Of a DNA stretch of 64,000 bases, positions 1 to 64,000 are shown piece after piece. The notes below the pieces were generated by a model. The model was not told the origin of the DNA and searched no databases. It saw only the letters and a list, made by a program, of their open reading frames with translations. The stretch is taken from assembly GCA_044222185.1 (NCBI GenBank), contig JBGANV010000001.1:1376001-1440000 (forward strand). Reading direction: 5' to 3'. Positions within the stretch are counted from its first letter, which is position 1. Every line of letters starts with the position of its first letter. The translations under genes were made by a program, and so were the position numbers. This DNA comes from Planctomycetota bacterium. GTDB taxonomy: Bacteria > Planctomycetota > GCA-002687715 > CAIWVZ01.

Positions 1-2162
1 GTGTCCCAGGCGCCGTTCGCCGGATCGGTGCAGAGCCCGCCATCGAGCGTCAGCGGCGTGACCTGTGCGGCCTGCGTGTTGACGCTCACCAGATTCACCG
101 ACCGCGTTCCGTTGGGACGCACGATGTCGATGTTCAACCCGTCGATGTACGGCGCGGCACTGGTCGTCGTCTCGGCCGCGTAGAAATCCCAGTCGAACTG
201 GATCGCCTCCGCTCCGACCGGGATCGAGATCCAGACCTGATTCGCGGTAGCGTTCGCGCCGGTGAGCGGGAGTGGCATGAGGTTGCTCGCCGGTGGCGTG
301 ATCGATCCACCGTTCGCGGCCACGCGAAGGTAGCGATTCCCGGCCGTCGGCATGCCGAGCCCGTTCGCACGATCGACCGTGGCTTTGTTGTTCGAGGCGG
401 CGCCGGCGCCGTTCCACGAGGCGTTGTCGAGGCCGATGGCCCCGAAGGCCGGGTTCAGCGGCGTCGGCACCGTGTAGGTGCACGGCGTCTGGCCTTCGAA
501 ACTCACGGAGTCGTTTGCGACCGCGAAGCTGTCGAGCACGAACTCGCTCGGGTAGCTGTCATCACCGCCATTCCAGACGGTGATCGCGAGGTAGAGGTAC
601 TGCGCGCCATCGGGCAGATCGGCGGCGAACCACTGCGGCCCGTTGTTGAACGTGTCCTGACCGCCGTAGCCGTAGGTGCTCCGCGTCTGCGTCGCGCCAC
701 TCGGTGAGGTCGGCGCCGCCGTGTCGCCGCGCAAGAGGTTCCGCACCCGGTTTCCGGCTGCGTCCACGAGGTCGACGGAGAACCCGTCGTTGTAGGAGAC
801 GCTGTTCTGGGCTTCGTTCCGATACCAATCCCAGGCGAAGCCGAGCGTGCGGCCGATCGGCATCCGCAGGATCGCCTGGTTGGCGGTCGCGGCTGCGCCA
901 GGCAACGAGACGGTGCCGCCGAGCGGAAGGTTGATCGTTCCGCGACCCGGGATCCGAAGGTACTGGGAGCCGGTCGTCGGCATGCCGAGCCCGTTGGCGT
1001 AGTCGACGGTGATCTGCCGGTCGGGGGCCGCGCCAGCGTTCACCGAGACGAACTCGGGGTCGCCCGTCGCATGCGCCGGTGACGGGAAGGTGTAGGTGCC
1101 GCGCGGTCCCTGGCTGTCGAAGTCCGTGATGGCGTAGGCGCCGGCGCTCATGGGGGTCCCGATGTGGACGAGCGCCCAGTTCGAGAGGCCGCCGGCCGGC
1201 GCCGGGTTGTCGACTTCGACGATGAGGTGCTGCGCGCCGGGATAGTTGGCCGGGTTGATCGTCGCGTTCAACGTCGTCGGATCGACGAAAACGGTCGGCA
1301 CCGCGACTCCGTTCACCTTCACGACGGATCCTTGGACACCACTCGACGTGGGCGATCCCGCGAAGAAGCGGCGGCCGATGATCTCGATGACGTTCGCGCC
1401 AGGCTGGAGGAAGCCGTTGTTCACCTGCAGGATCTGCGGCGCCTTCGCCACTCCGTATCGAGCCTGCATCCCCTGGGCGTCGAGGGTCGTCATGTAGTTG
1501 CGCTGCCCGATCTGCGACTGAAATGACGTGTACGGCGGGAGCAGCGTGATCGTCGGCTGCCCGTTGTTCGAGAACGCCGTCGCGCCGTAGTGCATGATCG
1601 ACAGCGGGTCATAGGCCGTGGCGTTCACCGAGTTCGTGTCGATGGCGAAGTTGGCCGCGGCACCGGCCGTGATGTTGGCCGTGTTGATCGTCATGTACGT
1701 GTTGCGGTCCGACCGCGACTGCTCGTGCAAGAGCCCGAGTGTGTGCCCCAGTTCGTGGCAGATGACGTACTTGGTCGTCCAGCAGATCATGGTGAGGTTC
1801 TGCTGACCGCCGATCATCCCGACCTGCGAACCACCGCAGCTCGTGGTGGCGTTCGAGCTGAGGATGTGCAGGAAGTTGGTCTCCGTCGTCTTCGGGACGA
1901 ACGTCACGTTCGCGACGGCCGACCATTCGGCCATGGCGACGAGCGCCAGTCCGCGGTTGGTCGTGGAGACGTTGGCGTCGAATTCATAGGGAACGACGCC
2001 GCCCGGCCACTTCGGCCCGCCGAAGCTCGAGTCTCCCAGCGGGACGATCATGTCGTCCAGGAGCGTGTAGCCTGGCGGAACCTCGATCTCCTCCTGGGCG
2101 AATGAAATGCCGCAACTCAGGGCGGCGACGACGAACAGCGCAACGACCGGGCGCAGAACCAT
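1..2162 (-). CDS. Secreted astacin-family (M12A) zinc metalloprotease with IPT-like and duplicated C-terminal beta-domains; runs off the left edge (3' partial)
   Basis: Not in the ORF track. Hand translation from ATG 2162 (GGAGA upstream) gives signal peptide MVLRPVVALFVVAALSCGISFA, then KWPGGVVPY, zinc motif HELGHTLGLLHEQSRSDR (from 1757 downward) and Met-turn YDPLSIMHY. The frame stays open to position 1. Confidence 0.92.
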   Translation of the reverse strand, partial: MVLRPVVALFVVAALSCGISFAQEEIEVPPGYTLLDDMIVPLGDSSFGGPKWPGGVVPYEFDANVSTTNRGLALVAMAEWSAVANVTFVPKTTETNFLHILSSNATTSCGGSQVGMIGGQQNLTMICWTTKYVICHELGHTLGLLHEQSRSDRNTYMTINTANITAGAAANFAIDTNSVNATAYDPLSIMHYGATAFSNNGQPTITLLPPYTSFQSQIGQRNYMTTLDAQGMQARYGVAKAPQILQVNNGFLQPGANVIEIIGRRFFAGSPTSSGVQGSVVKVNGVAVPTVFVDPTTLNATINPANYPGAQHLIVEVDNPAPAGGLSNWALVHIGTPMSAGAYAITDFDSQGPRGTYTFPSPAHATGDPEFVSVNAGAAPDRQITVDYANGLGMPTTGSQYLRIPGRGTINLPLGGTVSLPGAAATANQAILRMPIGRTLGFAWDWYRNEAQNSVSYNDGFSVDLVDAAGNRVRNLLRGDTAAPTSPSGATQTRSTYGYGGQDTFNNGPQWFAADLPDGAQYLYLAITVWNGGDDSYPSEFVLDSFAVANDSVSFEGQTPCTYTVPTPLNPAFGAIGLDNASWNGAGAASNNKATVDRANGLGMPTAGNRYLRVAANGGSITPPASNLMPLPLTGANATANQVWISIPVGAEAIQFDWDFYAAETTTSAAPYIDGLNIDIVRPNGTRSVNLVSVNTQAAQVTPLTLDGGLCTDPANGAWD

Positions 2163-2279
2163 GGGGTGTCTCCATGAGGCGGGAATTCAGCCTCGCGGAG
2201 ACACAGAGACTCGAGGAGCCGATCGTCCACGGATTTTTTTTTCGGAGCCCCACCACCCCCAGGCCGGGGTCCCCCGCGC

Positions 2280-3479
2280 CTACCGGTCCCGAAAGATCGG
2301 AAGGGGTGAGAACTGCCCCGAGAGGACTCCCGGAGACGCCACGCCGAGCCACCCGTCGAGGATCGATGCGTACAGGCGCCGGAAATCGGTCGTGACCGCG
2401 AGGTCGCCGTCCTCGAGCGCGTCCAGGCTCGGCGCGTCGCCCACGAGGCCGCCCTTGACCCGACCGCCCACCACCCACGCGATGCTGGCCGAGCCGTGGT
2501 CCGTTCCGCGCGTCCCGTTCTCCCCCACGCGCCGACCGAATTCGGAGAAGACGAGGACGGCCACACGGCCCCACAGGCCGGCAGCCACCATGGAATCGCG
2601 GAAACCCGAGATCGATGTGGCGAGCTCGCGCAGCAGGCCCGGATGTATGAACGCCTGGTCGCTGTGCGTGTCGAACGACCCGTTGGACAGCGCGCCCTGG
2701 CTTCCGTGCTCGAGGTAGTAGACCCGCGCACCACAGTCGGCGCGGATCAGTCGGCCCACGATGTCGAGGTCGTGGGCCAGTCCCTCCAGCCGTGGCTCGG
2801 TGCGATCGCGCCGCACCGACTCGAGCCGTGCACCCTTGTCCAGAGTCTCGACGGTCACGCGTTTGACGAACGTCGACAGGTCGCTTCCCGCAACGTCCAG
2901 GTCCGGACGCGAGGGCGCGATCGCCAGAGCGAGGTCGTCGAGCTTGGAGATGGAAATGGGCATGGCACGGATCCCCGCCAGTGCGGGAGGTGTCGTCCCC
3001 TGACCGACGTAGACGAGGTCGCGACCCGGGCCCGCGGCCCCCGACGCCATCGCGGCAGCGAGCCAGCCGGCGTCGCGAACGCTCGACGATTCGACGCGGG
3101 CGGTGTGCCACGTGGCCATGCTCCGGAAATGCGAGCGGTCGTGGTTCGGCACACCCACGCCGCGGACGATCGCGACCTCGCCCTTGTCGAAGATCTCCGC
3201 GAGCGGTTTGAGTGACGGGTGCCACCCGAGATCGTCGTCGATCCGCAGAACGGACTTCTCCGGGATCGCGAGCGTCGGGCGCGACCGCCGATACACGTCG
3301 TGTCGGCTGGGAACGACGGCATTCAGTCCATCGTTGCCGCCATCGAGCTGGATGACGACCAGGGCGGGCTGATCGGCGCCGGGCGCGAGTGAAGTTCCGA
3401 CCTTGGACAGGAACGACGGAACGCGGGAGCCGATCGATGCGAGCACCGCGCCTTTCAGGAACGAACGTCTGGTGAACAT
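2280..3479 (-). CDS. DUF1501 family protein, Tat-exported
   Basis: Tat motif MFTRRSFLKG; LVVIQLDGGNDGLN, RSHFRSM, FDTHSDQ, FSEFGRRVGENGTRGTDHG, DFRRLYASIL. Start trimmed to ATG 3479. Confidence 0.9.
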   Translation of the reverse strand: MFTRRSFLKGAVLASIGSRVPSFLSKVGTSLAPGADQPALVVIQLDGGNDGLNAVVPSRHDVYRRSRPTLAIPEKSVLRIDDDLGWHPSLKPLAEIFDKGEVAIVRGVGVPNHDRSHFRSMATWHTARVESSSVRDAGWLAAAMASGAAGPGRDLVYVGQGTTPPALAGIRAMPISISKLDDLALAIAPSRPDLDVAGSDLSTFVKRVTVETLDKGARLESVRRDRTEPRLEGLAHDLDIVGRLIRADCGARVYYLEHGSQGALSNGSFDTHSDQAFIHPGLLRELATSISGFRDSMVAAGLWGRVAVLVFSEFGRRVGENGTRGTDHGSASIAWVVGGRVKGGLVGDAPSLDALEDGDLAVTTDFRRLYASILDGWLGVASPGVLSGQFSPLPIFRDR

Positions 3480-3514
3480 CTGCAGGCCCTCCGATCCGAT
3501 GGCGACCAACCGGG

Positions 3515-4879
3515 CTATGACACCTGTGACCATGGCGAGGAGAAAACCAGCGACGCGGCACGCCGCATGGCAGCCGCTCCGTCGCCCGCGACGGCACCGG
3601 AGGCGGCGAGCCACGCCGCCTCCTCCCCACTCGGGTCCTCGCCACGCAGCGCACGAGTGAGTGCGACGGTCACGTCCTTGGGGCTCTTCATCGCGACTCC
3701 GGGGAAGCTCGCTCCCAGATCCAGTGGTGCGTCCGTCTTGAGGATCCGACCGTCCACGAGGTCGCTCGCGAAATTGATCCGCGCGGCCATGGACTGCGTG
3801 GAAAGCGACGCGCGTCCGAGCGGCCACCCCGCGACGTTCGGCGGCAGGAAGAGATCCTGGCCGACGCGCGGAAGGCGCCGCGCGATCTCCAACGTGCTGA
3901 CGCTCGCCGGCCCGAGGCCGAGAGGCTTCACCGATCCGACGAGGAACTCCACCGGGCCCACGACGCAGGCGTGCGCGTTGGCGTCGCTGAAGAACGCGTT
4001 GGACCTGAGGATCACCTCGATCGCACGTCCGACGTCCAGATCGTGGCTTGCGAGATAGGACGCGAGCGAGGCCCTCGCCGCGTCGGATACCACCGCCTCT
4101 CCCATGAAGTGCGCGATGAGCCGATCTGCGAGCCGTGGCGCGAGTGCGGGGTGCGCGAGCGCGATCTCGAGCACGTCCGGCATCCGAAATCGGCCTGACT
4201 TCCCCAGCACCGTCTTCGGGCCGTCGTCATGCACCGTGGGATCTTCGGCCGGAGGGCTGCCCTTGGCGCCCCAACCCGTCAACGCGCGCGCCGTCTCGCG
4301 GACGTCCGCCTCGGTGTAGTTGCCGACCCCGATCGTGAACAGCTCGAACAGCTCGCGTGCGAGATTCTCGTTGGGGCGGTCTTTCGTGTTCTCTCTTGCG
4401 TCGAGCCACTCGAGCAGAGCCGTGTCGCGCATCATGGCGTCGAGGAGCAGGCGAAACGGACCGCGTCCGAGCCTCCGCATCGTCTCGTTCTGCACCTGCA
4501 TGGCCATGAGCTTCTGGACCTTGGCCGCGCTCGTTGCGAACCAGTTGTGCCAGAACAGGGTCATTCGTTCCGCAAGCGGATGCGTTCCGAACAGCATGCG
4601 GTAGATCCACACGGCCTGGAGGCGCGGCAGATTCGCCGTGGTGACTGCGCCGTCGACGAGTCGCTGCATCAAGTCGATCGTCTCGGCCCTGGGTGGTCCG
4701 GTGCCGTTCAGGACACGCGCGATGGCCGCGTCGTGCCCATCGGCGACGTCGCGTTCCGCGACGGCAGCGGTCACACCGAACCCCGACCGCCGATGGAGGC
4801 GGACGACGCGCGCCAGGTTCCACGGTTGCTCAGCGTTCGGCGCGTACGGCTCCCAATGCTCGACGGGTGAAGAGATCAT
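3515..4879 (-). CDS. DUF1800 family protein
   Basis: ERMTLFWHNWFATS, PNENLARELFELFTIGVGNYTEADV, GQDLFLPPNVAGW; canonical pairing with the downstream DUF1501 gene. Confidence 0.92.
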   Translation of the reverse strand: MISSPVEHWEPYAPNAEQPWNLARVVRLHRRSGFGVTAAVAERDVADGHDAAIARVLNGTGPPRAETIDLMQRLVDGAVTTANLPRLQAVWIYRMLFGTHPLAERMTLFWHNWFATSAAKVQKLMAMQVQNETMRRLGRGPFRLLLDAMMRDTALLEWLDARENTKDRPNENLARELFELFTIGVGNYTEADVRETARALTGWGAKGSPPAEDPTVHDDGPKTVLGKSGRFRMPDVLEIALAHPALAPRLADRLIAHFMGEAVVSDAARASLASYLASHDLDVGRAIEVILRSNAFFSDANAHACVVGPVEFLVGSVKPLGLGPASVSTLEIARRLPRVGQDLFLPPNVAGWPLGRASLSTQSMAARINFASDLVDGRILKTDAPLDLGASFPGVAMKSPKDVTVALTRALRGEDPSGEEAAWLAASGAVAGDGAAAMRRAASLVFSSPWSQVS

Positions 4880-7800
4880 CGGCGCCTCCGCGGCGAATTG
4901 GAGACGTCGCCCGCGTCACGGGTCTCACCGGAGCGAACGAGGAAGCGTTCGCCGTAGAGCTCGTACACCACGTCCCCGACTGCGTCGAACTCGAACCGGC
5001 CGTCCGCGTCCGTCGTCCGCCACTCCTGGATGTGCATGTCCGGCGCCGCGTGGGCGCCGGATTTCAGCATCATCACGGGAATGTTCCACCCGGCGCAGGG
5101 GTTCTTCCGTTGATCCACGATCCGTCCGTGGATGCGACCGCAGGGATGGAGGACGAGGCGCGAAGGTTCGGTGGGCTCGTGGACGACCACGGTGGACCCG
5201 CCCAGGTGGCGCGCCGCATCCCGGACGATGATCTGTCGCTCCTCCCCCTTGGCGAGCCCGATGACGTCGAAGCCAGCTCCCGGAACGGCCTTGCTTCCAT
5301 AGAACAGCGGCGTCAGCCCGGTGACGAGCACGTCCGCCACGGCCGAACCGGCCTCGTCGACGACGTCGACTCGCTGCCGATTCCCGGGGTTCAGCTCGAT
5401 GGAGAGAACGACCGGAGCTGATCCCTGCGGAGGGTCCAACTTCACGATCGCGTGAGTCGTTCGAACGTCCATGGAGATCGCGTGCTCGCGGAGCCGACCA
5501 CCAGAATCGACGTCGTCTTCGAAATGCGACGGCACCTCGGTGACATAGGCATCCTCGAGCGCCACGACCGTGACGGCAGCTCGCCCGGCGACGCCGATCA
5601 CCTCGAAGTTGCCATCGAAGTCCGTCGAGAGAAGCCGGTACCCTCCGAAGTAGCCGGCCTCGCTGCCGAACCGCATGTCGCGTCGGTGCGGGTTCCCATC
5701 GAACGGCAGGTACTCGGCGCGAGCTCGAACGGGCTTGCCCGTCCCCTTCTCGACGACGCGGCCGCGGATCCGGACGCCACGTTCGAGCGACACGTCGATG
5801 CCGTCGCGTGGATCCGTGCTCCGATGGGCCAGGTCGCCGTCGCGCTGAACCCAATCCGTCCCCGGCGGCGGTATGAAGCGCACGACGCACGAATCCGTGC
5901 CCTCCGGGACACCATGGATGACGTAGTGCCCGGCCGCGTCCGTCTTCGCTTCGAAGTGAACGTCCGAGTTCGGACCATTCACGACGACCACACTGACGTC
6001 CGGAATCGGGTTGCCCGTCTTCGCCTCCGTCACCGTCCCGCGGAACGGTCGGACGGACGGAACCATGTGCGTGAAGACTGGCCCGTAGTGCTCGGCGGTC
6101 CCGTTCAAGGCCTCGGGCTGCATCATCATCGTGTCGGACATGGCAGCCTGGTAGCCGAGTCGCGTCGGTGTCGTGAGCGTCTTGTCCACGGTCACGAAGA
6201 AGCGACGGCACTCGGTTCCGGGAGCGTCGACGACCAACATGGCGCGGCGTCCACGACCGATCCCGCGGAGGACGAACCGACCGTCCGCATCCGTGACGGC
6301 CGATGGGATCACGGCGTCGAGCGACATCCCGAGGTGCAACGTCGACTCTGGAGCATCGACCCCAAAGCCGGCGGTGGGGGTTTCCGGCAAAGTGACCTCG
6401 ATGACGCGAACCCGTGCGCCCGCCCGTGGCAATCCCTCGATGTCGAGGATGCGCCCCTCGATCGGATCGTCGGCTGCGAGGAACTCGAAGTCGGCGCTGT
6501 TCCGGACCTCCGGATCGCGCACGTCACCGTACGCGATGGCGTGGCCGGGAGCGGTGGCACAGACCTTCAACCACTCGAGCGGATCCAGCGCCGCGCGTCC
6601 GTTCCGAATGGCACTGCGCGGGAGCTCGAGCCTGTACTGTCCGTGAGCGTCCGTGGTCGTGCGTCCGACGAGCCGCGTTGACGCGTAATCCGGCTCGAGC
6701 GCGAAGACCTCGGCGCCTGCGACTTCCGTACCGTCGGTCTCGCGAACGGTGCCCTGAAGCACGAATACCGGCTCGCTGGAGGGCACGTCGACGGCCGAAG
6801 CGACGAACGCGGTCCCCGTCGCGAGCGCGGTCACGAACGCCAGCGAAGCCATCACGCCGACGACGTGCCGCAGCCGCGGCGACGTCGAGAGCTCGCGGCC
6901 CCGATCGAGAAGACCGCGCACGCGCTCCTCGAGTCGCCAGCGGAGCGGGACGACGCCCATCGTCAGCGCCAACGGACGGACGTGTCCGAGCGACTGCGTC
7001 AGGTCGAGCAGCGTGCGCGCATACCCGGCTCCGGACGTCGCCTTGAGCACGAAGTTGTCGCAGGTCTCCTCGCGAGCCACGGCCAGGGCCCGGTTCATCA
7101 GGTGGATGAACGGGTGCGGCCAGAACACCGCGGCCACGATCCGCTGCGCGAAGCCCACGACGGGGTCCCGACGCATCACGTGGGCGCACTCGTGGAGCAG
7201 GACCTCGAGCCAGGCATTCGCCGAGAGTGTGCCGATGAGGGACTGCGGCACGATCACGGCGGCATTCGCGAGGCCGTGAACGAACGGGGCCCTCGTGTCC
7301 GTCGACACGAGGATCGGCGGAAGGTCCGTGCGGCCGAGACAGCTGCGAAGGCGTTCCAGCGGAAGGCCGTCGGCACTCGTCGCCGGACGTGCGGCGCTGC
7401 GAATCCTGCGTGACTGGCGGAAGCCGAATCCGAGTCGGATGAGTGCGATCGCCACGCCAGCGACCCAGACCCCGGCCATCACCACCTCGAGCGGACCGCG
7501 CCCGAGCGCTGCCGCGCCGCGAGCGCCGGGCACCGGCGATGTCGCAGGTTGGACCGCGTCCATTCGCACACACTCGTTCAGCGCGCGCGCAAAAGGCTCG
7601 TCGGTCACGGGCGGATCGCCGTCCGTGAACACCGCCGGTGTTCGCGGGTGGAATGGAAGCGAAGCTTCGGGCACTTGGGGCGACGGCGATCCGACGACGG
7701 CCGGCGCTTCGATCGCCACGCGGACCAGCGAGAGGTCGGCGTGGGCCATCGCCCAGACGAGCACCGGGACGAGGATCACTGCGCCCAACGATTGAACCCA

Positions 7801-7947
7801 GATGGAGGCCCGGAGCGCGGGTCGCCGCCGCGCGACGAGCGCGGCGGCAGCCGCCGCCACGAGGACGACGAGCGAGATGGCGACGACCATCCGCACGACG
7901 AGCCCGAGCGCGGACGACGTCAGGACCGAGTACGCGAGCGCGTTCAC
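4876..7947 (-). CDS. BlaR1/MecR1-like M56 metallopeptidase signal transducer with C-terminal carboxypeptidase-regulatory-like (Ig) domains
   Basis: N-terminal TM helices, LLHECAHVMRRD, FWPHP, REETCD; repeated G.V.D..G.P..GA.V and TDA.G.F motifs. GTG start at 7947 overlaps the repressor stop. Confidence 0.88.
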   Translation of the reverse strand: MNALAYSVLTSSALGLVVRMVVAISLVVLVAAAAAALVARRRPALRASIWVQSLGAVILVPVLVWAMAHADLSLVRVAIEAPAVVGSPSPQVPEASLPFHPRTPAVFTDGDPPVTDEPFARALNECVRMDAVQPATSPVPGARGAAALGRGPLEVVMAGVWVAGVAIALIRLGFGFRQSRRIRSAARPATSADGLPLERLRSCLGRTDLPPILVSTDTRAPFVHGLANAAVIVPQSLIGTLSANAWLEVLLHECAHVMRRDPVVGFAQRIVAAVFWPHPFIHLMNRALAVAREETCDNFVLKATSGAGYARTLLDLTQSLGHVRPLALTMGVVPLRWRLEERVRGLLDRGRELSTSPRLRHVVGVMASLAFVTALATGTAFVASAVDVPSSEPVFVLQGTVRETDGTEVAGAEVFALEPDYASTRLVGRTTTDAHGQYRLELPRSAIRNGRAALDPLEWLKVCATAPGHAIAYGDVRDPEVRNSADFEFLAADDPIEGRILDIEGLPRAGARVRVIEVTLPETPTAGFGVDAPESTLHLGMSLDAVIPSAVTDADGRFVLRGIGRGRRAMLVVDAPGTECRRFFVTVDKTLTTPTRLGYQAAMSDTMMMQPEALNGTAEHYGPVFTHMVPSVRPFRGTVTEAKTGNPIPDVSVVVVNGPNSDVHFEAKTDAAGHYVIHGVPEGTDSCVVRFIPPPGTDWVQRDGDLAHRSTDPRDGIDVSLERGVRIRGRVVEKGTGKPVRARAEYLPFDGNPHRRDMRFGSEAGYFGGYRLLSTDFDGNFEVIGVAGRAAVTVVALEDAYVTEVPSHFEDDVDSGGRLREHAISMDVRTTHAIVKLDPPQGSAPVVLSIELNPGNRQRVDVVDEAGSAVADVLVTGLTPLFYGSKAVPGAGFDVIGLAKGEERQIIVRDAARHLGGSTVVVHEPTEPSRLVLHPCGRIHGRIVDQRKNPCAGWNIPVMMLKSGAHAAPDMHIQEWRTTDADGRFEFDAVGDVVYELYGERFLVRSGETRDAGDVSNSPRRRR

Positions 7948-8363
7948 GGCCGTCCCTCCGACTTCGACCGCGCGGATCGCCCCTCGGCGTCCTCGATCAT
8001 GCGACGGATCCGCGCGGCCTCGTCGCTCTTCAGTCGCCGACCGTCGAGCAGCGCGAGGAGGAGGCCTTCCGTCGACCCCTTGAACGCCTTGTCGAGGACC
8101 CACCCCAGGAGGTTCTTGTGCGTCGTCGCCCGGGCTTCACTCGGCGAGTAGACGAATGAATTCCCGCTGCGGCGACGGGTCAGCCACCCCTTCTCTTCGA
8201 GCCGCGTCATCATCGTGAGCACCGTGTTGCGCGCGACGTCCCGACGTTTGCCGAGCGCCTGCCACACGTCCGCGACCCCCGCCTCGCCCATCTCCCAGAT
8301 CACGTCCATGATCTCGAGTTGCGCACCCGAAAGGACGTCCCGTGCCTTCTCGACCTTGCCCAT
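7944..8363 (-). CDS. BlaI/MecI/CopY family transcriptional repressor
   Basis: LSGAQLEIMDVIW, VARNTVLTMMTRLEEKGWL, FVYSP; directly upstream of the M56 gene. Confidence 0.93.
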   Translation of the reverse strand: MGKVEKARDVLSGAQLEIMDVIWEMGEAGVADVWQALGKRRDVARNTVLTMMTRLEEKGWLTRRRSGNSFVYSPSEARATTHKNLLGWVLDKAFKGSTEGLLLALLDGRRLKSDEAARIRRMIEDAEGRSARSKSEGRP

Positions 8364-8381
8364 GAGTGTCTCCGAGGATCC

Positions 8382-8418
8382 TGCCTACAGGCGTAGGCAC
8401 ATTTGACTACACCCGTAG
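8382..8418. promoter_or_regulatory. Tandem BlaI/CopY-type operator palindromes
   Basis: TGCCTAC-AGGC-GTAGGCA (8382-8399, perfect 7-bp arms) and CTAC-ACCC-GTAG (8407-8418). Both match TACA-NN-TGTA with one change and lie 19-55 nt upstream of the repressor ATG. A minus-strand TTGACT sits at 8425-8430. Confidence 0.75.
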
Positions 8419-8695
8419 GCACGCAGTCAAGCGAGGGTGAAAAAAATCTTCACTCCGATCGACGCGCCGCCCGGCCGCGGAGGTCCGGCCTCTCCTGACC
8501 CGTTCGGACGAGGGCGACGCACATCGGTCAGCCCCAACCAGGCGCCGGCGCGAGGGTCGCGGTCGCACGCGACCGCCTTCGTCGCATTCGACGCAGCGTC
8601 AGCGCCGGCGGCGGTCGCGGAACGGAGCCGAGCCGCCCGCCATCGTCCGGGAACGGATTGACGGGGGTCGGGATGAACTCCAATAGAGTGCACGC

Positions 8696-11600
8696 ATGTC
8701 CGAACCCGTCGACACCGAACCGCTGATTTCCGACCTGTTCCGGCAGGGCCGCTTCGTGCGGTCGGTGGCGCGCGAGCTCGTCTCCGGGGCGGATCAGGAT
8801 GACGTGGTCCAGGACACGTGGCTGACGGCACTCGAACGGAAACCAGCACCGGGGCGGGGCCTCGCCGCATGGCTGAAGCGCGTCGCACGAAACCTCGCAC
8901 TGAAGACACTGCGGTCGGCGCGGCGGCGAGATGCCCGCCACGCACGCGCGGCGAGACCAGAGGCCGCCGCCGGCAGCGCCGAGCTGTCCGAGCGGGATCA
9001 ACGGCTGTGCGACGTCCTTCATGCCGTCATGTCTCTCGACGAACCATTCCGCACGGCGATCGTCCTGCGGTTCTACGAGGGCCTCACGCCAGCCGAGATC
9101 GCCGCGCGACTGAGCGTGCCTGGCGCCACGGTCCGAACACGCATCCACCGCGCACTCGAGCAGCTCCGCACACGGCTCGACGACGTTTACGGCGGCGACC
9201 GCGCCGCGTGGTCGGCGGTGCTCGTCACGCTCGCCTATCCCCAGCTTGCAGCACCCGCTGCGGCAGGCGCGGCAGCGATGCCTTTCGTTGGGAGTCTCGT
9301 CGTGGGAAAGAAGATCCTCGTCGCAACCCTGCTCCTCTGCCTCGCGGGCGTCTCGTTCATCTGGTGGACCGCGGACGAGACCAGGAACGGATCACCAGGC
9401 GACGGAGCGAACTCGGCCTCACCGAGCGCACCGGCGACGAACCCGGCCACCGAGCCGCCGCAAGACCCGTCGGCCCCTGCCGTCGTCGCGAGCCCGTTCT
9501 CCTCACCCGCGGATGACGAGACCGTGGCGTCGCAGGCCATCTCGAATCCGTCGGGCGTTCGCCTCCTGGGCCGCGTCGTCGACGAGGGCGGCAACCCCGT
9601 GCGGAACTGCCCCGTCCGCGTCCGACCCGTGTTCGACACATCGCGCGCCGGCCTGGACCGCTCCGCGCCGGCCACAGCGGACGTCTCATCGGATCAAAAT
9701 GGGCGGTTTGCCTTTCCCTCCGTGGCGGCCTTGCAACGACTGGCCGTCACGGCACGCGCGCCGCACCTGGCCGATGCGCGTTGCCAGTTCCGCACACCCG
9801 CGTCGGGCGAACTCGACCTGGGCGACCTCGTGGCTGTACAGGGTGGCGCCATCACGGGCCGGGTCGTCGATGCGACCGGAGCGCCGATCGCAGCCGCAAC
9901 CGTTGCGGCCGAGCCCGTGCGCGAGGCGGCGGCGACGACGACGACGACGGTGATGCTCATCAGCTCTCCCGCCGAGGCGTTCCGAGATGCGCGAACCGCG
10001 ACGACCGACGCCGACGGACGCTACACGCTCACGGGTCTTGCCGCAGGCGAGGCCCAAGGCCGCGCACATGGCGACCAGCATCCGGCGACGTCACGACGCG
10101 GCATCCGCGTGACACGCGGCGCGACCACTCCCGACGTCGACTTCACGCTGTCGGCGGGGATCACGATCTCCGGGATCGTGCGCGACGCGTCGGGAAAGCC
10201 GCTGGCGGATGTCCGGATCGCGACGTCGTCGAGAACGCGCGTGCTGGTCGCAGGCGGCCCTGAAGGGTCCAGTGACGTCTCGCGTCGAACGACGTCCGAT
10301 GCGGCCGGGCGCTTCACGCTGCGGGGACTGCGCGCCGGATTCGAGACCGTGAACGCGGCCAAGGCTGGATTCCGCGCCGCGTCGGTCCGCGCGCCGGAGG
10401 AGGGAAAGACCATCGCCCTCACGCTCGCCGCGGCGCCGTCGATCTTCGGCCGCTTGACCGATGGAAAGGGCGCTCCCGTGAGGGGCGCGACCGTGCGCAT
10501 CGTTCCCGCGGATGAGCAGGCGGCCGCGACGGTCACGTGGAACGGGAGCGGTCCCACATCGCGAGCGCTCGTGGGTGCCGAAGCTGCATCGCTCCTCGCT
10601 GAAGTGGATGACGGCGGGTGGTTCATCGCTCCCACGGTGATCGCGGAGTCATCCGTGGTGGTCGTCGAGTCGGTACCAGGATTCGCCGATGCCCGGTCGG
10701 CGCCCGTCACGATGAAGGGCTCGGATCGCAAACGTGTCGACGTGGTGCTCGCTCCCGAGTGCGCCATTTCCTGCACCGTGACGGATCCGGCCGGTGCCCT
10801 GGTCAACGGCGCCACCGTGAGATGGACGCTCCTTCCACAGGGCCACGCCGCCAGTGAAGCCGGCACGTCCCAAGCGCCAGCCGCCACGGGCACGGCGGAG
10901 ACTGGCTCCAACGGGACGTGCCGCGTCGGGAATCTCGTCCCCGGGACCTATGAGGTTCTGGCGATTCACTCCGACTTCTTCGATTCCAAGCCGACGACCC
11001 TCGTCCTGGCGACGCCCGGCGATACGGCCACGACTGCGCTCGCCGTCGCGCGGGGTTGCGCGGTTCAGGGGCGCGCGTTCGACGGCCACGGCCGACCGCT
11101 CTCCGGCTCGACCATCACCTTCCGCAATCTCGACGGCAACGCCGCGGAGTGGGCTCCTCCGTCCCTGCTGACGGATTCGCAGGGACGATTCGCGTCGCAC
11201 GGCCTCCGGCAGGGGCGATACGCCGCGTCGGTCCAGGTGCCGGGTCATCAAGGCGACATGTCGTTCGCCGTCCTGGCCGCGGGGATCGATGAGACCTCGG
11301 AGCCGGCCGTTCCGGCGACGCGTCCCGGCGAGGCGGCCTTCCTCGCCGACCCGGAGCGCGTCGCCGAGATCGAGCTGCGGTTGCCTCTTCCTGCGTCCGT
11401 TTCTGGCGTGGTCACGGCGGCGGGCCGACCGGTGGCCCAGGTGGAGGTCGCGTTGTCGGCGGTCACGACGCCCTCGACCTTCACGTTCGGCGATGCGCGG
11501 GTCAAGACCGATGCCCGCGGGGCGTTCTACTTCGGTTCCGTCACGGCTGGAGACTACACGTTGAAGGTCGATCCGGACGGAGCACCGCGCACGATCGAGG

Positions 11601-12304
11601 TGCCGGTGACGGTCGACGTCGGACGCGAGAGAACGGTCGACGTCGCCCTGCCCACGGGCGAGATCGAGGGCCGAATCACGGACGAACGCGGCGCGCCGAT
11701 CCCCGGCGTCGTGGTCACGGCGACCCTCGAACGGGCGCCGCAGGCACCCGGTGGCCGCGGGGCGCGGGCTCGTGTGGCTGCATTGGCGTTGACGGCAGAT
11801 CCGAGTGCCGACGACGCCGCTGGCGAGCTTCCCCTCGAGCCAGTTCTCCTCTCGCTTGGCGGGAGTTCCCCGCACGCGACGACGGATGCGCAGGGGCATT
11901 ATCGTTTCACGAACGTCGCGACCGGGTCGTGGACCGTGAAAGCCACCGAGTCGACGTTGGCATCTGCGACGAGCGCAGGAGTCACGGTCGTCGAAGGGCG
12001 AATCACGCGTGGCGTCGACCTGCGCATGTCCGCGGGCGGGACCGCGGAGATCATCGTGGACACGGGAGGGATGGCGATCTCCACGATCCACGTGAGCGCG
12101 ACGCAGACCGGCGGCGGAGACTCCAAGTCCGGGTCCGGCGATACGGACAATCCGATCCGCCTCGCGGGTCTGCGCGCGGGATCATGGCACGTCGACGCGG
12201 GCGGTTGGAGCGAGGACGGCCAGGGGAACGCGTCCGCCGACGTGGAGATCAAGGCCGGACAGACGACGCCCGTTCGACTGACGCTGCGCCGATCGAACGA
12301 CTGA
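8696..12304 (+). CDS. ECF sigma-70 factor fused via a TM helix to multiple carboxypeptidase-regulatory-like Ig domains
   Basis: DDVVQDTWL, AWLKRVARN, LRFYEGLTPAEIAARLSVPGATVRTRIHRALEQLR (regions 2 and 4), hydrophobic ILVATLLLCLAGVSFIWW, then several G.V.D..G.P repeats. Confidence 0.9.
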   Translation: MSEPVDTEPLISDLFRQGRFVRSVARELVSGADQDDVVQDTWLTALERKPAPGRGLAAWLKRVARNLALKTLRSARRRDARHARAARPEAAAGSAELSERDQRLCDVLHAVMSLDEPFRTAIVLRFYEGLTPAEIAARLSVPGATVRTRIHRALEQLRTRLDDVYGGDRAAWSAVLVTLAYPQLAAPAAAGAAAMPFVGSLVVGKKILVATLLLCLAGVSFIWWTADETRNGSPGDGANSASPSAPATNPATEPPQDPSAPAVVASPFSSPADDETVASQAISNPSGVRLLGRVVDEGGNPVRNCPVRVRPVFDTSRAGLDRSAPATADVSSDQNGRFAFPSVAALQRLAVTARAPHLADARCQFRTPASGELDLGDLVAVQGGAITGRVVDATGAPIAAATVAAEPVREAAATTTTTVMLISSPAEAFRDARTATTDADGRYTLTGLAAGEAQGRAHGDQHPATSRRGIRVTRGATTPDVDFTLSAGITISGIVRDASGKPLADVRIATSSRTRVLVAGGPEGSSDVSRRTTSDAAGRFTLRGLRAGFETVNAAKAGFRAASVRAPEEGKTIALTLAAAPSIFGRLTDGKGAPVRGATVRIVPADEQAAATVTWNGSGPTSRALVGAEAASLLAEVDDGGWFIAPTVIAESSVVVVESVPGFADARSAPVTMKGSDRKRVDVVLAPECAISCTVTDPAGALVNGATVRWTLLPQGHAASEAGTSQAPAATGTAETGSNGTCRVGNLVPGTYEVLAIHSDFFDSKPTTLVLATPGDTATTALAVARGCAVQGRAFDGHGRPLSGSTITFRNLDGNAAEWAPPSLLTDSQGRFASHGLRQGRYAASVQVPGHQGDMSFAVLAAGIDETSEPAVPATRPGEAAFLADPERVAEIELRLPLPASVSGVVTAAGRPVAQVEVALSAVTTPSTFTFGDARVKTDARGAFYFGSVTAGDYTLKVDPDGAPRTIEVPVTVDVGRERTVDVALPTGEIEGRITDERGAPIPGVVVTATLERAPQAPGGRGARARVAALALTADPSADDAAGELPLEPVLLSLGGSSPHATTDAQGHYRFTNVATGSWTVKATESTLASATSAGVTVVEGRITRGVDLRMSAGGTAEIIVDTGGMAISTIHVSATQTGGGDSKSGSGDTDNPIRLAGLRAGSWHVDAGGWSEDGQGNASADVEIKAGQTTPVRLTLRRSND

Positions 12305-12322
12305 CGCGACGCGGAACGCGCG

Positions 12323-12958
12323 TCAGCCAGCGGGCACTGCCGTGAGGTAGCACTGGCTCGAGAAGAGCCGGCTCACGTAGCTCTCGTCGACGACGCGCCA
12401 GCCGCGCTCGGCGAGCAGCGCGCGCATCGTCGCGTTCGAGATCGGCGATTCGCCGTGCTTGCGCCATCCGAGCCGCGTCCTCAGCGCGCGCGTCCAGCCC
12501 TTCCAAGTGGACCGACTCGCGAACGTGATGAGAATTCCCTTCTCCGCCGTCCGCGCCACGTGGTCGACGACCGCTCGCGTCATCGCAGGATCGCGCAGGT
12601 GGTGGAGCAGCCGCAGGCAGAGGAACAGGTCGACGGGGCGCGCCGGCATCTGATTGACGAGATCGAGGACGCACCACTCCATCTCGTCGCCGACACCGCC
12701 GAGCGCCGCGCGCGCCGTCGACACCATCTCGGCAGAGATGTCGGCGAAACACGCGTGGCGGCGCGACTCGAGGCCGAGGATCGAAGCGAAGCGGCCCGCA
12801 CCGCATGGGGCGTTCATCAGCGATGCGTCCGGGCGGAAGCGAGCGAGGAATCGCCGGACGAGTTCGTGCTCGCGCTCGTTGGTCACGCGGCGCGACCATG
12901 AGCGCTCGTACTTGTGCGCGTAGTTCTCCGCGCCAGACGGGCGGTGGTAGCGCGCCAT
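12323..12958 (-). CDS. Class I SAM-dependent methyltransferase
   Basis: Motif I-like NAPCGAGRF, ADISAEMV, LCLRLLHHL. Start uncertain (12958 or slightly upstream). Confidence 0.8.
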   Translation of the reverse strand: MARYHRPSGAENYAHKYERSWSRRVTNEREHELVRRFLARFRPDASLMNAPCGAGRFASILGLESRRHACFADISAEMVSTARAALGGVGDEMEWCVLDLVNQMPARPVDLFLCLRLLHHLRDPAMTRAVVDHVARTAEKGILITFASRSTWKGWTRALRTRLGWRKHGESPISNATMRALLAERGWRVVDESYVSRLFSSQCYLTAVPAG

Positions 12959-13306
12959 CGCGCGTGACGTCACACGGTCGTCGCCACCGGGAGGGCTCCC
13001 GTTCGGTCGATCGCGTTCAGCAGACGGAGCAGCGCTGTGTTGCACGGTGGGTCTCGATGGGCCGTGGCCACGTCATGGACCGCACGAGCGCCGACGCCGC
13101 CAATGGCGCCGTTGTACGCCACCGTTCGGCGGGACGGCAGGCCCAGGCCGAAAAGGGGGGCTCGAGACGGCCTCTGCGTGCGCCTCCCCGTCGCCCGAGA
13201 ATCACTCGGGTAGACTGCCAGCCTGATGCAGGCGAAATCCTGCCCGGTCCAGGACCCCGGGCACCGGCATCCGACCGACGACCGCGTGGAATTGGAGGAA
13301 CCAATC

Positions 13307-14059
13307 ATGGGGCGATATCGACCGGACCGATTCGACTCAGGCTCGATCCTCAACACGAGCCTCAAGGTCTGGGCGTCCGCACTCCTCCCGGCGTGGCTGG
13401 TCTCGTTCGCCATGAACGCGGTCATCGGTTTGCCCATCGACCAGATCGTCCCGTTCATCCGCTGGCGGCTCGTCGCAAGCGCGGTCAAGGTATTCGTCAA
13501 CCAGGTGATCGTCGTATGCCTCACGGGAGTCGTCGCCCACCTCGTTTTCAGTCGCCAGGCGGGGACCCGGATCGCGATAGGCCGCGCGATCGGATCGGGC
13601 TTGTCGCGCCTCCACGTCCTTCTCGCCGCCGGTGCCATCACCGCGACGATCGTCACGGCCGGGATGACGGCGCTCTTGATCCCCGGAATCATCGCGCAAT
13701 GTGTGCTGTGGGTCGTCGGCCCGGTGGTCGTCGGCCCGGTGGTCGTCGGCCCGGTGGTCGTCGTCGAGGAGGTCGGAGCCCTGCAGTCGCTCAAACGCAG
13801 TGCATTCCTCACGCGCGAACGCCGCATGACGATCTTCGTGATCATGATGCTGCTCGGTCTGATCAGCATGGGCGTCGGCGTGGTCAGCGGAGGCATCGTC
13901 GCGGTCCTCGGCCGTGGGTGGGTCGCGTCACTCGCCGTCTGCGCGACCCAGGCTCTGGCGACGTCGCTCGCATGCGTCGCCACGGTCGTCGGGTACCGGG
14001 AGCTGCGGTCCAGCGTCGAGGGCCTGGAGGATCCGTCGATCGCCGAGGTCTTCGCCTGA
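13307..14059 (+). CDS. Multi-pass membrane protein (GDPD membrane-anchor/YciC-like)
   Basis: About 6 hydrophobic segments, LLIPGI, VVEEVGALQSLKRSAFLT, YRELRSSVEG; GGAGG RBS before ATG 13307. Confidence 0.7.
   Translation: MGRYRPDRFDSGSILNTSLKVWASALLPAWLVSFAMNAVIGLPIDQIVPFIRWRLVASAVKVFVNQVIVVCLTGVVAHLVFSRQAGTRIAIGRAIGSGLSRLHVLLAAGAITATIVTAGMTALLIPGIIAQCVLWVVGPVVVGPVVVGPVVVVEEVGALQSLKRSAFLTRERRMTIFVIMMLLGLISMGVGVVSGGIVAVLGRGWVASLAVCATQALATSLACVATVVGYRELRSSVEGLEDPSIAEVFA
13711..13763 (+). repeat. In-frame 15-bp tandem repeat, 3.5 copies
   Basis: GGTCGTCGGCCCGGT at 13711, 13726 and 13741 plus a partial copy; encodes VVGPV x3. Confidence 0.95.
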
Positions 14060-14153
14060 CGTCCGCGCCGCAAACTTCTTGCGGAACCTTCGAATCAAAC
14101 GAACGTATGCGAACGGCTTCGATCGTTCCGCCGAAAGGAAAACCAAGACTCTC

Positions 14154-15050
14154 ATGAACGGACGCATCACGCTCCTGCTCTCGGTCCTCATCGCCATCGG
14201 CGCCGCGGCCGGCACCACGTACTTCCTCTCCGACAAGGCGACCAAGGGCGCGCCACATCCCGTCGATGCCTCCCAGCTCGAAGTGCTCGCCAACCGGATG
14301 GCAGCCATCGAGGGGCAGAACGCCAAGCTCGAGACGACGCTGACGGAACTCAATCGGGCCATCCGTGAGGTGGCTCGCGCCGCACCCCGCGAGGTCCCGG
14401 CGGCATCGAACGCGCAGGAGGCCTCGGCCGTCGACGCGAAGACGGACAAGCCGAAGGCCGGCGATCCAGGAGCCAAGAAGAACGACGACGTGCTCACGTT
14501 GGATGCTGCGCTGAAGCGGCTCGGCGATCCGACCCTGAGCTTTCTCGATCGCGAGGAATTCTGGGGCAAGATCCGCGCGGCGGGGCTCGTCGATCAGGTG
14601 ATCGCCGACTACGAGAAGCGGGCCAAGGCCGATCCGCAGAACCCCGACCTCCAGGTCGCCCTCGCGGAGGCGTATCTGAAGAAACTGCAAGACGTCCCCG
14701 AAGGCCCGTTGAAGGGCGTGTGGGCGAACAAGGCGGACGCGGCCTATGACACCGCCCTCGCTGCGGATCCCGAGCACTGGAGCGCACGGTTCTCGAAGGC
14801 CGTGTCGCTCTCGTTCTGGCCGCCGGCGCTCGGCAAGCAGGGCGAGGCGATCAAGAACTTCGAGGTGCTTCTCTCCCAACAGGCCAACAAGACGCCGCGG
14901 CCGGAGTTCGCGCAGACGTACCTCTTCCTCGGGAACATGTACCAGCAATCCGGCCAAGGCCAGAAAGGCCTCGACACCTGGAAGGCCGGGCTGAAGCTCT
15001 TCCCCGACAACGCAGCGCTGAAGAACCAGATCGCCAACGCGCCGCACTGA
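14154..15050 (+). CDS. Membrane-anchored coiled-coil + TPR protein
   Basis: N-terminal TM segment, heptad stretch, TPR-like ADPQNPDLQVALAEAY and YLFLGNMYQQSGQGQKGLDTWKAGLKLFPDN; strong GC3 coding signal. Confidence 0.8.
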   Translation: MNGRITLLLSVLIAIGAAAGTTYFLSDKATKGAPHPVDASQLEVLANRMAAIEGQNAKLETTLTELNRAIREVARAAPREVPAASNAQEASAVDAKTDKPKAGDPGAKKNDDVLTLDAALKRLGDPTLSFLDREEFWGKIRAAGLVDQVIADYEKRAKADPQNPDLQVALAEAYLKKLQDVPEGPLKGVWANKADAAYDTALAADPEHWSARFSKAVSLSFWPPALGKQGEAIKNFEVLLSQQANKTPRPEFAQTYLFLGNMYQQSGQGQKGLDTWKAGLKLFPDNAALKNQIANAPH

Positions 15051-15174
15051 CTGCCGCCGCGAAGGTCGGCGACGGGCTGCGATCACGACCGGGTCGGGTA
15101 TCCTGGCTGCCGCGTTGGCGGCCGCCACCCCCGCCCTGGCCGGCCCGACTCCAATCGCGTCGGAGTTCCGCAGC

Positions 15175-16023
15175 ATGAGATTCTCGATCACGACCTTCCC
15201 GCTCTCGGTGGCGGTCTCGCTGCTCGTCGGCGTCGCTGGTCCGCTCCTCGGTCAGGACAAGCCCGAGACACGGCCAGCTCTTCCGCCGGTCGAACTGCCG
15301 AAAGCCGCGGCGACCCAAGCCCCCGCCAACGCCGGAGACAGCGTCACCGTCACGATCTTCCACGTCGATCAGAAGACGATCGCCTGCGCACAGCACGCCT
15401 CGACGAGCGCCTGCAGCGACATCCTGCATTGGCGGTTCCGGCTCGACGACCGCGACTACACGGCGACGGCGACACAGAATCAGGCCTTCACGGAGGCGTT
15501 GCAGAAGCACTCCGGATGGAAGCCCGGAGAGAAGCTCTGCGACAAGCGCGTGACTCTTCGAACCGACCGCCGTGCTCCCTACAGCCTCGTCCAGACGGCA
15601 ATGACGGCATTCGCGACGGCCGGACTCGCCCAGGTCGAGTTCGGTGCGATCCCGTTGGTCGGTGACAAGCCGGGGGTGATTCCAAACCCGCTTCCGACCG
15701 ACGCGGGTGACGGCGTGGCGCCCTTGGAAGTTCGCATCTCGATCAAACGAGACGCGAAGTCCCAGGAAATCCGGCGCTCGGTCGCCGGCGACGTCATTCC
15801 TCCGGGTGAGGGCAGCGACGCGGCACTCAAGAAGGCGATTCAGGCACCGCGCGACGCGGCGAAGTCACGGCCGCTCGCGGTGACGCTCGAATCCGCTGCG
15901 GATGTCCCGTGGACCGAGGTCATCCGAGTGCTCGACGTCACGCGATCCCTCGGCATCGACAAGGTCGAATTCGCGGTGGCCCCGGTGGCGCCGCCCATCC
16001 CCGAGTCGCGACGGCCCAAGTGA
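15175..16023 (+). CDS. Exported protein with two ExbD/TolR-like domains
   Basis: Signal peptide; VTLRTDRRAPYSLVQTAMTAFATAGLAQVEF and VTLESAADVPWTEVIRVLDVTRSLGIDKVEF both resemble the ExbD periplasmic fold. Confidence 0.7.
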   Translation: MRFSITTFPLSVAVSLLVGVAGPLLGQDKPETRPALPPVELPKAAATQAPANAGDSVTVTIFHVDQKTIACAQHASTSACSDILHWRFRLDDRDYTATATQNQAFTEALQKHSGWKPGEKLCDKRVTLRTDRRAPYSLVQTAMTAFATAGLAQVEFGAIPLVGDKPGVIPNPLPTDAGDGVAPLEVRISIKRDAKSQEIRRSVAGDVIPPGEGSDAALKKAIQAPRDAAKSRPLAVTLESAADVPWTEVIRVLDVTRSLGIDKVEFAVAPVAPPIPESRRPK

Positions 16024-16849
16024 AGTCCGTCCGGCCTCCCACGACGTCCGTCGCGGCGCTGATCGTCTTCGTCCTCGTCATCGTCCAGTCGTGCGGCGGC
16101 AAGTCTTGCGACGCGGTCGCGGAACTCCACGCCTCCGTCCGGTGGCTTCCGGTTTCAGCGGTGGTGCGGCCCGCTGACGAATCTCGGTGGGCGCGCGATC
16201 GGATCGCGCTCGAGCACGTGGAACCCGCGGACGACAGCTGTGGTTTCCGGCGATGGAAGCCGCGATGCACCGATCGCACGCACTGGCGCGTGGTCGTCAA
16301 CGGCCGAACGGCGAGCGCCGACGAATCGGGCCTTCGTGCGTGCGCCGAGGCCCTTTCGGCGTCAGTCCAGCACCTTCACGCGTCGGCCGTGATCGTCAGC
16401 GCGCCGGCCGACGTTCCATTCGGCGTCGTTCGTGATGTGGCGAAGATCGCGTTCGATTGCGGGCTTCATGAACTCCACGCGGAAGTTCGCGTCGCCGGCG
16501 GCTCGGAACGGGGGCTGACCCCTTCGTCCGACACGTCGATCCAACGTCGTCGCCGAGCGGGACGTGCGAGACGCCGCCGACCGTCGAGCCGCGGCTCGTG
16601 ATGACGAGGGACCCAGTGACCGGCGCGGCCTTGGTGTTTCTCGGACAGAGCCCGATCCAGGACACGCCGGAGGCCCTCCGAGCCGTGGCGGCCACAGTCC
16701 AAAGAGCGCGTGCGGCGGGGAGCGTTGAGCCGGGAGGCCGAACGGTTCTGCTCGTGGATCCGATGCCATCCATGGCGTGGGGCGAGGTCGTCCGCCTGCT
16801 GGATCCGATCCGCGCAGCCTCCGATGTCGCCTTCGAATTCGTGCGCTGA
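16020..16849 (+). pseudogene. Frameshifted double-ExbD-like lipoprotein paralogue (ORFs 16020-16601 and 16598-16849)
   Basis: Lipobox-like IVQS-C. First ExbD motif VSAPADVPFGVVRDV is in one frame and the second, LVDPMPSMAWGEVVRLLD, in another. The junction is confined to 16472-16598, near G5/C4 runs at 16510-16522. Confidence 0.6.
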
Positions 16850-16931
16850 ACGGCGGGAATCCCCGGGCCGGGCGGCGAGGATCCCGGTCGACGTGTATGC
16901 TCGCCCAACCCGATGGGGACAGGAGGCGACC

Positions 16932-17861
16932 GTGCAGCGGAGCCAAACCGACGGCAGGATCTCTCGATGGCGCGTTGCGCACCTGCGCACTCCGCATGTG
17001 GCGTTCGGGGTCTTCCTCCTGGGCGCCCTGTCGATGGCGTCCCTGGCTCAGACCGCAGCTGAATCGAAGCCCACATCCCGACCCGCCGAGCCGACGGTCG
17101 TGTTGCCGGTGTCGACGACGGTGAAGGCGACCGCTTCGCCAACACTCCCTGGCCCGATCGAGCTCACCGTGTTCCACGTGGACCCGCCGGACGAGCCATG
17201 CGAGGCGCGAGCCGAGAAGACCCACTGCCCGGAACTGGATCATTGGCGCGTCCGGCTCGGGCGAGGCGATTTCCGGATCACCTACGCCGCGATGCGGATC
17301 CTTCAGAGCGTGCTCAACGCGCAGGCCCAGCCCGAAGGACCGAGGGGCATCTCCGAACGCGTGATCGCGATGCGCGTCGACGCCGACGCGGGCTGCCTCA
17401 TCGTGCAGCGGACACGCAGGTTCTGCGCCGAAGTCGGCTTCTACAAGATCGAGTACGAGGTCGCTCAACCAGGCAGCGGCGCGATCAGTCGCGTGCAAGA
17501 CTGGTGCGAGACGAGACCCAGCCCACCAGGGGTGGCCGCGTCCGACGAGATCGGCGTCGCACTCAAGTGGAATTTCGCGCGTGAGACCCTCTCGATGAAG
17601 GTCGCTGCCGGGACCTCGGTGAGGACCCTCCTCGACACGCCCGCCGAGTGGGAGGTGCTGAAGAAACTCGTGTCGGAGAAGCACGCACTGAACCAACAGG
17701 CAAGGAAGGATGTCCCAGTCCTGATCGACGCCGACCCGAAGGTGCCGTGGGCCCAAGTCGTCCGCACCATCGACGCGATCCGATCGGTCTGCAACGCCAA
17801 GGCGACCGTGATCGGATGGGACCTCCTTCCTGGTGAGGATCTCACGAAGGAGGCGCGCTGA
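16932..17861 (+). CDS. Exported protein with two ExbD/TolR-like domains
   Basis: AGGAGG before GTG 16932; MRVDADAGCLIVQ...GFYKIEYEV and LIDADPKVPWAQVVRTIDAIR. Confidence 0.68.
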   Translation: MQRSQTDGRISRWRVAHLRTPHVAFGVFLLGALSMASLAQTAAESKPTSRPAEPTVVLPVSTTVKATASPTLPGPIELTVFHVDPPDEPCEARAEKTHCPELDHWRVRLGRGDFRITYAAMRILQSVLNAQAQPEGPRGISERVIAMRVDADAGCLIVQRTRRFCAEVGFYKIEYEVAQPGSGAISRVQDWCETRPSPPGVAASDEIGVALKWNFARETLSMKVAAGTSVRTLLDTPAEWEVLKKLVSEKHALNQQARKDVPVLIDADPKVPWAQVVRTIDAIRSVCNAKATVIGWDLLPGEDLTKEAR

Positions 17862-17874
17862 GCTCGGTGCCGCG

Positions 17875-18339
17875 TCACCCCATCGCAGCCTTCGCCCGAC
17901 GCTCCAACTCGTCCGGCGCGACGTCTTCGACGTGGGTCGCGAACCCCCACGCGTGCCCGAACGGGTCCAAGAGCTGCGCACTGCGATCACCGTAGAACTG
18001 GTTCTGCAACGGGCGGACGACCTTCGCGCCGGCGGCGACCGCTCGCGCGTGCACGGCGTCGACGTCCTTGACGTACATGTAGAGCGAGACCGGTGTCCCC
18101 CCATACGCGCTGGGGCTCTTGAAGCCGCGCTCAGGGCACTCGTCGGCGAGCATGATCATGGCGCCGAACACTCGGATCTCGGCGTGTCCGATCTTTCCGT
18201 CAGGTCCGCCCATGCGGAGGACTTCCTCCGCGCCGAACGCCTTCGCGTAGAAGTCGAGCGCCTTCGCGGCGCCGTCGATGATCAGATACGGAATCACCCC
18301 GGCGTAGCCGTCGGGGATCGGTTTCACGGGTGTCGACAT
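17875..18339 (-). CDS. VOC family (PhnB-like glyoxalase/bleomycin resistance) protein
   Basis: IPYLIIDGAAKALDFYAKAFGA, GHAEI, QFYGDRSAQLLDPFGHAW. Confidence 0.92.
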   Translation of the reverse strand: MSTPVKPIPDGYAGVIPYLIIDGAAKALDFYAKAFGAEEVLRMGGPDGKIGHAEIRVFGAMIMLADECPERGFKSPSAYGGTPVSLYMYVKDVDAVHARAVAAGAKVVRPLQNQFYGDRSAQLLDPFGHAWGFATHVEDVAPDELERRAKAAMG

Positions 18340-18409
18340 GGATGCCTCCGTCGGATGACTTCGCGTCATCCTATGGACGGGGGCGACATCTCGACGTTTC
18401 CGAGCCCGG

Positions 18410-19318
18410 TCACTTGCCGCGACGGCCCGGGAGCATCCCCAGCGCGACGTAGCGCGCGATCCGCGGATTCTCCTTCAGGCGCCGCGTGCAGTAGCCGTAC
18501 CAGTCCTTGCCGAACGGCACGTAGACGCGGACCGGATGCCCGAGCCCGAGGATGATCCGCCGCAGCTCTTCATCCACGCCGAGGAGCATCTGGAACTCGA
18601 AACGTCCCGCGGGAATCTTCAGCTCGTCGAGCAGCTGGAGAGCCTCGAACACGAGCCGTTCGTCGTGAGTCGCGATGCCGACGAACGCGCCGCCCGAGAG
18701 CATCTTGCGCAGACATCGGACGTAGTTGCGGTTGATGACGTCCGGCTGTTTCCACGCGATCGCACGCGGCTCCACGTAGATGCCCTTGCACAGGCGAAAG
18801 TGCGGCCCGACGGGAAGGAGCGCATCGATGTCCGCGGGCGTGCGGCGCAAGTAGGCCTGAAGGACGAGGCCCACGTTCTGGTAGTCCTGACGCAGACGCT
18901 TGTACACGGCGATGGTGCTGTCCGTGTACGGCGAGTTCTCCATGTCGATGCGGACGAAGTTGCCCTGATCCTTCGCGCGCTGCACGACCGTGCGGGCGTT
19001 CTGGTACCCCTGCTCGACCGACAACCCGAGGCCAAACGCCGTCAGCTTGATGGAGACGTTGGCGTCGAGCTTCTCCGATTGGATCGCATCGAGGATCCCC
19101 GAGTAGTCGACGGCGTTCTTCTTCGCCTCGGCCTCGTTGTTGACGAACTCGCCGAGAAGGTCGACCGTCGCGCGGCAGCCTTCGGAGTTCAGCCTCCGGA
19201 TCGTCGTGACGGCGTCCGCGAGCGTCTCGCCGGCGATGTAGCGATCGGCGACCTTCCGGACGAGCCCCTTGGGCAGATAGCGGACCGAGCCCGCGATCAT
19301 GCGGTCGATGGCACTCAT
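18410..19318 (-). CDS. Monofunctional proline dehydrogenase
   Basis: RYIAGET, SIKLTAFG, RIDMENS, LQAYLRRT, RLCKGIYVE, ATHDE, RVYVPFGKDWYGYCTRRLKENP. Confidence 0.95.
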   Translation of the reverse strand: MSAIDRMIAGSVRYLPKGLVRKVADRYIAGETLADAVTTIRRLNSEGCRATVDLLGEFVNNEAEAKKNAVDYSGILDAIQSEKLDANVSIKLTAFGLGLSVEQGYQNARTVVQRAKDQGNFVRIDMENSPYTDSTIAVYKRLRQDYQNVGLVLQAYLRRTPADIDALLPVGPHFRLCKGIYVEPRAIAWKQPDVINRNYVRCLRKMLSGGAFVGIATHDERLVFEALQLLDELKIPAGRFEFQMLLGVDEELRRIILGLGHPVRVYVPFGKDWYGYCTRRLKENPRIARYVALGMLPGRRGK

Positions 19319-19331
19319 GAATCGCGAGTCC

Positions 19332-20279
19332 TCAGTGGCCTTCCGCTTCCAGGAACCGTTCGGCGTCGATGGCGGCCATGCATCCCGAACCCGCGGCCGT
19401 GATCGCCTGCCGATAGTAGGAGTCCTGCACGTCGCCGCAGGCGAACACGCCTTTCAGATTCGTCTTGCTCGATCCCTTCTCGGTCGTGATGTAGCCCTTG
19501 GGGTCGAGCGTGATCTGTCCCTCGAAGATCTTGGTGTTCGGCACGTGGCCGACGGCGAGGAAGACGCCGCCGCTAAGGATGTCGGTCTCCTTGCCGGTCA
19601 CGGCGTCCTTCACGTGGAGGCCCTTCAACCCGCCTTCGTGTGGATCTCCGACGTAGGCCAGTGGGATCTTGTTCGTCATGAAGGCGATCTTCGGATTCGC
19701 CCGCGCGCGGTCGAGCATGATCTTCGAGGCGCGGAACTCGTCGCGTCGGTGCACCAGCGTGACCTTCGTGCAGAACCGCGTGAGGAAGTTGGCCTCCTCC
19801 ATCGCCGAGTCACCACCGCCGACCACGAGCACTTCCTTGTTGCGGAAGAAGAAGCCGTCGCAGGTCGCGCATGCGGAGAGGCCGTGCCCCATGAACTCGC
19901 CCTCCTTCGGAAGGTCGAGGAGCCGAGCCGTCGCGCCCGTCGCCACGATGACCGTCGACGCCACCAGCTCACGCTCCGGGGACGTCACCTTGAACGGTCG
20001 ACCGTGAGTCAGGTCGACCTTGGTCACCGTCTCCGAGAAGATCTCGGTCCCGAACCGCTTGGCCTGCTCCCGGAACTTGTTCATGAGCTCGGGGCCGATG
20101 ATCCCCTCGGGGAACCCCGGGAAGTTCTCGACCTCGGTCGTGATCGTCAGTTGGCCGCCAGGCTGATTGCCTTCGAACATCACCGGCTTCAGGTTCGCGC
20201 GGGAGGCGTAGAGGGCCGCCGTGTAGCCGGCCGGACCAGAACCAATGATGACCACGTTGTGGACGGCCTGCTGCGACAT
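19332..20279 (-). CDS. trxB: Thioredoxin-disulfide reductase
   Basis: IIGSGPAGYTAA, SACATCDGFFF, VGGGDSAMEEA, GDVQD..YRQAITAAGSG. Confidence 0.97.
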   Translation of the reverse strand: MSQQAVHNVVIIGSGPAGYTAALYASRANLKPVMFEGNQPGGQLTITTEVENFPGFPEGIIGPELMNKFREQAKRFGTEIFSETVTKVDLTHGRPFKVTSPERELVASTVIVATGATARLLDLPKEGEFMGHGLSACATCDGFFFRNKEVLVVGGGDSAMEEANFLTRFCTKVTLVHRRDEFRASKIMLDRARANPKIAFMTNKIPLAYVGDPHEGGLKGLHVKDAVTGKETDILSGGVFLAVGHVPNTKIFEGQITLDPKGYITTEKGSSKTNLKGVFACGDVQDSYYRQAITAAGSGCMAAIDAERFLEAEGH

Positions 20280-20389
20280 GAATCCCCCATTTGCATCGGG
20301 GCGAAACGGGGCCCGCCCCGCGAGTGCCGGCGATGTTAGCCCCCGCGAAAAACCCGATCAACGCGCGACGGCGTCACGCTTTCCGGCCG

Positions 20390-20417
20390 TTGACTCCCAG
20401 GGTGTGCGACGTATCTT
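20390..20417 (+). promoter_or_regulatory. Putative sigma70 promoter of the PTS IIA operon
   Basis: TTGACT-N16-TATCTT ending 43 nt upstream of ATG 20460, followed by a GGAGG RBS. Confidence 0.5.
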
Positions 20418-20459
20418 CGCCGGACCGACGCAGCCCGGACCGCTGCTCGCGGAGGACGC

Positions 20460-20909
20460 ATGGACATCACGACGCTCTTGAGTGCGGATCGCATCGTCAC
20501 GCTCAAAGACAACACCAAGGACGGCGCAATCAAGACGTTGGTGCGGACCCTCGCCAAATGCCCCGAGGTGACCAAGGAGAAGGAACTCGCCAAGGCGATC
20601 CACGACCGCGAGCGCATCCTCTCCACGGGCATCGGCCAGGGGATCGCGATCCCCCACGCCAAGATCGCGTCGGTCACGAAATTCGTGGCTGCGATCGGCA
20701 TCAGCAAGGTCGGGATTCCGTTCGACAGCCTGGATGACAAGCCAGCCCACCTGATCGTCATGATCGCGGGCCCTGAAGGGCAAAGCGAGGAGTACCTGCG
20801 GATCCTCTCCCGCTTCACGGCCGTCCTGAAGAACGAGCAGACCCGGTCACGCGTGATCGAGGCGAAGAAGTCCGAGCAGGTGATGGCGATCCTCCAGGAA
20901 TCGCGGTGA
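20460..20909 (+). CDS. PTS EIIA component (fructose/Ntr type)
   Basis: RERILSTGIGQGIAIPHAK with the phospho-His, GIPFDSLD. Confidence 0.92.
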   Translation: MDITTLLSADRIVTLKDNTKDGAIKTLVRTLAKCPEVTKEKELAKAIHDRERILSTGIGQGIAIPHAKIASVTKFVAAIGISKVGIPFDSLDDKPAHLIVMIAGPEGQSEEYLRILSRFTAVLKNEQTRSRVIEAKKSEQVMAILQESR

Positions 20910-22585
20910 ACAAGGTCTTCGTTCTCGGTCTCGACGGGGCGACATTCGACCTCCTCGGACCGTGGATCGACTCCGGCGACCTGCCCAACCTGAAGAAACT
21001 CCAGGACGAAGGCGTTCGCGGACCGCTCGAGAGCGTCTATCCCCCGCTGACACCCTGCGCCTGGCCGTCCTTCTACATGGGCAAGAACCCGGGGAAGCAC
21101 GGCCTCTACGGCTACAAGGTGCGCCAGAAGGGCTCCTACGAGGAGATCCCCCTCAGCGCGTCGAGTCGACGCGGGCGATCGGTGTTCGAGCTCATCGGTG
21201 ACCAGGGCGGGAAGGTGGCGGTGCTTTCCGTCCCAATGACTTATCCGGCGACACCCGTCAACGGCGTGCTCTGCACCTGCATCTTCACGCCCAAGCTCGA
21301 CGACATCTATTCGACGGACTGCGCGTGGCCGCCCGAGTTCAAGGAGGACATGAAGAAGGTCATCGGCACCTTCCGCATCCACCCGGAGCGAGTCTACGCC
21401 AAGGGCACCATTCCCGAGCTCATCCAGGACTACAAGGAGACGCTCGAGCAGCGCATCCGGCTGTGCGAGTGGGTCCTCGAGCACAAACCGTGGGACTTCG
21501 CCATCACCGTGCTGAACGAGACCGATCACATCCAACATCAGGTCTGGCACGTGATCGACCCCAAGCATCACGACCACGACCCTGCCGAATTCGCGAAGTA
21601 CGGCAACGTGATCAAGGACTTCTACGTCCACGTGGATCAGCAGATCGGCCGCCTGATGGCGAAGCTGCCGGCGGGTGCCACGTTCGTCGTGATGTCCGAT
21701 CACGGACACGGACCGATCTACCGCTGGATCAACCTCAACAACCTCCTTGCGAAGCACGGGTTCATCCGGTTCAAGCGTGGCCCGGTCACCTGGCTGAAGC
21801 GCGCCATGTTCGCCATGGGCTTCACCCCGGGGAACATCTACCGCCTCAAGCTGAAACTCGATCGCCGAGGCGTGAAGAAGGGCGGCGCAGCCGAGGGCGG
21901 CGGTGGTGCGAGCCCACTCTTCCGCAAGGTGTTCCTCTCCGAGAATGACATCGACTGGCCCCGCACCCGCGCCTACGCGACGGGGCACATGGGTCAGATC
22001 AACGTGAACCTGAAGGGTCGCGAGCCATCAGGCGCGGTTTCCAAGTCGGAGATCCCACAGCTCCGGCGCGAGCTCGAGCAGCTCCTCGACGGGCTCCTCG
22101 ATCCACAGACCGGCGCGAAGATCATCGACCGCATGGTTCCGCGCGAGGAGCTGTTCTTCGGGGAGACCGTATCGCTCGCCTCCGATTTCTTCGTGAAGAC
22201 CATCGACCCGGGATACCAGGCTCTCGGCGGCGCATCGTTCATCTCGAATCGCGTGGTCGAGCGCTCCTACGGCAACACGGCGACTCACCGGATGAATGGG
22301 ATCCTGCTCATGAAGGGCCCCGGGATCCGCAAGGGCGCCCGCGTGGACGGCCTGAAGATCTACGAGCTTGCGGGCAACCTGCTCTATCGCATGGGCCTCC
22401 GCGTGCCCGACGATCTCGACTACCGCTTCGAGCCGGCCCTCTACGACGCCGGACTGCTCGAGTCCGAGCCCCCGCAACTCATGCCCGCGTCCGAGGTGGT
22501 GAAGGAAGATCGGCAGCACGAGCTCTCGCCGGAAGAGATCGCGCGGATGCGAGAGAACCTGAAGAAGCTCGGCTACGTGGATTGA
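20906..22585 (+). CDS. Type I phosphodiesterase/nucleotide pyrophosphatase (alkaline phosphatase superfamily)
   Basis: LGLDGAT, PPLTPCAW (Thr nucleophile), NPGKHG, TDHIQH, MSDHGH, H.MNG, C-terminal LKKLGY; GTG start overlaps the EIIA stop. Confidence 0.88.
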   Translation: MNKVFVLGLDGATFDLLGPWIDSGDLPNLKKLQDEGVRGPLESVYPPLTPCAWPSFYMGKNPGKHGLYGYKVRQKGSYEEIPLSASSRRGRSVFELIGDQGGKVAVLSVPMTYPATPVNGVLCTCIFTPKLDDIYSTDCAWPPEFKEDMKKVIGTFRIHPERVYAKGTIPELIQDYKETLEQRIRLCEWVLEHKPWDFAITVLNETDHIQHQVWHVIDPKHHDHDPAEFAKYGNVIKDFYVHVDQQIGRLMAKLPAGATFVVMSDHGHGPIYRWINLNNLLAKHGFIRFKRGPVTWLKRAMFAMGFTPGNIYRLKLKLDRRGVKKGGAAEGGGGASPLFRKVFLSENDIDWPRTRAYATGHMGQINVNLKGREPSGAVSKSEIPQLRRELEQLLDGLLDPQTGAKIIDRMVPREELFFGETVSLASDFFVKTIDPGYQALGGASFISNRVVERSYGNTATHRMNGILLMKGPGIRKGARVDGLKIYELAGNLLYRMGLRVPDDLDYRFEPALYDAGLLESEPPQLMPASEVVKEDRQHELSPEEIARMRENLKKLGYVD

Positions 22586-22607
22586 TCGACGGCGCGCGCG
22601 GCCCGAG

Positions 22608-23912
22608 TCAGGCCTGGGACGCTGCGCCCGCGGCGGCAGCATCCGTCGATCCCTCGGTTGCAGTCGTGACCGGCAGCCCGACCACCGTTCGCACGCATTG
22701 GATCAGCCGTCCGACGGCGAACGGCTTGTGAAGGAAGGCGGCGACCGGAAATCCGCGAAGGCGAGCCGTGGCCTCGTGCTCCGTGAAGCCGCTCATCACC
22801 ACGACCCGCAGATCGGGCTTGAGCTGCGTCATCGCTCGAAGCGCCGCCGAGCCGTCGATGGCCGGCATCGTGAGGTCGAGCACGACCGCGCCGATCGAAT
22901 CCCGCTTCTCGCGCACGATTTCGATGGCATGGCGGCCGTTCACTGCAACCAGCGTTTCGAACCCGAACCGCTGGAGTGACTCCGCCACGACTTCCCGCAC
23001 GCACTCGTCGTCGTCGACGACGAGGATGGACCTCCCCGCCGGCGGCGGCGCCAGCTCATCGAGGATGTGCAGGGGACCCGTGGGAGTCGGTTCCGTGCGT
23101 TTCGCCACGGGCAGCAGCACGGTGAAACGGCTGCCGAGACCGGGCTCGCTTGCGACCTTCAGCCCGCCGCGGTGCGCGCGCACGAAGCCGAGCACTTTCG
23201 CGAGGCCCATGCCGCGCGCCGCCGATTTCGAGCTGAAGAACGGTTCGAAGATCCGACGCGCGGTGGCCTCGTCCATCCCGCATCCGGTGTCCTCGCATTG
23301 AAGGTAGACGTAGGCACCCTCGGCCAGGTCTCCGATGAACCCGGTCTGCTCGAGGTAGCGGTGATCTGCCTGCACGACGCCCGTTCGAAGGCAGACTCGC
23401 CCGCTTCCCGCCGTGACGGCCTCGATCGCGTTGACGAGAAGGTTCGAAACGACCTGCTCCAACTGGACCGAGTCGCCCGAGATCAGCGGGAGGTCCGTCG
23501 CGAACTCGCGGTACACCTCGATCCCGGAGGGAATCGCGGGCTCGAGCGCGTCGACGACGGCGCCCGTCAGCTTGTTCATCGAGATGGGGTCGACGCTGCT
23601 GATGCCGCGGCCGCTGAGCACGAGCAGCCGCCCCGTGAGTTCGGCCGCCTGCCGTGCCGCCTGTTCGATGCGCTGGAGCGGGAGCAGGAGCCTGGTCGGG
23701 ATCCCATCGTCGATGGCGGAGAGATTCGAGTGTCCGAGGATCGTCGTGAGGAAGTTGTTCAGATCGTGGGCGATGTCGCCGACGTCCGCCATGGCTTCGA
23801 GGTCCAAGGCTCGATTTCGGGGCAAACTCTGCATCGAGGTTCCGCCGTCCTCCGCGCAACTCCGCCAAAGGGCGCTGGCCGTCGAACGGTCCCGGCCCGT
23901 CTCGCCGCTCAC
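22608..23912 (-). CDS. Hybrid histidine kinase/response regulator (CckA-like) without a recognisable sensor domain
   Basis: IAHDLNNFL, NLLVNA, DTGCGM, IFEPFFSSK, GMGL; receiver motifs VVDDD, VLDLTMP, KPF. Start may be further downstream. Confidence 0.88.
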   Translation of the reverse strand: MSGETGRDRSTASALWRSCAEDGGTSMQSLPRNRALDLEAMADVGDIAHDLNNFLTTILGHSNLSAIDDGIPTRLLLPLQRIEQAARQAAELTGRLLVLSGRGISSVDPISMNKLTGAVVDALEPAIPSGIEVYREFATDLPLISGDSVQLEQVVSNLLVNAIEAVTAGSGRVCLRTGVVQADHRYLEQTGFIGDLAEGAYVYLQCEDTGCGMDEATARRIFEPFFSSKSAARGMGLAKVLGFVRAHRGGLKVASEPGLGSRFTVLLPVAKRTEPTPTGPLHILDELAPPPAGRSILVVDDDECVREVVAESLQRFGFETLVAVNGRHAIEIVREKRDSIGAVVLDLTMPAIDGSAALRAMTQLKPDLRVVVMSGFTEHEATARLRGFPVAAFLHKPFAVGRLIQCVRTVVGLPVTTATEGSTDAAAAGAASQA

Positions 23913-24004
23913 CTCCTGCGAGGTGGAAACTCCACAAATACCGCAACGCGCCGGGCACAGGATGAAGAACGCCCCCCACCTTCGTCAAGGGGGTGTCGCA
24001 GAAG

Positions 24005-25966
24005 TCAGTCCGCCCAACCCGCTGCGCCGCTGCGGCTTCGAGGGATCCTCACGCCAAAGATCCAAAGGATCGCGAGGCCACCCCCCAGGAACCATGACAG
24101 TCGCTGGGCAGCGCGAAGGGAGCAGAAATAACCCCAAATCGATCGGGGCGGGCGGAACCATCCCGGTGAGTCGGCACGACTTGGAGCCGGATCGAACAAG
24201 AGCGGGCGCAGTTCGATCCCCCCCGGGCGCGAGTCGGGCGTGCCGCCGGCCTTCTGGATCGACCCGATGACCCTGAGCCCCCCAGTCCGCCGAAGGTCGG
24301 CCTCGGTGATCCCCGCGAGAAAGGTGACGCAGGGGCTGCCGGCCGGGATGCCGTGGTCGTCGGAAAACGACACACGCCATACGCCGGCGGCGCGGCAGGC
24401 GCGATCGAGATCCACCAGGCGCCGGGCGTCGTCGCCGGACTGCGGTTGACGCTGGCGGTTGCCAACCTCGAACCCGTCGACGCCGGCAGCCAGGTAGGCC
24501 TCGACCGACGGGGTCGCGACCTGGCCGGCCGTGAGCCAGTGGTGCGCGACGATGACGAACGCGCCCATCCGCTTGGCGGCCCGCACAGCCGCCAGCGGCT
24601 CCGCTTCGAGGATGGTTGCGGCGACGGCGTCGCGCGTCCCGAGGACGAGGAGGTGAGGTGTGTCCCAGGTGCCCGCGTGGCGAGTGGTCATCGGGCCGCG
24701 GCCGCTCCACTCGCAGCCAGACACGCCAGCGGAAAGCCCGCCGTCGTCCGGCGCGAGGTGTGAGTGATGCGTCGTGACCGCCCAGGTCACCCCTCGCTGG
24801 AGTTGGCGGGATTCGAGTGCCGGTGCATCGATGTGCCCGTCGCTTGGATCGCCTCCATGCAGGTGCCAATCGACGAAGACACCCGTGAGGACTCTCGACG
24901 CGAACGCATCGGGAGGGGCGATCCCGCGCCAGAACGTGACCGCCCACAGGCTTCCCGCGACGACGATGGCGAGGGCCGCTCGGATGGCCGTTCCACGCTT
25001 GCTGCGGAACGCCGAAAGGACGAGCAGAAGGACGAGCCCGCATCCCCAACACAACGCCCAACGGAAGAAGCTTGCGAGGTCCGCCTCGGTGGCGCTCCAC
25101 AGCACCGGTCCCGAGATGGGCTCCGTGATGACGCGCAGGAGTTGGGGACGTGTGTCGAATCCCGGGACGATCTCGCCTGAAACCGGATCACGTCCCACCG
25201 GGAGCGCGATCCAAACCCGCGTGAGGATCAGCCACGCGCCGAGAAAGAACAGAGGGCGGCAGAATGGACGTCCCCTGTCGGGATCCAGTGCCCGGAGGAA
25301 TCCGGCCCACACGGGCCAGCGCGTGATCCAGGCGGTCAGCGTCGTTCCGAGGAGCCCCGTGGCCACGCCGGCGAGCACGTCCGACGGCCAGTGGGCTGCG
25401 AGGACGACTCGCTGAATGCACTGCAGCAGCGGGAACGCCCACAGGAGATTCCGCACTCGGCCGCGGCCGGCAGCCAACCAGAGTGCCGAGGCGATGGCGG
25501 TGGCGCTGCTCACGTGCCCTGAGGGAAACGACTCGAGGTCCGCGAGTCCGAGCGGCGACCAAAGGAACGATGCGTCGCCGACGTCGAGCATGGGTCGGGC
25601 ACGTCCGACGGTGGACTTCAATCCATGGGTGATCACGAGGACGACCCAGAACCCGATCACGATCACCAGCCCTGAGCGCTGCGCCGACGCCGCGCGCCGA
25701 CCCAACGCCATCAACATCACGCCGGCGAGAACGGCGACGGTCATGGACCAGCGCGGTGCAGGGTCGTCGAGCCACTCGAAGAACGGCCGCAGCGGCGACG
25801 CCTGCGGAAGGTTGAAACGTGTGACGACCCATCGGTCGGCGAACGACACCAGGGCGGCGAGGATCCCGAACAGGATCGTCCCGCCGATCAGGGTGCGGCG
25901 ATCCAGGGCGGCATCACGATCGTCGGCGACGCGCGAATCCGAGAATCCACCCCTCACGTTCCGCAC
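24005..25966 (-). CDS. Membrane PAP2 phosphatase fused to a PHP-family domain
   Basis: PAP2 motifs KSTVGRARP, SFPSGH, RVVLAAHWPSDV; PHP motifs DWHLH..SDG, HLL, AH, DGFEV.N, SDDH. Confidence 0.8.
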   Translation of the reverse strand: MRNVRGGFSDSRVADDRDAALDRRTLIGGTILFGILAALVSFADRWVVTRFNLPQASPLRPFFEWLDDPAPRWSMTVAVLAGVMLMALGRRAASAQRSGLVIVIGFWVVLVITHGLKSTVGRARPMLDVGDASFLWSPLGLADLESFPSGHVSSATAIASALWLAAGRGRVRNLLWAFPLLQCIQRVVLAAHWPSDVLAGVATGLLGTTLTAWITRWPVWAGFLRALDPDRGRPFCRPLFFLGAWLILTRVWIALPVGRDPVSGEIVPGFDTRPQLLRVITEPISGPVLWSATEADLASFFRWALCWGCGLVLLLVLSAFRSKRGTAIRAALAIVVAGSLWAVTFWRGIAPPDAFASRVLTGVFVDWHLHGGDPSDGHIDAPALESRQLQRGVTWAVTTHHSHLAPDDGGLSAGVSGCEWSGRGPMTTRHAGTWDTPHLLVLGTRDAVAATILEAEPLAAVRAAKRMGAFVIVAHHWLTAGQVATPSVEAYLAAGVDGFEVGNRQRQPQSGDDARRLVDLDRACRAAGVWRVSFSDDHGIPAGSPCVTFLAGITEADLRRTGGLRVIGSIQKAGGTPDSRPGGIELRPLLFDPAPSRADSPGWFRPPRSIWGYFCSLRAAQRLSWFLGGGLAILWIFGVRIPRSRSGAAGWAD

Positions 25967-26212
25967 TCCGCGGTGCTGAGGTCCGCAAGGCGAGCGGGGT
26001 TTCGGAGGTCCACCCCGCCGGGTCCGGGTCGCCGGCGATGTGTCGCTGTCGCACGCATGTTTGGCATCGGATCACGCGATCGGGACGGCCCGCCGCGCGA
26101 CGTGGGCACCGTGGTAACTTGGTATGTTGCGTTCAAAAGCCGAACGGAATCTTGACCTCGAGACTGGCACCCGTCTCCCGGCAACCGCACCCCGCGACCG
26201 CCGCGCCAAGGA

Positions 26213-27970
26213 TTGAATCACATGACGCCCAAAAGCACCGGACCAGCGGGCCGGACGCGTTTCATTTGCACCATCGGTCCCCCCACCCTGAACGTGGAGA
26301 GTCTGCGTGGGCTCGCCGACCACGGGATGAACATCGCGCGCGTGAACGGGTCTCACGGCTCGCTCGACGACGTTCGGTCCATGGTGACGTACCTCCGCGC
26401 GAATCTTCCCTCCGGGGTCGAGATCCTGCTGGACCTGCCTGGGAACAAGATCCGGACGGACAACATCGCCGAACCCATCGACCTGCGCGCCGGGGACACG
26501 TTCGTCATTCCGCCGAACCGTGTGACCTATCGTCCGCTCTACACCCGGGTGCACGCCGGTGACCGGATTTCCGCGGCGGACGGTGCGATCCAGCTGGACG
26601 TCGTCGAGGTGAAGGGTGAGGACATCGTCACCCGCGTCCTGGTTGGAGGGTTGCTGCGCAACCGCAAGGGCCTGAACATCCGCGGCATACACGATGCCAT
26701 CCCGTTCGACTTCGAACGGGACATCTCTCTCATCAACATCGCGATCGAATTGCAGGTCGACTATCTGGGCCTGTCCTTCGTGCGCGCCCCCGAGCACGTG
26801 CGCCGCATCAAGTCGCAGCTCGTCGGGACGCGAATCCGCGTCGTCGCGAAGGTCGAGACGGCGGAGGCCGTCGACCTGCTCCCGAGGATCCTCGCGGAGG
26901 CCGACATCATCATGATCGACCGCGGCGACCTCGAGGCCGAGATCGGGCGCGAGAACATCCCGCTCACGCAAAAGCGGGTCATCACGAAGGCTCGCGAAGC
27001 TCACGTGCCGGTGATCGTCGCGTCGCAGTTCATGATGTCGATGCTCGACAAGCCGATCCCCTACATGGCCGAGGTGTCGGACGTCGCCAACGCGGTGCTC
27101 GATCGCGCCGACATCCTCATGCTGTCGGAGGAGACGGCGATCGGGAAGTACCCGAATGACGCCATCGGCACCATGCGCCAGATCGCCCGCACCGTCGAGA
27201 AGCAGCTCGACCATCAGTACGGGGCCATCATCCTCGCCGCCGGCCCATCCACGGGTTTTGGCTCACTGACGACCAACAAGCACAAGTGCATGCTCGACGT
27301 CGGCGGGACGACGATCATCAGCCATCAGCTCGAGAACCTGCGCGCCTGCGGCATCCGGGATGAACACGTGACCGTCGTCACCGGACACAACCATGCGCAG
27401 ATCGAGCACTATCTGCGGGGCGAGGCGTTCTCCGGATCGTTCGTCTACAACCCGTGGTACGCGACGACGAACATGCTCGTGTCGCTCTGGCTCGCCCGGC
27501 CCGACTCCAACATCGTCGTCGTGTACGGCGACATCATCTTCGATCCGACGATCCTCACGGACATCCTTGCGACGCCCGGCGACGCCGTCGCGGCGATCGA
27601 CGGCGACTCGGACATGACGCCCGAGGACGAGAAGGTGATCGTGAAGGACGGCCGCGTCGTCTCCTTGAGCAAGGAGTTGGATCCGGCGCACTGCCACGGT
27701 GAATTCCTCGGCCTCGCGCGCTTCTCGCGTCGCGCGGCTCGCAAGCTCCAGACCGAGCTCGATGCCATCGTCAAGCAGGGTCACATGATGGCCTTCCTCA
27801 CGCTCGGCCTCGAACGGCTGAACGAGAAAGGCACCCCGCTGATCCCCTGCTGGACCGAAGGCCGCCCGTGGGCAGACAACGACGGGCTGGCGGACCTCGA
27901 ACACTCGCGTGAGAAGGTCTACCCGAAGATCCTCGCCCGCCGCAAAACCATGGAGCCCGCCAAGCGATGA
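26213..27970 (+). CDS. Pyruvate-kinase-like (A+B domains) fused to a LicC/PntC-type nucleotidyltransferase
   Basis: PK motifs CTIGP, RVNGSHG, DLPGNKIR, LSFVR, AKVE, RGDL, EVSDVANA, MLSEETAIGKYP. From about 27218: AIILAAG..KCML, YNPWYATTN, YGDIIF. Start may be ATG 26222. Confidence 0.88.
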   Translation: MNHMTPKSTGPAGRTRFICTIGPPTLNVESLRGLADHGMNIARVNGSHGSLDDVRSMVTYLRANLPSGVEILLDLPGNKIRTDNIAEPIDLRAGDTFVIPPNRVTYRPLYTRVHAGDRISAADGAIQLDVVEVKGEDIVTRVLVGGLLRNRKGLNIRGIHDAIPFDFERDISLINIAIELQVDYLGLSFVRAPEHVRRIKSQLVGTRIRVVAKVETAEAVDLLPRILAEADIIMIDRGDLEAEIGRENIPLTQKRVITKAREAHVPVIVASQFMMSMLDKPIPYMAEVSDVANAVLDRADILMLSEETAIGKYPNDAIGTMRQIARTVEKQLDHQYGAIILAAGPSTGFGSLTTNKHKCMLDVGGTTIISHQLENLRACGIRDEHVTVVTGHNHAQIEHYLRGEAFSGSFVYNPWYATTNMLVSLWLARPDSNIVVVYGDIIFDPTILTDILATPGDAVAAIDGDSDMTPEDEKVIVKDGRVVSLSKELDPAHCHGEFLGLARFSRRAARKLQTELDAIVKQGHMMAFLTLGLERLNEKGTPLIPCWTEGRPWADNDGLADLEHSREKVYPKILARRKTMEPAKR

Positions 27971-29139
27971 GCATCGTCCCTTCGACGGATGCCGATCTCG
28001 TCAATCGAATCCTCACGGGTGCGGCGCGCGAGAAGGCCATCGAGCGCTCGCACCGACTCCCCCGCCTCGATCTCGACCGCAACCAGGTGCTCGACCTGGA
28101 GAAGATCGCGAACGGCACGTTCTCACCGCTCGTCGGCTTCATGAACCAGGCCGACACGCGGGCGGTGGTCGACGACGGCCGCATGGCGAACGGCAACCCG
28201 TGGACGATTCCCGTGAACCTTCAGGTCACCGAGGAGCGCGCCCGCTCCCTGCGCGCCGCCACCGAGGTGCTCTTGTGGAACGCCGAGGAGAACCGCCCTG
28301 CCGGCCTGATGGAGATTTCCGAGATCTTCCCCCTCGACCTCGAGCGGGACGCCGCAAGGGTCTACGGGACTACCGAGCGGGCCCATCCCGGCGTGAACCG
28401 GTTCCTCGACGGAGGCGGGTTCGCGCTCGCGGGGCCCGTCTGGCTCATCGACCATTCCGTGTCGCTGATCCCGGCCCGCTTCGACCTCGATCCGCGCGTC
28501 GTCCGTGCCGAGTTCCGCAAACGGGGTTGGAAGACGGTGACCGGGTTCCAGACCCGCAACCTCGGACACCGCGCGCACGAACGGCTTCAGAAGATCGCCC
28601 TCGAGATGACGGACGGGCTGCTCATCCATCCGCTGATCGGGTGGAAGAAGAAGGGCGACATGCTGCCCGAGGTGATCCTCGAGGGGTACGAGGTGCTCGT
28701 CCGCAACTACTACCCCGAACGGCACGTCGTGCTCGCGGCGCTCACCACCGCCATGCGCTATGCCGGCCCTCGCGAGGCCGTGTTCCACGCCCTGATCCGG
28801 CGCAACTTCGGCTGCACACACTTCATCATCGGTCGCGACCACGCTGGCGTCGGCGGGTACTACGAGAAATACGCAGCTCACCGCATGTTCGACCGCTACA
28901 CGCCGCAAGAGCTGGGAATCACGCCGCTGCGGCTCCACGGTCCGTGCTGGTGCAACAAGTGCCAGGAAATCGTCACCGAGAAGACGTGTCCCCACGGCGA
29001 CGGCAGCTGGGTGGACATCTCCGGGACGGAAGTGCGCGCGATGATCGGCCGCGGCGAGCGGCCGCCCGAGTTCTTCATGCGCCCCGAGATCGCGGAATTC
29101 CTCGTCCGCCGGGCCCGCGAAGGTGCCGTGTTCTTCTGA
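27967..29139 (+). CDS. sat: Sulfate adenylyltransferase (ATP sulfurylase, Sat type)
   Basis: FSPLVGFM, HPGV, FQTRNLGHRAHE, MRYAGPREAVFHA, GCTHFIIGRDHAGVG, Zn site CNKC..CPH, ISGTEVR, FMRPE. Confidence 0.92.
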   Translation: MSIVPSTDADLVNRILTGAAREKAIERSHRLPRLDLDRNQVLDLEKIANGTFSPLVGFMNQADTRAVVDDGRMANGNPWTIPVNLQVTEERARSLRAATEVLLWNAEENRPAGLMEISEIFPLDLERDAARVYGTTERAHPGVNRFLDGGGFALAGPVWLIDHSVSLIPARFDLDPRVVRAEFRKRGWKTVTGFQTRNLGHRAHERLQKIALEMTDGLLIHPLIGWKKKGDMLPEVILEGYEVLVRNYYPERHVVLAALTTAMRYAGPREAVFHALIRRNFGCTHFIIGRDHAGVGGYYEKYAAHRMFDRYTPQELGITPLRLHGPCWCNKCQEIVTEKTCPHGDGSWVDISGTEVRAMIGRGERPPEFFMRPEIAEFLVRRAREGAVFF

Positions 29140-29177
29140 GCCGATAGACGAAACAAACCCGTACTGCGGAGTCAGCC

Positions 29178-30344
29178 ATGGTGTTCGGACTGTTCAAGAA
29201 GAAAGACGGGAACGATCGCGCCAAGGCCGCACGGCCGAACGTGATCTTCGTCCTCATCGACATGGTGCGCGCCGACCGTCGCAAGGGTCGCAAGATCTTC
29301 GACGAGCTGGGGCGGCGAAGCATCTGTTTCCCCAAGATGTTCACCCACGCTCCGTACACGATCGCGTCCGTGCACGCGTTCATGTCGGGGATGTACGGCA
29401 GCCTCACGGGCGTCGACGCGTACTACAAGGCGCCGAAGTTCGACAAGGACGGCTGCAAGACGCTCGCGCAGCACTTCAAGGAGAACGGCTACTACTGCCT
29501 GGCCGACTTCATGAACCCGGGCATCGCGCCGCACCAGGGTTTCGACGAGGTCCGCGTGCACGACGAGTTCAAGGACGACCTGCTCGCGCGTCACAAAGCC
29601 ATGATCACGGAAGTGCGTGGAAAGAAGCCCCACTTCCTCTACCTGCACTTCTCCTACGTGCACCGCGAGATCGTCACGAACGTCATCAAGAAGTTCAAAG
29701 ACGACGACCCGAACTACTTCGGCGAGGACAACAGGACGAAGAACGACGAACGCTACAACTCGTACCTCGACATGGCCGAGGAGTACATGACGGGCCTGCT
29801 CGCCCACATGGATTCGCTCAAGGTCGACGAGGACACGATCGTCCTGTTCATGACGGACCATGGTTGCGGCATCGGTGAACGGACCGGCGAGAAGGCCTAC
29901 GGCATCTTCACCTACGACTACACGATCAACGTGTGGGCGTACCTGATGCACAAGGGGCGGCTGCCCGGCGGGAAGGAGATCCCGCAGATGGTCCGGACCA
30001 TCGACATCGCGCCGACGCTCCTCGACCTCTGCAACATCGACCCTGTCGAAGGCGAGAAGGAAATGCAGGGCCGGAGTCTCGTCCCCGTCATCGAGGGCGC
30101 GGATCGCGACGATCGCGAGATCTACGTGGAGACCGCAGGCCTCGACGGTCCCACGCCATCGCCCTACGAGGCCAACATCTTCTGCGTGCGGAACCGCCAG
30201 TGGAAGATGATCTACAACTCCACGACCAAGACGCGCGAGCTGTACGACCTCGTCGCCGACCCGCAGGAGTCGAAGAACATCGCGGGCACGAAACCGGAGG
30301 TCGAGACTCCCCTCTTCGAGAAGATCCGCCGCCGCTACCTGTGA
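29178..30344 (+). CDS. Cytoplasmic sulfatase-fold (alkaline phosphatase superfamily) hydrolase/transferase with a Thr nucleophile
   Basis: PNVIFVLIDMVRAD, APYTIASV in place of C/SxPxR, YLH..YVH, TDHG, DIAPTLL, ELYDLVADPQE; no signal peptide. Confidence 0.85.
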   Translation: MVFGLFKKKDGNDRAKAARPNVIFVLIDMVRADRRKGRKIFDELGRRSICFPKMFTHAPYTIASVHAFMSGMYGSLTGVDAYYKAPKFDKDGCKTLAQHFKENGYYCLADFMNPGIAPHQGFDEVRVHDEFKDDLLARHKAMITEVRGKKPHFLYLHFSYVHREIVTNVIKKFKDDDPNYFGEDNRTKNDERYNSYLDMAEEYMTGLLAHMDSLKVDEDTIVLFMTDHGCGIGERTGEKAYGIFTYDYTINVWAYLMHKGRLPGGKEIPQMVRTIDIAPTLLDLCNIDPVEGEKEMQGRSLVPVIEGADRDDREIYVETAGLDGPTPSPYEANIFCVRNRQWKMIYNSTTKTRELYDLVADPQESKNIAGTKPEVETPLFEKIRRRYL

Positions 30345-30358
30345 GCGGCGGACGCGGG

Positions 30359-30379
30359 GTGAGCGCTGGAGGCGCTCAC
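30359..30379. terminator. Hairpin between convergent genes
   Basis: GTGAGCGC-TGGAG-GCGCTCAC, a perfect 8-bp stem between stops at 30344 and 30390; no U-tract. Confidence 0.5.
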
Positions 30380-30389
30380 GCCAGGTCGA

Positions 30390-32426
30390 TCAGAACCCGG
30401 CCCAGCTGTAGTTGCCCGCCGGGAGCGGGGTGAAGAGGATCGAGTTCAACGATCCTGCGAGCGACGCGCACTGGCCGCCACCCGTGTTGTTGTAGAAGTC
30501 GTACCACATCCGCGTGGTCGTCGCGGGAGTCCCCGAGCCGCCCGCCGAGAAGGTGGTGACGCCGCTGTCAGTCGCGCCCGTGCCCCGGCTGATGCCGAGG
30601 AACTGTCGCGTCCCCGTGCCTGCCGCCGCGGTGTTTGCCGGAATCCCGAGCAACCCGTCCAGCCTCACCGTGTTCGCCGACGTGTCGAACTCGATTGCGA
30701 ACGTGTTCGCGACCGTGGTGCCGAAGTAGGGCACGGCGTTGTAGGCCACGCGCACCTTGTTCGCGGCGGGAGCCGAGACGCTGACGGTCGCCGCACCGGT
30801 GACGTTGAGGTCCGTCCAGAAACCGACGAACGGCAGACCGCTCGTGGCCTCCGCGACCGTCGGCGAAAAGTCCGTGCTCGAGCCGCCGAAGGTGATGCGG
30901 CCGTTGCTGCCGACGTTCAAGACCGAGTAGCTCACGCCGAAGAACGTGACGTTCGACGAGCAGGTGGCGCCACCCAGGCTGATCGCGGCAGAGACGTCGT
31001 CCCCGACCGGTCCCGCCGCGAACGCCCCCCCGGCGACCGTCGTGATCTGAACTCCCTGGCTGAACGCGATGCCGTCCGCGTTCGACGGATCACCCACGAA
31101 CATCTGCAGCGAGGCCGTCAACGGAACCGTGGCGGTGAACGGAAGCGAGAGGTTCCCGCTCCATGGCAACGGAATCGACGCGCCGGCGCCCGTGCTGATG
31201 AAGACCATCCCGGGGAGGGGCACGTTCAGGATCTGGCCGCCGGGAGTGACGTACGTCCCCGCATTGCGCGGAACGAGGCTGCCCAGGTTCAGCGCCATGT
31301 CGAACGGGAAACCGATCGCCGCGGGAACGCTGCTCAGGTGAACGGTCCCGCTCGTCCCGATGCACTTCGTCGTCACGGCAGGTGAGCTGCTCGTGCCCTG
31401 GACGCCGTCGGCGTCCAGGTTCGACCGCGGCGAGTTCACCTGGTACTGGGGCACGCTCGGGGCACAGCCCGTCGACGTGAGGAGGCTCGCACGGAAGCCG
31501 CCGGGTCCGAACAGCGCCTGCATGCGGGACTTTTGTCCGAGGGTGAACATGTTCATGCACGGGTCGTCCGTGTAGTCCATGTAGTTCTCGTATTGGACCG
31601 AGTTGCCGCACTGCGTGAGGGTCGACGGGTACGGGCATCCGAACGTGGAGGCGTTGCTGTCCGGGGTATCCGCAACGAGGTCGTCGACCCCGCACGTCGA
31701 GCTGTCACCCCAGAGGTGGATGAGATTCAGCCAGTGGCCGACCTCGTGCGTCGCACTGCGCCCGGAGTTGTACGCCGAGAGGTTCGTCGGATACCCGCGA
31801 CCGACCGACTGCCACGTGACGACGACGCCGTCCGTCGCCGCGGCGCCGCCAGGGAACTGCGCGTAGCCGAGCAGACCACCTCCGAGCGGAGCGATCCAGA
31901 TGTTCAGGTACTGCCCCGCCGGCCACGCGTCGTGACCACCGGTCGCCGCGTGCTTCACGTTGTTGTTGGTGTTGAACGACGTCGTCGCGGTCTGGGTGCG
32001 AGTGATACCCGTCGTCGGCGCTCCCGTGGGATCGCGCGACGCAAGACAGAACTGGATCTCCGCGTCCGCGGCGACGCCGAGAAACGCCGCACGGGTCTGT
32101 GACGCGTCGGCATTCAACCGCCGGAAGTCCTCGTTCAGCACCTGGAGCTGCGAAAGCACCTGGGCATCGGGAATGTTCTGCGCCGACGTGTTGTAGACGA
32201 TGTGGAAGACGGTCGGGATCGTCACGACCAGTTCTGGATGGTACGGGTCGTTCACGAACTGCTGCGTCTGCGCTTCGATCTGCGCGAGGCGTGCCGGCAG
32301 GTCCTTGTCCTGCTCGAGCAGCATCGCGTGATTCTCCATCGTTCCGCAGGTGCGCTGGGCAACGGCCAGCGTCGGCACCAGGGCGACCATCGCCGCCATG
32401 GCGAGCCAGAGACTTCTCGTTCGCAT
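30390..32426 (-). CDS. Secreted M43 (ulilysin/pappalysin) zinc metalloprotease with C-terminal beta-domain and nidogen-like domain
   Basis: Signal peptide, Cys-switch-like RTCGT, HEVGHWLNLIHLWGD, DDLVADTP, ENYMDYTDD; C-terminal FFG..Y....V.SNG.I.FG..FWTDL. Confidence 0.93.
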   Translation of the reverse strand: MRTRSLWLAMAAMVALVPTLAVAQRTCGTMENHAMLLEQDKDLPARLAQIEAQTQQFVNDPYHPELVVTIPTVFHIVYNTSAQNIPDAQVLSQLQVLNEDFRRLNADASQTRAAFLGVAADAEIQFCLASRDPTGAPTTGITRTQTATTSFNTNNNVKHAATGGHDAWPAGQYLNIWIAPLGGGLLGYAQFPGGAAATDGVVVTWQSVGRGYPTNLSAYNSGRSATHEVGHWLNLIHLWGDSSTCGVDDLVADTPDSNASTFGCPYPSTLTQCGNSVQYENYMDYTDDPCMNMFTLGQKSRMQALFGPGGFRASLLTSTGCAPSVPQYQVNSPRSNLDADGVQGTSSSPAVTTKCIGTSGTVHLSSVPAAIGFPFDMALNLGSLVPRNAGTYVTPGGQILNVPLPGMVFISTGAGASIPLPWSGNLSLPFTATVPLTASLQMFVGDPSNADGIAFSQGVQITTVAGGAFAAGPVGDDVSAAISLGGATCSSNVTFFGVSYSVLNVGSNGRITFGGSSTDFSPTVAEATSGLPFVGFWTDLNVTGAATVSVSAPAANKVRVAYNAVPYFGTTVANTFAIEFDTSANTVRLDGLLGIPANTAAAGTGTRQFLGISRGTGATDSGVTTFSAGGSGTPATTTRMWYDFYNNTGGGQCASLAGSLNSILFTPLPAGNYSWAGF

Positions 32427-32716
32427 GGTTTCACTCCAACGATCACGGTGCCGCGAGAGCGAGTCGTCGGAGAAACGACGTGCTGGGCAGAACGGTCCGC
32501 TGCTGGGACCTCCGACGTGGGGGTGGCTTCACCTACATCGCGATCGACGCCGGATCATATGCCGGAACGCCACGGGAGAAAGAGGCGTTCGTCCGCCTTC
32601 CACGGCGTTCGGACGCCCCCTGACACGCCCGCGGCTGAAGAATTGAAAGCGCGCTGATATGGCGGACACGCCGCGAATGTGGCTCGCGCCGGAGGAATTC
32701 GGGACCCGATCGCGCG

Positions 32717-34000
32717 TCAGGCATCCGGCCGGCGGCGCGCCCTGAGTTGGAACGGACCATCGCGGAGCGCGTCCATGGCACCGCTCACACCGCGCAACCC
32801 ATGGTGCGAGAAGAGAACGGCTCCGGACGCTCCGAGGATGCGGGTGGACTCCACACGGTGGACGATTTCCGCAGAGGTGAGCTTCCACGCTCCAATACCG
32901 GCCCAGATCTGCCCGCGCCCTTTCGCCGCAACCGCGGCCCGCAGCTGGCGATCGAAGACGTCAGGACGCTCCGAGTAGATCATCGGACACGCGGCGTCGA
33001 GCGCGCCGTCCCGGAGCCACGCGGGCCAGTCCTGAAGCCGGTGGTCACGGGCATCGCCGATGTCCGGAAACACGGCGGCGCTCACGACGATCGACGGGCG
33101 GATTCGACGTGCAGCCTCGCCGACGTCACGAACGAGGTGTGTGACTCCGTCCCGCCGGAACTGCGCGAACCGCGCGGGATAGCGCCTGGCGTACGCGAGC
33201 GGGTCGGCCTTCGAACGGATCCCCATCTCGCCCCGTTCGGATTCCGACAGTCCAGCGTCGACCTCGCGTCGAAAGAGCTCGAGCACCTTCCGCCCGTAGC
33301 CGAACTCGGTGCTCGGATAACGGATGTAATCCAGGTGGATGCCGTCGATCCGATACTTGTTGCAGATGTCCTCGACGACTCGCACCACGTGGGCGCGGTA
33401 GTCGGGGATCGAGGGGTCACAGAAGAGCCCTTCGACTTCGTTCTTGTGCTCTTTCGCGTACCGCGTGATCGCATCCGTGTACGTCGGATCGTGCGGCATG
33501 CGATTCCAGAGCTGCTGCGCGAGCGCCTGCGGGACCGAGAGCCACTCGGGGTGCGCCACGACCACGTGGTTCAAATCCGTGGGCACGTCGAACGCGTTGG
33601 CGACGAGTCCGCAGTTGACCCAGGCATGGACCTCCGTGCCGCTCCTCACGGATTCGATGGCCCGACCGAGCGGGTCGAACCCACTCGCCTTCAGCCTCGC
33701 CGGCCGCGGCTCGATCGAGGAGTTGTAGTAGGCATCGCCCCGCGAGCGCACCTGTAGGAACAGCGCGTTGCCGCGGAACCCCTGCAGCTCGTCGACGGCT
33801 TTCGACACGTCCGCGTCGTCGGCGGCCGAACTGGCCACGACCCACGTCGCGCGGAGCTCCGGCGCCCCGAGCGGACCCTCGGACACCACCGCAGGTCGAC
33901 TCGTCGTCGACGATCCCCTCGGTGAGCTGCACCCCGCTGCAAGGATCGCGAACGCCGCGAGCCCCGCGACGGTCAACCGCGCGTTGACGATGGTCGGCAT
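32717..34000 (-). CDS. GHL10/DUF187 (YddW/DigH-like) glycoside hydrolase lipoprotein
   Basis: Lipobox LAAGC, ELRATWV, QVRSRGDAYY, FDPL, EVHAW, IDGIHLDYIRY, QDWPAWL, PMIY. Confidence 0.88.
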   Translation of the reverse strand: MPTIVNARLTVAGLAAFAILAAGCSSPRGSSTTSRPAVVSEGPLGAPELRATWVVASSAADDADVSKAVDELQGFRGNALFLQVRSRGDAYYNSSIEPRPARLKASGFDPLGRAIESVRSGTEVHAWVNCGLVANAFDVPTDLNHVVVAHPEWLSVPQALAQQLWNRMPHDPTYTDAITRYAKEHKNEVEGLFCDPSIPDYRAHVVRVVEDICNKYRIDGIHLDYIRYPSTEFGYGRKVLELFRREVDAGLSESERGEMGIRSKADPLAYARRYPARFAQFRRDGVTHLVRDVGEAARRIRPSIVVSAAVFPDIGDARDHRLQDWPAWLRDGALDAACPMIYSERPDVFDRQLRAAVAAKGRGQIWAGIGAWKLTSAEIVHRVESTRILGASGAVLFSHHGLRGVSGAMDALRDGPFQLRARRRPDA

Positions 34001-34007
34001 GTGTGGA

Positions 34008-35093
34008 TCACTTCGAGTAGAAGATGAGGAGATCGCGCTTGATGTCGGGCGGCCACACGTAGGTTTCCTCGAGCAGCTTGGCGAGCACTCGCTTCTTCGC
34101 CTGCCCGATGTGTTCCTGGCGGAGCACCTCACGGATCTGCGATTGCGCCTCTTCGAAAGGCATGACCCGCGCCGCAACCCGCTCCTTGACGAGCACGAGG
34201 GCGAACCCGCGCGGGTTCGTCTTGTTCGGGAACGGGAGCGGAGCCGACAGTTCGTTCACCGGCGCGGAGAGCGCGTAGTCGACGATCACTTTCTGATAGG
34301 ACGACGCCGCGTCGACCCAGCCGTGGTCGCCGCCTTCGTCGGCCTTGATGCCGCGGCTGTACCGCTTCGCGAGCACGCCGAAGTCGGCACCCGTGCGGAG
34401 GGCCTCGCGGATCTCCTCGCACTTCTCGAGCGTCGCCTCCTCGGGCGTCTGGTTGCCCACGGGCATGAACGCAGTCTTGGGGAGGTAGATCACGAACGTC
34501 TTCGCCTGGTCCTTCTGCGTGAATTTCTCCTTCAGGTTCTGCTGGTAGAAGCGCCGGATCTCCCGGGCAGTCGGCTCGACCCAGAAGTCCGGGCGGAACT
34601 GCGGCGCCCGCGTGCCGAACGCGCCGGCCTGTGCTGCGGTCACCGTATTCCGCGTGATGTCGCGGCCGAGCGTCTCTTCGTACTCGGTCTCGCTGGCGAA
34701 GCCCTGCTCCCGGAGGAACTCGCGGAATTCGCCCTCGCCGCCTGCGCGCTCCTTCGCCGCTTCGAGCTGCTGGAGGATGAACTTCTTGGGGATCACGGCT
34801 CCCGTACGCACGACCGCAAGTTCCTCGACCTTCTCGCGTACGAGTTCCAGGAGCTTCGGCCGGAAGGCCCGGCGCCGAAGCTCCGGATCCGCCTTCCAGT
34901 AGTTGGGCCCCAGGGCCTTCTCGACCTCGCTCTTGGTGACGACGACGTTGTTGATCTTCGCGGCGGCCGCATCGACGGCGCCCTCTTCGGGCTCGGCGGG
35001 CGGCGGTGTCGACGGTCGTGTCGTCTGCCCCACCGCCAGCCCGGCTATCGACAGGGCGACGGCGAGCGCGAGGCCTCGGATCGGTCGTTGCAT
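34008..35093 (-). CDS. SurA-like PpiC-type peptidyl-prolyl isomerase
   Basis: Signal peptide, AAKINNVVVTKSEV, FGVLAKRYS....EGGDHGW; directly downstream of mfd. Confidence 0.82.
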   Translation of the reverse strand: MQRPIRGLALAVALSIAGLAVGQTTRPSTPPPAEPEEGAVDAAAAKINNVVVTKSEVEKALGPNYWKADPELRRRAFRPKLLELVREKVEELAVVRTGAVIPKKFILQQLEAAKERAGGEGEFREFLREQGFASETEYEETLGRDITRNTVTAAQAGAFGTRAPQFRPDFWVEPTAREIRRFYQQNLKEKFTQKDQAKTFVIYLPKTAFMPVGNQTPEEATLEKCEEIREALRTGADFGVLAKRYSRGIKADEGGDHGWVDAASSYQKVIVDYALSAPVNELSAPLPFPNKTNPRGFALVLVKERVAARVMPFEEAQSQIREVLRQEHIGQAKKRVLAKLLEETYVWPPDIKRDLLIFYSK

Positions 35094-35108
35094 GGATTTC
35101 CCCCGGTC

Positions 35109-38100
35109 TTAAGTCCGCGGATTATAGGTCGCTGGCGCCGCGACTCCATCCGATGCGAGCGGCGTGAGGGACGACTGGAGAAAGTCCAGGAGTTCGCGCG
35201 GTCCAGAGAACGGCTGGGGATGCACCAGGAGCAACGTGTTCCCTCCAACGACGCGAGCCAGCCTGGGGTCCAGCTTCACGCGGCGGCAGAGCGCACCCAG
35301 GTTCTTCGCCCGCAGCATGGGTCCCTCCCCCTTCAGCAGTTCGAGTCGCGAGATCCGCTCGCGTTCCATGAACGCGCGAATCCTCGCCACGTGGACGAAC
35401 TCCTCGACGACGGCGGGCGCGGGGCCGAACCGGTCGCGAAGCTCGGCGATGACCGTGCGGAAGTCGTCCTCGACGCGGCAGCGGCCGAGCTTGCGGTAGA
35501 TCTCGATCCGCAACCGACGGTCGGTGACGTAGTCCTCCGGCACGTATGCGTCGAAGTCCAGGAACAGCTCGATCTCTTCCGGCGAGACGATTCGCTCGTT
35601 CTTCAGACGCTTGACGGCCATGTCGAGGAGACGGCAGTAGAGGTCGTACCCGACCGACGCGATGTGTCCGCTCTGCTCGGGACCGAGGAGGTTCCCCGCC
35701 CCCCGGATCTCCAGGTCGCGGAGCGCGAGTTGGAACCCGGCGCCGAGGTGGTTGAACTCCTCGATCGCGTGGAGGCGCTTCTGCGCGACTTCGGTCGGTA
35801 CAACGTCCGCCCGCACGAGGAAGTAGGCGAACGCCTGGACCTCCGATCGCCCGACCCGACCGCGCAACTGGTGGAGGTCCGAAAGCCCGTACATCTCGGC
35901 GCGGTCCACGAAGATGGTGTTTGCGCGCGGAATGTGAAGGCCGGATTCGACGATCGTCGTCGAGACGAGGACGGTCGCTCGCCCATGAACGAAATCGTTC
36001 ATCACCCGTTCGAGTTCACGCTCGCCCATCTGGCCGTGACCCACGACGAAGCTGGCTTCGGGTACCAGCTGCTGGAGCTGGTGAACGAGCCTGTGGATCG
36101 TCTGGACGCGGTTGTGGATGAAGAACACCTGACCATGGCGCTCCACCTCGCGCATGATGCCGGCGCGCACCAGCGCCGGGCTCCACTCGGATACCTCCGA
36201 ATGAACGGGACGTCGCCCTGCGGGTGCCTGCCTAAGCGTGGCGATGTCGCGGATGCCGACCATCGATTGGTGCAGCGTCCTGGGGATCGGCGTGGCGCTG
36301 AGCGAGAGGACGTCCAGGTTGCGACGGAGCTTGCGCAACTTCTCCTTGTGGACGACGCCGAAGCGCTGCTCTTCGTCGACGATGAGGAGCCCGAGTTCCC
36401 TGAACACGACGTCGTCCTGCAAGAGACGATGGGTGCCGATCAGCACGTCGACGTGCCCGGCCGTCACGCCTTCGAGGACCTGTTTCACCTGGCGTTCGGT
36501 GCGAAACCGCGACAACGACTCCACCGTCACCGGGAAGTCGGCCATTCGCTCCCGAAACGTCTCCGCGTGTTGATGCGCGAGGATCGTCGTCGGTACGAGC
36601 ACGGCCACCTGGCGCCCACCCATCACGCACTTGAACGCCGCGCGCATGGCGAGTTCCGTCTTGCCGTAGCCCACGTCTCCGCAAAGCAGACGATCCATGG
36701 GTCGCGGCGACTCGAGATCGCGCTTGATGGCCTCGATGGACGTGAGCTGATCAGGGGTCTCCTGGTGCGGGAATGCCGCCTCGAACGCCTGCTGCCACTG
36801 CGTGTCGGCGGGATGCGCGATGCCCTGGGCGCGTGCCCGAACCGCGCTGAGCTCCAGGAGGTCCGCCGCCAGGTCCGTCACCGCGTCCGCGACCTGCGCC
36901 TTCTTCTTCTGGAAGGACCCGCTGCCAACCTTCGACAGCTCGGGCGCCTCGCCGCGGCCACCCACGTACTTCTGGACGAGGTCGATCTTGGCCGTAGGCA
37001 CGTGGACGTGGACGTCGTCGCGGAACTCCAGCACGAGGAAGTCCTGGTGGGCACCTCCGCGCTCCGTTCGCTCGAGCTTCATGAATCGCGCGATGCCGTG
37101 GACGAGATGGACGACGAAATCGCCCTCCGCCAGATCCAGGAACGTATCCAGCGGGCGCGTCTCGAGCGGGGGTTCCACCTCCTCGGGCGAAGCCTCCACG
37201 GCGCGCGTGACGGCGAACAACTCGTGGTGCGACACCGCCGCGATCCCGAGGAGCGGTGACGAAAACCCCTCGCTCAACGGGCCGTCGAGCGGGATCACGG
37301 TGCGTCGCAAGACGTCGCTCGCCCCGGCCGGCGCGTCCGTCGCCCGTAACGCGGCAAAGAAGCGCTCGCGTTCCGTCGCGCCGTCGAAGCAGAAGAGCGT
37401 GGCGGTCTTGCCGCGAGTCACGCGCTCGAGAGTCCGGACGGCCGCCTCGAACGAATGCCCTTCGGCGGTGACGACCTGAGACCCCAGGTTGATGGCGCTC
37501 TCCGCGGGTCCCCGCACCCTCGTGACGACGATCTCCCGGAACCGGCGCAGCGCCTCCATGCGCGCACGTGCCGCCGGACGCGCATCCTCGAGGAACGTCT
37601 CCTGATGCGCCGCGGACATCTGCTCGATCCGCCTCGGGTCGCGCAGGACGACGACCGTGTCGTCGGACAGATACTCGGCGAGCGCGCCGTCGCCCGTGGG
37701 GCCGTCGGGACCCTCGAGCCAGACGCTCGCGACCGTGAGGGTCTCGACGAAAATCTGGCTCACGGGGTCGAACCGGCGCAGCCCCTCGACGACGTCATCG
37801 AAGACCTCGACGCGCAGCGGAAGGCGCGCCCGCCGATCGAAGACGTCCACGAGGTCACCGCGGACGGCGAACTGACCGGCCGCGGAGACGACTGCCGTGC
37901 GTTCGAACCCGGCGGATCCGAGCGCCGCCGTGAACTCGTCCATCGCACACCGACCGCCGACTCGCAGCGAGCGTTCGGCGGACGAGAGATCGGCGCGCCG
38001 CGGCAGCGGGTCCATGGCGCTTTCGACGGACGCGGCGAGCATGCGAGATCCCCCTGCGCACCACTCGGCGATACCCCGGGCCCGCTCCACACCGCTGGCT

Positions 38101-38387
38101 CGCCGGCCCACGAGCCTCACGGGCGCAGGCGCCGCCAGGATCTCGAGGTCTCGGACCAGGCCGAGAACCTCGGCCTCCTCGGGAAGCAGCACCAGGATCG
38201 GCGGCAGCGTCTCGGCGGACCTCGCCGCAGCCGTCAGCAGGATCGAGAGCAGCGCCCCGTGACACCCGCCCACGTGCCCCGGCTCGCTCTCGTCCCCCCT
38301 GAGCGCACCAACCACTCGGCGAAAAACCTTGGTTCTCCGCACGAGTTCCAGCACGTCGATCGACGTAGTGATGGAGTCTGCCGCCAT
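35109..38387 (-). CDS. mfd: Transcription-repair coupling factor
   Basis: RID-like VVHLVHGIARF, CGDVGYGKTE, DEEQRFG, SATPIPRT, QLRGRVGRS, RDLEIRGAGNLLG, C-terminal TRCF domain. Confidence 0.97.
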   Translation of the reverse strand: MAADSITTSIDVLELVRRTKVFRRVVGALRGDESEPGHVGGCHGALLSILLTAAARSAETLPPILVLLPEEAEVLGLVRDLEILAAPAPVRLVGRRASGVERARGIAEWCAGGSRMLAASVESAMDPLPRRADLSSAERSLRVGGRCAMDEFTAALGSAGFERTAVVSAAGQFAVRGDLVDVFDRRARLPLRVEVFDDVVEGLRRFDPVSQIFVETLTVASVWLEGPDGPTGDGALAEYLSDDTVVVLRDPRRIEQMSAAHQETFLEDARPAARARMEALRRFREIVVTRVRGPAESAINLGSQVVTAEGHSFEAAVRTLERVTRGKTATLFCFDGATERERFFAALRATDAPAGASDVLRRTVIPLDGPLSEGFSSPLLGIAAVSHHELFAVTRAVEASPEEVEPPLETRPLDTFLDLAEGDFVVHLVHGIARFMKLERTERGGAHQDFLVLEFRDDVHVHVPTAKIDLVQKYVGGRGEAPELSKVGSGSFQKKKAQVADAVTDLAADLLELSAVRARAQGIAHPADTQWQQAFEAAFPHQETPDQLTSIEAIKRDLESPRPMDRLLCGDVGYGKTELAMRAAFKCVMGGRQVAVLVPTTILAHQHAETFRERMADFPVTVESLSRFRTERQVKQVLEGVTAGHVDVLIGTHRLLQDDVVFRELGLLIVDEEQRFGVVHKEKLRKLRRNLDVLSLSATPIPRTLHQSMVGIRDIATLRQAPAGRRPVHSEVSEWSPALVRAGIMREVERHGQVFFIHNRVQTIHRLVHQLQQLVPEASFVVGHGQMGERELERVMNDFVHGRATVLVSTTIVESGLHIPRANTIFVDRAEMYGLSDLHQLRGRVGRSEVQAFAYFLVRADVVPTEVAQKRLHAIEEFNHLGAGFQLALRDLEIRGAGNLLGPEQSGHIASVGYDLYCRLLDMAVKRLKNERIVSPEEIELFLDFDAYVPEDYVTDRRLRIEIYRKLGRCRVEDDFRTVIAELRDRFGPAPAVVEEFVHVARIRAFMERERISRLELLKGEGPMLRAKNLGALCRRVKLDPRLARVVGGNTLLLVHPQPFSGPRELLDFLQSSLTPLASDGVAAPATYNPRT

Positions 38388-38476
38388 GGGATGCCGCTCC
38401 GCGCGCGGCGCGGCCCCTACAATGCGTGGCGCCTCATGCCCGCTCAACCGACGTTCCAGGTGCACGCCGACGAACC

Positions 38477-40234
38477 ATGACGCTTCCGCGCCTTTGCATC
38501 CTCGCAGCGTTTCTCGCGGCGGCCGCCATCGGAGTGGCGCTGTGGAACGGCGACGCGGCGCCCTCGCGGCTCGCACGCGCCGACCGCGCGCTGCCGCGTC
38601 TGGGAGTGGCCGACAGCCCGATCACACGAACACCCGACGCGGCCGTCGCGGTTGCGCCGTTCCGCGAGTCCACCTCCCCCATTCCGGCAGTCGACCCCGC
38701 CGTCAGCCGACCCGCCACCGACTTCGAATTGCCGGGCGTCAAGGTCGCAGGCCGGCTCGTCCGCCCGGACGGATCGCCGTGGACGCGGACGCGAATCGCC
38801 GCCCGAGCACTCGATGCCACGGACGCGTTGAAGGCCGCCATCTCACCTCAATCCCGAACCGACGACCGGGGGCGGTTCGTCCTGTGGATCGACGCGCGCC
38901 CCGATGACGCCGCCGGTCTTCACCTCGCCATCCAACAGCGCGACGAGCCGACGGACGAGACCGCCGTACTGAACCGGCGTACGACCGAGCTCGCGTTGCC
39001 GGACGTAATGGGGTCTGGCTCGGCCGACCTGGGCGAGGTCGTGCTGGACGAGGATCCGCTCTTCTGCGCTGGCATCGTCGTCGATCGGACCGGTGAGGCC
39101 GTCGCGCAGGCAAAGATCAGGGTCCGAAGCCGAGAGGACGGCGCCGTCGGGTCCGCGCTCCTCATCGACACGACCACCGACGCCAGCGGGCGCTTCCGCG
39201 TCCTCGGAAGCACGCGCCATGGAGGGCTCGAAGTCAACGCGTGTGCGCCCGGCCTCGTCTGCGGCGAAGCGGCGCCGTTCGAACCCGGAGCCACGGGACT
39301 GCGGATCGTGCTCGATCGCGGAGGTGCCATCGCCGGGGCGTTCGTCGACCTTTCGGCGGAGGGCCGCGACTCCATCGAGGTCTGGCTGATCGGCGAGCCG
39401 GCCCAGGTCGACGAGCCACCGGTGCGCGGAACGCCGGCGCGCGTGAGGATCGACGTCCGGCAGAGTGGCGCGTTCGATTGCACGGGCTTGCGCCCCGGCT
39501 CGGCGCGACTCGTCGTCACCTCGGCCGCCGAGATCGAGCCCCTCTTCGCGTGCGACGACATCGCGGTCGTCGCCGGCGAGACGACGAGGGATCCCCGCCT
39601 GTCGGCGATCGAGCTGTCCTCGGTCGCGCGACCGTTGACGGTGCGCGTGGTCGACCGGAGCGATCGCCCCGTCCCCGACGCGACCGTCTGGTGGCGCGGC
39701 TCGGGACGCTGGGAGAGGGGCCGTGCGAGTTCGGACGGGCGCGTCTCGCTGCTGGTCGCTCGAACGAGTCTCTCCGTCATCGCACAGAAGCCCGGATTCG
39801 CGACGGCACGCGCGCGCGGAGTCGACGGAGACGTCCGGCTCGTGCTCGACGACACGGGCGGCCACGAAGTCGTCGTTCGGTTGAAGGACGCGGGCATCGT
39901 TCCCAGGTCGCCGTTCTACCTCTCCGTCAGCCTCGACTGGGTGGGCGAGCCCGGCGACCTGGCAGACGCGACGGCCGGTGAACCGATCACGCGCGACACG
40001 CCCGAACAGCGGTTCGACGCCACGGGCGTCGCACGATGTCGCATGTGGGAGCCCGGACGCTACCGCACGCGCTTGATGCTCGGGCGCAAGTCGGCGGACG
40101 GTTCCAGCGCCATCGGCCTGGGGACGGTCGGCGTCATCGAGGTCCTGGTCGGCACCGGCGGTGAATCCACGGTCCTCGTCGACGTGAGAGCCGCCGACCT
40201 GGAATACGGGAGGAGGTTTCTCGAGAAGCTCTGA
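38477..40234 (+). CDS. Membrane-anchored carboxypeptidase-regulatory-like (Ig) domain protein
   Basis: N-terminal hydrophobic segment; repeated G.VVD..G..V..A and TD..GRF motifs like those in the ECF and M56 extensions. Confidence 0.7.
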   Translation: MTLPRLCILAAFLAAAAIGVALWNGDAAPSRLARADRALPRLGVADSPITRTPDAAVAVAPFRESTSPIPAVDPAVSRPATDFELPGVKVAGRLVRPDGSPWTRTRIAARALDATDALKAAISPQSRTDDRGRFVLWIDARPDDAAGLHLAIQQRDEPTDETAVLNRRTTELALPDVMGSGSADLGEVVLDEDPLFCAGIVVDRTGEAVAQAKIRVRSREDGAVGSALLIDTTTDASGRFRVLGSTRHGGLEVNACAPGLVCGEAAPFEPGATGLRIVLDRGGAIAGAFVDLSAEGRDSIEVWLIGEPAQVDEPPVRGTPARVRIDVRQSGAFDCTGLRPGSARLVVTSAAEIEPLFACDDIAVVAGETTRDPRLSAIELSSVARPLTVRVVDRSDRPVPDATVWWRGSGRWERGRASSDGRVSLLVARTSLSVIAQKPGFATARARGVDGDVRLVLDDTGGHEVVVRLKDAGIVPRSPFYLSVSLDWVGEPGDLADATAGEPITRDTPEQRFDATGVARCRMWEPGRYRTRLMLGRKSADGSSAIGLGTVGVIEVLVGTGGESTVLVDVRAADLEYGRRFLEKL

Positions 40235-40254
40235 TGCCGGCGGCGTGCCGCGAC

Positions 40255-40956
40255 TCAGATCAGCCCGAGTTCATGGAGCGCGAGTCGCGCCGCCCGCTGC
40301 TCGGCTTCCTTCTTGCTCCGCCCGAACGCCGCAGCGAACCGGCGGCGACCGATGGTGACGCAGAGCTCGAACGTACGTACGTGATCGGCCCCCGCCGTCG
40401 AGATGAGCACGTAGTGAGGGTTCCCGAGCGCCTGCGCCTGCGCCCACTGCGAGAGCTGGCTTTTCCAATCGTGGCCCACGGGCTCGTTCGCTGCCCGTTC
40501 GATCGCGTCTCCGAAGTGCCTGCGGACGAATCGCTCGGCGGCCTCGATCCCACCATCGAGGTAAACGGCAGCGACGACGGCCTCGAGCGCGTTGGACAGC
40601 ACGGATGCCGCGATGTGGTCGCGCGTCGCGAACATCTTCCCCACGACGAGGAATTCCTTCAGTCCCATCTCGCGGCCGATCTCGGCGAGGCTCTTGCGGC
40701 TCACGACCTGCGCTCGGGCCTTGGTCATCCGGCCTTCCTCGAAGTCCGGGTGCTCGTCGAAGAGGATCCGGCTCACGATCACTCCGAGGACGGCGTCGCC
40801 CAGAAACTCGAGCCGCTCGTTGCTACGGCCCGACGTCACCTTCGTCGAGGCGTGCGTGAGTGCCGCGGCAAGCAGGTCCCGATCCCGGAACACGTGCCCG
40901 ATGCTCGCTTCGCATCGCGAGAGCAGTCGAGAATCGGCGTCCGTGACTTCGCCCAT
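40255..40956 (-). CDS. rnc: Ribonuclease III
   Basis: NERLEFLGDAVLG signature, EAVVAAVYLDGG, dsRBD G.SKKEAEQ.AA. Confidence 0.96.
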   Translation of the reverse strand: MGEVTDADSRLLSRCEASIGHVFRDRDLLAAALTHASTKVTSGRSNERLEFLGDAVLGVIVSRILFDEHPDFEEGRMTKARAQVVSRKSLAEIGREMGLKEFLVVGKMFATRDHIAASVLSNALEAVVAAVYLDGGIEAAERFVRRHFGDAIERAANEPVGHDWKSQLSQWAQAQALGNPHYVLISTAGADHVRTFELCVTIGRRRFAAAFGRSKKEAEQRAARLALHELGLI

Positions 40957-40959
40957 GCG

Positions 40960-42147
40960 TCAGAGCTCCGGGGACCGCGGGTCGAAGAGCCTGCGATACT
41001 CGCGCTGCGCGTAGCTGTCGGTCATGCCGGCGAGGTAGTCGGCGACGGCCCTGTGGATCCCATCGGCATCCGCCAGGCGCTGGAAACCCGTCGGCAGGAG
41101 TTCACGATGCTCGACGAACGCCGTGAACATCGCGGCCAGGAACACCCTCGCTCGGTGACGCATCCCGGTGACCCGGTGATGCGTGTAGAAATTCTTGTAG
41201 AGAAACGCCTTCAGCTCCGCCTCCGCCGCCGCCACGTCCCGAGAGAATTCCACCAGCGGCCGGGCGTGCCGCCGAACGTCCTCGACGGATCGGATGCGCG
41301 CCTCTGCGAGGTTCTTCGCCGTCTGCCGGACGAGATCCTTCACGAGGTAGTCGATGACGCCGGCGACGGCCTTCTGAACCAGCGTGCGGCCCGAGAGAGC
41401 GCCGAATCGCCGCAGGACGTCGTCCTTCACGCGTCGCCACAGTTCGACGCGGTCCAGGTCCTCCGTCTCCAGGATCCCCGCGCGCAACCCGTCGTCGATG
41501 TCGTGGCTGTTGTAGGCGATCCCATCGGCGAGATCGACGAGTTGCGCCTCGAGCAGCGGGCTGTCGTCGGGTCGATAGTCCGTGTAGAGCGGCCCCTCGA
41601 ACGGTCGTTTGTGCTTCAGGATCGATTCGCGCACCTCGTACGTGAGGTTCAGCCCGCGGAACCCCGCGTACTTCACTTCCAGGTAGTCGACGATGCGTAA
41701 CGACTGGAAGTTGTGCTCGAAACCGCCGTGGTCCGCCATCAGGTGATCGAGTGCGTCGCCGCCCGAGTGCCCGAACGGTGCGTGCCCGAGGTCGTGCGCG
41801 AGTGCGACGGCCTCCGTCAGATCCTGATTCAACCTCAGACTCCGGGCGATCGATCGTGCGATCTGCGACACCTCGATGCTGTGCGTGAGCCGGGTGCGGT
41901 AGTGGTCGCCGGTGTCGGAGAGGAAGACCTGGGTCTTTCCGATCAGTCTGCGGAATGCCGTGGAGTGGATGATGCGGTCCCGGTCGCGCTGAAAGTGAGT
42001 GCGGAATGGATCCGCGACCTCAACCACGCGTCGACCCAGCGTATCGGCGCTCTTCATGGCGAACGGCGCGAGGATGGACTGTTCCTCGCGCTCGAGCTGC
42101 TCGCGCGTCGCGACCAGCGCGTCGAAGTCGGACGGTTCGTTCGCCAT
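40960..42147 (-). CDS. dgt: dGTP triphosphohydrolase (HD domain)
   Basis: FQRDRDRIIHSTAFRRL..KTQVF, RTRLTHS, HDLGHAPFGHSG, DYLAGMTD. Confidence 0.95.
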   Translation of the reverse strand: MANEPSDFDALVATREQLEREEQSILAPFAMKSADTLGRRVVEVADPFRTHFQRDRDRIIHSTAFRRLIGKTQVFLSDTGDHYRTRLTHSIEVSQIARSIARSLRLNQDLTEAVALAHDLGHAPFGHSGGDALDHLMADHGGFEHNFQSLRIVDYLEVKYAGFRGLNLTYEVRESILKHKRPFEGPLYTDYRPDDSPLLEAQLVDLADGIAYNSHDIDDGLRAGILETEDLDRVELWRRVKDDVLRRFGALSGRTLVQKAVAGVIDYLVKDLVRQTAKNLAEARIRSVEDVRRHARPLVEFSRDVAAAEAELKAFLYKNFYTHHRVTGMRHRARVFLAAMFTAFVEHRELLPTGFQRLADADGIHRAVADYLAGMTDSYAQREYRRLFDPRSPEL

Positions 42148-42185
42148 GGTGTTCTCGTAGCGCGTGCGCGCCGCCGGGGTCGAGC

Positions 42186-43388
42186 CTACTCGTGGCTCAT
42201 GGGCCCCTCAAGCGAGGCCGGCAGCGACCGCGAGGCGTGACGCGCGAGGAACGCGATGGTGAGAAATCCTGCAACGCAACAGGCGGCGGGCACGAACAGC
42301 GAGCCGTTCGCGCTTCCGAACGAACCGGCCGCGTAGCCCGCGAGCGGAGCGACGAGCGCGTTCGCGAGCCCGAGAACGGCCTCGTGCAGCCCCGCCGCCG
42401 AGCTCGCATCCCGTGGGAGCCGCAGAGAAAGAGCCAGCGACTGTGTGTACGCGATGCCGCCGCCGATCCCGTAAAGCGCCGCCGCGACGAGGAGCCAGGG
42501 AACGCTCGCCGAATTGAACAGGACGGCAACGCCGCCGAGGAGTGTGATGGGAACGCTGGCGAGCATCCCGACTCGCCCGACGAGCTGCGGCGTCCGTCGC
42601 AGCCATTCGAAGACGAGGATGTTCGACACGACGACCGTCGCGAGCATGAGGTTGCCCGTTCCCTCGCCCTCAGGTCCGGTGAATCCGCGGGCCGTCATGA
42701 GAGGCGCGTTCTGCGTCAGCAGCACGGTGAAGACCGCGCAGCCGAGGAAGATCCCGACCCACGCCATCCGCACCTTCGTCAAGAGCATGGGATCGCCCTG
42801 TCCGTCCTTCGAGCCCGTGCGCTGCTCGCGCGTGGGGCGTTGCCGGTCGGCCGGCGCCGCGAGCGCAATCAGCAAGCCGACTCCGGCAGCGAGGACGTAG
42901 GCATCGATCGTGTCGAGCCAGCCTCGCCCGAAGACGAGAGCGTTGACGCCGTAGCCCAGTGACTTCCCCACGCTCCAGCTCAGGCTGAACGCCGATGCAG
43001 CGCGTGCCAGGTCGGAGAATGCCTGGTCGGCCATGCGCGCCTGGATCGTGGGCCAGAACACGGCGCCGGCCGCACGAACGAGCATCATGCCGCACACGAA
43101 AACCGGGAGGGATGGCGCCACTCGGGCGACGACGCAGCCGGCAGCGATGGCGACGGCGGCCAACCGCATCACCGTCCTGCGACTCAGGCGATCAGTCCAT
43201 CGAGGGAACGCGAACGCCACGAGGCAGTAGATCGCATCCATCGCGAACCCGACACCTCCGAGTGCCGTCGGCGTCGCACCGAATGCACGCGTGGCGTGGA
43301 AGCTCAGCGCTCCCAGCGCGACGTGCACGCAGAAGTCGGCGAGCCCCGCGGTGATCAGGAGCCGGGTGTCGAGGAGGCGCTGGCGCAT
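42186..43388 (-). CDS. MFS transporter
   Basis: About 12 hydrophobic helices and motif A-like TDRLSRR. Confidence 0.75.
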   Translation of the reverse strand: MRQRLLDTRLLITAGLADFCVHVALGALSFHATRAFGATPTALGGVGFAMDAIYCLVAFAFPRWTDRLSRRTVMRLAAVAIAAGCVVARVAPSLPVFVCGMMLVRAAGAVFWPTIQARMADQAFSDLARAASAFSLSWSVGKSLGYGVNALVFGRGWLDTIDAYVLAAGVGLLIALAAPADRQRPTREQRTGSKDGQGDPMLLTKVRMAWVGIFLGCAVFTVLLTQNAPLMTARGFTGPEGEGTGNLMLATVVVSNILVFEWLRRTPQLVGRVGMLASVPITLLGGVAVLFNSASVPWLLVAAALYGIGGGIAYTQSLALSLRLPRDASSAAGLHEAVLGLANALVAPLAGYAAGSFGSANGSLFVPAACCVAGFLTIAFLARHASRSLPASLEGPMSHE

Positions 43389-44281
43389 GGACGGAAGTAG
43401 GCACCGTACCGGAAGAAGTCGAGCAGGATATGCGCGAGGAATGGCGTCAACCAGACCGGATGGAGGAGGAAGCCCGACTGCGGGCCCAGGTCCCACCAGT
43501 CCATGAGATCCGGAAAGAGCGCGCCATCAGGAAACCAGATCGACCGCGACGCGATCCACCATTCCGCGAACGCTGCGGCGAGCGCGAGCAGCACGGCCGG
43601 CCAACGAAGCACGGCCCTCAGCTCGAAGGCTCCGACGACGAGCGCCGGCACGGCATGAAGGACGAGAATCGCCCACATCACGAGTTCGGGACCGGGCGCC
43701 ACGAGCAGGTTCGCAGCGAACACACCTGCGATCGGGACCAGCCACGAGTCCCGCACGCGGGACGCCCCGTGTCGCATGAGGTCGAACGCGAGGATCGCCG
43801 CGCCGACCGTGGACACGGAGAGCGGAAGCCACGCCTCCACGCGCTGCGTGAAGGCAGGAAGACCCGACATGCCAAACCAGGACACGAGGCCATCGTCGGG
43901 CTCGTATTTCGCCGATCTGAGGACCGTCAGGCCCATGGCCCCGATCACCAGCAACGCGTCGCCGATCAGCGGACCCGCTGCGTTCCGCGCGTCAGGCAAG
44001 CGCGCTCGGAATCGCCACTGCCACCAGGAAACACCTGCGTGGACGACCATGGCCCAGAACACCACCCTCCAGAACAGGAGATCGCCGCGATTCGAGTTCA
44101 CGTAGAGCCCGATGGCCTCACCGAATCCGATCGCGAGAGCCAGCAGCACGACGGCGCGTCCACCAGGTCCGACGCCGTCTCGACGGAACGACGGCGGCGT
44201 CGCCAGAGAGAGCCACTGGTGGGCACGCTCGAAGCAGAACGCGCCGACGAGGCCCCAGAACCCGACCGCGGGCAGCGTCAC
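43355..44281 (-). CDS. Hypothetical polytopic membrane protein
   Basis: Multiple TM segments; overlaps both neighbours in an operon-like arrangement. Confidence 0.6.
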   Translation of the reverse strand: MTLPAVGFWGLVGAFCFERAHQWLSLATPPSFRRDGVGPGGRAVVLLALAIGFGEAIGLYVNSNRGDLLFWRVVFWAMVVHAGVSWWQWRFRARLPDARNAAGPLIGDALLVIGAMGLTVLRSAKYEPDDGLVSWFGMSGLPAFTQRVEAWLPLSVSTVGAAILAFDLMRHGASRVRDSWLVPIAGVFAANLLVAPGPELVMWAILVLHAVPALVVGAFELRAVLRWPAVLLALAAAFAEWWIASRSIWFPDGALFPDLMDWWDLGPQSGFLLHPVWLTPFLAHILLDFFRYGAYFRPCASASSTPGS

Positions 44282-45834
44282 AACCAGCTCCCGTCACGAT
44301 TCCCGAGGAAGGCCAGTGCGGCCTCAGCCGCGCGCACCCCCCATTGGAGGGCGCCGTCCGCAGATGGAATCCCGGCTGCATCGGAGCCGGCCAGCCAGAA
44401 GGGAGAAGGAAGAACGCGCAGCGCGGGCACCACCTTGGTGAGGAATCCCGGGTGCGGTCGCGCGGTGCCGTGCCCGAGGCGAAGGATGTGCGCGGACACC
44501 GCGCATTCCGAGATGTCCGGAAAGACGCGCGTGAGGTCCGGCAGTACGTAATCGAGCGCGCCATCCTCGTCCAGTCCGCCGACGAGGCTCCGTGCGGCCT
44601 CGACGTGTCGCGACGTGAACGGCCGCTGATCGACCAGGACGCGCGTCCGTCCGTCGGTGACGTGCGTCAGTCGCGCGGACGGACCCATCCGAGGCACGTG
44701 GAACGCCGCGCGCGCGTCGAACCCGCTGGGCCAACGCGAGAGCTCGAGCGCGGTGACGAGCCACGGCGTTCGCGGCGTCGCGAGCGCGCCCGCGAGGGCT
44801 GGCGGCGGATCGTGAAACAGCCTCCGCGCCGTGAACGCCGGCACGGCGAAGATGACGGCGTCAGCCGTCCACTCCGTGACGCGGGCGTCGTAGGCATTCG
44901 CCACGATGACCGAGGCTCGACCTTCGGCTGCGCCGACGCGCAGCGCGACCTCCGCACCGCGTGAGTTCGGGCCCAGGCGACGAGCGAGCTCCTTGGCGAG
45001 AGTGGCGGCCCCACGCCCGGCGACGTCCGCCGGGAGGCCGTCGTTCGCGCCGCGGAGGACGGCGTCGTCCGCGAGTGCGGCCGCACTCACGCAGTCGAGC
45101 GGAGCGCCGAACCGCGCGCGACACCAGCGCTCGATCCGCGGCGTGGCGTCGGCATGCGCGCGCCCCTCCGTCGCGAGCCATTGCGCGACGTTCAGGTCGT
45201 CGAGGTCGGCGAATGCCGTCGACGGACCTGTCGCCGTGCCTCGCGACGCAGACCTCCGCTTTTGAAATGCCTCGATGAGTGAAATCCAACCGCTCTCTTC
45301 CGGGAGCTCCGCCGCGGTGGTCCAGCCGTCGGGGCCGAACACGCGCTCCGTCGGACGCGCTCCCGCGGATTCAGGCCGCGATTCCGTGCGGCTCGCCGTG
45401 GCGAGAAGACCCGCGTCGGCCAGCAGCCGCCTCCCCCACGGCTCGCTGATTCTGCCCGCATGGAGCGCGACGCAGCCCAGCGGCACGTCGGCGATCGAGC
45501 CGATTCCCGCCGTGCGCGCCACACCACCAACGCCATCTTCGACTTCGAACAGGACGACGTCCTCGATACCCGCTGCGCGCACGCGCCAGGCCGCGCTCAC
45601 ACCGCCCAAGCCGCCGCCGATGACGACGACGCGCGCCGACGCCTTGCGATCGACCGAGATCGCCTTCGCGTCACGCCGCATCCAACCGTGACCTCGTTCC
45701 AGAGACGCCCCGATGAATCGAACCGGGATCGAGGGTTCGGGCCTCCGCTTCGCGGTCACGCGTACGACGGATGCGCCGAGGGCACCGACCAGGAAGGCGC
45801 GGCGCGACATTCGTGTGTTCAGCGGAAGGGGCAT
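44278..45834 (-). CDS. FAD-dependent oxidoreductase (amine oxidase-like), probable Tat substrate
   Basis: SRRAFL Tat-like motif, VVIGGGLGGVSAAW, E.EDGVGG, C-terminal AGSD..G....GA...GVRAA. Start 45810-45834. Confidence 0.75.
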   Translation of the reverse strand: MPLPLNTRMSRRAFLVGALGASVVRVTAKRRPEPSIPVRFIGASLERGHGWMRRDAKAISVDRKASARVVVIGGGLGGVSAAWRVRAAGIEDVVLFEVEDGVGGVARTAGIGSIADVPLGCVALHAGRISEPWGRRLLADAGLLATASRTESRPESAGARPTERVFGPDGWTTAAELPEESGWISLIEAFQKRRSASRGTATGPSTAFADLDDLNVAQWLATEGRAHADATPRIERWCRARFGAPLDCVSAAALADDAVLRGANDGLPADVAGRGAATLAKELARRLGPNSRGAEVALRVGAAEGRASVIVANAYDARVTEWTADAVIFAVPAFTARRLFHDPPPALAGALATPRTPWLVTALELSRWPSGFDARAAFHVPRMGPSARLTHVTDGRTRVLVDQRPFTSRHVEAARSLVGGLDEDGALDYVLPDLTRVFPDISECAVSAHILRLGHGTARPHPGFLTKVVPALRVLPSPFWLAGSDAAGIPSADGALQWGVRAAEAALAFLGNRDGSWL

Positions 45835-45943
45835 GGACGGATCGTCGAGTGGCTGAGACGATACCGCCCTTCGCTCACCGCTCGAAGACGAGCCCGCTCG
45901 GGACGACGCCCGTGCGGCAAGCTGCGGGATCATCCACGCCACG

Positions 45944-48796
45944 ATGGAAGAAGCACTGAAAGCGGACGCGGCCCGTGACCGCGTGGGGCACTTCCGCCTG
46001 TTGCGCCACCTGGGAAGCGGCGGTCAGGGGACCGTCCACCTCGCCGAGGACACTCGCCTTCACCGCAACGTGGCGCTGAAGATCCTCCGGGAGCGCGGTG
46101 GCGGCCACGACGACCGGATCGAGCGCTTCTGGCGTGAAGCGTCGATCGCGTCGCGCCTGGATCATCCGAGCATCTGCGCCATCCACGAGGCCGGGCTCAT
46201 CGATGGCGTCCCGTGCATCGCCATGCGGTACGTCGATGGCGAATCACTCGCGCAGCGAATCGCCCGAGACTGGCTGCACGGGCCTGACCCTGTCGCGCCG
46301 ACGAAGATCTCGCCCCCGGCGACGGGTGTGCCACCGAGCGGATCGGAGACCGTGCCCATGCCGGTCGGGGCGTTCCCGGGCGCTGCCCCAGCGCACGACG
46401 TCGGCTGCCGCGGCCCACGCATCGACGAGGTACTCCTGGTGATCGAGCAGGTCGCGAGGGCGCTCGACGTGGCGCACGACGCCGGGGTGATCCACCGAGA
46501 CATCAAGCCCGGGAACGTCATGCTCGCTCGGGATGGCACTCCCGTGATCCTCGACTTCGGACTCGCTCGCGCGGACGAGAGCTCGGGCCCCACGCTCACG
46601 GCTACGGCTCAGCGCACGGGCACGCCCGCGTACATGTCACCGGAGCAGATCCTGCTGCCCGGATCGTCCCTCGACCGGCGGACGGACGTCTACGCGCTCG
46701 GGGTCGTGCTCTTCGAGTGGCTCACCGGGCGTCGCCCCTTCGAAGCACCCACGCTCGACGCGCTCTATCACCAGATTCTCGACTCGCTCCCTCCGGACCC
46801 CCGACCGTGGAACGGCGCCGTCTCGCGAGATCTCGCTGCGGTCGTTCTGGCCGCGATCGAGCGCGAGCGGGATCGCCGGTACGCGACGGCGAAGGCGTTC
46901 GCGGACGACCTGCGCGCCGTGCGCGCGTCACTCCCCGTGTCGGTCGCCCACCGATCGCGGATCGGCCGATTGACTCGCTGGGCACGGCAGCGGCCGGCCG
47001 CGGCGGCACTGTTCGCCGTCCTCGCGTTGGGCATACCGGTGGTCGCCGGTCTGGCCGGCTGGCTGTGGCGAAACATGCCCGAAGTCGAACGTGCACGGTT
47101 GCAGGCTGCGGAGGTGGCCTGCGACGCGGAGGTCGAGGATGCGTTCGTCAAATTGCTCGACCACGACCTTATCGGCGCGGCCGCCGCGTTCGATCGCGCG
47201 CTGGCGCTCTCGCCTCGCGCCGACGCGCTCGCAGGCGCCATGGTCACGTGCATCAACCGCCGCGATGCCGCTCGGGAGGTCGCGCTTGCGGATGCGCATC
47301 CCGAGCTGCTGGCGCAGTCCGTCGCGCTTCGCGCCATGCGAACGCAGGCCGCCGGCGTCCTGACCGGCGATCCGAGACCCATCGTCTTCGAGAAGACCGG
47401 CGGGCAGGTGACCGCCCTCGACTTCTTCATCCGCGGCTGCATGGAGACGATGCAGGCTGAACGGCTCCCGGCCGACGCCGCGAAACAGGCGCTCGCGAGG
47501 TTCGAAGCCGCCATCGCCCGCGCCGAACGTCCCAACCGACTCTTCCACATGCTGGCGATCCGCACGGCGGGCGAAGCGGGCGAACTGGCTGTCCTCAAGC
47601 GGTACTGCGCCGCAGCGACGTCGCTGTGGCCCAGGTCGGTCCACGTCCGGCTTTATTGCGGCACGGCGCTCTCGACCTTCGACGAGCGCGCCGCACTCGC
47701 GGAACTCGACGAGGCGCTCCGCCTGCGTCCGGGTTGGGTGAAGGCGGAGTTGCTGCGAGCGAAGGTCCTCCTGCGCCGCGGCGACGCCACGGCCGCGCGC
47801 GCGGCCCTGGAAACCGCACTCGGACACGAGCCGGATTCGGCCGAGGTCCACAACTGGCTCGGGGTCATCGATGCGCAGTCCGGCGACGATGCCGCCGCGG
47901 TCACGCACTACCGTCGAGCCGTGGACCTCAGCCCGGAATGGGTCGTCCCGTGGACCCACCTGAGCACGAGCCTCGGTCGACTCGATGACCTCGCCGGTGC
48001 GATGGACGCAGCCGAGCACGCGACCCGGTGTGGCCCCGACTCTCCCATCGCGTGGGGTGACCTCGGTCTCGCCAGGAGCGCGCTCCAGGAGAATGCCGGA
48101 GCAGCCGCAGCCTTCCGCCGCGCCGTCGAGTTGGCGCCCGGTGACACGCTCGCCGCGTGTCGGCTCGCGCGCGAGCTTCTCACGATCGGGGAGTTCTCCG
48201 AGGCGACGCGTGTCCTCGACGCCGCGCGGGCGCACTCGACTCCCTACGATCGCTGGCACGAGATGATCGAATCTCTCGCTACGCGCGCCGCGTCGCTCGA
48301 AGCCGGGGCCGCCGTCGCGGAGGTCGCGCGAGCCCGAACTCGCGAGATCGACGACGAGACCGAGGCTCCCGTCGCCGCCGAGGTGGCCGCGCGCCGTGGT
48401 TGGTTCGACGTCGCATTCGAGCTGTTCCTGCGCGCGGAGGTCGCCGTCCCCGATCTCTTCGACAGCGGGGACCCCGAACTTGGGCTCCTCGCGGCCCGGT
48501 CGGCGGTCGCCGGTCTCGCGGACGCAACGGCGCCGCCGAGGCGCGACGGATCTCGGCTCGCCGCGGCTCGGCGGTGGCTGGTCGCGCTCCTTGGGCGGCA
48601 CCGGTCCGGTCTCGAGAGAGACGAGATCGACATCTCGATCAGTCACGCGACCTTCGTCGGGCTCCGAAGCGCGCGGTGCTTCGACGCCGTTCGGGGCGAA
48701 CGTCTTACAGCGTTGGAGCCCGCGGAACGCAAGGAGTGGTTCGCGCTCTGGGCGGACGTCGACCAGTTCATCGTCGAGTCAGCTCCGCGCCGCTGA
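45944..48796 (+). CDS. Hanks-type Ser/Thr protein kinase with TM helix and TPR repeats
   Basis: GSGGQG, VALK, HRDIKPGN, DFGLAR, GTPAYMSPEQ, DVYALG; TPR-like repeats downstream. Confidence 0.93.
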   Translation: MEEALKADAARDRVGHFRLLRHLGSGGQGTVHLAEDTRLHRNVALKILRERGGGHDDRIERFWREASIASRLDHPSICAIHEAGLIDGVPCIAMRYVDGESLAQRIARDWLHGPDPVAPTKISPPATGVPPSGSETVPMPVGAFPGAAPAHDVGCRGPRIDEVLLVIEQVARALDVAHDAGVIHRDIKPGNVMLARDGTPVILDFGLARADESSGPTLTATAQRTGTPAYMSPEQILLPGSSLDRRTDVYALGVVLFEWLTGRRPFEAPTLDALYHQILDSLPPDPRPWNGAVSRDLAAVVLAAIERERDRRYATAKAFADDLRAVRASLPVSVAHRSRIGRLTRWARQRPAAAALFAVLALGIPVVAGLAGWLWRNMPEVERARLQAAEVACDAEVEDAFVKLLDHDLIGAAAAFDRALALSPRADALAGAMVTCINRRDAAREVALADAHPELLAQSVALRAMRTQAAGVLTGDPRPIVFEKTGGQVTALDFFIRGCMETMQAERLPADAAKQALARFEAAIARAERPNRLFHMLAIRTAGEAGELAVLKRYCAAATSLWPRSVHVRLYCGTALSTFDERAALAELDEALRLRPGWVKAELLRAKVLLRRGDATAARAALETALGHEPDSAEVHNWLGVIDAQSGDDAAAVTHYRRAVDLSPEWVVPWTHLSTSLGRLDDLAGAMDAAEHATRCGPDSPIAWGDLGLARSALQENAGAAAAFRRAVELAPGDTLAACRLARELLTIGEFSEATRVLDAARAHSTPYDRWHEMIESLATRAASLEAGAAVAEVARARTREIDDETEAPVAAEVAARRGWFDVAFELFLRAEVAVPDLFDSGDPELGLLAARSAVAGLADATAPPRRDGSRLAAARRWLVALLGRHRSGLERDEIDISISHATFVGLRSARCFDAVRGERLTALEPAERKEWFALWADVDQFIVESAPRR

Positions 48797-48800
48797 CGGC

Positions 48801-48829
48801 TTGCACGTGACGAGGCCAAGCCCTAAGCT
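48801..48829 (+). promoter_or_regulatory. Putative sigma70 promoter of the metal-uptake operon
   Basis: TTGCAC-N17-TAAGCT; predicted +1 near 48836, coinciding with the GTG start of the small ORF. Confidence 0.55.
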
Positions 48830-48835
48830 CTCGCC

Positions 48836-49126
48836 GTGATCGTCGGTGGATTGAACCGCAAGCTCGTGTCGGTCGTGTTGTCGGCGTGGATTCTCGCCGG
48901 CATCGCCGCGTCGCTCCACCACCACGGTTCGACGACGACGTCGAGCGACCACGGGTCCTGCGCGGTGTGCATCACGGCCGACGCACCCGCACTCGCGGTC
49001 GCCCACCAACCCACGCGCGTCCAGGAACCGACCGTCGCGGCGATCGTCATCGACGTCCGCACACTCCTGCCCGAGGACGCGTTCTTCGACCGGCCGCTCG
49101 CCCGCGGCCCGCCGTCGCACTCCTGA
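48836..49126 (+). CDS. DUF2946/CruR-like small His/CxxC protein with C-terminal RGPP (putative regulatory leader peptide)
   Basis: Hydrophobic N-terminus, HHH, H-G-S-CAVC, Pro-rich linker, ARGPPSHS-stop; upstream of metal import genes. Confidence 0.75.
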   Translation: MIVGGLNRKLVSVVLSAWILAGIAASLHHHGSTTTSSDHGSCAVCITADAPALAVAHQPTRVQEPTVAAIVIDVRTLLPEDAFFDRPLARGPPSHS

Positions 49127-49219
49127 TCGAGAGTCAGTCGTCGGCCCGGAATCTGTCCGGGCGCACCGTCGTTCGCGTCGCGATCGACGGTCCCAACTCG
49201 ATTTCAGGAGAGTTCCTCC

Positions 49220-50590
49220 ATGTCGTTTTCACGTCGTTCGGCGGCCGTCGTGGCCGCGTGGATCGCCGCTTCGCTCGTCGCTCGTGCCCAGGATTCGCGG
49301 AACTTCGAGCAGCGGCTTCAGGAAGTGCAATCGCGTTACGAGGCCCGCATCCAAGCACTCGAGGACCAGGTTCGTGGACTCCTCTCGTCTGCCGCAGAGC
49401 ACGATGCCGCGGCCCAGTCCGAGAAGGTCGATCAGCAGGTCGAACGGCAAGTGGGCGTCCTCCTCGGCAGCGGGGCCATGGGACGACTGGACCAGACGAC
49501 CCGCTATGACAACCGGTTCAACCCGGCGATCGGGGTCGTCGGTGACTTCGTCTTCGTCGCATCCGGCCAGCGCGACTCGTTCGACTTCCACGATCAGTTC
49601 GACCACCGCGGCGCCGAGGTGAACATCCTCGGGCGGATCGATCCGTCGGCCTACTACGCAGCGGTCATCCACGCGCGGCCGGACTCGGTCGAACTCGAGG
49701 AAGCGTACGGCGTCGTCGACCAGGGCCTCATCGACACGCTTTCGTTGCGTGCGGGGAAGTTCCACTACGACTTCGGCAAGCTCGGGCCCGTGCACGCGCA
49801 CGAACTGCCGTTCGTCGACACGCCCGCCGTGTTCCAAGACTACTTCGGCGGCTCGCCCATCGGGACCGGACTCGAGCTGCATCATTGGTTCGGGATCGGC
49901 GACGTCCCCATCCGCTGGTCCGTCGGCGTCATGAACGGACCAGAGGGCGACGCGGAGCCCGTCGTCGGACCACTGGCAGGCGCGGAGGAGGGCGGAGAAT
50001 CCGCACCCGCGTTCGGACGTCGTTCGATCGAGAACTTCGCCTACCACGCCCGGGTGACCACGCTGTTCGACGTCGCCGAAAACCACTCGCTCCAGTTGGG
50101 CACGTCGGCCATGTGGGCACCCGAGGCGACGGCATTCGAAGTCGACGCGATGGACCCCGACGCGACGATCAAACGGACGTTCGAAGACCTGATCCTGGGA
50201 TTGGACCTGACGTACCAGTGGCAGGATCCGAGTCGGCCCGAGTGGTTCGTGTTCGGCGGCGAGGTGCTCTACAGCGATCAGGACTTCATCGACGACGCGA
50301 GCACCACGGTCGTTCGGAAGGACGCCCTCGGCTTCTACGTCTTCGCGGAGTTCGGCTTCGACCAGCACTGGTCCATCGGCGGCTTCTTCGACCGCGTCGA
50401 ACGCGCGTTCGATCGAGACAAGCTATGGGTCGGCGGCGGCGTCTTCGTCACTTGGAAGATCGATGAGTTCAACCGCGTGCGCCTGCAGACGGAATACGTG
50501 AGCGACGAGTTGCTCGCCGACGAGTACGTCGCCGTCATGCTCCAGTGGACGACGCTCATCGGAAGTCACGCACACCCGCTCAACTGGTGA
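49220..50590 (+). CDS. Outer-membrane beta-barrel protein associated with metal ABC uptake
   Basis: Signal peptide, coiled coil, FNPAIGVVGDF, ELEEAY, HAHELPFVDTP, amphipathic strands, C-terminal GSHAHP. Confidence 0.75.
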   Translation: MSFSRRSAAVVAAWIAASLVARAQDSRNFEQRLQEVQSRYEARIQALEDQVRGLLSSAAEHDAAAQSEKVDQQVERQVGVLLGSGAMGRLDQTTRYDNRFNPAIGVVGDFVFVASGQRDSFDFHDQFDHRGAEVNILGRIDPSAYYAAVIHARPDSVELEEAYGVVDQGLIDTLSLRAGKFHYDFGKLGPVHAHELPFVDTPAVFQDYFGGSPIGTGLELHHWFGIGDVPIRWSVGVMNGPEGDAEPVVGPLAGAEEGGESAPAFGRRSIENFAYHARVTTLFDVAENHSLQLGTSAMWAPEATAFEVDAMDPDATIKRTFEDLILGLDLTYQWQDPSRPEWFVFGGEVLYSDQDFIDDASTTVVRKDALGFYVFAEFGFDQHWSIGGFFDRVERAFDRDKLWVGGGVFVTWKIDEFNRVRLQTEYVSDELLADEYVAVMLQWTTLIGSHAHPLNW

Positions 50591-50602
50591 GAGGAGAAAC
50601 CC

Positions 50603-51535
50603 ATGAATCGCAACATCTCCCGAGTCACTTGTCTCGTTGCGGCACTCACCGTCGGAACGATCGCGCAGGACATCAAGGTCATCGCGACCACGCAGGATCT
50701 GGCGGACATCGCCGGACGGATTGGAGGCAAGCTCGTCGACGTCGAGTCCATCGCGAAGGGCGACCAGGACATCCACCGCATCGTCGCCAAGCCCCAGCAC
50801 CTCTTGAAGCTGAAGCGCGCGGACTTCCTCCTCCAGATGGGGCTGGACATGGAGCACGCCTGGATCCCCGCGCTCGTCGAGGCGACACACAACGACAGGA
50901 TCAGGCCCGGCGGTCCTGGCTTCGTCAATTGCTCGACGGGCATCGCGCCACTCGCGGTCCCGCAGTCGCTCGACCGGTCGCGCGGCGTGGACTTTCACCC
51001 GCGGGGCAACCCGCACTTCAACATCGACCCGGAGGGCGGACGGATCATCGCGAAGAACATCCTGGCGGCCTTCACCGCGGCGTACCCGCAGCACGCCGAC
51101 GCGTTCAAGGCAAACCATGCGGCGTTCATCGCGGACCTGGATGCCCGCATCGCGACATGGGCCAGGATCGCCGAGCCGCTGAAGGGGCGGAAGTTCGTCA
51201 CCCGTCACTCGAGCTTCCCGTATCTCGCGGCGCGCTACGGGTTCTCGATCGTCGCCGACCTGGAGCCGAAACCCGGGGTGGAGCCGACTCCCGCGCACGT
51301 GAAGTCGGTCATCGATCTCATCAAGAAGGAGGGCGTCGCCGCCGTGATCGTCCCCCCGTACCTGAACGACGGGCTCGCAAAGCGCGTGGCGGAGGACGGT
51401 GGGTGCAAGCTCGTCGTGCTCCCCCTCGGCGTCACGGGCACGGCGCCGGCGGCGACCTACCTGGACTACCTCGACCACGTCATTTCGACTCTCGCGAAGG
51501 CGTGCACGGATTCGAGCACGCCACCAACGAAGTGA
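50603..51535 (+). CDS. Zn/Mn ABC transporter substrate-binding protein (ZnuA/TroA family)
   Basis: DQDIH, GLDME, HPRGNPHFNIDP, HSSFPY, EPKPGVEPTPAH. Confidence 0.9.
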   Translation: MNRNISRVTCLVAALTVGTIAQDIKVIATTQDLADIAGRIGGKLVDVESIAKGDQDIHRIVAKPQHLLKLKRADFLLQMGLDMEHAWIPALVEATHNDRIRPGGPGFVNCSTGIAPLAVPQSLDRSRGVDFHPRGNPHFNIDPEGGRIIAKNILAAFTAAYPQHADAFKANHAAFIADLDARIATWARIAEPLKGRKFVTRHSSFPYLAARYGFSIVADLEPKPGVEPTPAHVKSVIDLIKKEGVAAVIVPPYLNDGLAKRVAEDGGCKLVVLPLGVTGTAPAATYLDYLDHVISTLAKACTDSSTPPTK

Positions 51536-51591
51536 CCGGCGGACGGCGCGTTGGAATCGACTCCTCACGCGGACCCGATGGAGGATCGCCC

Positions 51592-52254
51592 ATGGACGGC
51601 GCGCTGATCCGATGCCGAGACCTCGCGATCGGACGCGGCAACGTGCCACTGGTTTCGGGAATCGCCTTCGAGGTCGCCCCGGGTGAACTGCTCGCCGTAG
51701 TCGGGCCGAACGGCTCGGGGAAGTCCACGCTCCTGCAGACCCTGCTCGGCGCGCTCGACCCCGTGTCGGGCTGCGTCGAGTTTCCGGCGACCCGCACGCG
51801 ACCTCCGGTAGCGCTGGTGTCACAAGCCGACTCGGTGGATCCCATCTATCCGTTCTCGGTCGGCGAGATCCTGCGGAGCGCGCGCTTCGCTCACGCTCGG
51901 CTCGGGTCCATCGACTCGGCACTCGAAGAAGTCGGGCTGGCAGGATTCCAGCGGAGAGTGTTCAGCAGTCTCTCCGGCGGAGAGCGGCAGCGCGTCCTGC
52001 TCGCGCGCGCGCTCCTCTCCGGTTGCCGCCTCCTCCTTCTCGACGAACCGACGTCGGCCGTCGATTTCGCGTCCGAGGAGCAGCTCAATGCCCTCGTGTC
52101 GGCTGCGCTCTCCCGCCGCGGACTCGCGGCGATCGTGGTCTCACATCGCGTCGATGCGATCGCACGCCATGCCACGCGCATGTTGCGACTCGATGGGACG
52201 GCTCGCCTGGAGGATGCCGGCGCCGCCACATCGCGTCCCGGAGTCCACGCATGA
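51592..52254 (+). CDS. Metal ABC transporter ATP-binding protein (ZnuC-like)
   Basis: GPNGSGKST, LSGGERQR, LLDEP, VSH; GGAGG before ATG 51592. Confidence 0.9.
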   Translation: MDGALIRCRDLAIGRGNVPLVSGIAFEVAPGELLAVVGPNGSGKSTLLQTLLGALDPVSGCVEFPATRTRPPVALVSQADSVDPIYPFSVGEILRSARFAHARLGSIDSALEEVGLAGFQRRVFSSLSGGERQRVLLARALLSGCRLLLLDEPTSAVDFASEEQLNALVSAALSRRGLAAIVVSHRVDAIARHATRMLRLDGTARLEDAGAATSRPGVHA

Positions 52255-53195
52255 ACGCCTTCGTCGAAGCGAACCGTCTTCTCTTCAGCGACTTCCGCTG
52301 GGCTTTCTTCGCGGCGCTGCTGCTCGGAGCCTGCATCCCCGTCGCCGGTTCGTTCCTCGTCCTGCGACGGGTGCCGTTCCTCGCACTTGCGCTTCCGCAG
52401 AGCGCGTTCGCGGGTATGGCGATCGCGCTCTTCATCTTCCCTCACTGGATCCTCATGGCGACGCTCGGCACCGAGCCGTCGCTCGATCACGAGGGCGTCG
52501 AGCCGACGAATGCCTACCTCTTCTGCGGCGCCGCCCTCGCCGTCGCCGCCACCCTCGCAGCGCTGGCCGTCGCCGGACGCGGCCCAACGACGACCCACGT
52601 CGGGTCGCACGCAGCACTGGCGTACGTCCTCACGCTCGCGCTCGGCGAGATCCTCCGCGGGATGACGCCCATGGGCGAACAGAAGCTGGAGCGCCTGATC
52701 CACGGCGAGCTCATCGCCACGAATGGCAAGGACGTGCTCTTCTTCGCCGTCACCGTGATTCCGGCGACGCTCTGGCTCGCCCTTCGGCGCGAACGCATGC
52801 TCTTCATCTCCGCCGAGCCGCACGTCGCGGCGGCGTTCGGCCTGCGTACCGGGCCGGCCGTGGCGTGTCTCTACGGGCTCCTCGGCACCGCCGTCGCGGC
52901 CTCCGTCCCCGTGGTCGGACCGCTCGTGGTCTTCGCGCTCCTGCTGGCGCCGGCGGTCATGTGGCGGCCCATCGCTCGAAGCACGCGCGGGCAACTGGCC
53001 GGCTCGGCTGTGCTGGGGCTGGCGGCGGCATATGTGGGGTCCGTCGCGGCGACGATGCTCGACTGGCCGCTGGGTGCGACCATCGCGACGAGCATCGTCG
53101 CGCTGGGGGCGATCCTGAATGCAGTGCTCGGCCTGGCACGCGTCCTGGGCCTTCGGAGGGACTTCGCTGCCGCGCCGCGCGGCGCGGCGCGGTGA
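52251..53195 (+). CDS. Metal ABC transporter permease (ZnuB-like)
   Basis: GSFLVLRRVPFLALALPQ, VVGPLVVFALLLAPA, DWPLGA; ATGA overlap with the ATPase gene. Confidence 0.88.
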   Translation: MNAFVEANRLLFSDFRWAFFAALLLGACIPVAGSFLVLRRVPFLALALPQSAFAGMAIALFIFPHWILMATLGTEPSLDHEGVEPTNAYLFCGAALAVAATLAALAVAGRGPTTTHVGSHAALAYVLTLALGEILRGMTPMGEQKLERLIHGELIATNGKDVLFFAVTVIPATLWLALRRERMLFISAEPHVAAAFGLRTGPAVACLYGLLGTAVAASVPVVGPLVVFALLLAPAVMWRPIARSTRGQLAGSAVLGLAAAYVGSVAATMLDWPLGATIATSIVALGAILNAVLGLARVLGLRRDFAAAPRGAAR

Positions 53196-53292
53196 GGTCG
53201 GACGAAGGAATGTTCTCGCGCCGGCGTGCGTTCCACCCTGATCGGGGCACGTGCTACGATCGCGCCTCCTTTCGCCACCGTCGGAGATCTGC

Positions 53293-54324
53293 ATGCGCCG
53301 CAAGCCGCTTCTCGCTCTCCTCATCGCGCTGCTGGGCTTCCTCGCCGCGGGGTCGCTCCGCGCCCAGCGGGAACGCCCGACGACGCGTCAGTGGCAGGAG
53401 CGGGCCGAGGCGGCATCGAAGGGTCTGGCCGGCAGGATGCGTTTCGACGAGGCGCCCACGAAGCTCCTCAAGCGTGCCGTGCGGTACGCGGTCTACCTGC
53501 CGCCCGGTTACGACGACCCGGCACAGGCGAACACGCGCTACCCGGTCATGTTCTTCCTCCATGGGCTCTTCGAGGACCCGGAGCGATGGGTCGCGCGAGG
53601 CGGCGCCGAGCTGCTCGACCGCGCGATCGCCAAGAAGGACTTTCCGCCGTGCATTCTCGTCGTCGCGTCGGCGGGCTTCACGTTCTACTGCGACACGCTC
53701 GACGGGTCTCATCCATACGGTCGCTTCTACATCGAAGAGTTCGTGCCATTCGTCGACAAGACCTACCGCACGTTCGGCGACCGCGCACACCGCTTGATCG
53801 CCGGGAGCTCCATGGGTGGGTTCGGCGCGCTGAAGTTCGCGTTCCAGCGGCCGGAGCTCTTCGTGGCCGTGGCCGTCCACTCGGCCGCACTGCTCCCCGA
53901 TGACATGAGCAAGGCCTCGATGCGTGCCCAGCGCGCCATGGATCGCCTCAGTGGCCAACTCGCGGACCTGTTCGGAGATCCCCTCGACCAGAACGTGTGG
54001 AACGCCAACAACCCCATGGCACTGGCGAAGAAGCTCAAGCCCGACACGGGGCTTGCGATCTACTTCGACTGCGGCAGCGAAGACAGCTACGGCTTCGATG
54101 AAGGGTGCCGCGAACTCGCGCAGCTGCTCACGACGCAGAAGGTCCCCCATGAGACGGCCATCCGCCCTGGCGGCCACGGCTGGGAGTTCCTGCGAGACTC
54201 GTTCCCTCACTCGCTTGCATTCATGAAGAAGGTGTTGATGCCGGCGAAATCTCCTGATCCGACGCCCGTGGCAACGCCGAAGAAGTCACCGGAAGTTCCA
54301 ACGTCCCGCCCGGGCGGAAACTGA
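53293..54324 (+). CDS. Exported alpha/beta-hydrolase esterase
   Basis: VYLPPGY, YPVMFFLHG, GSSMGG nucleophile elbow, DCGSED, GGHGW. Confidence 0.88.
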   Translation: MRRKPLLALLIALLGFLAAGSLRAQRERPTTRQWQERAEAASKGLAGRMRFDEAPTKLLKRAVRYAVYLPPGYDDPAQANTRYPVMFFLHGLFEDPERWVARGGAELLDRAIAKKDFPPCILVVASAGFTFYCDTLDGSHPYGRFYIEEFVPFVDKTYRTFGDRAHRLIAGSSMGGFGALKFAFQRPELFVAVAVHSAALLPDDMSKASMRAQRAMDRLSGQLADLFGDPLDQNVWNANNPMALAKKLKPDTGLAIYFDCGSEDSYGFDEGCRELAQLLTTQKVPHETAIRPGGHGWEFLRDSFPHSLAFMKKVLMPAKSPDPTPVATPKKSPEVPTSRPGGN

Positions 54325-54338
54325 CAAGCCACACTCCG

Positions 54339-54749
54339 ATGGAGTTCGTTCGCGTGAACCAGAAGCCAAGCTCCGAGCCGAACCAAGCCCCGAACGTCAA
54401 GTCCTACGCCCTCGTGGACCCGGTCGTGAAAGCGCCGTACCTCGAGTTCTACAAGGTGACGTACTCGGACAAGCGCGCAGCCCTCGATCGCAAGATGAAG
54501 GAACTCATCGCGATCTCCGCATCCCTCGCGTTCAACTGCACCAACTGCCTGGATGGGCACATCAAGAAGGCACTGAAGGAAGGCGCGACGCGCGAGGAGA
54601 TCAGCGAAGCGATCGCCGTCACGCTCGGAGTGGCGGCCGCAGCCGTCGTCGACCGAAGCGATCTGGCGGGGTCACGCCTCGGGATCTCGTGGGACAACCT
54701 CCCGACGAGTTTCCCCGACGAGCAGCCGGGGGCGAACGCCGCCGTCTGA
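54339..54749 (+). CDS. Carboxymuconolactone decarboxylase/AhpD family protein
   Basis: ALDRKMKELIAI, CTNCLDGH, GATREEISEA. Confidence 0.88.
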   Translation: MEFVRVNQKPSSEPNQAPNVKSYALVDPVVKAPYLEFYKVTYSDKRAALDRKMKELIAISASLAFNCTNCLDGHIKKALKEGATREEISEAIAVTLGVAAAAVVDRSDLAGSRLGISWDNLPTSFPDEQPGANAAV

Positions 54750-54762
54750 CGTCTTGGCGCGT

Positions 54763-57396
54763 TCAGGCCTTCCTGCGGGTGACGAGCTTCGCGACGAGCG
54801 CGGTCCAGCCAGTCTGGTGTGATGCGCCGAGCCCCTCGCCCGTGTCCCCGTTGAAGTACTCGTGGAACAGGACGTTCTCGCGCCACTCGGGGCGATCGGC
54901 ATAGCGATCGAGTGATCCCATGGCGGGGCGTCGGCCGGTGGGTCCCGGAACGAAGAGGTTCACCAGCCGCTGGGAGAGTCCGTCGGCGATCTGGCCGAGG
55001 GTCGCGGGCTCCGGCCTGAGCGCCGGACACGGCACTCGGAAGTCTGCGCCCAGGTAGTGATCGAATCGCTGGAGCGACTCGATGAGCAGGTAGTTCATCG
55101 GGAACCAGACGGGGCCACGCCAGTTCGAGTTCCCGCCGAACAGGCCCGTCCGCGACTCGGCCGGCTCGTAACCGACGCTGTGTTGCACGCCGTCGAGGTT
55201 CAGAACGTAGGGCGTCGTGGCGTGGGCGCGTGACACCGAGCGGATGCCGAACGGCGACAGGAACTCCTGCTCGTCGAGCATCACCGAGAGGAGACGTGCC
55301 AGGCGATGGCGCGGAACGAGCGACAGCATCCGTCGCTCGGCTCCGTCGGCGCGCTTCGTCCGATCGATGTTGTGTCGCAGGGCCGGACGGTTGCGGATGA
55401 ACCACATCAGGCGCCGGGCGAACCCAGGCAGGCGATCGAGCATCTCCGGCTCGATCGTTTCCACCGCGAACAGCGGCGTCAGTCCGACGATCGAACGGAC
55501 GCGGAGTGGGATGCGATCGCCGTCAGGCATCCGCAGCGCGTCGTAGTAGAAACCGTCGGATTCGTCCCACAGCTCCGAGTCCGAGCCACCGAGGTGGTTC
55601 ATGGCGTCGGCGATGTAGACGAAGTGCTCGAAGAACTTCGACGCCACGTCCTCGTAGGCGCGGTCCGTGTGCGCGAGCTCGAGAGCGATGGCCATCATGT
55701 TCAGGCAGAACATTCCCATCCAGGCAGTTGCGTCCGACTGCTCGAGGTGGCCTCCCCCGGGCAACCGGGCACTCCGGTCGAAAACGCCGACGTTGTCGAG
55801 ACCGAGGAACCCACCCTCGAAGACGTTCCGGCCGCGAGCGTCCTTGCGGTTCACCCACCACGTGAAGTTCAGGAGCAGCTTGTGGAACGCGCGCGAAAGG
55901 AAGTTCGTGTCGCCGACGCCGTGGATCCGGCGATCGATCTTGTAGACGCGCCACACCGAGTAGGCATGAACCGGCGGGTTCACGTCGCCGAACGCCCATT
56001 CGTACGCCGGCAGCTGCCCGTTGGGGTGCATGTACCACTCCCGCAGGAACAGGATCAGCTGGCGCTTCGCGAACGACGAGTCGACCATCGCGTACGCGAT
56101 CGAGTGGAATGCGAGGTCCCACGCGGCGTACCAGGGGTACTCCCATTTGTCCGGCATCAGCACGACGTCTTCGTTGTGCAGGTGTCCCCAATCGGCATTG
56201 CGCCCTGACGTGCGGCCCGCGGGAGGTGGCGGCTCGCCCGGATCACCAGCGAGCCAGCGCGACACGTCGTAGTGGTAGAACTGACGCGACCAGATGAGTC
56301 CCGCGAACGCCTGGCGCTGAACGTCACGCTCGGCGGGGGACGCGTCCGCCGGCACCACGCGGTCGTAGAACGAGCGACACTCGCCCCGGCGAACCTCCAT
56401 GAGGGCGTCGAATTCGGTGCCCGCGAGCCTCGTAGCGCCGTGCGCCGGGCCGAGCGCGACCCGAATCACGCGTGTCTCGCCTCGTTCGAGCCTCAGGACG
56501 TGGTGGTACGCAGCCTTCGTTCCCTCCTGTGCCGGATTCACGGCCGACGTGACGCCGTGGACGACGTACTCGTGAAACGCCTCCTTGGTCCAACCGACGG
56601 CGTTATCGACGCTCCACAGCTTCCGGCGGTTCGTCTCGTTCTCGGTGAACAAGAGCGGGGCGGGAGGGTCGACGCTCCACTGGATCGGATCCAGTTCCGG
56701 GTGCCTGACGACGACGTGTCGGCCCGATCCGTTGCCTTCGGCATGCATGGACGGTTTCACGCCGCCGCGGCCCGTCCCCCAGGTATTGCGGAACCAGAGC
56801 GTCGGCAGCACGTGCAACGTGGCTGCGTCGCCGTGGTTCGTGACCGCGATCGCGACGAGTGTCTCGTCGGGGGAAGCCTTCGCGTACTCGACCCGCATGT
56901 CGAAGTAGCCGCCGTCGAAGATGCCGAGGTCGTGGAGTTCGAGCTCGGGGTCCTGACGACTCCGCTCGGCGTTTCCGCGCACGAGCGTGTCGTAGGGATA
57001 CTCGGCGTGCGGATAGCGGTAGGTCGCTCGGGCGTAGGCGCCCGACGGGAGAGCGTCCTGGTAGTAGTAGACCTCCTTCACGTCCTCGCCGTGGTTCCCC
57101 TCGGGACCGGTGAGGCCGAACAGCCGCTCCTTCAGGATCGGGTCACGCTCGTTCCACAGTGCGACGGCGAAGCAGATCCGCTGGTGGTTGTCGCACCAAC
57201 CGAGGAGACCGTCCTCGCTCCAGCGATACGCCCGCATCGGTGCCTGTGCGTGCGTGAACGACGTCCACGCGCTGCCGTCACCGCTGTAGTCCTCACGGAC
57301 GGTCCCCCACGCGCGTTCGGCGAGATACGGACCCCAACGGTCCCAATGCGCTCGCCGCGCGTCGTTGTCTGCGAGGCGTTGCTCCTCCGGGTGCAT
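54763..57396 (-). CDS. GH63-like (MGH1/mannosyl-oligosaccharide glucosidase) glycoside hydrolase
   Basis: WGPYLAERAWGTVREDYS, MPDKWEYPWYAAWDLAFH, NSNWRGPVWFP, EYFNGDTGEGLGASHQTGWT. Confidence 0.93.
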   Translation of the reverse strand: MHPEEQRLADNDARRAHWDRWGPYLAERAWGTVREDYSGDGSAWTSFTHAQAPMRAYRWSEDGLLGWCDNHQRICFAVALWNERDPILKERLFGLTGPEGNHGEDVKEVYYYQDALPSGAYARATYRYPHAEYPYDTLVRGNAERSRQDPELELHDLGIFDGGYFDMRVEYAKASPDETLVAIAVTNHGDAATLHVLPTLWFRNTWGTGRGGVKPSMHAEGNGSGRHVVVRHPELDPIQWSVDPPAPLLFTENETNRRKLWSVDNAVGWTKEAFHEYVVHGVTSAVNPAQEGTKAAYHHVLRLERGETRVIRVALGPAHGATRLAGTEFDALMEVRRGECRSFYDRVVPADASPAERDVQRQAFAGLIWSRQFYHYDVSRWLAGDPGEPPPPAGRTSGRNADWGHLHNEDVVLMPDKWEYPWYAAWDLAFHSIAYAMVDSSFAKRQLILFLREWYMHPNGQLPAYEWAFGDVNPPVHAYSVWRVYKIDRRIHGVGDTNFLSRAFHKLLLNFTWWVNRKDARGRNVFEGGFLGLDNVGVFDRSARLPGGGHLEQSDATAWMGMFCLNMMAIALELAHTDRAYEDVASKFFEHFVYIADAMNHLGGSDSELWDESDGFYYDALRMPDGDRIPLRVRSIVGLTPLFAVETIEPEMLDRLPGFARRLMWFIRNRPALRHNIDRTKRADGAERRMLSLVPRHRLARLLSVMLDEQEFLSPFGIRSVSRAHATTPYVLNLDGVQHSVGYEPAESRTGLFGGNSNWRGPVWFPMNYLLIESLQRFDHYLGADFRVPCPALRPEPATLGQIADGLSQRLVNLFVPGPTGRRPAMGSLDRYADRPEWRENVLFHEYFNGDTGEGLGASHQTGWTALVAKLVTRRKA

Positions 57397-57451
57397 GTCG
57401 TGGCCGCCTGAGATTCCCTAGCGGGGCCGCCACCGATCCGGCGGGCGGTCG

Positions 57452-58363
57452 TCACCACTTCGGGAGGATGTCTCCCAAAGCGACATCGACCGTTGGGAAT
57501 TGGAACTTGAACCCGGACTCGATCGCCTTGCGCGGAACGACATGCTGCCCCGTCGTGAGGATCGATGCCGATTCGCCGAACAACAGCCTGAGCGCCAGCG
57601 GCGGTGTCGGCAGGAACGCCGGACGCCTCAGCGCCTTCCCGAGAGCCTTCGCGAACTGCCCGTTCGTCATGGCCCCTGGTGCCGCGGCATTCACGGGGCC
57701 GCTGAGCGCCGGGGTGTCGATTCCGTGGAGGATCAGCGCCGCGAGATCGTCGCGGTGAACCCACGAGAACCACTGGCGGCCATTGCCGATGGGCCCGCCC
57801 CCGCCCATGCGGAAGAACGGCATCATCTGAGCGAGGGCCCCGCCGTGCGGGCCGAGCACCACGCCGATCCGGACGATCACGACACGAACGCCCAGGTCGT
57901 TCGCGCGTAGCGCGGAGTCCTCCCACTCGCGGCAGACACCGGCCAGGAAGTCGGTGCCCGCAGCTCCCGATTCGTCGAGTTCCTCGTCCCCCCGCGGGCC
58001 GTAGAAGCCGACCGCCGATGCGGAAACGAGGACCTTCGGCCGCTGCTCGGCAGGCTGGGCCGCCATGGCGTCGACCAGTCTTCTCGTACCCTCGACGCGG
58101 CTTCGACGGATCACGTCTTTTTGCCGCGCAGACCACCGCTTGCCGAAGATCGGTTCACCCGCCAGGTTCACGACGGCATTCACGCCCGCCATCCACGCCT
58201 TGGGTCCGGAATCGGGCGATACGGTCTGAACCTCCTGCCCGAGTGCCTGAACCGCGGCGACGACGTTGCGGGTCATCACACGCACGGAATCCTTCCGCTT
58301 GACGAGCTTCGAGTGGACGGCCTGGCCGACGAAACCGGTTCCTCCAGTGATCAGCACCTGCAT
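57452..58363 (-). CDS. TIGR01777 family (YfcH-like) NAD-dependent epimerase
   Basis: MQVLITGGTGFVG, VNLAGEPI, SASAVGFYG, CREWE, WVHRDD; own GGAGG RBS before ATG 58363. Confidence 0.92.
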   Translation of the reverse strand: MQVLITGGTGFVGQAVHSKLVKRKDSVRVMTRNVVAAVQALGQEVQTVSPDSGPKAWMAGVNAVVNLAGEPIFGKRWSARQKDVIRRSRVEGTRRLVDAMAAQPAEQRPKVLVSASAVGFYGPRGDEELDESGAAGTDFLAGVCREWEDSALRANDLGVRVVIVRIGVVLGPHGGALAQMMPFFRMGGGGPIGNGRQWFSWVHRDDLAALILHGIDTPALSGPVNAAAPGAMTNGQFAKALGKALRRPAFLPTPPLALRLLFGESASILTTGQHVVPRKAIESGFKFQFPTVDVALGDILPKW

Positions 58364-58537
58364 GCGTGGTTCCTCCGTCGGTGACTCTCGCACCGGCGTG
58401 CAGGCGACGGAAGCGCGCTCAGACTCTCGGACCGGCGGCACCTTCCATGCGTTGCGCGCCGAAGCACGGGTGGTAGCCTCGCACGCTGACGTCCTCGCCA
58501 CGTCCTCGTTGCATTCCCGACCCGTGGAGCAAGCCCG

Positions 58538-58960
58538 ATGCCTTATGACCCGATGCTCGTGAAACCGATGCGCGAAGAGGTGACCCGCCTCGGCGTGAAG
58601 GAACTCATGACCGCGGCCGACGTCGATTCCGTGCTGACCAACAAAGACGGAACGACGCTCGTCTTCGTGAACTCCGTTTGCGGTTGCGCGGCAGGCGGAG
58701 CGAGGCCGGGCCTCGCGCTGGCGTTGCAGCACCCGGTCAAACCCGACGTGGTCACGACGGTCTTCGCCGGTCAGGACGTGGAAGCCGTCACCCGCGTGCG
58801 GTCGTATTTCGAGGGGGCCGCCCCAAGTTCTCCGGCCGTCGCGCTGTTCAAGGCGGGGAAGCTGGTGCGACTGATCCAGCGTTGGGAGATCGAGGGCCGT
58901 GATCCGCGCCAGATCGCCGCGGACCTCAAGAGCACATTCGACCAATTCTGCAAGTCCTGA
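58538..58960 (+). CDS. BrxA/BrxB family bacilliredoxin
   Basis: VNSVCGCAAGGARPG, TVFAGQD.EA, SSPAVALFKAGKL. Confidence 0.92.
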   Translation: MPYDPMLVKPMREEVTRLGVKELMTAADVDSVLTNKDGTTLVFVNSVCGCAAGGARPGLALALQHPVKPDVVTTVFAGQDVEAVTRVRSYFEGAAPSSPAVALFKAGKLVRLIQRWEIEGRDPRQIAADLKSTFDQFCKS

Positions 58961-61036
58961 GCGCGTCGCCTCGCGGCTCCGCACTTGCCGAACACGCCAG
59001 CGAGGCGCCCGGCGCCGCCGCCGCGTCCGCTGCAGCACCGGCACGGAGCGCAGCAGCATGGAGATCTCCTTCCCGAGGAAGGTCTTCTCACGAATCCGCA
59101 GCGATTGGACGGCTGACGCCAGGAGGCGCCCCGCCTTGGCGTCCTCGCAATTGCACGAGCGCGCCCCTGCGAGAAACAGCGCGACCTCCTCTCCCTCCGC
59201 CGCGCCGGTGACGCGCTCCACGCGGCCGGCGGTCGGCTCGACCACCACGGACGACGCGAGGTAGACGGCGCCGTCGACCTCCCGCATGGCGTCGCGCCAG
59301 ACAGCACTGAACGCACGGCGAACGGGATCGCCGAGCGACGTCCTTCGCGCGCGTTGCCCGGCTCGAACGAGCGCCGGGAGGAGCACGCCTCCGTCGACGA
59401 ACGGGGAGACGCGAAAGTGCCCGGCCTTCGACTCCGCCGGCTCGATCAGGAAGTGCCCGCTTCGCGCCTGCCGGGCGAGCACCAGTCCGGTCGCCCGCCG
59501 GATCACGGCATCGCTGCGCGCGTGCTCCGCGACGATGTCGTCCACGGCGCACAACGCCGTCAAACCCCACCCGATCGAGCGTGGGATCTCGCGGGACCAG
59601 TCGAGTTTCTCGAAGAACGAGAGCTGCTCGCGCGCGGCGACCGCCACTTCGTCCCGCATCCAGGGGTCGTCGAGGCCCTCACTCACGAGCCTGGCGCCCT
59701 CGATCCAGTGGTGCCCGGCCTCGACGACCCCGCTGCGATGTCGAGCCCCGTGCTGAAACGCGAGTCCCGTCCTCCCAGCATCGCGATCCACACACAGGTA
59801 ATGCTCGGCGGCTGCCCGGGCGAGGCGGCCCCACCTCGGCTGCCCCGTCTCTACCCACCGCCACCACAACCCCAGACTGGTGTCCCACTCGCAGTTCCCC
59901 ACCCGCCACCGATCCATGGCCCAGTCCCCGAAGTCCTCCCGCTTCCACCCGAGCCCGTGTCGCGGATCGGAGACCCACGCATCGAGCGCCTCGTCCAGAC
60001 AGCCCGCGAGCGCGGCCTGATCGTTGGAGGTGGTCCCGCTCCCGACACCGAGCTTCCCCGTCGCCGGCAGCGGGCGCGCGAGCACGTCGGGGACGAGCAA
60101 TCCGTCGAGCGAAACCACGACGTCGAGGATCCGCGTCTGCCCCACGGCGAGGTCCGAATCCCGATCGCCCGCGACGGCGATCGCCGCTCGCTCGAACGGC
60201 ATCTCGAACCTGCAAGGACTCCCCTGTCCGACCCGCGCAGCCTGGACCGACCATGACACGCCCGGTGGCGCGAGGACATCCTGCGCGCCGCTTTCGAGGC
60301 AGGACATCACGTCTTCGAAGGTGAGTCCCTGCGCCCGAGGTGTCGCCCCAGGCGGGGTCTCGTCGACGTCGTCCTCGTCGCCCGCATCATCCCGAGCACC
60401 GTCGGCGGCGCGCACGCGGAGGCCCGTGGCCTGCGAAAATCCGTCGCCGTGGCTTCGGGTGAGCACGAGCCGGGCACGAAGGCGGAGAACGTCCTCGTCG
60501 ATCGTCACGAGGAGGCGACGCTCCACGTCTCCGGGAGCCGTGGTCTCCGTGAACCGCAGCACGACGCGAACGGCGTCACGGTCGAACACGTCCCACGTCC
60601 CGCCGACGGCCGACGGCGGAACGAGTTCGAGCGCGGCATCGCCGACCGTGACTCGGCCACTCCAATCGCCCACCACCGGTTCGCCCGCGACGAACGTCTC
60701 GAACCGGTCCCGCGTCAGGTTCACCGGCCACGGCCGCTCAGCCGCTCCCCGGTCCCGCACCGTGAGTCGCGTCGAGCCCGCCTTCAGCGAAGGGAGCACC
60801 GCGCGAACAACGGCGGACCTCTCCCGCTCGATGACGGTTCCCCGGACGACCCGAGATTCGTCATCGACGAGGGTCACCGCTCGCGTCGTCCCCGGGGGCC
60901 CCGCCCTCGACGCCAGTCCGCCGCAGGTGACGACGATCGGCCCAGGACACTCCGCAGGGCTTCGTATCTCCACTTCCTGCGCGGAAAGCGCCGCAGCGAA
61001 CAGTCCCAGGATCGCGATGACGTGCCGGATGTCCAT
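58961..61036 (-). CDS. Exported alpha/alpha-toroid protein (YetA/exo-rhamnogalacturonan lyase-like); 3' end undefined because no in-frame stop is present
   Basis: Signal peptide MDIRHVIAILGLFAAALSA; FGDW, GNCEWD, AEHYLCVD, GHHWIEG, RSIGWGL. Protein-like sequence fades near 59030. Confidence 0.6.
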
Positions 61037-61123
61037 CGACAGAGAGACGCTCGGCACGACTGGAACGTCCGCACCTCTCCGAAAGATGGATGAGGCAGCG
61101 TCGCTTATGATCGAGCCACGACC

Positions 61124-61720
61124 ATGCGCATCGGGCTATTCGGCGGCAGCTTCAATCCGGTTCACAACGGCCACGTCACGATGGCGATCTGCGCCCGCGA
61201 ACAGCTCGAACTCGAACGCCTGCTCGTCGTTCCGGCGCGTCAATCTCCCCACAAGCGCCAGCGCCCGGAGATCGACGACGCGACACGCCTTGCACTCGTG
61301 ACTGCGGCCTTCACCGGAGTGCCGGCCATCGAGGTCGTGCGGTGGGAGCTCGATCGAACCGGACTTTCTTACACCGTGGACACGGTGAAGCAGGCCGCCG
61401 CCACGTTCGCCGGCGCCGAGATCCACATCGTGATGGGCGCCGATTCATTCGTCGACTTCCCCAAGTGGTTCGACGTGCCCGGGATCGTCTCGCGGGCCGC
61501 CGTCGCGGTCGTGCTCAGGCCAGGTCTCGACCACGCGGCGATGGCGGCCCGCGCGTCGACCATCGACGGCCTCCGCTGGCGCACGCTCGAAGTTCCGTTG
61601 AACGCAACGTCGTCGACTCACGTGCGGGAACGCGCACGTGCCGGTCTGCCGCTGCACGGGCTCGTCCCCGACGACGTTCGTCGCATCATCGAACGCGACG
61701 GCCTCTACGACTCCCGCTGA
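61124..61720 (+). CDS. nadD: Nicotinate-nucleotide adenylyltransferase
   Basis: GLFGGSFNPVHNGH, SPHK, SYTVDT, MGADS, W, SSTHVR. Confidence 0.95.
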   Translation: MRIGLFGGSFNPVHNGHVTMAICAREQLELERLLVVPARQSPHKRQRPEIDDATRLALVTAAFTGVPAIEVVRWELDRTGLSYTVDTVKQAAATFAGAEIHIVMGADSFVDFPKWFDVPGIVSRAAVAVVLRPGLDHAAMAARASTIDGLRWRTLEVPLNATSSTHVRERARAGLPLHGLVPDDVRRIIERDGLYDSR

Positions 61721-61738
61721 ACGTTCGGTGCGTCCCCA

Positions 61739-64000
61739 TCACTGGATGCGCAGGATCACGCCATTCGTGATGCCCCACGGACTGGGTGCGAGATACGAGT
61801 CCTCGACGACACCCTGCAGCGTCATCGTCGCGGGGATCGGCAGCCCCGGGACCGAGAACGCGAACGGCGCGCCGCTCGACGGGACGAGCGCGGTCGGATC
61901 GGCCCAGAAGTCGTTCGCAACCGTGAAGGCCCCCGCCGTGAAGGGCGCAAGCGAAAGCGGCGCGAAGCTCATCGTCCCGATGAAGTTCGAGTACGCCGCA
62001 GCCGGCGTGGGCGCACCGAGCACGCCCCACAGCGCAAAATGCGTCGTGCCGGCATGACTCGGCGGCCGTGACACCGCGATGGCGAACGGTACGCCGATGC
62101 CCAGGTCGACTCGCCGGGCCGCGCCGCCCGTCGACCCGTTCACCGTGAGGACGTCGAACGGACCGCCTTCTCCCACACCCGTGTTGCCGACGCCGGCGCT
62201 CCCGAGCGCCGGCGAAGCCTGTGTCGACGACTGCCAGAACTGCAGCAACTGCGTCAGCGCGACGGGCGCGTTCACCGGCGGTGCGAGCCCCGCCTGGCTC
62301 GCCGTGTTGATGCCGTGGCAGGAGCCGCAGGCGCGGATCTCGCCGGGCTGGAACGTGAGCCAGTAACGCTCTCGAACGACGCCGTTTCCCGCGGGGCCCG
62401 TGAGCTGCCACGTCATCGCACGTCGCGCCGGCACGAACGCAGCGACGGATCCGTCTGCCGCCACGCTCACGCTGGCGGCCGGGCCAGTGGGATCAGGGGG
62501 ATTGAAGCTCGCGCCGTCGTGCATCGGTTGCGCGATGACCCGCCGTCCTGCCCCAGGCGAGGTCGGTCCGCCGTACCCGCGGATCAAGTCGCCCTGGAAC
62601 AGCTGAAGGTGGGCGACGTCGTAGATCGTGCCCCCCGCGCCGAGGGTCTGGACACCGCCCGGCACGCGCAAGTTGAACGGCTGCTGACGTTCCGCGTCAT
62701 CCCGCGTCGTGACGTTGCGCGCGACCATCAACGCGAGGCCGTTCAGGTACATCCACGTGCGCAGTTGAGTGACGTCGACCCCCGCGGCCTGGATCGCCGC
62801 GGCCTCGGGCTGGGCGAGCGCCGCGAATCTCCGCGGTGGTCTTGGGCGCGGTCGCACCTCGACCGGATTCAACTCCCAGAGGACGCCGCTGTAGCTCATC
62901 GACACGTCCGGACTCCACCAGTTCACGCTCTTCGAAATGCCGCTCGTGAGAGTCGCGCCCGCGACCGCGTACGGCGACTGCGGCTGCAGGACCTTCAGGC
63001 GGAATGCGTAGCGCGACTGCGGCTGCGTGGAGGTCCCGATGTTCTGATCCGAGTTCGTTTCGGCCGTGTGCACGACGACGGTCTGGCCGTCGGACAGGGG
63101 CAGCGGCTCGCGGTAGTGCCCCGAGTGGTTCGGACCGGGCGTCGACGTGAAGCTGGCCGTGTCGCGGTGCGTGACGTACGTGATGACCGCAAGATCCGGG
63201 TTGGCTCCCGGTGGCGCCGTCAGCTTGATCACCTGCCCCGACGCGTGCGTGAAGAACTCGGGCGCGTCGATGCCGATGTACGTCCCCGGCGCCGTCGGGT
63301 CCTCACGGATCTGGATGAAATTGCCGATGTCGTTCGGATTCACTCGCCCCGACGTCACGGAGATGAACTCGTGCAGGTTCGCGTCGCCGTAGAGACTCTT
63401 GTCGAAGTAGCCGTGGAGCTCGTGGCGGCCGATGTGGTTCAGCGTTTCGGGTTCCGTGCCGTCCTCGTTGATCTGCCACGGGAAGAAGTGGTTGAACGTG
63501 TGCCCAACCAGGTTGGTTCCCGCGAGGAGATCGGTCCGGGTCGGGCGCGGTTCGGGATAGACCTCCGTTCGCGACGTCGTCGTGACGGAACCTGGGGCCT
63601 CCCCCGTCCAGTTGAACGTGCCGTACGTGTTGCCCGAGAGCACGTCCGTGTCGGCCTGCTGATCCCGCTGCATGTGATCCCACTGCGTGAAGATCACGCG
63701 CCCGAACGAATCGACGATGGGCGTGAAGTCGCCCGAGGGCGCGTGGTTCATCAGGAACAAGTCGCCCGTGAACGGGTTCAGGCTCCACAGGCCGCTGACG
63801 CACGCCGTCGACTCGTACTCGTCCCGCTGCGGATAGAGCTGCTGCTGTCCGTCGCGCGGCCGATCGGAGGCGAAGATGATCCGATCGTCCGTGCCGTAGA
63901 CGGGCATGACGTTGTTCGCGTTCGCGGGCTGATTCGGGACGCGCGTGATCACGGGCGTGTCCGTGGGCCCGAGACCCGTCACTTCGTAGAGCTGCCAGAA
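61739..64000 (-). CDS. HzsA-like (hydrazine synthase alpha middle-domain) beta-propeller protein with a c-type heme motif; 5' partial
   Basis: IIFASDRP, GRVIFTQWDH, DGSVAAFVPARRAMTWQL, FQPGEIRACGSCHG (CxxCH 62315-62329); the frame is open past 64000. Confidence 0.75.
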   Translation of the reverse strand, partial: FWQLYEVTGLGPTDTPVITRVPNQPANANNVMPVYGTDDRIIFASDRPRDGQQQLYPQRDEYESTACVSGLWSLNPFTGDLFLMNHAPSGDFTPIVDSFGRVIFTQWDHMQRDQQADTDVLSGNTYGTFNWTGEAPGSVTTTSRTEVYPEPRPTRTDLLAGTNLVGHTFNHFFPWQINEDGTEPETLNHIGRHELHGYFDKSLYGDANLHEFISVTSGRVNPNDIGNFIQIREDPTAPGTYIGIDAPEFFTHASGQVIKLTAPPGANPDLAVITYVTHRDTASFTSTPGPNHSGHYREPLPLSDGQTVVVHTAETNSDQNIGTSTQPQSRYAFRLKVLQPQSPYAVAGATLTSGISKSVNWWSPDVSMSYSGVLWELNPVEVRPRPRPPRRFAALAQPEAAAIQAAGVDVTQLRTWMYLNGLALMVARNVTTRDDAERQQPFNLRVPGGVQTLGAGGTIYDVAHLQLFQGDLIRGYGGPTSPGAGRRVIAQPMHDGASFNPPDPTGPAASVSVAADGSVAAFVPARRAMTWQLTGPAGNGVVRERYWLTFQPGEIRACGSCHGINTASQAGLAPPVNAPVALTQLLQFWQSSTQASPALGSAGVGNTGVGEGGPFDVLTVNGSTGGAARRVDLGIGVPFAIAVSRPPSHAGTTHFALWGVLGAPTPAAAYSNFIGTMSFAPLSLAPFTAGAFTVANDFWADPTALVPSSGAPFAFSVPGLPIPATMTLQGVVEDSYLAPSPWGITNGVILRIQ

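Follow-up and report, generated by a model that had tools for sequence, protein, structure and literature searches.

Tandem double-ExbD genes of a planctomycete probably encode exported single-chain copies of the ExbD1 and ExbD2 periplasmic heads

To our knowledge, work on ExbD and TolR has been confined to their role as stator subunits anchored in the membrane. It is an active question how the periplasmic heads open, engage TonB or TolA and contact the cell wall. The whole stretch of DNA analysed here, 64 kb of a contig from a Planctomycetota bacterium (the window), carries three adjacent genes, A, B and C, for proteins with two ExbD-like domains each. What are such proteins, and what could ExbD domains do in an exported chain with no motor genes nearby? 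No description of exported or tandem ExbD domains was found in literature searches on ExbD/TolR-like domains and on ExbD in planctomycetes. These searches also gave no paper joining ExbD and planctomycetes with squalene, and ExbD was absent from the listed papers on prenyltransferases and cyclases. The "ExbD domains" of PMC6851124 were considered as a precedent and set aside, as the term, in the accessible text of that article, means an ordinary TonB/ExbB/ExbD operon. The double-ExbD design is widespread but unstudied.

Gene layout and domain architecture

A, B and C lie in tandem on the + strand (Table 1), and the stop codon of A overlaps the GTG start of B (GTGA, 16020-16023). Mutual identity among the three proteins was only ~22%. 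A preliminary description of the locus as three tandem paralogues holds for the arrangement and for two intact genes, A and C, but B is frameshifted in the assembly. For C we used the 309-aa form, which matches a recorded database protein (P0003). No promoters or terminators were predicted in a scan of 13800-18500. The TPR gene upstream of A lies in an ORF open from 13914, within which we chose 14145 as the start. This TPR protein had been proposed as part of the system, a proposal that other genomes did not bear out: an adjacent TPR gene was seen at 0/6 of their loci, one of which had a TPR gene 4 kb off on the opposite strand. The upstream TPR protein also showed no similarity to the TPR protein encoded beside ExbB (E 0.4).

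Table 1. Coordinates of the genes, gene portions and loop motifs within the window.
Feature	Position	Strand	Description
TPR protein upstream of A	14145..15050	+	N-terminal hydrophobic anchor, coiled region, TPR repeats; TPR_17 and TPR_14 matches
Gene A	15175..16023	+	Intact, 282 aa; signal-like N-terminus, V-E-L-P strand, domain 1 (~55-165, ExbD1-type), P-L-P linker, domain 2 (~180-270, ExbD2-type)
Motif of A, HVDQKTIACAQHASTSACSDILHWR	15361-15435	+	H-x7-C-x8-C-x4-HWR
Gene B, 5' portion, true frame	16020..16518	+	GTG start, lipobox-like signal (IVQSC), domain 1
Motif of B, HVEPADDSCGFRRWKPRCTDRTHWR	16215-16289	+	H-x7-C-x8-C-x4-HWR
Gene B, frameshift site	16517..16519	+	One base fewer than in relatives, behind 16518
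Gene B, 3' portion, other frame	16520..16849	+	Linker and domain 2
Gene C	16932..17861	+	Intact, 309 aa from GTG at 16932; Arg-rich n-region, hydrophobic core, ASLA/QT cleavage-like site, domain 1, domain 2
Motif of C, HVDPPDEPCEARAEKTHCPELDHWR	17175-17249	+	H-x7-C-x8-C-x4-HWR

Structure prediction and fold search gave a TolR/ExbD fold for both halves, in agreement with the earlier claim of two ExbD-like domains per protein. The AlphaFold2 model of A (pLDDT 87, pTM 0.83) exhibited the same order of secondary-structure elements in its two halves. TolR structure 5BY4 was the best match, and the only one with Z of at least 8, to the complete model (Z 9.9, rmsd 3.5, 97/105 residues) as well as to domain 1 modelled separately (Z 9.7, rmsd 2.9, 85 residues); H. 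influenzae TolR and E. coli ExbD were present in both match lists. A Foldseek search of the whole A model against the PDB returned no match at E <= 0.001. Its top rows, a SAVED domain receptor and HIV reverse transcriptase, were discarded (TM 0.16-0.23), and the ExbD structure 8PEK was found at rank 45 (probability 1.00, TM 0.66 on target, E 0.036).

Family profiles matched the three proteins unevenly. Pfam ExbD (PF02472) matched A in two stretches (3.4e-10, 40.5 bits, cut-off 25.4), scored C under the same cut-off (E 0.013, 16.0 bits) and showed no match to either piece of B. The TolR equivalog TIGR02801 matched none of the three at its cut-off (29.6 vs 127.3 bits), the best stretch in A being 100-154. 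Against the double-ExbD profile C scored E 1.5e-145, a self match. The nearest Protein Atlas clusters were named ExbD/TolR at 0.88, which we take as a lead only.

Comparison with the genome's own ExbD proteins separated the two domains. Domain 1 matched ExbD1 (A 1.6e-16, B 4.8e-6, C 8e-6), with E values of 0.4 to 5 against ExbD2. Domain 2 matched ExbD2 (A 1.2e-11, B 3.5e-4, C 1.5e-8) and in none of the three proteins matched ExbD1 at E <= 10. Given these likenesses of domain 1 to ExbD1 and of domain 2 to ExbD2, A, B and C appear to be single-chain copies of the ExbD1 and ExbD2 periplasmic heads. The genome's ExbD1 and ExbD2 are themselves adjacent, each membrane-anchored, beside ExbB in a canonical ExbB-ExbD1-ExbD2 cluster (G000:C1:1246.0-1248.1 kb, ~145 kb from A, B and C). 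Across 301 genomes of the phylum, the profile halves mostly matched adjacent separate genes (positions 5-148, then 145-251), with positions 145-251 matching the gene right after ExbD1. Among 77 named ExbD1 loci, 76 of them from Planctomycetota, ExbB was upstream in 73 and ExbD2 downstream in 73.

The junctions between the domains and their N-terminal segments were also compared. Domain 2 aligned with TolR from the residue directly after the membrane helix, V-x-L-P segment included (E 0.0057). V-x-L-P-like strings, which resemble the strand that closes the ExbD dimer, precede domain 1 in A, B and C. Judged by eye, 15 of 35 doubles have a clear second string of this kind before domain 2; A has a partial one, and that of C is degenerate. 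The V45/V47/L49/P50 motif of ExbD is described as essential in the accessible text of bioRxiv 10.1101/797811.

The N-termini lack an Asp-bearing transmembrane helix, as had been described: those of A and C are signal-like, that of B is lipobox-like (...IVQSC), and P-x-x-D is found in none. Among relatives the P-x-x-D Asp-helix motif was seen in 0/89 double forms, all 27 Asp-helix forms were single-domain, and D21 was invariant in 21 anchored ExbD1. The reported lack of ExbB and TonB nearby was likewise confirmed. None of the genome's six PF01618 matches falls inside the window, the closest (C1:1246482) being ~130 kb before its start, and the sole TonB_C match is on contig C14. A tblastn search with the genome's ExbB, which recovered its positive control, found none in the window or in 8 double loci (10-18 kb each), and Pfam showed no ExbB-family (PF01618) match on 64 ORFs neighbouring doubles. 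The eight loci with doubles had no conserved neighbours, and genomic context therefore offers no operon logic for any partner.

These features set the three proteins apart from known systems. E. coli TolR (5BY4) shares the periplasmic fold of A, and its heads form a strand-swapped dimer. TolR has one domain per chain, two identical chains, an Asp helix held in TolQ and a gene beside tolQ; A, B and C, in contrast, have two different domains in one exported chain, no such helix and no tolQ or exbB gene near. ExbD (8PEK) differs from them as a homodimer that alternates on the motor between a closed and an open form. In the planctomycete ExbB-ExbD1-ExbD2 cluster the genes are separate and each ExbD has its Asp helix, whereas A, B and C are fused and helix-less. 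The earlier term, a single-chain pseudo-dimeric ExbD, is a fair description, and more exactly the proteins are pseudo-heterodimers of ExbD1 and ExbD2 heads. We conclude that A, B and C are very probably the periplasmic halves of ExbD1 and ExbD2 in one exported chain, with both Asp helices lost, a Sec or lipoprotein signal in their place and the domains packed as in a TolR/ExbD dimer, into a single rigid body.

Spread of double forms and possible function

A word-index search gave A alone (among 3887 candidates), and relatives were gathered by an exhaustive HMMER search. Double forms made up 89 of the best 150 database clusters (50% identity). Among the genomes in which single-ORF doubles were inspected, six (G197, G144, G213, G051, G163 and G077) showed split ExbD1/ExbD2-type matches as well. 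The closest sampled kin, three genomes of the same family and two of the same order, had split pairs only, which suggests that the double-ExbD function is dispensable. With 52/109 inner branches open, the tree did not separate a single from a multiple origin of the doubles.

A fourth paralogue, in the region G000:C7:557665-558438, encodes 661 aa consisting of a signal, a double ExbD and a toroid head. Over 358 aa, this head shared 44% identity (E 5e-111) with that of P0152, the membrane-anchored TonB-like protein encoded in the ExbB-ExbD1-ExbD2 cluster. In P0152 the disordered arm spans residues ~56-180 and the toroid head ~182-545; proteins of 574 aa and 343 aa are also encoded after ExbD2. 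P0067 (655 aa) belongs to the toroid family too, and many more matches to profile positions ~65-250 were seen in 500-760-aa frames. The G000:C7 and P0067 fusions resemble A, B and C in their signal and their ExbD1-type plus ExbD2-type module, with a loop of H-x7-C-x10-C-x4-HWR. They differ in a C-terminal squalene-cyclase-like toroid, where A, B and C stop right after domain 2. The fusion shows association within one chain, not binding between a free double and a free toroid protein.

In the accessible text of Zinke 2024 (PMC10771500), the dimer of ExbD heads is strand-swapped and has a groove that takes the disordered region of TonB; the heads contact peptidoglycan too. A double head would have no seat in an ExbB pentamer and would carry no protons, which would make it a motor-independent copy of the motor head. 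When free, it would attach to TonB-like transducers of the phylum, either at their disordered arm or at their head. Bound transducers would be either titrated from the motor, the double acting as decoy or regulator, or held statically, the double acting as adaptor; the double-ExbD-toroid fusion would be a locked form of the head-transducer contact. By analogy with ExbD, A, B and C may work in this way, as head copies independent of the motor that bind transducers as decoy, regulator or adaptor, a mechanism that we regard as possible but somewhat doubtful. Their identity and mechanism taken together we place only a little short of an even chance. A broader proposal extends the analogy to the whole family: free ExbD1-ExbD2 heads might be periplasmic regulators of 5:2 proton motors, capturing the transducer arm or toroid head to switch output off or to park the transducer, with the fusions as the permanently engaged form. 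This is rather unlikely. The preliminary description had already suggested that the proteins may modulate Ton/Tol motors. For the double-ExbD proteins in general, we only infer that they are motor-head mimics acting as decoy, adaptor or wall anchor.

A wall function could also exist apart from any dealings with motor or transducer. The proteins would then be static peptidoglycan-binding modules or envelope tethers, and lipoprotein forms would tie the membrane to the wall. Contact of TolR/ExbD-fold heads with peptidoglycan (PMC10771500, accessible text) and 5BY4 as best fold match are consistent with such a role, as are the lipobox-like signals in 12/89 doubles and in B and the variable genomic context, which fits a stand-alone structural protein. 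However, the same text calls the contact of ExbD with peptidoglycan transient. The retained heterodimeric pairing of ExbD1 with ExbD2, together with the ExbD1 loop, suggests partner-specific surfaces, and the recurrent fusion with a transducer toroid head points at motor partners. We consider a wall module unlikely.

The loop of domain 1

The three motif strings quoted in the preliminary description are present exactly as given in A, B and C, with identical H-x7-C-x8-C-x4-HWR spacing. None of 200,000 shuffles of protein A (0/200,000) held H-x7-C-x8-C-x4-HW, and chance is therefore not an explanation of the motif. In the model of A the loop, with H63, C71, C80 and H85, is predicted to join strand beta1 of domain 1 to beta2 (pLDDT 88-96 across the loop), with a strand at 56-63, a short helix at 72-75 and a strand at 86-90. 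Two alignments, of 35 and 45 relatives with rows chosen for the motif, had no invariant columns other than H, C, C, H and W. The modal spacing of the family was C-x8-C (79/110) and H-x7-C (33/110), and the final R of HWR was kept in only 30/110. Judged from these alignments, the exact spacing shared by A, B and C is simply the modal spacing of the family.

The motif had been read as the mark of a soluble family, and this reading did not survive. It is common to the ordinary membrane-anchored ExbD1 of the phylum, the genome's own ExbD1 beside ExbB included. The loop was carried by 27/27 membrane-anchored (Asp-helix) ExbD1 forms and at 69 of the 77 named ExbD1 loci (62 by the strict pattern, 7 with longer loops), with 8 lacking it. 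On sequence comparison, the H..C-x8-C-x4-HW loop appears to be a signature of Planctomycetota membrane-anchored ExbD1. The preliminary description had named two findings that would tell against it, a general motif and a missing ExbD fold; the motif proved general, and the fold was present (TolR 5BY4, Z 9.9).

As the preliminary description had proposed, the loop could form a His2Cys2 metal site. It would bind zinc or another metal, making the proteins periplasmic metal sensors or buffers. Invariance of H, C, C and H in 35 doubles and 21 membrane-anchored ExbD1 (rows chosen for the motif) would suit such a site. So would the loss at 8/77 ExbD1 loci of both Cys and the second His jointly, with W kept, as expected of one joint site. 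The same residue set is, however, present in ordinary motor ExbD1 and did not arise with the soluble family, and a disulfide that staples the beta1-beta2 loop would explain C-x8-C in an exported protein equally well. The H-to-C distance varied from 3 to 12 residues among relatives, and the motif was absent from 40 of the best 150, double forms P0004 and P0011 included. Taken together, a metal-binding function seems quite improbable.

Gene integrity and significance of the family

As assembled, the frame of B runs into out-of-register Arg-rich text with a stop at 16601, and domain 2 could be translated only from a GTG/ATG within the gene, at 16598, and would then have no signal peptide. Sequencing run X1, a possible source, agrees with the window at the frameshift site (depth 24.6). 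Runs X2, X3 and X5 of another study each gave one contig with an extra base at this site. The extra base restores B to a single ORF of 276 codons plus stop (499 + 1 + 331 bases = 277 codons), and the 3' portion matched profile positions 163-275 at E 2.7e-32. Closely related strains exist without the B frameshift. Half of the strain differences in B (9/18) were silent. Gene B may be a recent casualty in the present strain.

The frameshift, the absence of doubles from close kin, the lack of conserved context and the score of C under the Pfam cut-off could each be read as signs of decay, the genes being functionless leftovers of duplicated ExbD1-ExbD2 pairs whose helices were lost. We judge this highly unlikely. 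The doubles that make up 89 of the best 150 clusters carry export signals; A, B and C fold or align confidently despite their low mutual identity, and in the tree each is nearer to relatives in other genomes than to its array mates. The intact B of the three runs and the silent strain differences also argue against decay. That the proteins are still motor parts, with an uncleaved N-terminal helix entering an ExbB-type pentamer to block or replace the ExbD pair, is hardly credible: A has a poor cleavage site by the -3/-1 rule (LLG/QD, read from sequence) and the topology of ExbD, and ExbB-family genes without an adjacent ExbD match do exist in the genome (C7:265454, C15:298760 and C4:26755), but 89/89 doubles have neither the Asp nor P-x-x-D, each chain offers a single helix to a pentamer that accommodates two, a good ASLA/QT site is present in C and a lipobox in B, and the N-terminal 30 residues of A were modelled at pLDDT 50-54.

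The double-ExbD proteins form a large family in nature, in which ExbD1 and ExbD2 heads are covalently linked and exported. Annotation pipelines label them "biopolymer transport protein ExbD", yet a role as motor subunit is impossible, and the label calls for correction. For structural and binding studies of planctomycete motors, about which little is known, they supply a ready-made heterodimer that is monodisperse. The toroid fusion independently supports the view that the motor operon's toroid-headed protein works with ExbD heads, and the free doubles are candidate natural regulators or decoys of planctomycete motors. If the regulator reading is true, they would be the first case in nature of a soluble antagonist or adaptor made from a motor's own stator heads.

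Fold and arrangement of the tandem proteins

Three tandem plus-strand genes, A, B and C, lie downstream of a TPR gene in the window (GC content about 67%), and their products are mutually about 22% identical. The Pfam ExbD model matched A in two stretches (3.4e-10) and C weakly (0.013, under the cut-off), and matched neither piece of B. The best match of the NCBIfam TolR model to A was in its first half, at residues 100-154. An AlphaFold2 model of A built with 35 relatives (mean pLDDT 87.0, pTM 0.83) showed the order strand-strand-strand-helix-strand-helix-strand twice, at residues 56-160 and 184-266, and the predicted double head packs rigidly. VIA-align of this model against 48,161 chains ranked E. 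coli TolR (5BY4) first at Z 9.9 (97 residues at rmsd 3.5 A, within model residues 39-270), and no other chain exceeded Z 8. For domain 1 of A, folded separately with 45 sequences (pLDDT 87.0), TolR again led as the one match beyond Z 8, at Z 9.7 over 85 residues (rmsd 2.9); H. influenzae TolR (Z 6.6) and E. coli ExbD (Z 5.7) came next. Foldseek with the whole model found no match at E <= 0.001, and ExbD 8PEK ranked 45th. The predicted structure and the fold search thus upheld the proposal of two ExbD-like domains per protein. Because the TolR alignment extends back to residue 39 and the model has short strands at 43-47 and 167-170, the V-E-L-P and P-L-P segments of A may dock like the closing strand of TolR/ExbD dimers.

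The window's copy of gene B is broken. Past about 16518 its frame becomes Arg-rich text with a stop at 16601, and the expected linker and second domain lie in another frame, up to 16849. Contigs of sequencing runs X2, X3 and X5, from another study and a strain a few percent different, have one extra base behind 16518, which makes B a single ORF. A possible source run of the window DNA agreed with the window at depth 24.6. On these data the frameshift appears genuine in this strain, although the agreement with that run is not independent evidence. The description of three tandem double-ExbD paralogues held for the tandem order and for two domains in each; B, being frameshifted, is not one ORF.

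Features in the window and elsewhere in its genome, G000 (window positions unless a contig, C1, C7 or C14, is named)
Feature	Position	Strand	Description
DUF1800 protein	3515-4879	-	adjoins M56 peptidase fusion
M56 peptidase fusion	4876-8103	-	1075 aa; BlaR1-type M56 peptidase fused to CarboxypepD_reg repeats
Sigma factor ORF	8696-12304	+	1202 aa; ECF-type (Sigma70 regions 2, 4), membrane segment, eight CarboxypepD_reg-like repeats
Gene A	15175-16023	+	282 aa
Gene B	GTG start at 16020, overlapping stop of A	+	276 codons + stop once frameshift restored
Gene C	start 16932	+	recorded as 309-aa protein
C14 paralogue	G000:C14:145516-146415 (L046:8516-9415)		299 aa; lipobox-like signal LGAC; H-x7-C-x8-C-x4-HHR
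C7 paralogue	G000:C7:557665-558438 region (L005:355-2340)	-	661 aa; signal, double ExbD, toroid head
Motor cluster	G000:C1:1238000-1256000 (L047)		in order: sigma-54 response regulator, P0152, two TPR proteins, ExbB, ExbD1 (188 aa), ExbD2 (156 aa), two unannotated proteins (574 and 343 aa)

Origin of the two domains and of the H..C..C..HW loop

Some 145 kb before gene A lies a canonical motor cluster, with an Asp helix in both its ExbD1 and its ExbD2. Domain 1 matched ExbD1 (A 1.6e-16, C 8e-6, B 5e-6) and not ExbD2, and domain 2 matched ExbD2 (A 1.2e-11, C 1.5e-8, B 3.5e-4) and not ExbD1. A profile of 35 doubles matched 201 of 301 genomes of the phylum, most of the matches listed being adjacent gene pairs (profile positions 5-148, then 145-251). 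Domain 2 aligned by sequence to TolR starting just past the TolR membrane helix. Together, these sequence comparisons identify A, B and C as fused ExbD1 and ExbD2 heads that have lost both helices. Split pairs alone were seen in three genomes of the same family and two of the same order.

The spacing H-x7-C-x8-C-x4-HWR was confirmed as identical in all three proteins and did not arise in 200,000 shuffles of A. This genome's ExbD1 contains H-x8-C-x8-C-x4-HWR, which is absent from ExbD2. A HMMER search of 1.84 billion representatives gave 224 matches; among the best 150, H-x(2-12)-C-x(5-20)-C-x4-HW occurred in 110 (C-x8-C in 79, H-x7-C in 33, R after HW in 30), including 27 of 27 proteins with the Asp-helix string. 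The helix Asp and H, C, C, H and W were among the residues invariant in 21 anchored ExbD1. By sequence, the motif is a signature of the ExbD1 family, shared with anchored motor subunits, and the preliminary description's reading of it as the mark of a soluble family does not stand.

An ExbD1 alignment found 77 named loci, 76 titled as Planctomycetota lineages, with ExbB upstream in 73 and ExbD2 downstream in 73. The remaining title, Casimicrobiaceae, belongs to L091, a 2,634-base contig with a planctomycete-type ExbB-ExbD1(motif)-ExbD2 that is probably mis-binned. The strict motif was present in 62 loci and a longer loop in seven more.

The double family and its neighbours

Both domains were on one chain in 89 of the best 150 of 224 matches (local HMM scan). 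Seventy did not exceed 330 aa, of which 46 had a signal-like and 12 a lipobox-like N-terminus while 12 were unclear or truncated, and 19 were longer; the source of P0017 calls that double 'biopolymer transport protein ExbD'. A tree of domain 1 was built from 112 rows, with 52 of 109 inner branches unresolved; in it A, B and C formed no clade, B joined P0115 and P0141 (98/80), and at least one double, P0014, was nested inside anchored ExbD1 (support 100/97). The last residue was Lys or Arg in most doubles (most rows of alignment A2), including A (..RRPK) and C (..KEAR), and in several anchored ExbD1, including the one in this genome (..AQPK). Four of the HMMER matches (P0052, P0076, P0148, P0066) carry ExbD-type domains after a membrane helix that is itself preceded by about 55-120 aa of cytoplasmic N-terminal sequence, a layout reminiscent of anti-sigma or sensor proteins; Pfam found only ExbD in the first three.

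This genome has five doubles: A, B, C and one each on C14 and C7. The C14 copy has His where Trp is otherwise invariant. In the C7 copy (loop H-x7-C-x10-C-x4-HWR), domain 2 leads into a squalene-cyclase-like toroid that shares 44% identity with the head of P0152 across 358 residues (E 5e-111); similar double-ExbD profile matches occurred in 500-760-aa frames in many genomes of the phylum. P0152 (545 aa) has a membrane helix bearing a His, about 130 residues of disordered, acidic/Gly-rich linker, and the toroid head. It appears to be a toroid-headed, TonB-like transducer, sharing the first two features with TonB/TolA-like transducers. The same toroid protein lay within 4 kb downstream of ExbD2 in 14 of the 77 loci, its N-terminal helix with His kept in 12 aligned sequences.

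Eight loci containing doubles, each spanning 10-18 kb, were sampled: two in this genome and six in others. Pfam was run on 64 ORFs, chosen from 87 passing a composition filter plus three added target ORFs; those omitted were three overlapping ORFs judged spurious, some short ORFs, and others lying mostly beyond about 5 kb from the target. No MotA_ExbB was detected among these 64, and neighbours were unrelated between loci. ExbB in tblastn matched nothing in the eight full loci or the whole window (control cluster, 3e-157), and the genome's only TonB_C domain is on C14, beside a classical ExbB/ExbD pair, bearing out the claim that no ExbB/TonB is nearby. The suggestion that the upstream TPR protein belongs to the system was not sustained: no counterpart adjoined doubles elsewhere in the eight-locus sample, and it has no similarity to the motor cluster's TPR. 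Further upstream, the layout of the 1202-aa ORF indicates a sigma factor fused to its would-be anti-sigma or sensor part.

A, B and C are exported, helix-less proteins with no motor genes near; of their two TolR/ExbD-fold domains, one descends from ExbD1 and the other from ExbD2. Since they lack both the Asp helix and ExbB linkage, two defining features, they fall outside functional ExbD motor subunits. The ExbD domain family and a heterologous ExbD pair are already known; our literature search on ExbD domains and planctomycete ExbD found no description of exported single-chain ExbD1-ExbD2 or toroid fusions.

Possible roles of a free double head

According to PMC10771500, residues 44-49 close the strand-swapped dimer made by ExbD heads, and the heads contact peptidoglycan. 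Wall binding by the double head through the same surfaces, offered without a motor, is conceivable but unlikely. A mainly metal-binding function is more doubtful. Both Cys and the second His were jointly absent, with Trp retained, from an anchored ExbD1 subgroup of eight loci (L114, L117, L118, L120, L121, L122, L124, L125), which suggests that they act as one unit and fits one joint site, holding either a metal or a disulfide plus His; the loop is shared with motor subunits. Decay is slightly less probable again; B is frameshifted, and 9 of the 18 strain differences within it are silent. That a helix still enters ExbB is very improbable, the Asp-helix string occurring in none of the 89 doubles.

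We tentatively prefer binding to transducers. PMC10771500 also describes the TonB disordered region taking the place of the closing strand in the groove between ExbD protomers, and bioRxiv 10.1101/797811 reports the V45/V47/L49/P50 motif as essential. A free double head would present ExbD-head surfaces without the motor, and it would bind the arm or head of transducers, possibly as a decoy or adaptor.

Follow-up and report, generated by a model that had tools for sequence, protein, structure and literature searches.

A pyruvate kinase-nucleotidyltransferase fusion coupled to ATP sulfurylase in an order-wide cassette of Planctomycetota that probably makes and transfers an activated phospho- or sulfo-group

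The window analysed here is a stretch of 64,000 nucleotides from the genome of a Planctomycetota bacterium, and the cassette is found on its plus strand as three open reading frames at positions 26213-27970, 27967-29139 and 29178-30344. The first two overlap by 4 nt (ATGA) and a gap of 38 nt separates the second from the third; re-measured in this way, the tight coupling claimed in an earlier note on this DNA is borne out. An ATG at 26222, with AAGGA just upstream, is a likelier start for gene 1 than 26213, and its product, a fusion of pyruvate kinase (PK) and nucleotidyltransferase (NT) domains (PK-NT; 26222-27970), is 582 amino acids long in the protein database. Gene 2 (27967-29139) specifies an ATP sulfurylase (Sat), and gene 3 (29178-30344) a cytosolic sulfatase-fold protein of the alkaline phosphatase superfamily (P0003), as judged from Pfam, alignments and an AlphaFold model. 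All three proteins lack hydrophobic N-termini and transmembrane (TM)-like segments, in agreement with the earlier statement that they have no signal peptides. The companion statement, that no APS kinase, APS/PAPS reductase or PAPS-sulfotransferase adjoins them, is correct for APS kinase, PAPS reductase and sulfotransferase genes, none of which is located beside the three.

The divergent gene upstream (24005-25966, minus strand), which the earlier note overlooked, encodes a membrane phosphatase with a PAP2 domain (Pfam, 65 bits, residues 103-216) and what we take to be the motifs KxxxxxxRP, PSGH and R..H..D. Additional TM-like segments follow, and then a PHP-like soluble domain with a DWHLH motif (PHP being a lead from Atlas only). 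No sigma-70-like site is found in the region between this gene and that of PK-NT (25967-26221), a search that says little for this phylum. A gene for an NPP-type phosphodiesterase (PF01663; 20906-22585, plus strand) is a possible accessory, occurring in the same place only in the window and at one other locus (L016).

The PK A and B domains of gene 1 (approximately nt 26252-27166) match the PK barrel PF00224 over residues 14-318 (246.5 bits; cut-off 30) and TIGR01064 (313.3 bits; cut-off 306.4), while neither Pfam nor NCBIfam yields a match to the PK C-terminal domain. PK-NT is a PK barrel and lid domain with a LicC/PntC/IPCT-type NT in place of the allosteric C-domain. Alignment reveals that the catalytic columns it has in common with the canonical PK of the same genome are invariant, and the domain resembles ordinary PKs of the 'IDRGDL' type. 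Its active-site columns match theirs, and nothing points to the hydroxy-acid kinase that had been proposed. Nor is the fusion the only PK of its genome, a possibility the earlier note had allowed for, since a canonical PK is present at C1:1567784-1568743 (385.8 bits); a third PK-like gene is located on contig C7.

The NT domain (approximately nt 27224-27940; NTP_transf_3, PF12804, residues 338-464, 46.5 bits) has as its best solved relatives, by profile, 6PD1 (9.6e-30; nucleotidyl transferase/aminotransferase), LicC (1JYK; 1.2e-27) and the IPCT structures 2XME, 4JD0 and 4MND. These matches confirm the proposed LicC/PntC assignment and define the class as LicC/PntC/IPCT. All of 35 fusion sequences, drawn from two phyla, have the Lys, the Asp of YGD and the acidic residues of W-x-D-N-D, and the substrate-binding half typical of LicC and IPCT is kept whole. 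In the P-loop, Gly stands at the position of the Arg of standalone relatives in 79 of 84 recognisable loops, and Arg is kept in two; in related enzymes this Arg presumably holds the PPi leaving group. Without it the domain may depart from the usual use of NTP, or may have a regulatory role. The Gly position corresponds to R16 of Thermotoga IMPCT, which the CpgD paper counts among three critical active-site residues (PMC12275187). Outside the window's order, in the rest of a 401-genome sample of the phylum, NT matches reach only 25-41% identity, and those inspected are standalone NTs or other fusions. One short form of the fusion, without the B-domain, adjoins two GT9 heptosyltransferases and a DegT aminotransferase in a locus resembling those for LPS core.

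Sat possesses a PUA_2 and an ATP-sulfurylase domain (NF003166, 476.4 bits; cut-off 387) and is the product of the sole PF01747 gene of the genome; the motifs we take to be QTRN/HRAH and GRDHAG are present in their usual forms. Across the phylum Sat is found in 188 of 401 genomes, also in other contexts, and in other Planctomycetota it also adjoins sulfatase-fold or NPP-type genes. The window's genome has cysD-cysNC elsewhere. Among the 23 species genomes of the order, NIR_SIR (sulfite reductase) occurs in one, AprA above cut-off in none, and APS kinase in 12, with none found in seven genomes of 90% completeness or more. Cysteine synthesis is therefore not supplied by Sat, nor, in many genomes of the order, is PAPS synthesis, contrary to the mundane role that the earlier note had left open.

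Each of the 23 genomes has both PK-NT and Sat, as neighbours in at least 20; of 21 genome loci, 20 have Sat directly downstream of the fusion; at one locus (L025) the fusion is present without Sat or PAP2. The ATGA overlap recurs in 18 of 25 loci with both genes, a set in which some loci from metagenomes are probably the same as ones from MAGs, and in the other seven Sat starts with ATG or GTG 1-19 nt past the stop. A PAP2 homologue is found in 17 of the 21 loci and in 21 of the 23 genomes, in 20 of these genomes on the same contig and no more than about 3 kb from the fusion. The conserved cassette of the earlier note thus stands for its first two genes but not for the third, an orthologue of P0003 being present in just 5/23. 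In two Omnitrophota MAGs, the NCBI protein accessions of PK-NT and a P0003 homologue are three numbers apart. All 23 genomes belong to one order, and in about 15 loci the synteny extends to trxB, proline dehydrogenase and a ptsN-like gene, so that inheritance of gene order accounts for part of the linkage.

The synteny of such unrelated housekeeping genes is one argument for there being no dedicated pathway at all. PK-NT would then be a PK isozyme in which a degenerate NT-like domain, regulatory and able to bind nucleotides, has replaced the allosteric C-domain; Sat would activate sulfate for general use, and common descent would account for the grouping of the neighbours. The intact PK catalytic columns, close to those of ordinary 'IDRGDL' enzymes, the loss of the P-loop Arg and the frequency of Sat elsewhere in the phylum agree with this. 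We nevertheless consider it unlikely: the metal-binding and Lys residues of the NT are invariant over two phyla, a canonical PK is already present, the fusion and the Thr sulfatase-fold gene co-occur in Omnitrophota, and Sat is present in 23/23 and translationally coupled, yet has no downstream enzyme in many genomes.

P0003 matches Sulfatase (PF00884, 64.7 bits) and SGSH_C, and the closest folds to its AlphaFold model (pLDDT 89.6) are S1 sulfatases (TM-score 0.69-0.78), not LtaS or EptA. It belongs to a distinct family of approximately 375-390 residues with an invariant A-P-Y-T, whose members come from Planctomycetota, Omnitrophota and a few other groups. Thr61 aligns to the formylglycine cysteine of choline sulfatase, with T-I-A-S-V against C-x-P-x-R, and P59-Y60-T61 is invariant in all 22 aligned members. 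The metal ligands D28, D227 and H228 are kept but the CxPxR motif is lost, and therefore no formylglycine is expected. Thr61 is the putative nucleophile, at what we take to be the position of the Thr of LtaS, EptA and NPP; P0003, unlike LtaS and EptA, has no TM domain. Read by eye, the alignments suggest that P0003 has other residues in place of the second Asp, the CxPxR Arg and the Lys/His pair of sulfatases.

Most relatives of the window's genome have instead a CDP-alcohol phosphotransferase (PF01066), with an orthologue in 17 of the 23 genomes but not in the window's own. It lies directly 3' of Sat in five loci, and its nearest NCBIfam models are archaetidylinositol-phosphate synthase and IPCT/DIPPS, for which its scores (46.6 against 580 and 39.6 against 580) are far under the cut-offs. 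In family f3 the gene is unlinked to the cassette and its neighbours are housekeeping genes. This protein and P0003 occur together in none of the 23 genomes, and one genome (G359, 76% complete) has neither. Their mutual exclusion supports a slot for a transfer step, and strengthens the earlier idea that the cassette ends in one, though two or three replacements would be enough to explain the pattern.

A comparable system is known from Caulobacter crescentus, where CpgD converts CTP and phosphoglycerate to CDP-glycerate for the PgsA-family protein CpgA, on a route to ceramide diphosphoglycerate (PMC12275187, PMC9393093). The CDP-hydroxy-acid donor of the earlier note is thus already in print, in the form of CDP-glycerate (PMC12275187). 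CpgD is an IPCT-like cytidylyltransferase for a glycolytic C3 phospho-acid, acting with a proposed PgsA-domain transferase, and most relatives of the window likewise pair an NT with a CDP-alcohol phosphotransferase. CpgD stands alone, however, and keeps R16, whereas the window's NT is fused to PK and has lost the Arg, and the Caulobacter system lacks a PK fusion, Sat and a sulfatase-fold transferase. The window's genome has no orthologue of the phosphotransferase, and no sphingolipid genes are seen near the cassette.

The NT class is also that of IPCT/DIPPS (di-myo-inositol phosphate) and of a putative CDP-inositol lipid cluster of Bacteroides/Prevotella, which have in common with the cassette the nearest models of the CDP-alcohol phosphotransferase and a phosphatase partner. 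Inositol-1-phosphate synthase is present in the window's genome but unlinked to the cassette; the window's NT is fused to PK rather than to a phosphotransferase, and Sat is present. LicC and PntC, the phosphocholine and 2-aminoethylphosphonate cytidylyltransferases of glycan decoration, are among the best solved relatives and recall the short fusion in its LPS-core-like locus, but choline kinase, LicD and PEP mutase partners are not seen here, and the P-loop Arg is gone. With canonical sulfate activation (Sat/CysDN, CysC, then CysH/Sir or sulfotransferases) the cassette has a Sat with full PUA and catalytic domains in common, but this is coupled to PK-NT and not to CysC, and the reductive branch is not found across the order, NIR_SIR in one genome excepted. 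In F420 synthesis CofC/FbiD activates 2-phospholactate or PEP and CofD/FbiA transfers the phospho-acid to an alcohol, a conceptual fit only to a PEP-binding domain fused to an NT; these proteins belong to other Pfam families, which have no match in the cassette.

We favour, with a probability of roughly 0.4, a pathway resembling the Kennedy and CpgD-CpgA routes, in which a phospho-group is nucleotide-activated and then transferred, with sulfate activation built in. Family membership (LicC/PntC/IPCT/CpgD) and the conserved Lys and Asp suggest that the NT domain would combine a nucleotide with a small phosphorylated compound, X-P, to give NDP-X. A transferase would then move phospho-X from NDP-X onto an alcohol acceptor. 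That enzyme would be the membrane CDP-alcohol phosphotransferase in most relatives and, in the window's genome, the cytosolic Thr61 enzyme, acting via a covalent phospho-threonine intermediate, as the strict either/or distribution and the known Thr-nucleophile members of the alkaline phosphatase superfamily suggest. The fused PK would most simply supply NTP from PEP beside the NT site, and the PAP2/PHP protein may act at the membrane, cleaving a phosphate off the product or off a carrier. Neither a sulfotransferase nor an enzyme to make X-P is found in the cassette. Since Sat is obligatory and translationally coupled, and much of the order has no canonical enzyme to consume APS, sulfate activation would be part of the pathway: it might sulfate X or the acceptor, or APS might be the nucleotidyl donor for the Arg-less NT.

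An APS-centred cycle would have this NT take adenylyl from APS, with sulfate as the leaving group. With phosphate as acceptor the NT would be an APS:phosphate adenylyltransferase making ADP, the fused PK would convert ADP and PEP to ATP, and Sat would convert ATP and sulfate to APS and PPi, so that the net reaction is PEP + Pi to pyruvate + PPi, with sulfate and adenylate catalytic; in a variant, X-P is the acceptor and ADP-X the product. Such a cycle explains the PK fusion, the coupling of Sat and the absence of an APS consumer, and fits the family-wide loss of the P-loop Arg and a genome with an H+-pyrophosphatase (606 bits) and no match to family-I soluble pyrophosphatase, the family searched. 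But its chemistry is without precedent in the NT fold, the LicC/IPCT substrate-binding half is retained, and the phosphate version leaves the alternative transferases and the PAP2 gene unaccounted for; we regard the cycle as quite improbable. Least probable is the alternative of the earlier note, direct APS-dependent sulfuryl transfer, in which P0003, or in relatives the CDP-alcohol phosphotransferase-like protein, would move sulfuryl from APS to an acceptor while PK-NT makes or recycles the acceptor or nucleotide: the S1 sulfatase fold, the 11/23 genomes with Sat but no APS kinase and the Sat genes beside sulfatase-fold or NPP-type genes in other Planctomycetota favour it, but several sulfatase residues look replaced, a sulfo-threonine intermediate would by general chemistry be a stable alkyl sulfate, CDP-alcohol phosphotransferases to our knowledge form only phosphodiesters, and the role of PK-NT is unexplained.

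The window carries the local form of an order-wide set made up of a divergent PAP2/PHP phosphatase, PK-NT, Sat and a transferase. Because this set is kept throughout the order while the usual sulfate-using enzymes are mostly absent, it probably makes and transfers an activated phospho- or sulfo-group. The pathway probably yields an anionic head group or a decoration of the cell envelope.

Three genes on the plus strand form the cassette. The first (ORF 26213-27970, the likelier start being the ATG at 26222, behind AAGGA; 582 aa in the database copy) encodes a pyruvate kinase fused to a nucleotidyltransferase of the LicC/PntC/IPCT type (PK-NT). The second (27967-29139) encodes ATP sulfurylase (Sat) and shares an ATGA overlap with the first; the third (29178-30344; product P0003, with Sulfatase and SGSH_C matches) begins 38 nt after it. 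All three products lack both a hydrophobic N-terminus and TM-like segments. The earlier note's picture of three coupled genes is confirmed. A promoter and terminator scan gave nothing useful, and a predicted complex of PK-NT and Sat (alignments A4 and A5) scored 0.00, which is evidence neither for nor against it.

Divergent from the cassette, on the minus strand, lies the gene for a 653-aa PAP2-domain membrane protein (24005-25966), in which the PAP2 domain is followed by more transmembrane segments and then by a soluble part starting D-W-H-L-H; as a lead only, this part falls near PHP and PHP_C clusters in a protein atlas. Upstream of the PAP2 gene are found an NPP-type phosphodiesterase (20906-22585), a hybrid histidine kinase, a PtsN-like EIIA protein, thioredoxin reductase and proline dehydrogenase, and an M43 peptidase and a GHL10 protein are encoded convergently on the downstream side. 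The NPP-type gene and the hybrid histidine kinase/response regulator together occupy 20906-23912, between the ptsN-like and PAP2 genes. Among the loci compared, both occur at that place only in the window, and the NPP gene alone in one other (L016), for which reason the pair looks like a local insertion. Farther downstream (33768-38576) are two overlapping ORFs on opposite strands, each of more than 1150 aa (33768-37259, plus; 35109-38576, minus).

The fusion corresponds to about 100 database clusters; every one that has a name comes from a MAG of Planctomycetota or Omnitrophota and is labelled no more than "pyruvate kinase" or "choline kinase." Our sample of the window's order comprised 23 species genomes from four families (f1-f4) and 13 genera. 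The fusion and Sat are present in 23/23 of these and, by printed coordinates, adjacent in 20; in the other three, no more than about 900 nt separate the fusion from the end of its contig. In 20 of the 23 a PAP2 homologue shares the fusion's contig, at a distance of about 3 kb or less. The stop of PK-NT and the start of Sat overlap as ATGA in 18 of the 25 loci that have both genes, some of these being metagenome loci that look like duplicates of MAG loci, and in the other seven an ATG or GTG start lies 1-19 nt past the stop. Of 21 genome loci, 20 have Sat immediately behind the fusion and 17 have the PAP2 gene upstream in divergent orientation; only three have a close homologue of gene 3 after Sat. 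The neighborhood survey proposed in the earlier note therefore bears out co-conservation for PK-NT and Sat; gene 3 is not co-conserved as such, its orthologue being present in 5/23 genomes.

Outside the order, in a sample of 401 genomes of the phylum, matches to the NT domain reach only 25-41% identity, and those inspected are standalone nucleotidyltransferases or other fusions. A metagenome scan with an Omnitrophota-weighted alignment returned 80 loci, of which only L029-L033 matched beyond the PK part, the rest being ordinary pyruvate kinases; L029-L032 are Planctomycetota-type fusions, L033 is a short form, and no Omnitrophota long-form locus is among the 80. Omnitrophota contigs of 21268, 40198 and 17270 nt are not among the best 120 Sat homologues listed. 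As a hint only, a Sat cluster (P0316) and a short-form fusion (P0103) both lie on contigs of 29343 nt. One MAG labelled Proteobacteria (L025) carries a fusion that shares 60% identity with that of the window, with a SIS-domain protein before it, a Na+/H+ exchanger after it and neither Sat nor a PAP2 gene; mis-binning or gene transfer might account for this.

The position after Sat is taken by one of two unrelated enzymes. At five loci a 270-aa CDP-alcohol phosphotransferase (PF01066) directly follows Sat; the NCBIfam models closest to it are those for archaetidylinositol-phosphate synthase and IPCT/DIPPS, with scores far under the cut-offs. Orthologues of this enzyme occur in 17/23 genomes of the order (G257 of f1, 9/9 of f3 and 7/8 of f2), and those of gene 3 in five, namely the window's own genome (G000), G048, G332 and G160 of f1 and G177 of f4. 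Not one of the 23 genomes combines the two, and neither occurs in G359, which is 76% complete. The phosphotransferase gene adjoins Sat in 6 of its 17 genomes and gene 3 does so in 4 of 5, the fifth lying at a contig break; where unlinked in f3, the phosphotransferase has housekeeping neighbors (DPP-IV peptidase, RNB nuclease, transketolase). Since family f1 holds both states, at least two swaps between the transferases are required. Related genomes are not independent samples, and the either/or pattern is therefore good support, short of proof, for gene 3 and the phosphotransferase sharing one job. Compared with the CpgD/CpgA route, by way of CDP-glycerate, in Caulobacter crescentus, the pair of nucleotidyltransferase and CDP-alcohol phosphotransferase is seen in 17/23 genomes of the order, whereas the window's genome has the sulfatase-fold gene in that place instead. 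Inositol-1-phosphate synthase and two other CDP-alcohol phosphotransferases are encoded elsewhere in it. The nearest relatives of gene 3 are from Planctomycetota (70-82% identity), followed by Omnitrophota (47-55%). In two Omnitrophota MAGs the accessions of the fusion and the sulfatase-like protein are three apart (MDD4939902.1/MDD4939905.1 and MDD5552857.1/MDD5552860.1); the gene-3 family tracks the fusion across phyla.

In an alignment of gene 3 with choline sulfatase, Thr61 takes the position of the formylglycine cysteine, and T-I-A-S-V stands in for C-x-P-x-R. The C/S-x-P-x-R formylglycine motif is thus absent from gene 3, and threonine stands there in 22/22 sequences of the family, among which T61, D227 and H228 are invariant and D28 nearly so. 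A model built with alignment A6 reached a pLDDT of 89.6 (36.8, and unusable, from the single sequence), and its closest folds are S1 sulfatases (Foldseek E to 7.6e-24; TM-score 0.69-0.78). Read by eye, the alignments suggest that three features of sulfatases have been replaced, namely their second Asp, their Lys/His pair and the Arg of CxPxR. T61, D28, D227 and H228 align as a putative Thr nucleophile and metal ligands of an alkaline-phosphatase-superfamily core, such as LtaS and EptA have; the closest folds, however, are sulfatases, and unlike LtaS and EptA the protein has no N-terminal membrane domain, no TM-like segment being present. Several f3-type loci also encode proteins of about 1320 aa, convergent to Sat (L024:10882-14841, minus, 1319 aa; L022:9319-13281, minus). 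In these proteins a bundle of TM segments forms the N-terminus, the sulfatase-fold domain carries Thr as its nucleophile residue by position, and the C-terminal 650 aa belong to no known family; GT4 and GT2 glycosyltransferases adjoin the gene.

We propose as the best-supported model, with a probability of about 0.4, that the cassette encodes a pathway that nucleotide-activates and transfers a phospho-group, of the Kennedy, IPCT/DIPPS or CpgD/CpgA kind. The NT domain would make NDP-X, and phospho-X would be handed to an acceptor by a CDP-alcohol phosphotransferase or, in the window's genome, by the Thr61 enzyme of sulfatase fold; the PK domain would provide NTP from PEP, the PAP2/PHP protein would dephosphorylate a product or carrier, and Sat would add sulfate activation to the pathway. 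CDP-activated hydroxy-acids paired with a PgsA-family transferase are described in the CpgD work (PMC12275187, PMC9393093), and another paper presents a comparable putative Bacteroidetes cluster of nucleotidyltransferase, phosphotransferase and phosphatase (PMC9246714).

The PK barrel of the fusion (residues 14-318) matches PF00224 at 246.5 bits (cut-off 30) and the gene matches TIGR01064 at 313.3 bits (cut-off 306.4); pyruvate kinases in the PDB match residues 14-330 (best 1.5e-60). The C-terminal allosteric domain (PF02887) has no match in gene 1, and the NT domain occupies its place. Columns R43, N45, D74, K213, E215, R237, D239, S305, E307 and T308 are invariant relative to the canonical PK of the same genome; these are presumably the catalytic and metal-binding Arg, Lys, Glu and Asp residues and the MLSxETA motif. 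The threonine position of A-T-Q is Ser in the window's fusion and Thr in Omnitrophota fusions. Nothing in its sequence marks the domain as other than a functional PK. A PEP mutase/phosphonate pathway was set aside, there being no PEP-mutase match and a strong PK profile. The lid (B) domain is kept in the window's fusion and absent from a short form of about 480 aa. In one such case (L033:83-1522, 479 aa) the barrel without its lid is followed by GT9, a DegT aminotransferase, GT9, a histidine kinase and an ECF sigma factor with an RseB-like protein, the two flanking GT9 being heptosyltransferases; some short forms also have a precomputed HpcH/HpaI aldolase match.

The earlier note had left room for the fusion being the genome's only pyruvate kinase, a possibility that is rejected by a separate canonical PK on contig C1 (1567784-1568743; 385.8 bits). 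A third PK-like gene, on contig C7 (110383-111714; L003, L004), has a split PF00224 match (3-82 and 109-315) in one 639-aa frame, which suggests a PK with a large insertion. With its PK residues intact, the fusion might be a regulatory PK isozyme whose neighbors have been kept by descent; considering that the canonical enzyme is encoded elsewhere and that Sat accompanies the fusion throughout the order, we regard this as unlikely.

The NT domain (residues 338-464) is a MobA-like NTP-transferase (PF12804, 46.5 bits), and the best solved relatives of its profile are 6PD1, LicC (1JYK) and IPCT (2XME, 4JD0, 4MND). Among 35 fusion sequences K358 is conserved in at least 90%, and D440 (of YGD), D555 and D557 (acidic W-x-D-N-D) are invariant. 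Judging by the alignment and by the CpgD paper (PMC12275187), K358 and D440 are probably equivalent to K26 and D112 of Thermotoga IMPCT, the catalytic Lys and Mg-binding Asp; the same paper names R16 of IMPCT as one of three critical active-site residues. This G-x-G-x-R arginine is absent from the window's NT domain, where the P-loop is LAAGPSTGFGSL, with Gly at the place of the Arg of standalone relatives. Gly is found in 79 of 84 recognizable loops of the family, and Arg is kept in two. Standalone relatives in other Planctomycetota occur in mixed contexts (ABC transporter, UDP-glucose dehydrogenase, aminotransferase fusion, TagF-like gene), and no common partner emerged among them.

An NT domain that uses APS, a PEP-driven PPi cycle included, is quite unlikely as a rival to the phospho-transfer pathway. 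Worked out on its own terms, this idea would have Sat's APS as nucleotidyl donor, with sulfate leaving, for an NT domain that has lost what we take to be a pyrophosphate-binding arginine, and sulfate activation would then serve neither sulfur assimilation nor PAPS; in that form, too, we hold it to be improbable. Its product could be an unusually high-energy ADP-enolpyruvate or ADP-glycerate, which a new kind of cytosolic Thr-nucleophile transferase of sulfatase fold would pass on. Alternatively, with phosphate as acceptor, the result would be PEP-driven generation of pyrophosphate in which sulfate is solely catalytic. The window's genome (93.8% complete) encodes an H+-translocating pyrophosphatase (C7:791953-794046) and has no match to the family-I soluble pyrophosphatase (PF00719).

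Sat consists of PUA_2 and catalytic domains (NF003166, 476.4 bits, cut-off 387; TIGR00339, 353.8 bits, cut-off 322.95), shows the usual motifs and is the sole PF01747 gene of the window's genome. No CysC, CysH/AprAB or Sir gene adjoins it. A search for cysC, as the earlier note had suggested, found cysD-cysNC on contig C5 (NF004035, 849.9 bits, cut-off 715), the genome's only PF01507 match being directly upstream of cysNC, and beside the cassette's Sat there is no APS kinase. APS kinase (PF01583) is found in 12/23 genomes of the order and was not found in 11, seven of which are at least 90% complete (G048, G177, G099, G194, G302, G141 and G011). AprA (TIGR02061) exceeds its cut-off in 0/23, and sulfite reductase (PF01077) occurs in one genome (G372), which has 6% contamination. 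Of the ten strong PF01507 matches, counted together for CysD and CysH, seven have an APS-kinase match no more than about 2.5 kb away on their contig, the cysD arrangement; no clear CysH is seen order-wide. Judged by these searches, the order seems incapable of assimilating sulfate and would have to rely on reduced sulfur. The suggestion that Sat merely supplies cysteine synthesis encoded elsewhere is rejected, since sulfite reductase was found only in G372, AprA above its cut-off in no genome, and most strong PF01507 matches beside cysN/cysC.

Because Sat is kept in 23/23 genomes, coupled to PK-NT and without an ordinary sink, it is most likely that APS or the Sat reaction itself serves the cassette. 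Direct sulfuryl transfer from APS, with a sulfatase fold encoded next to Sat and Thr in place of the formylglycine cysteine, is the least probable alternative. The remaining probability belongs to mechanisms beyond the main model and these three rivals.

Sat is not specific to the fusion, as it is common in the phylum (188/401 genomes). In other families it belongs to a different cluster that recurs. At L125 the order is Sat, a 321-aa weak sulfatase-fold protein, APS kinase and then two large proteins of the NPP type (PF01663; 765 and 693 aa); in L121 and L128, tandem NPP-like matches are spaced from Sat in the same way, and Sat lies at about 6.7-8.3 kb in all three. At L124, APS kinase precedes Sat, and a sulfatase, encoded divergently, and an NPP-type gene accompany them. 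From these clusters, Sat pairs with alkaline-phosphatase-superfamily genes beyond the studied order. In two low-GC Planctomycetota genomes (L118, L119), behind Sat come a small 4Fe-4S protein and a flavoprotein of 558 aa (FAD_binding_2), which together look like an AprBA-type APS reductase pair.

No paper on the PK-nucleotidyltransferase fusion or on the whole gene set was found in the full-text literature, most subscription journals lying outside its coverage. The parts belong to known families. What is new is the fusion itself and an obligatory Sat in a lineage where sulfate-reduction genes were not found; a soluble Thr sulfatase-fold protein standing in for a CDP-alcohol phosphotransferase appears to be new as well. 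Automated annotation would credit these genomes with sulfate assimilation and an extra glycolytic PK, probably in error on both counts. Every species genome of one Planctomycetota order has the cassette (23/23), which recurs in Omnitrophota. If the proposed pathway is true, the soluble sulfatase-fold Thr enzyme would be a second, structurally different answer to the transfer step of Kennedy-type pathways, and ATP sulfurylase would have a role for which it is kept without detected sulfate reduction and, in about half of the genomes, without APS kinase. It would also point, in two phyla that have been little studied, to a new anionic molecule, whether lipid, solute or decoration of the envelope.
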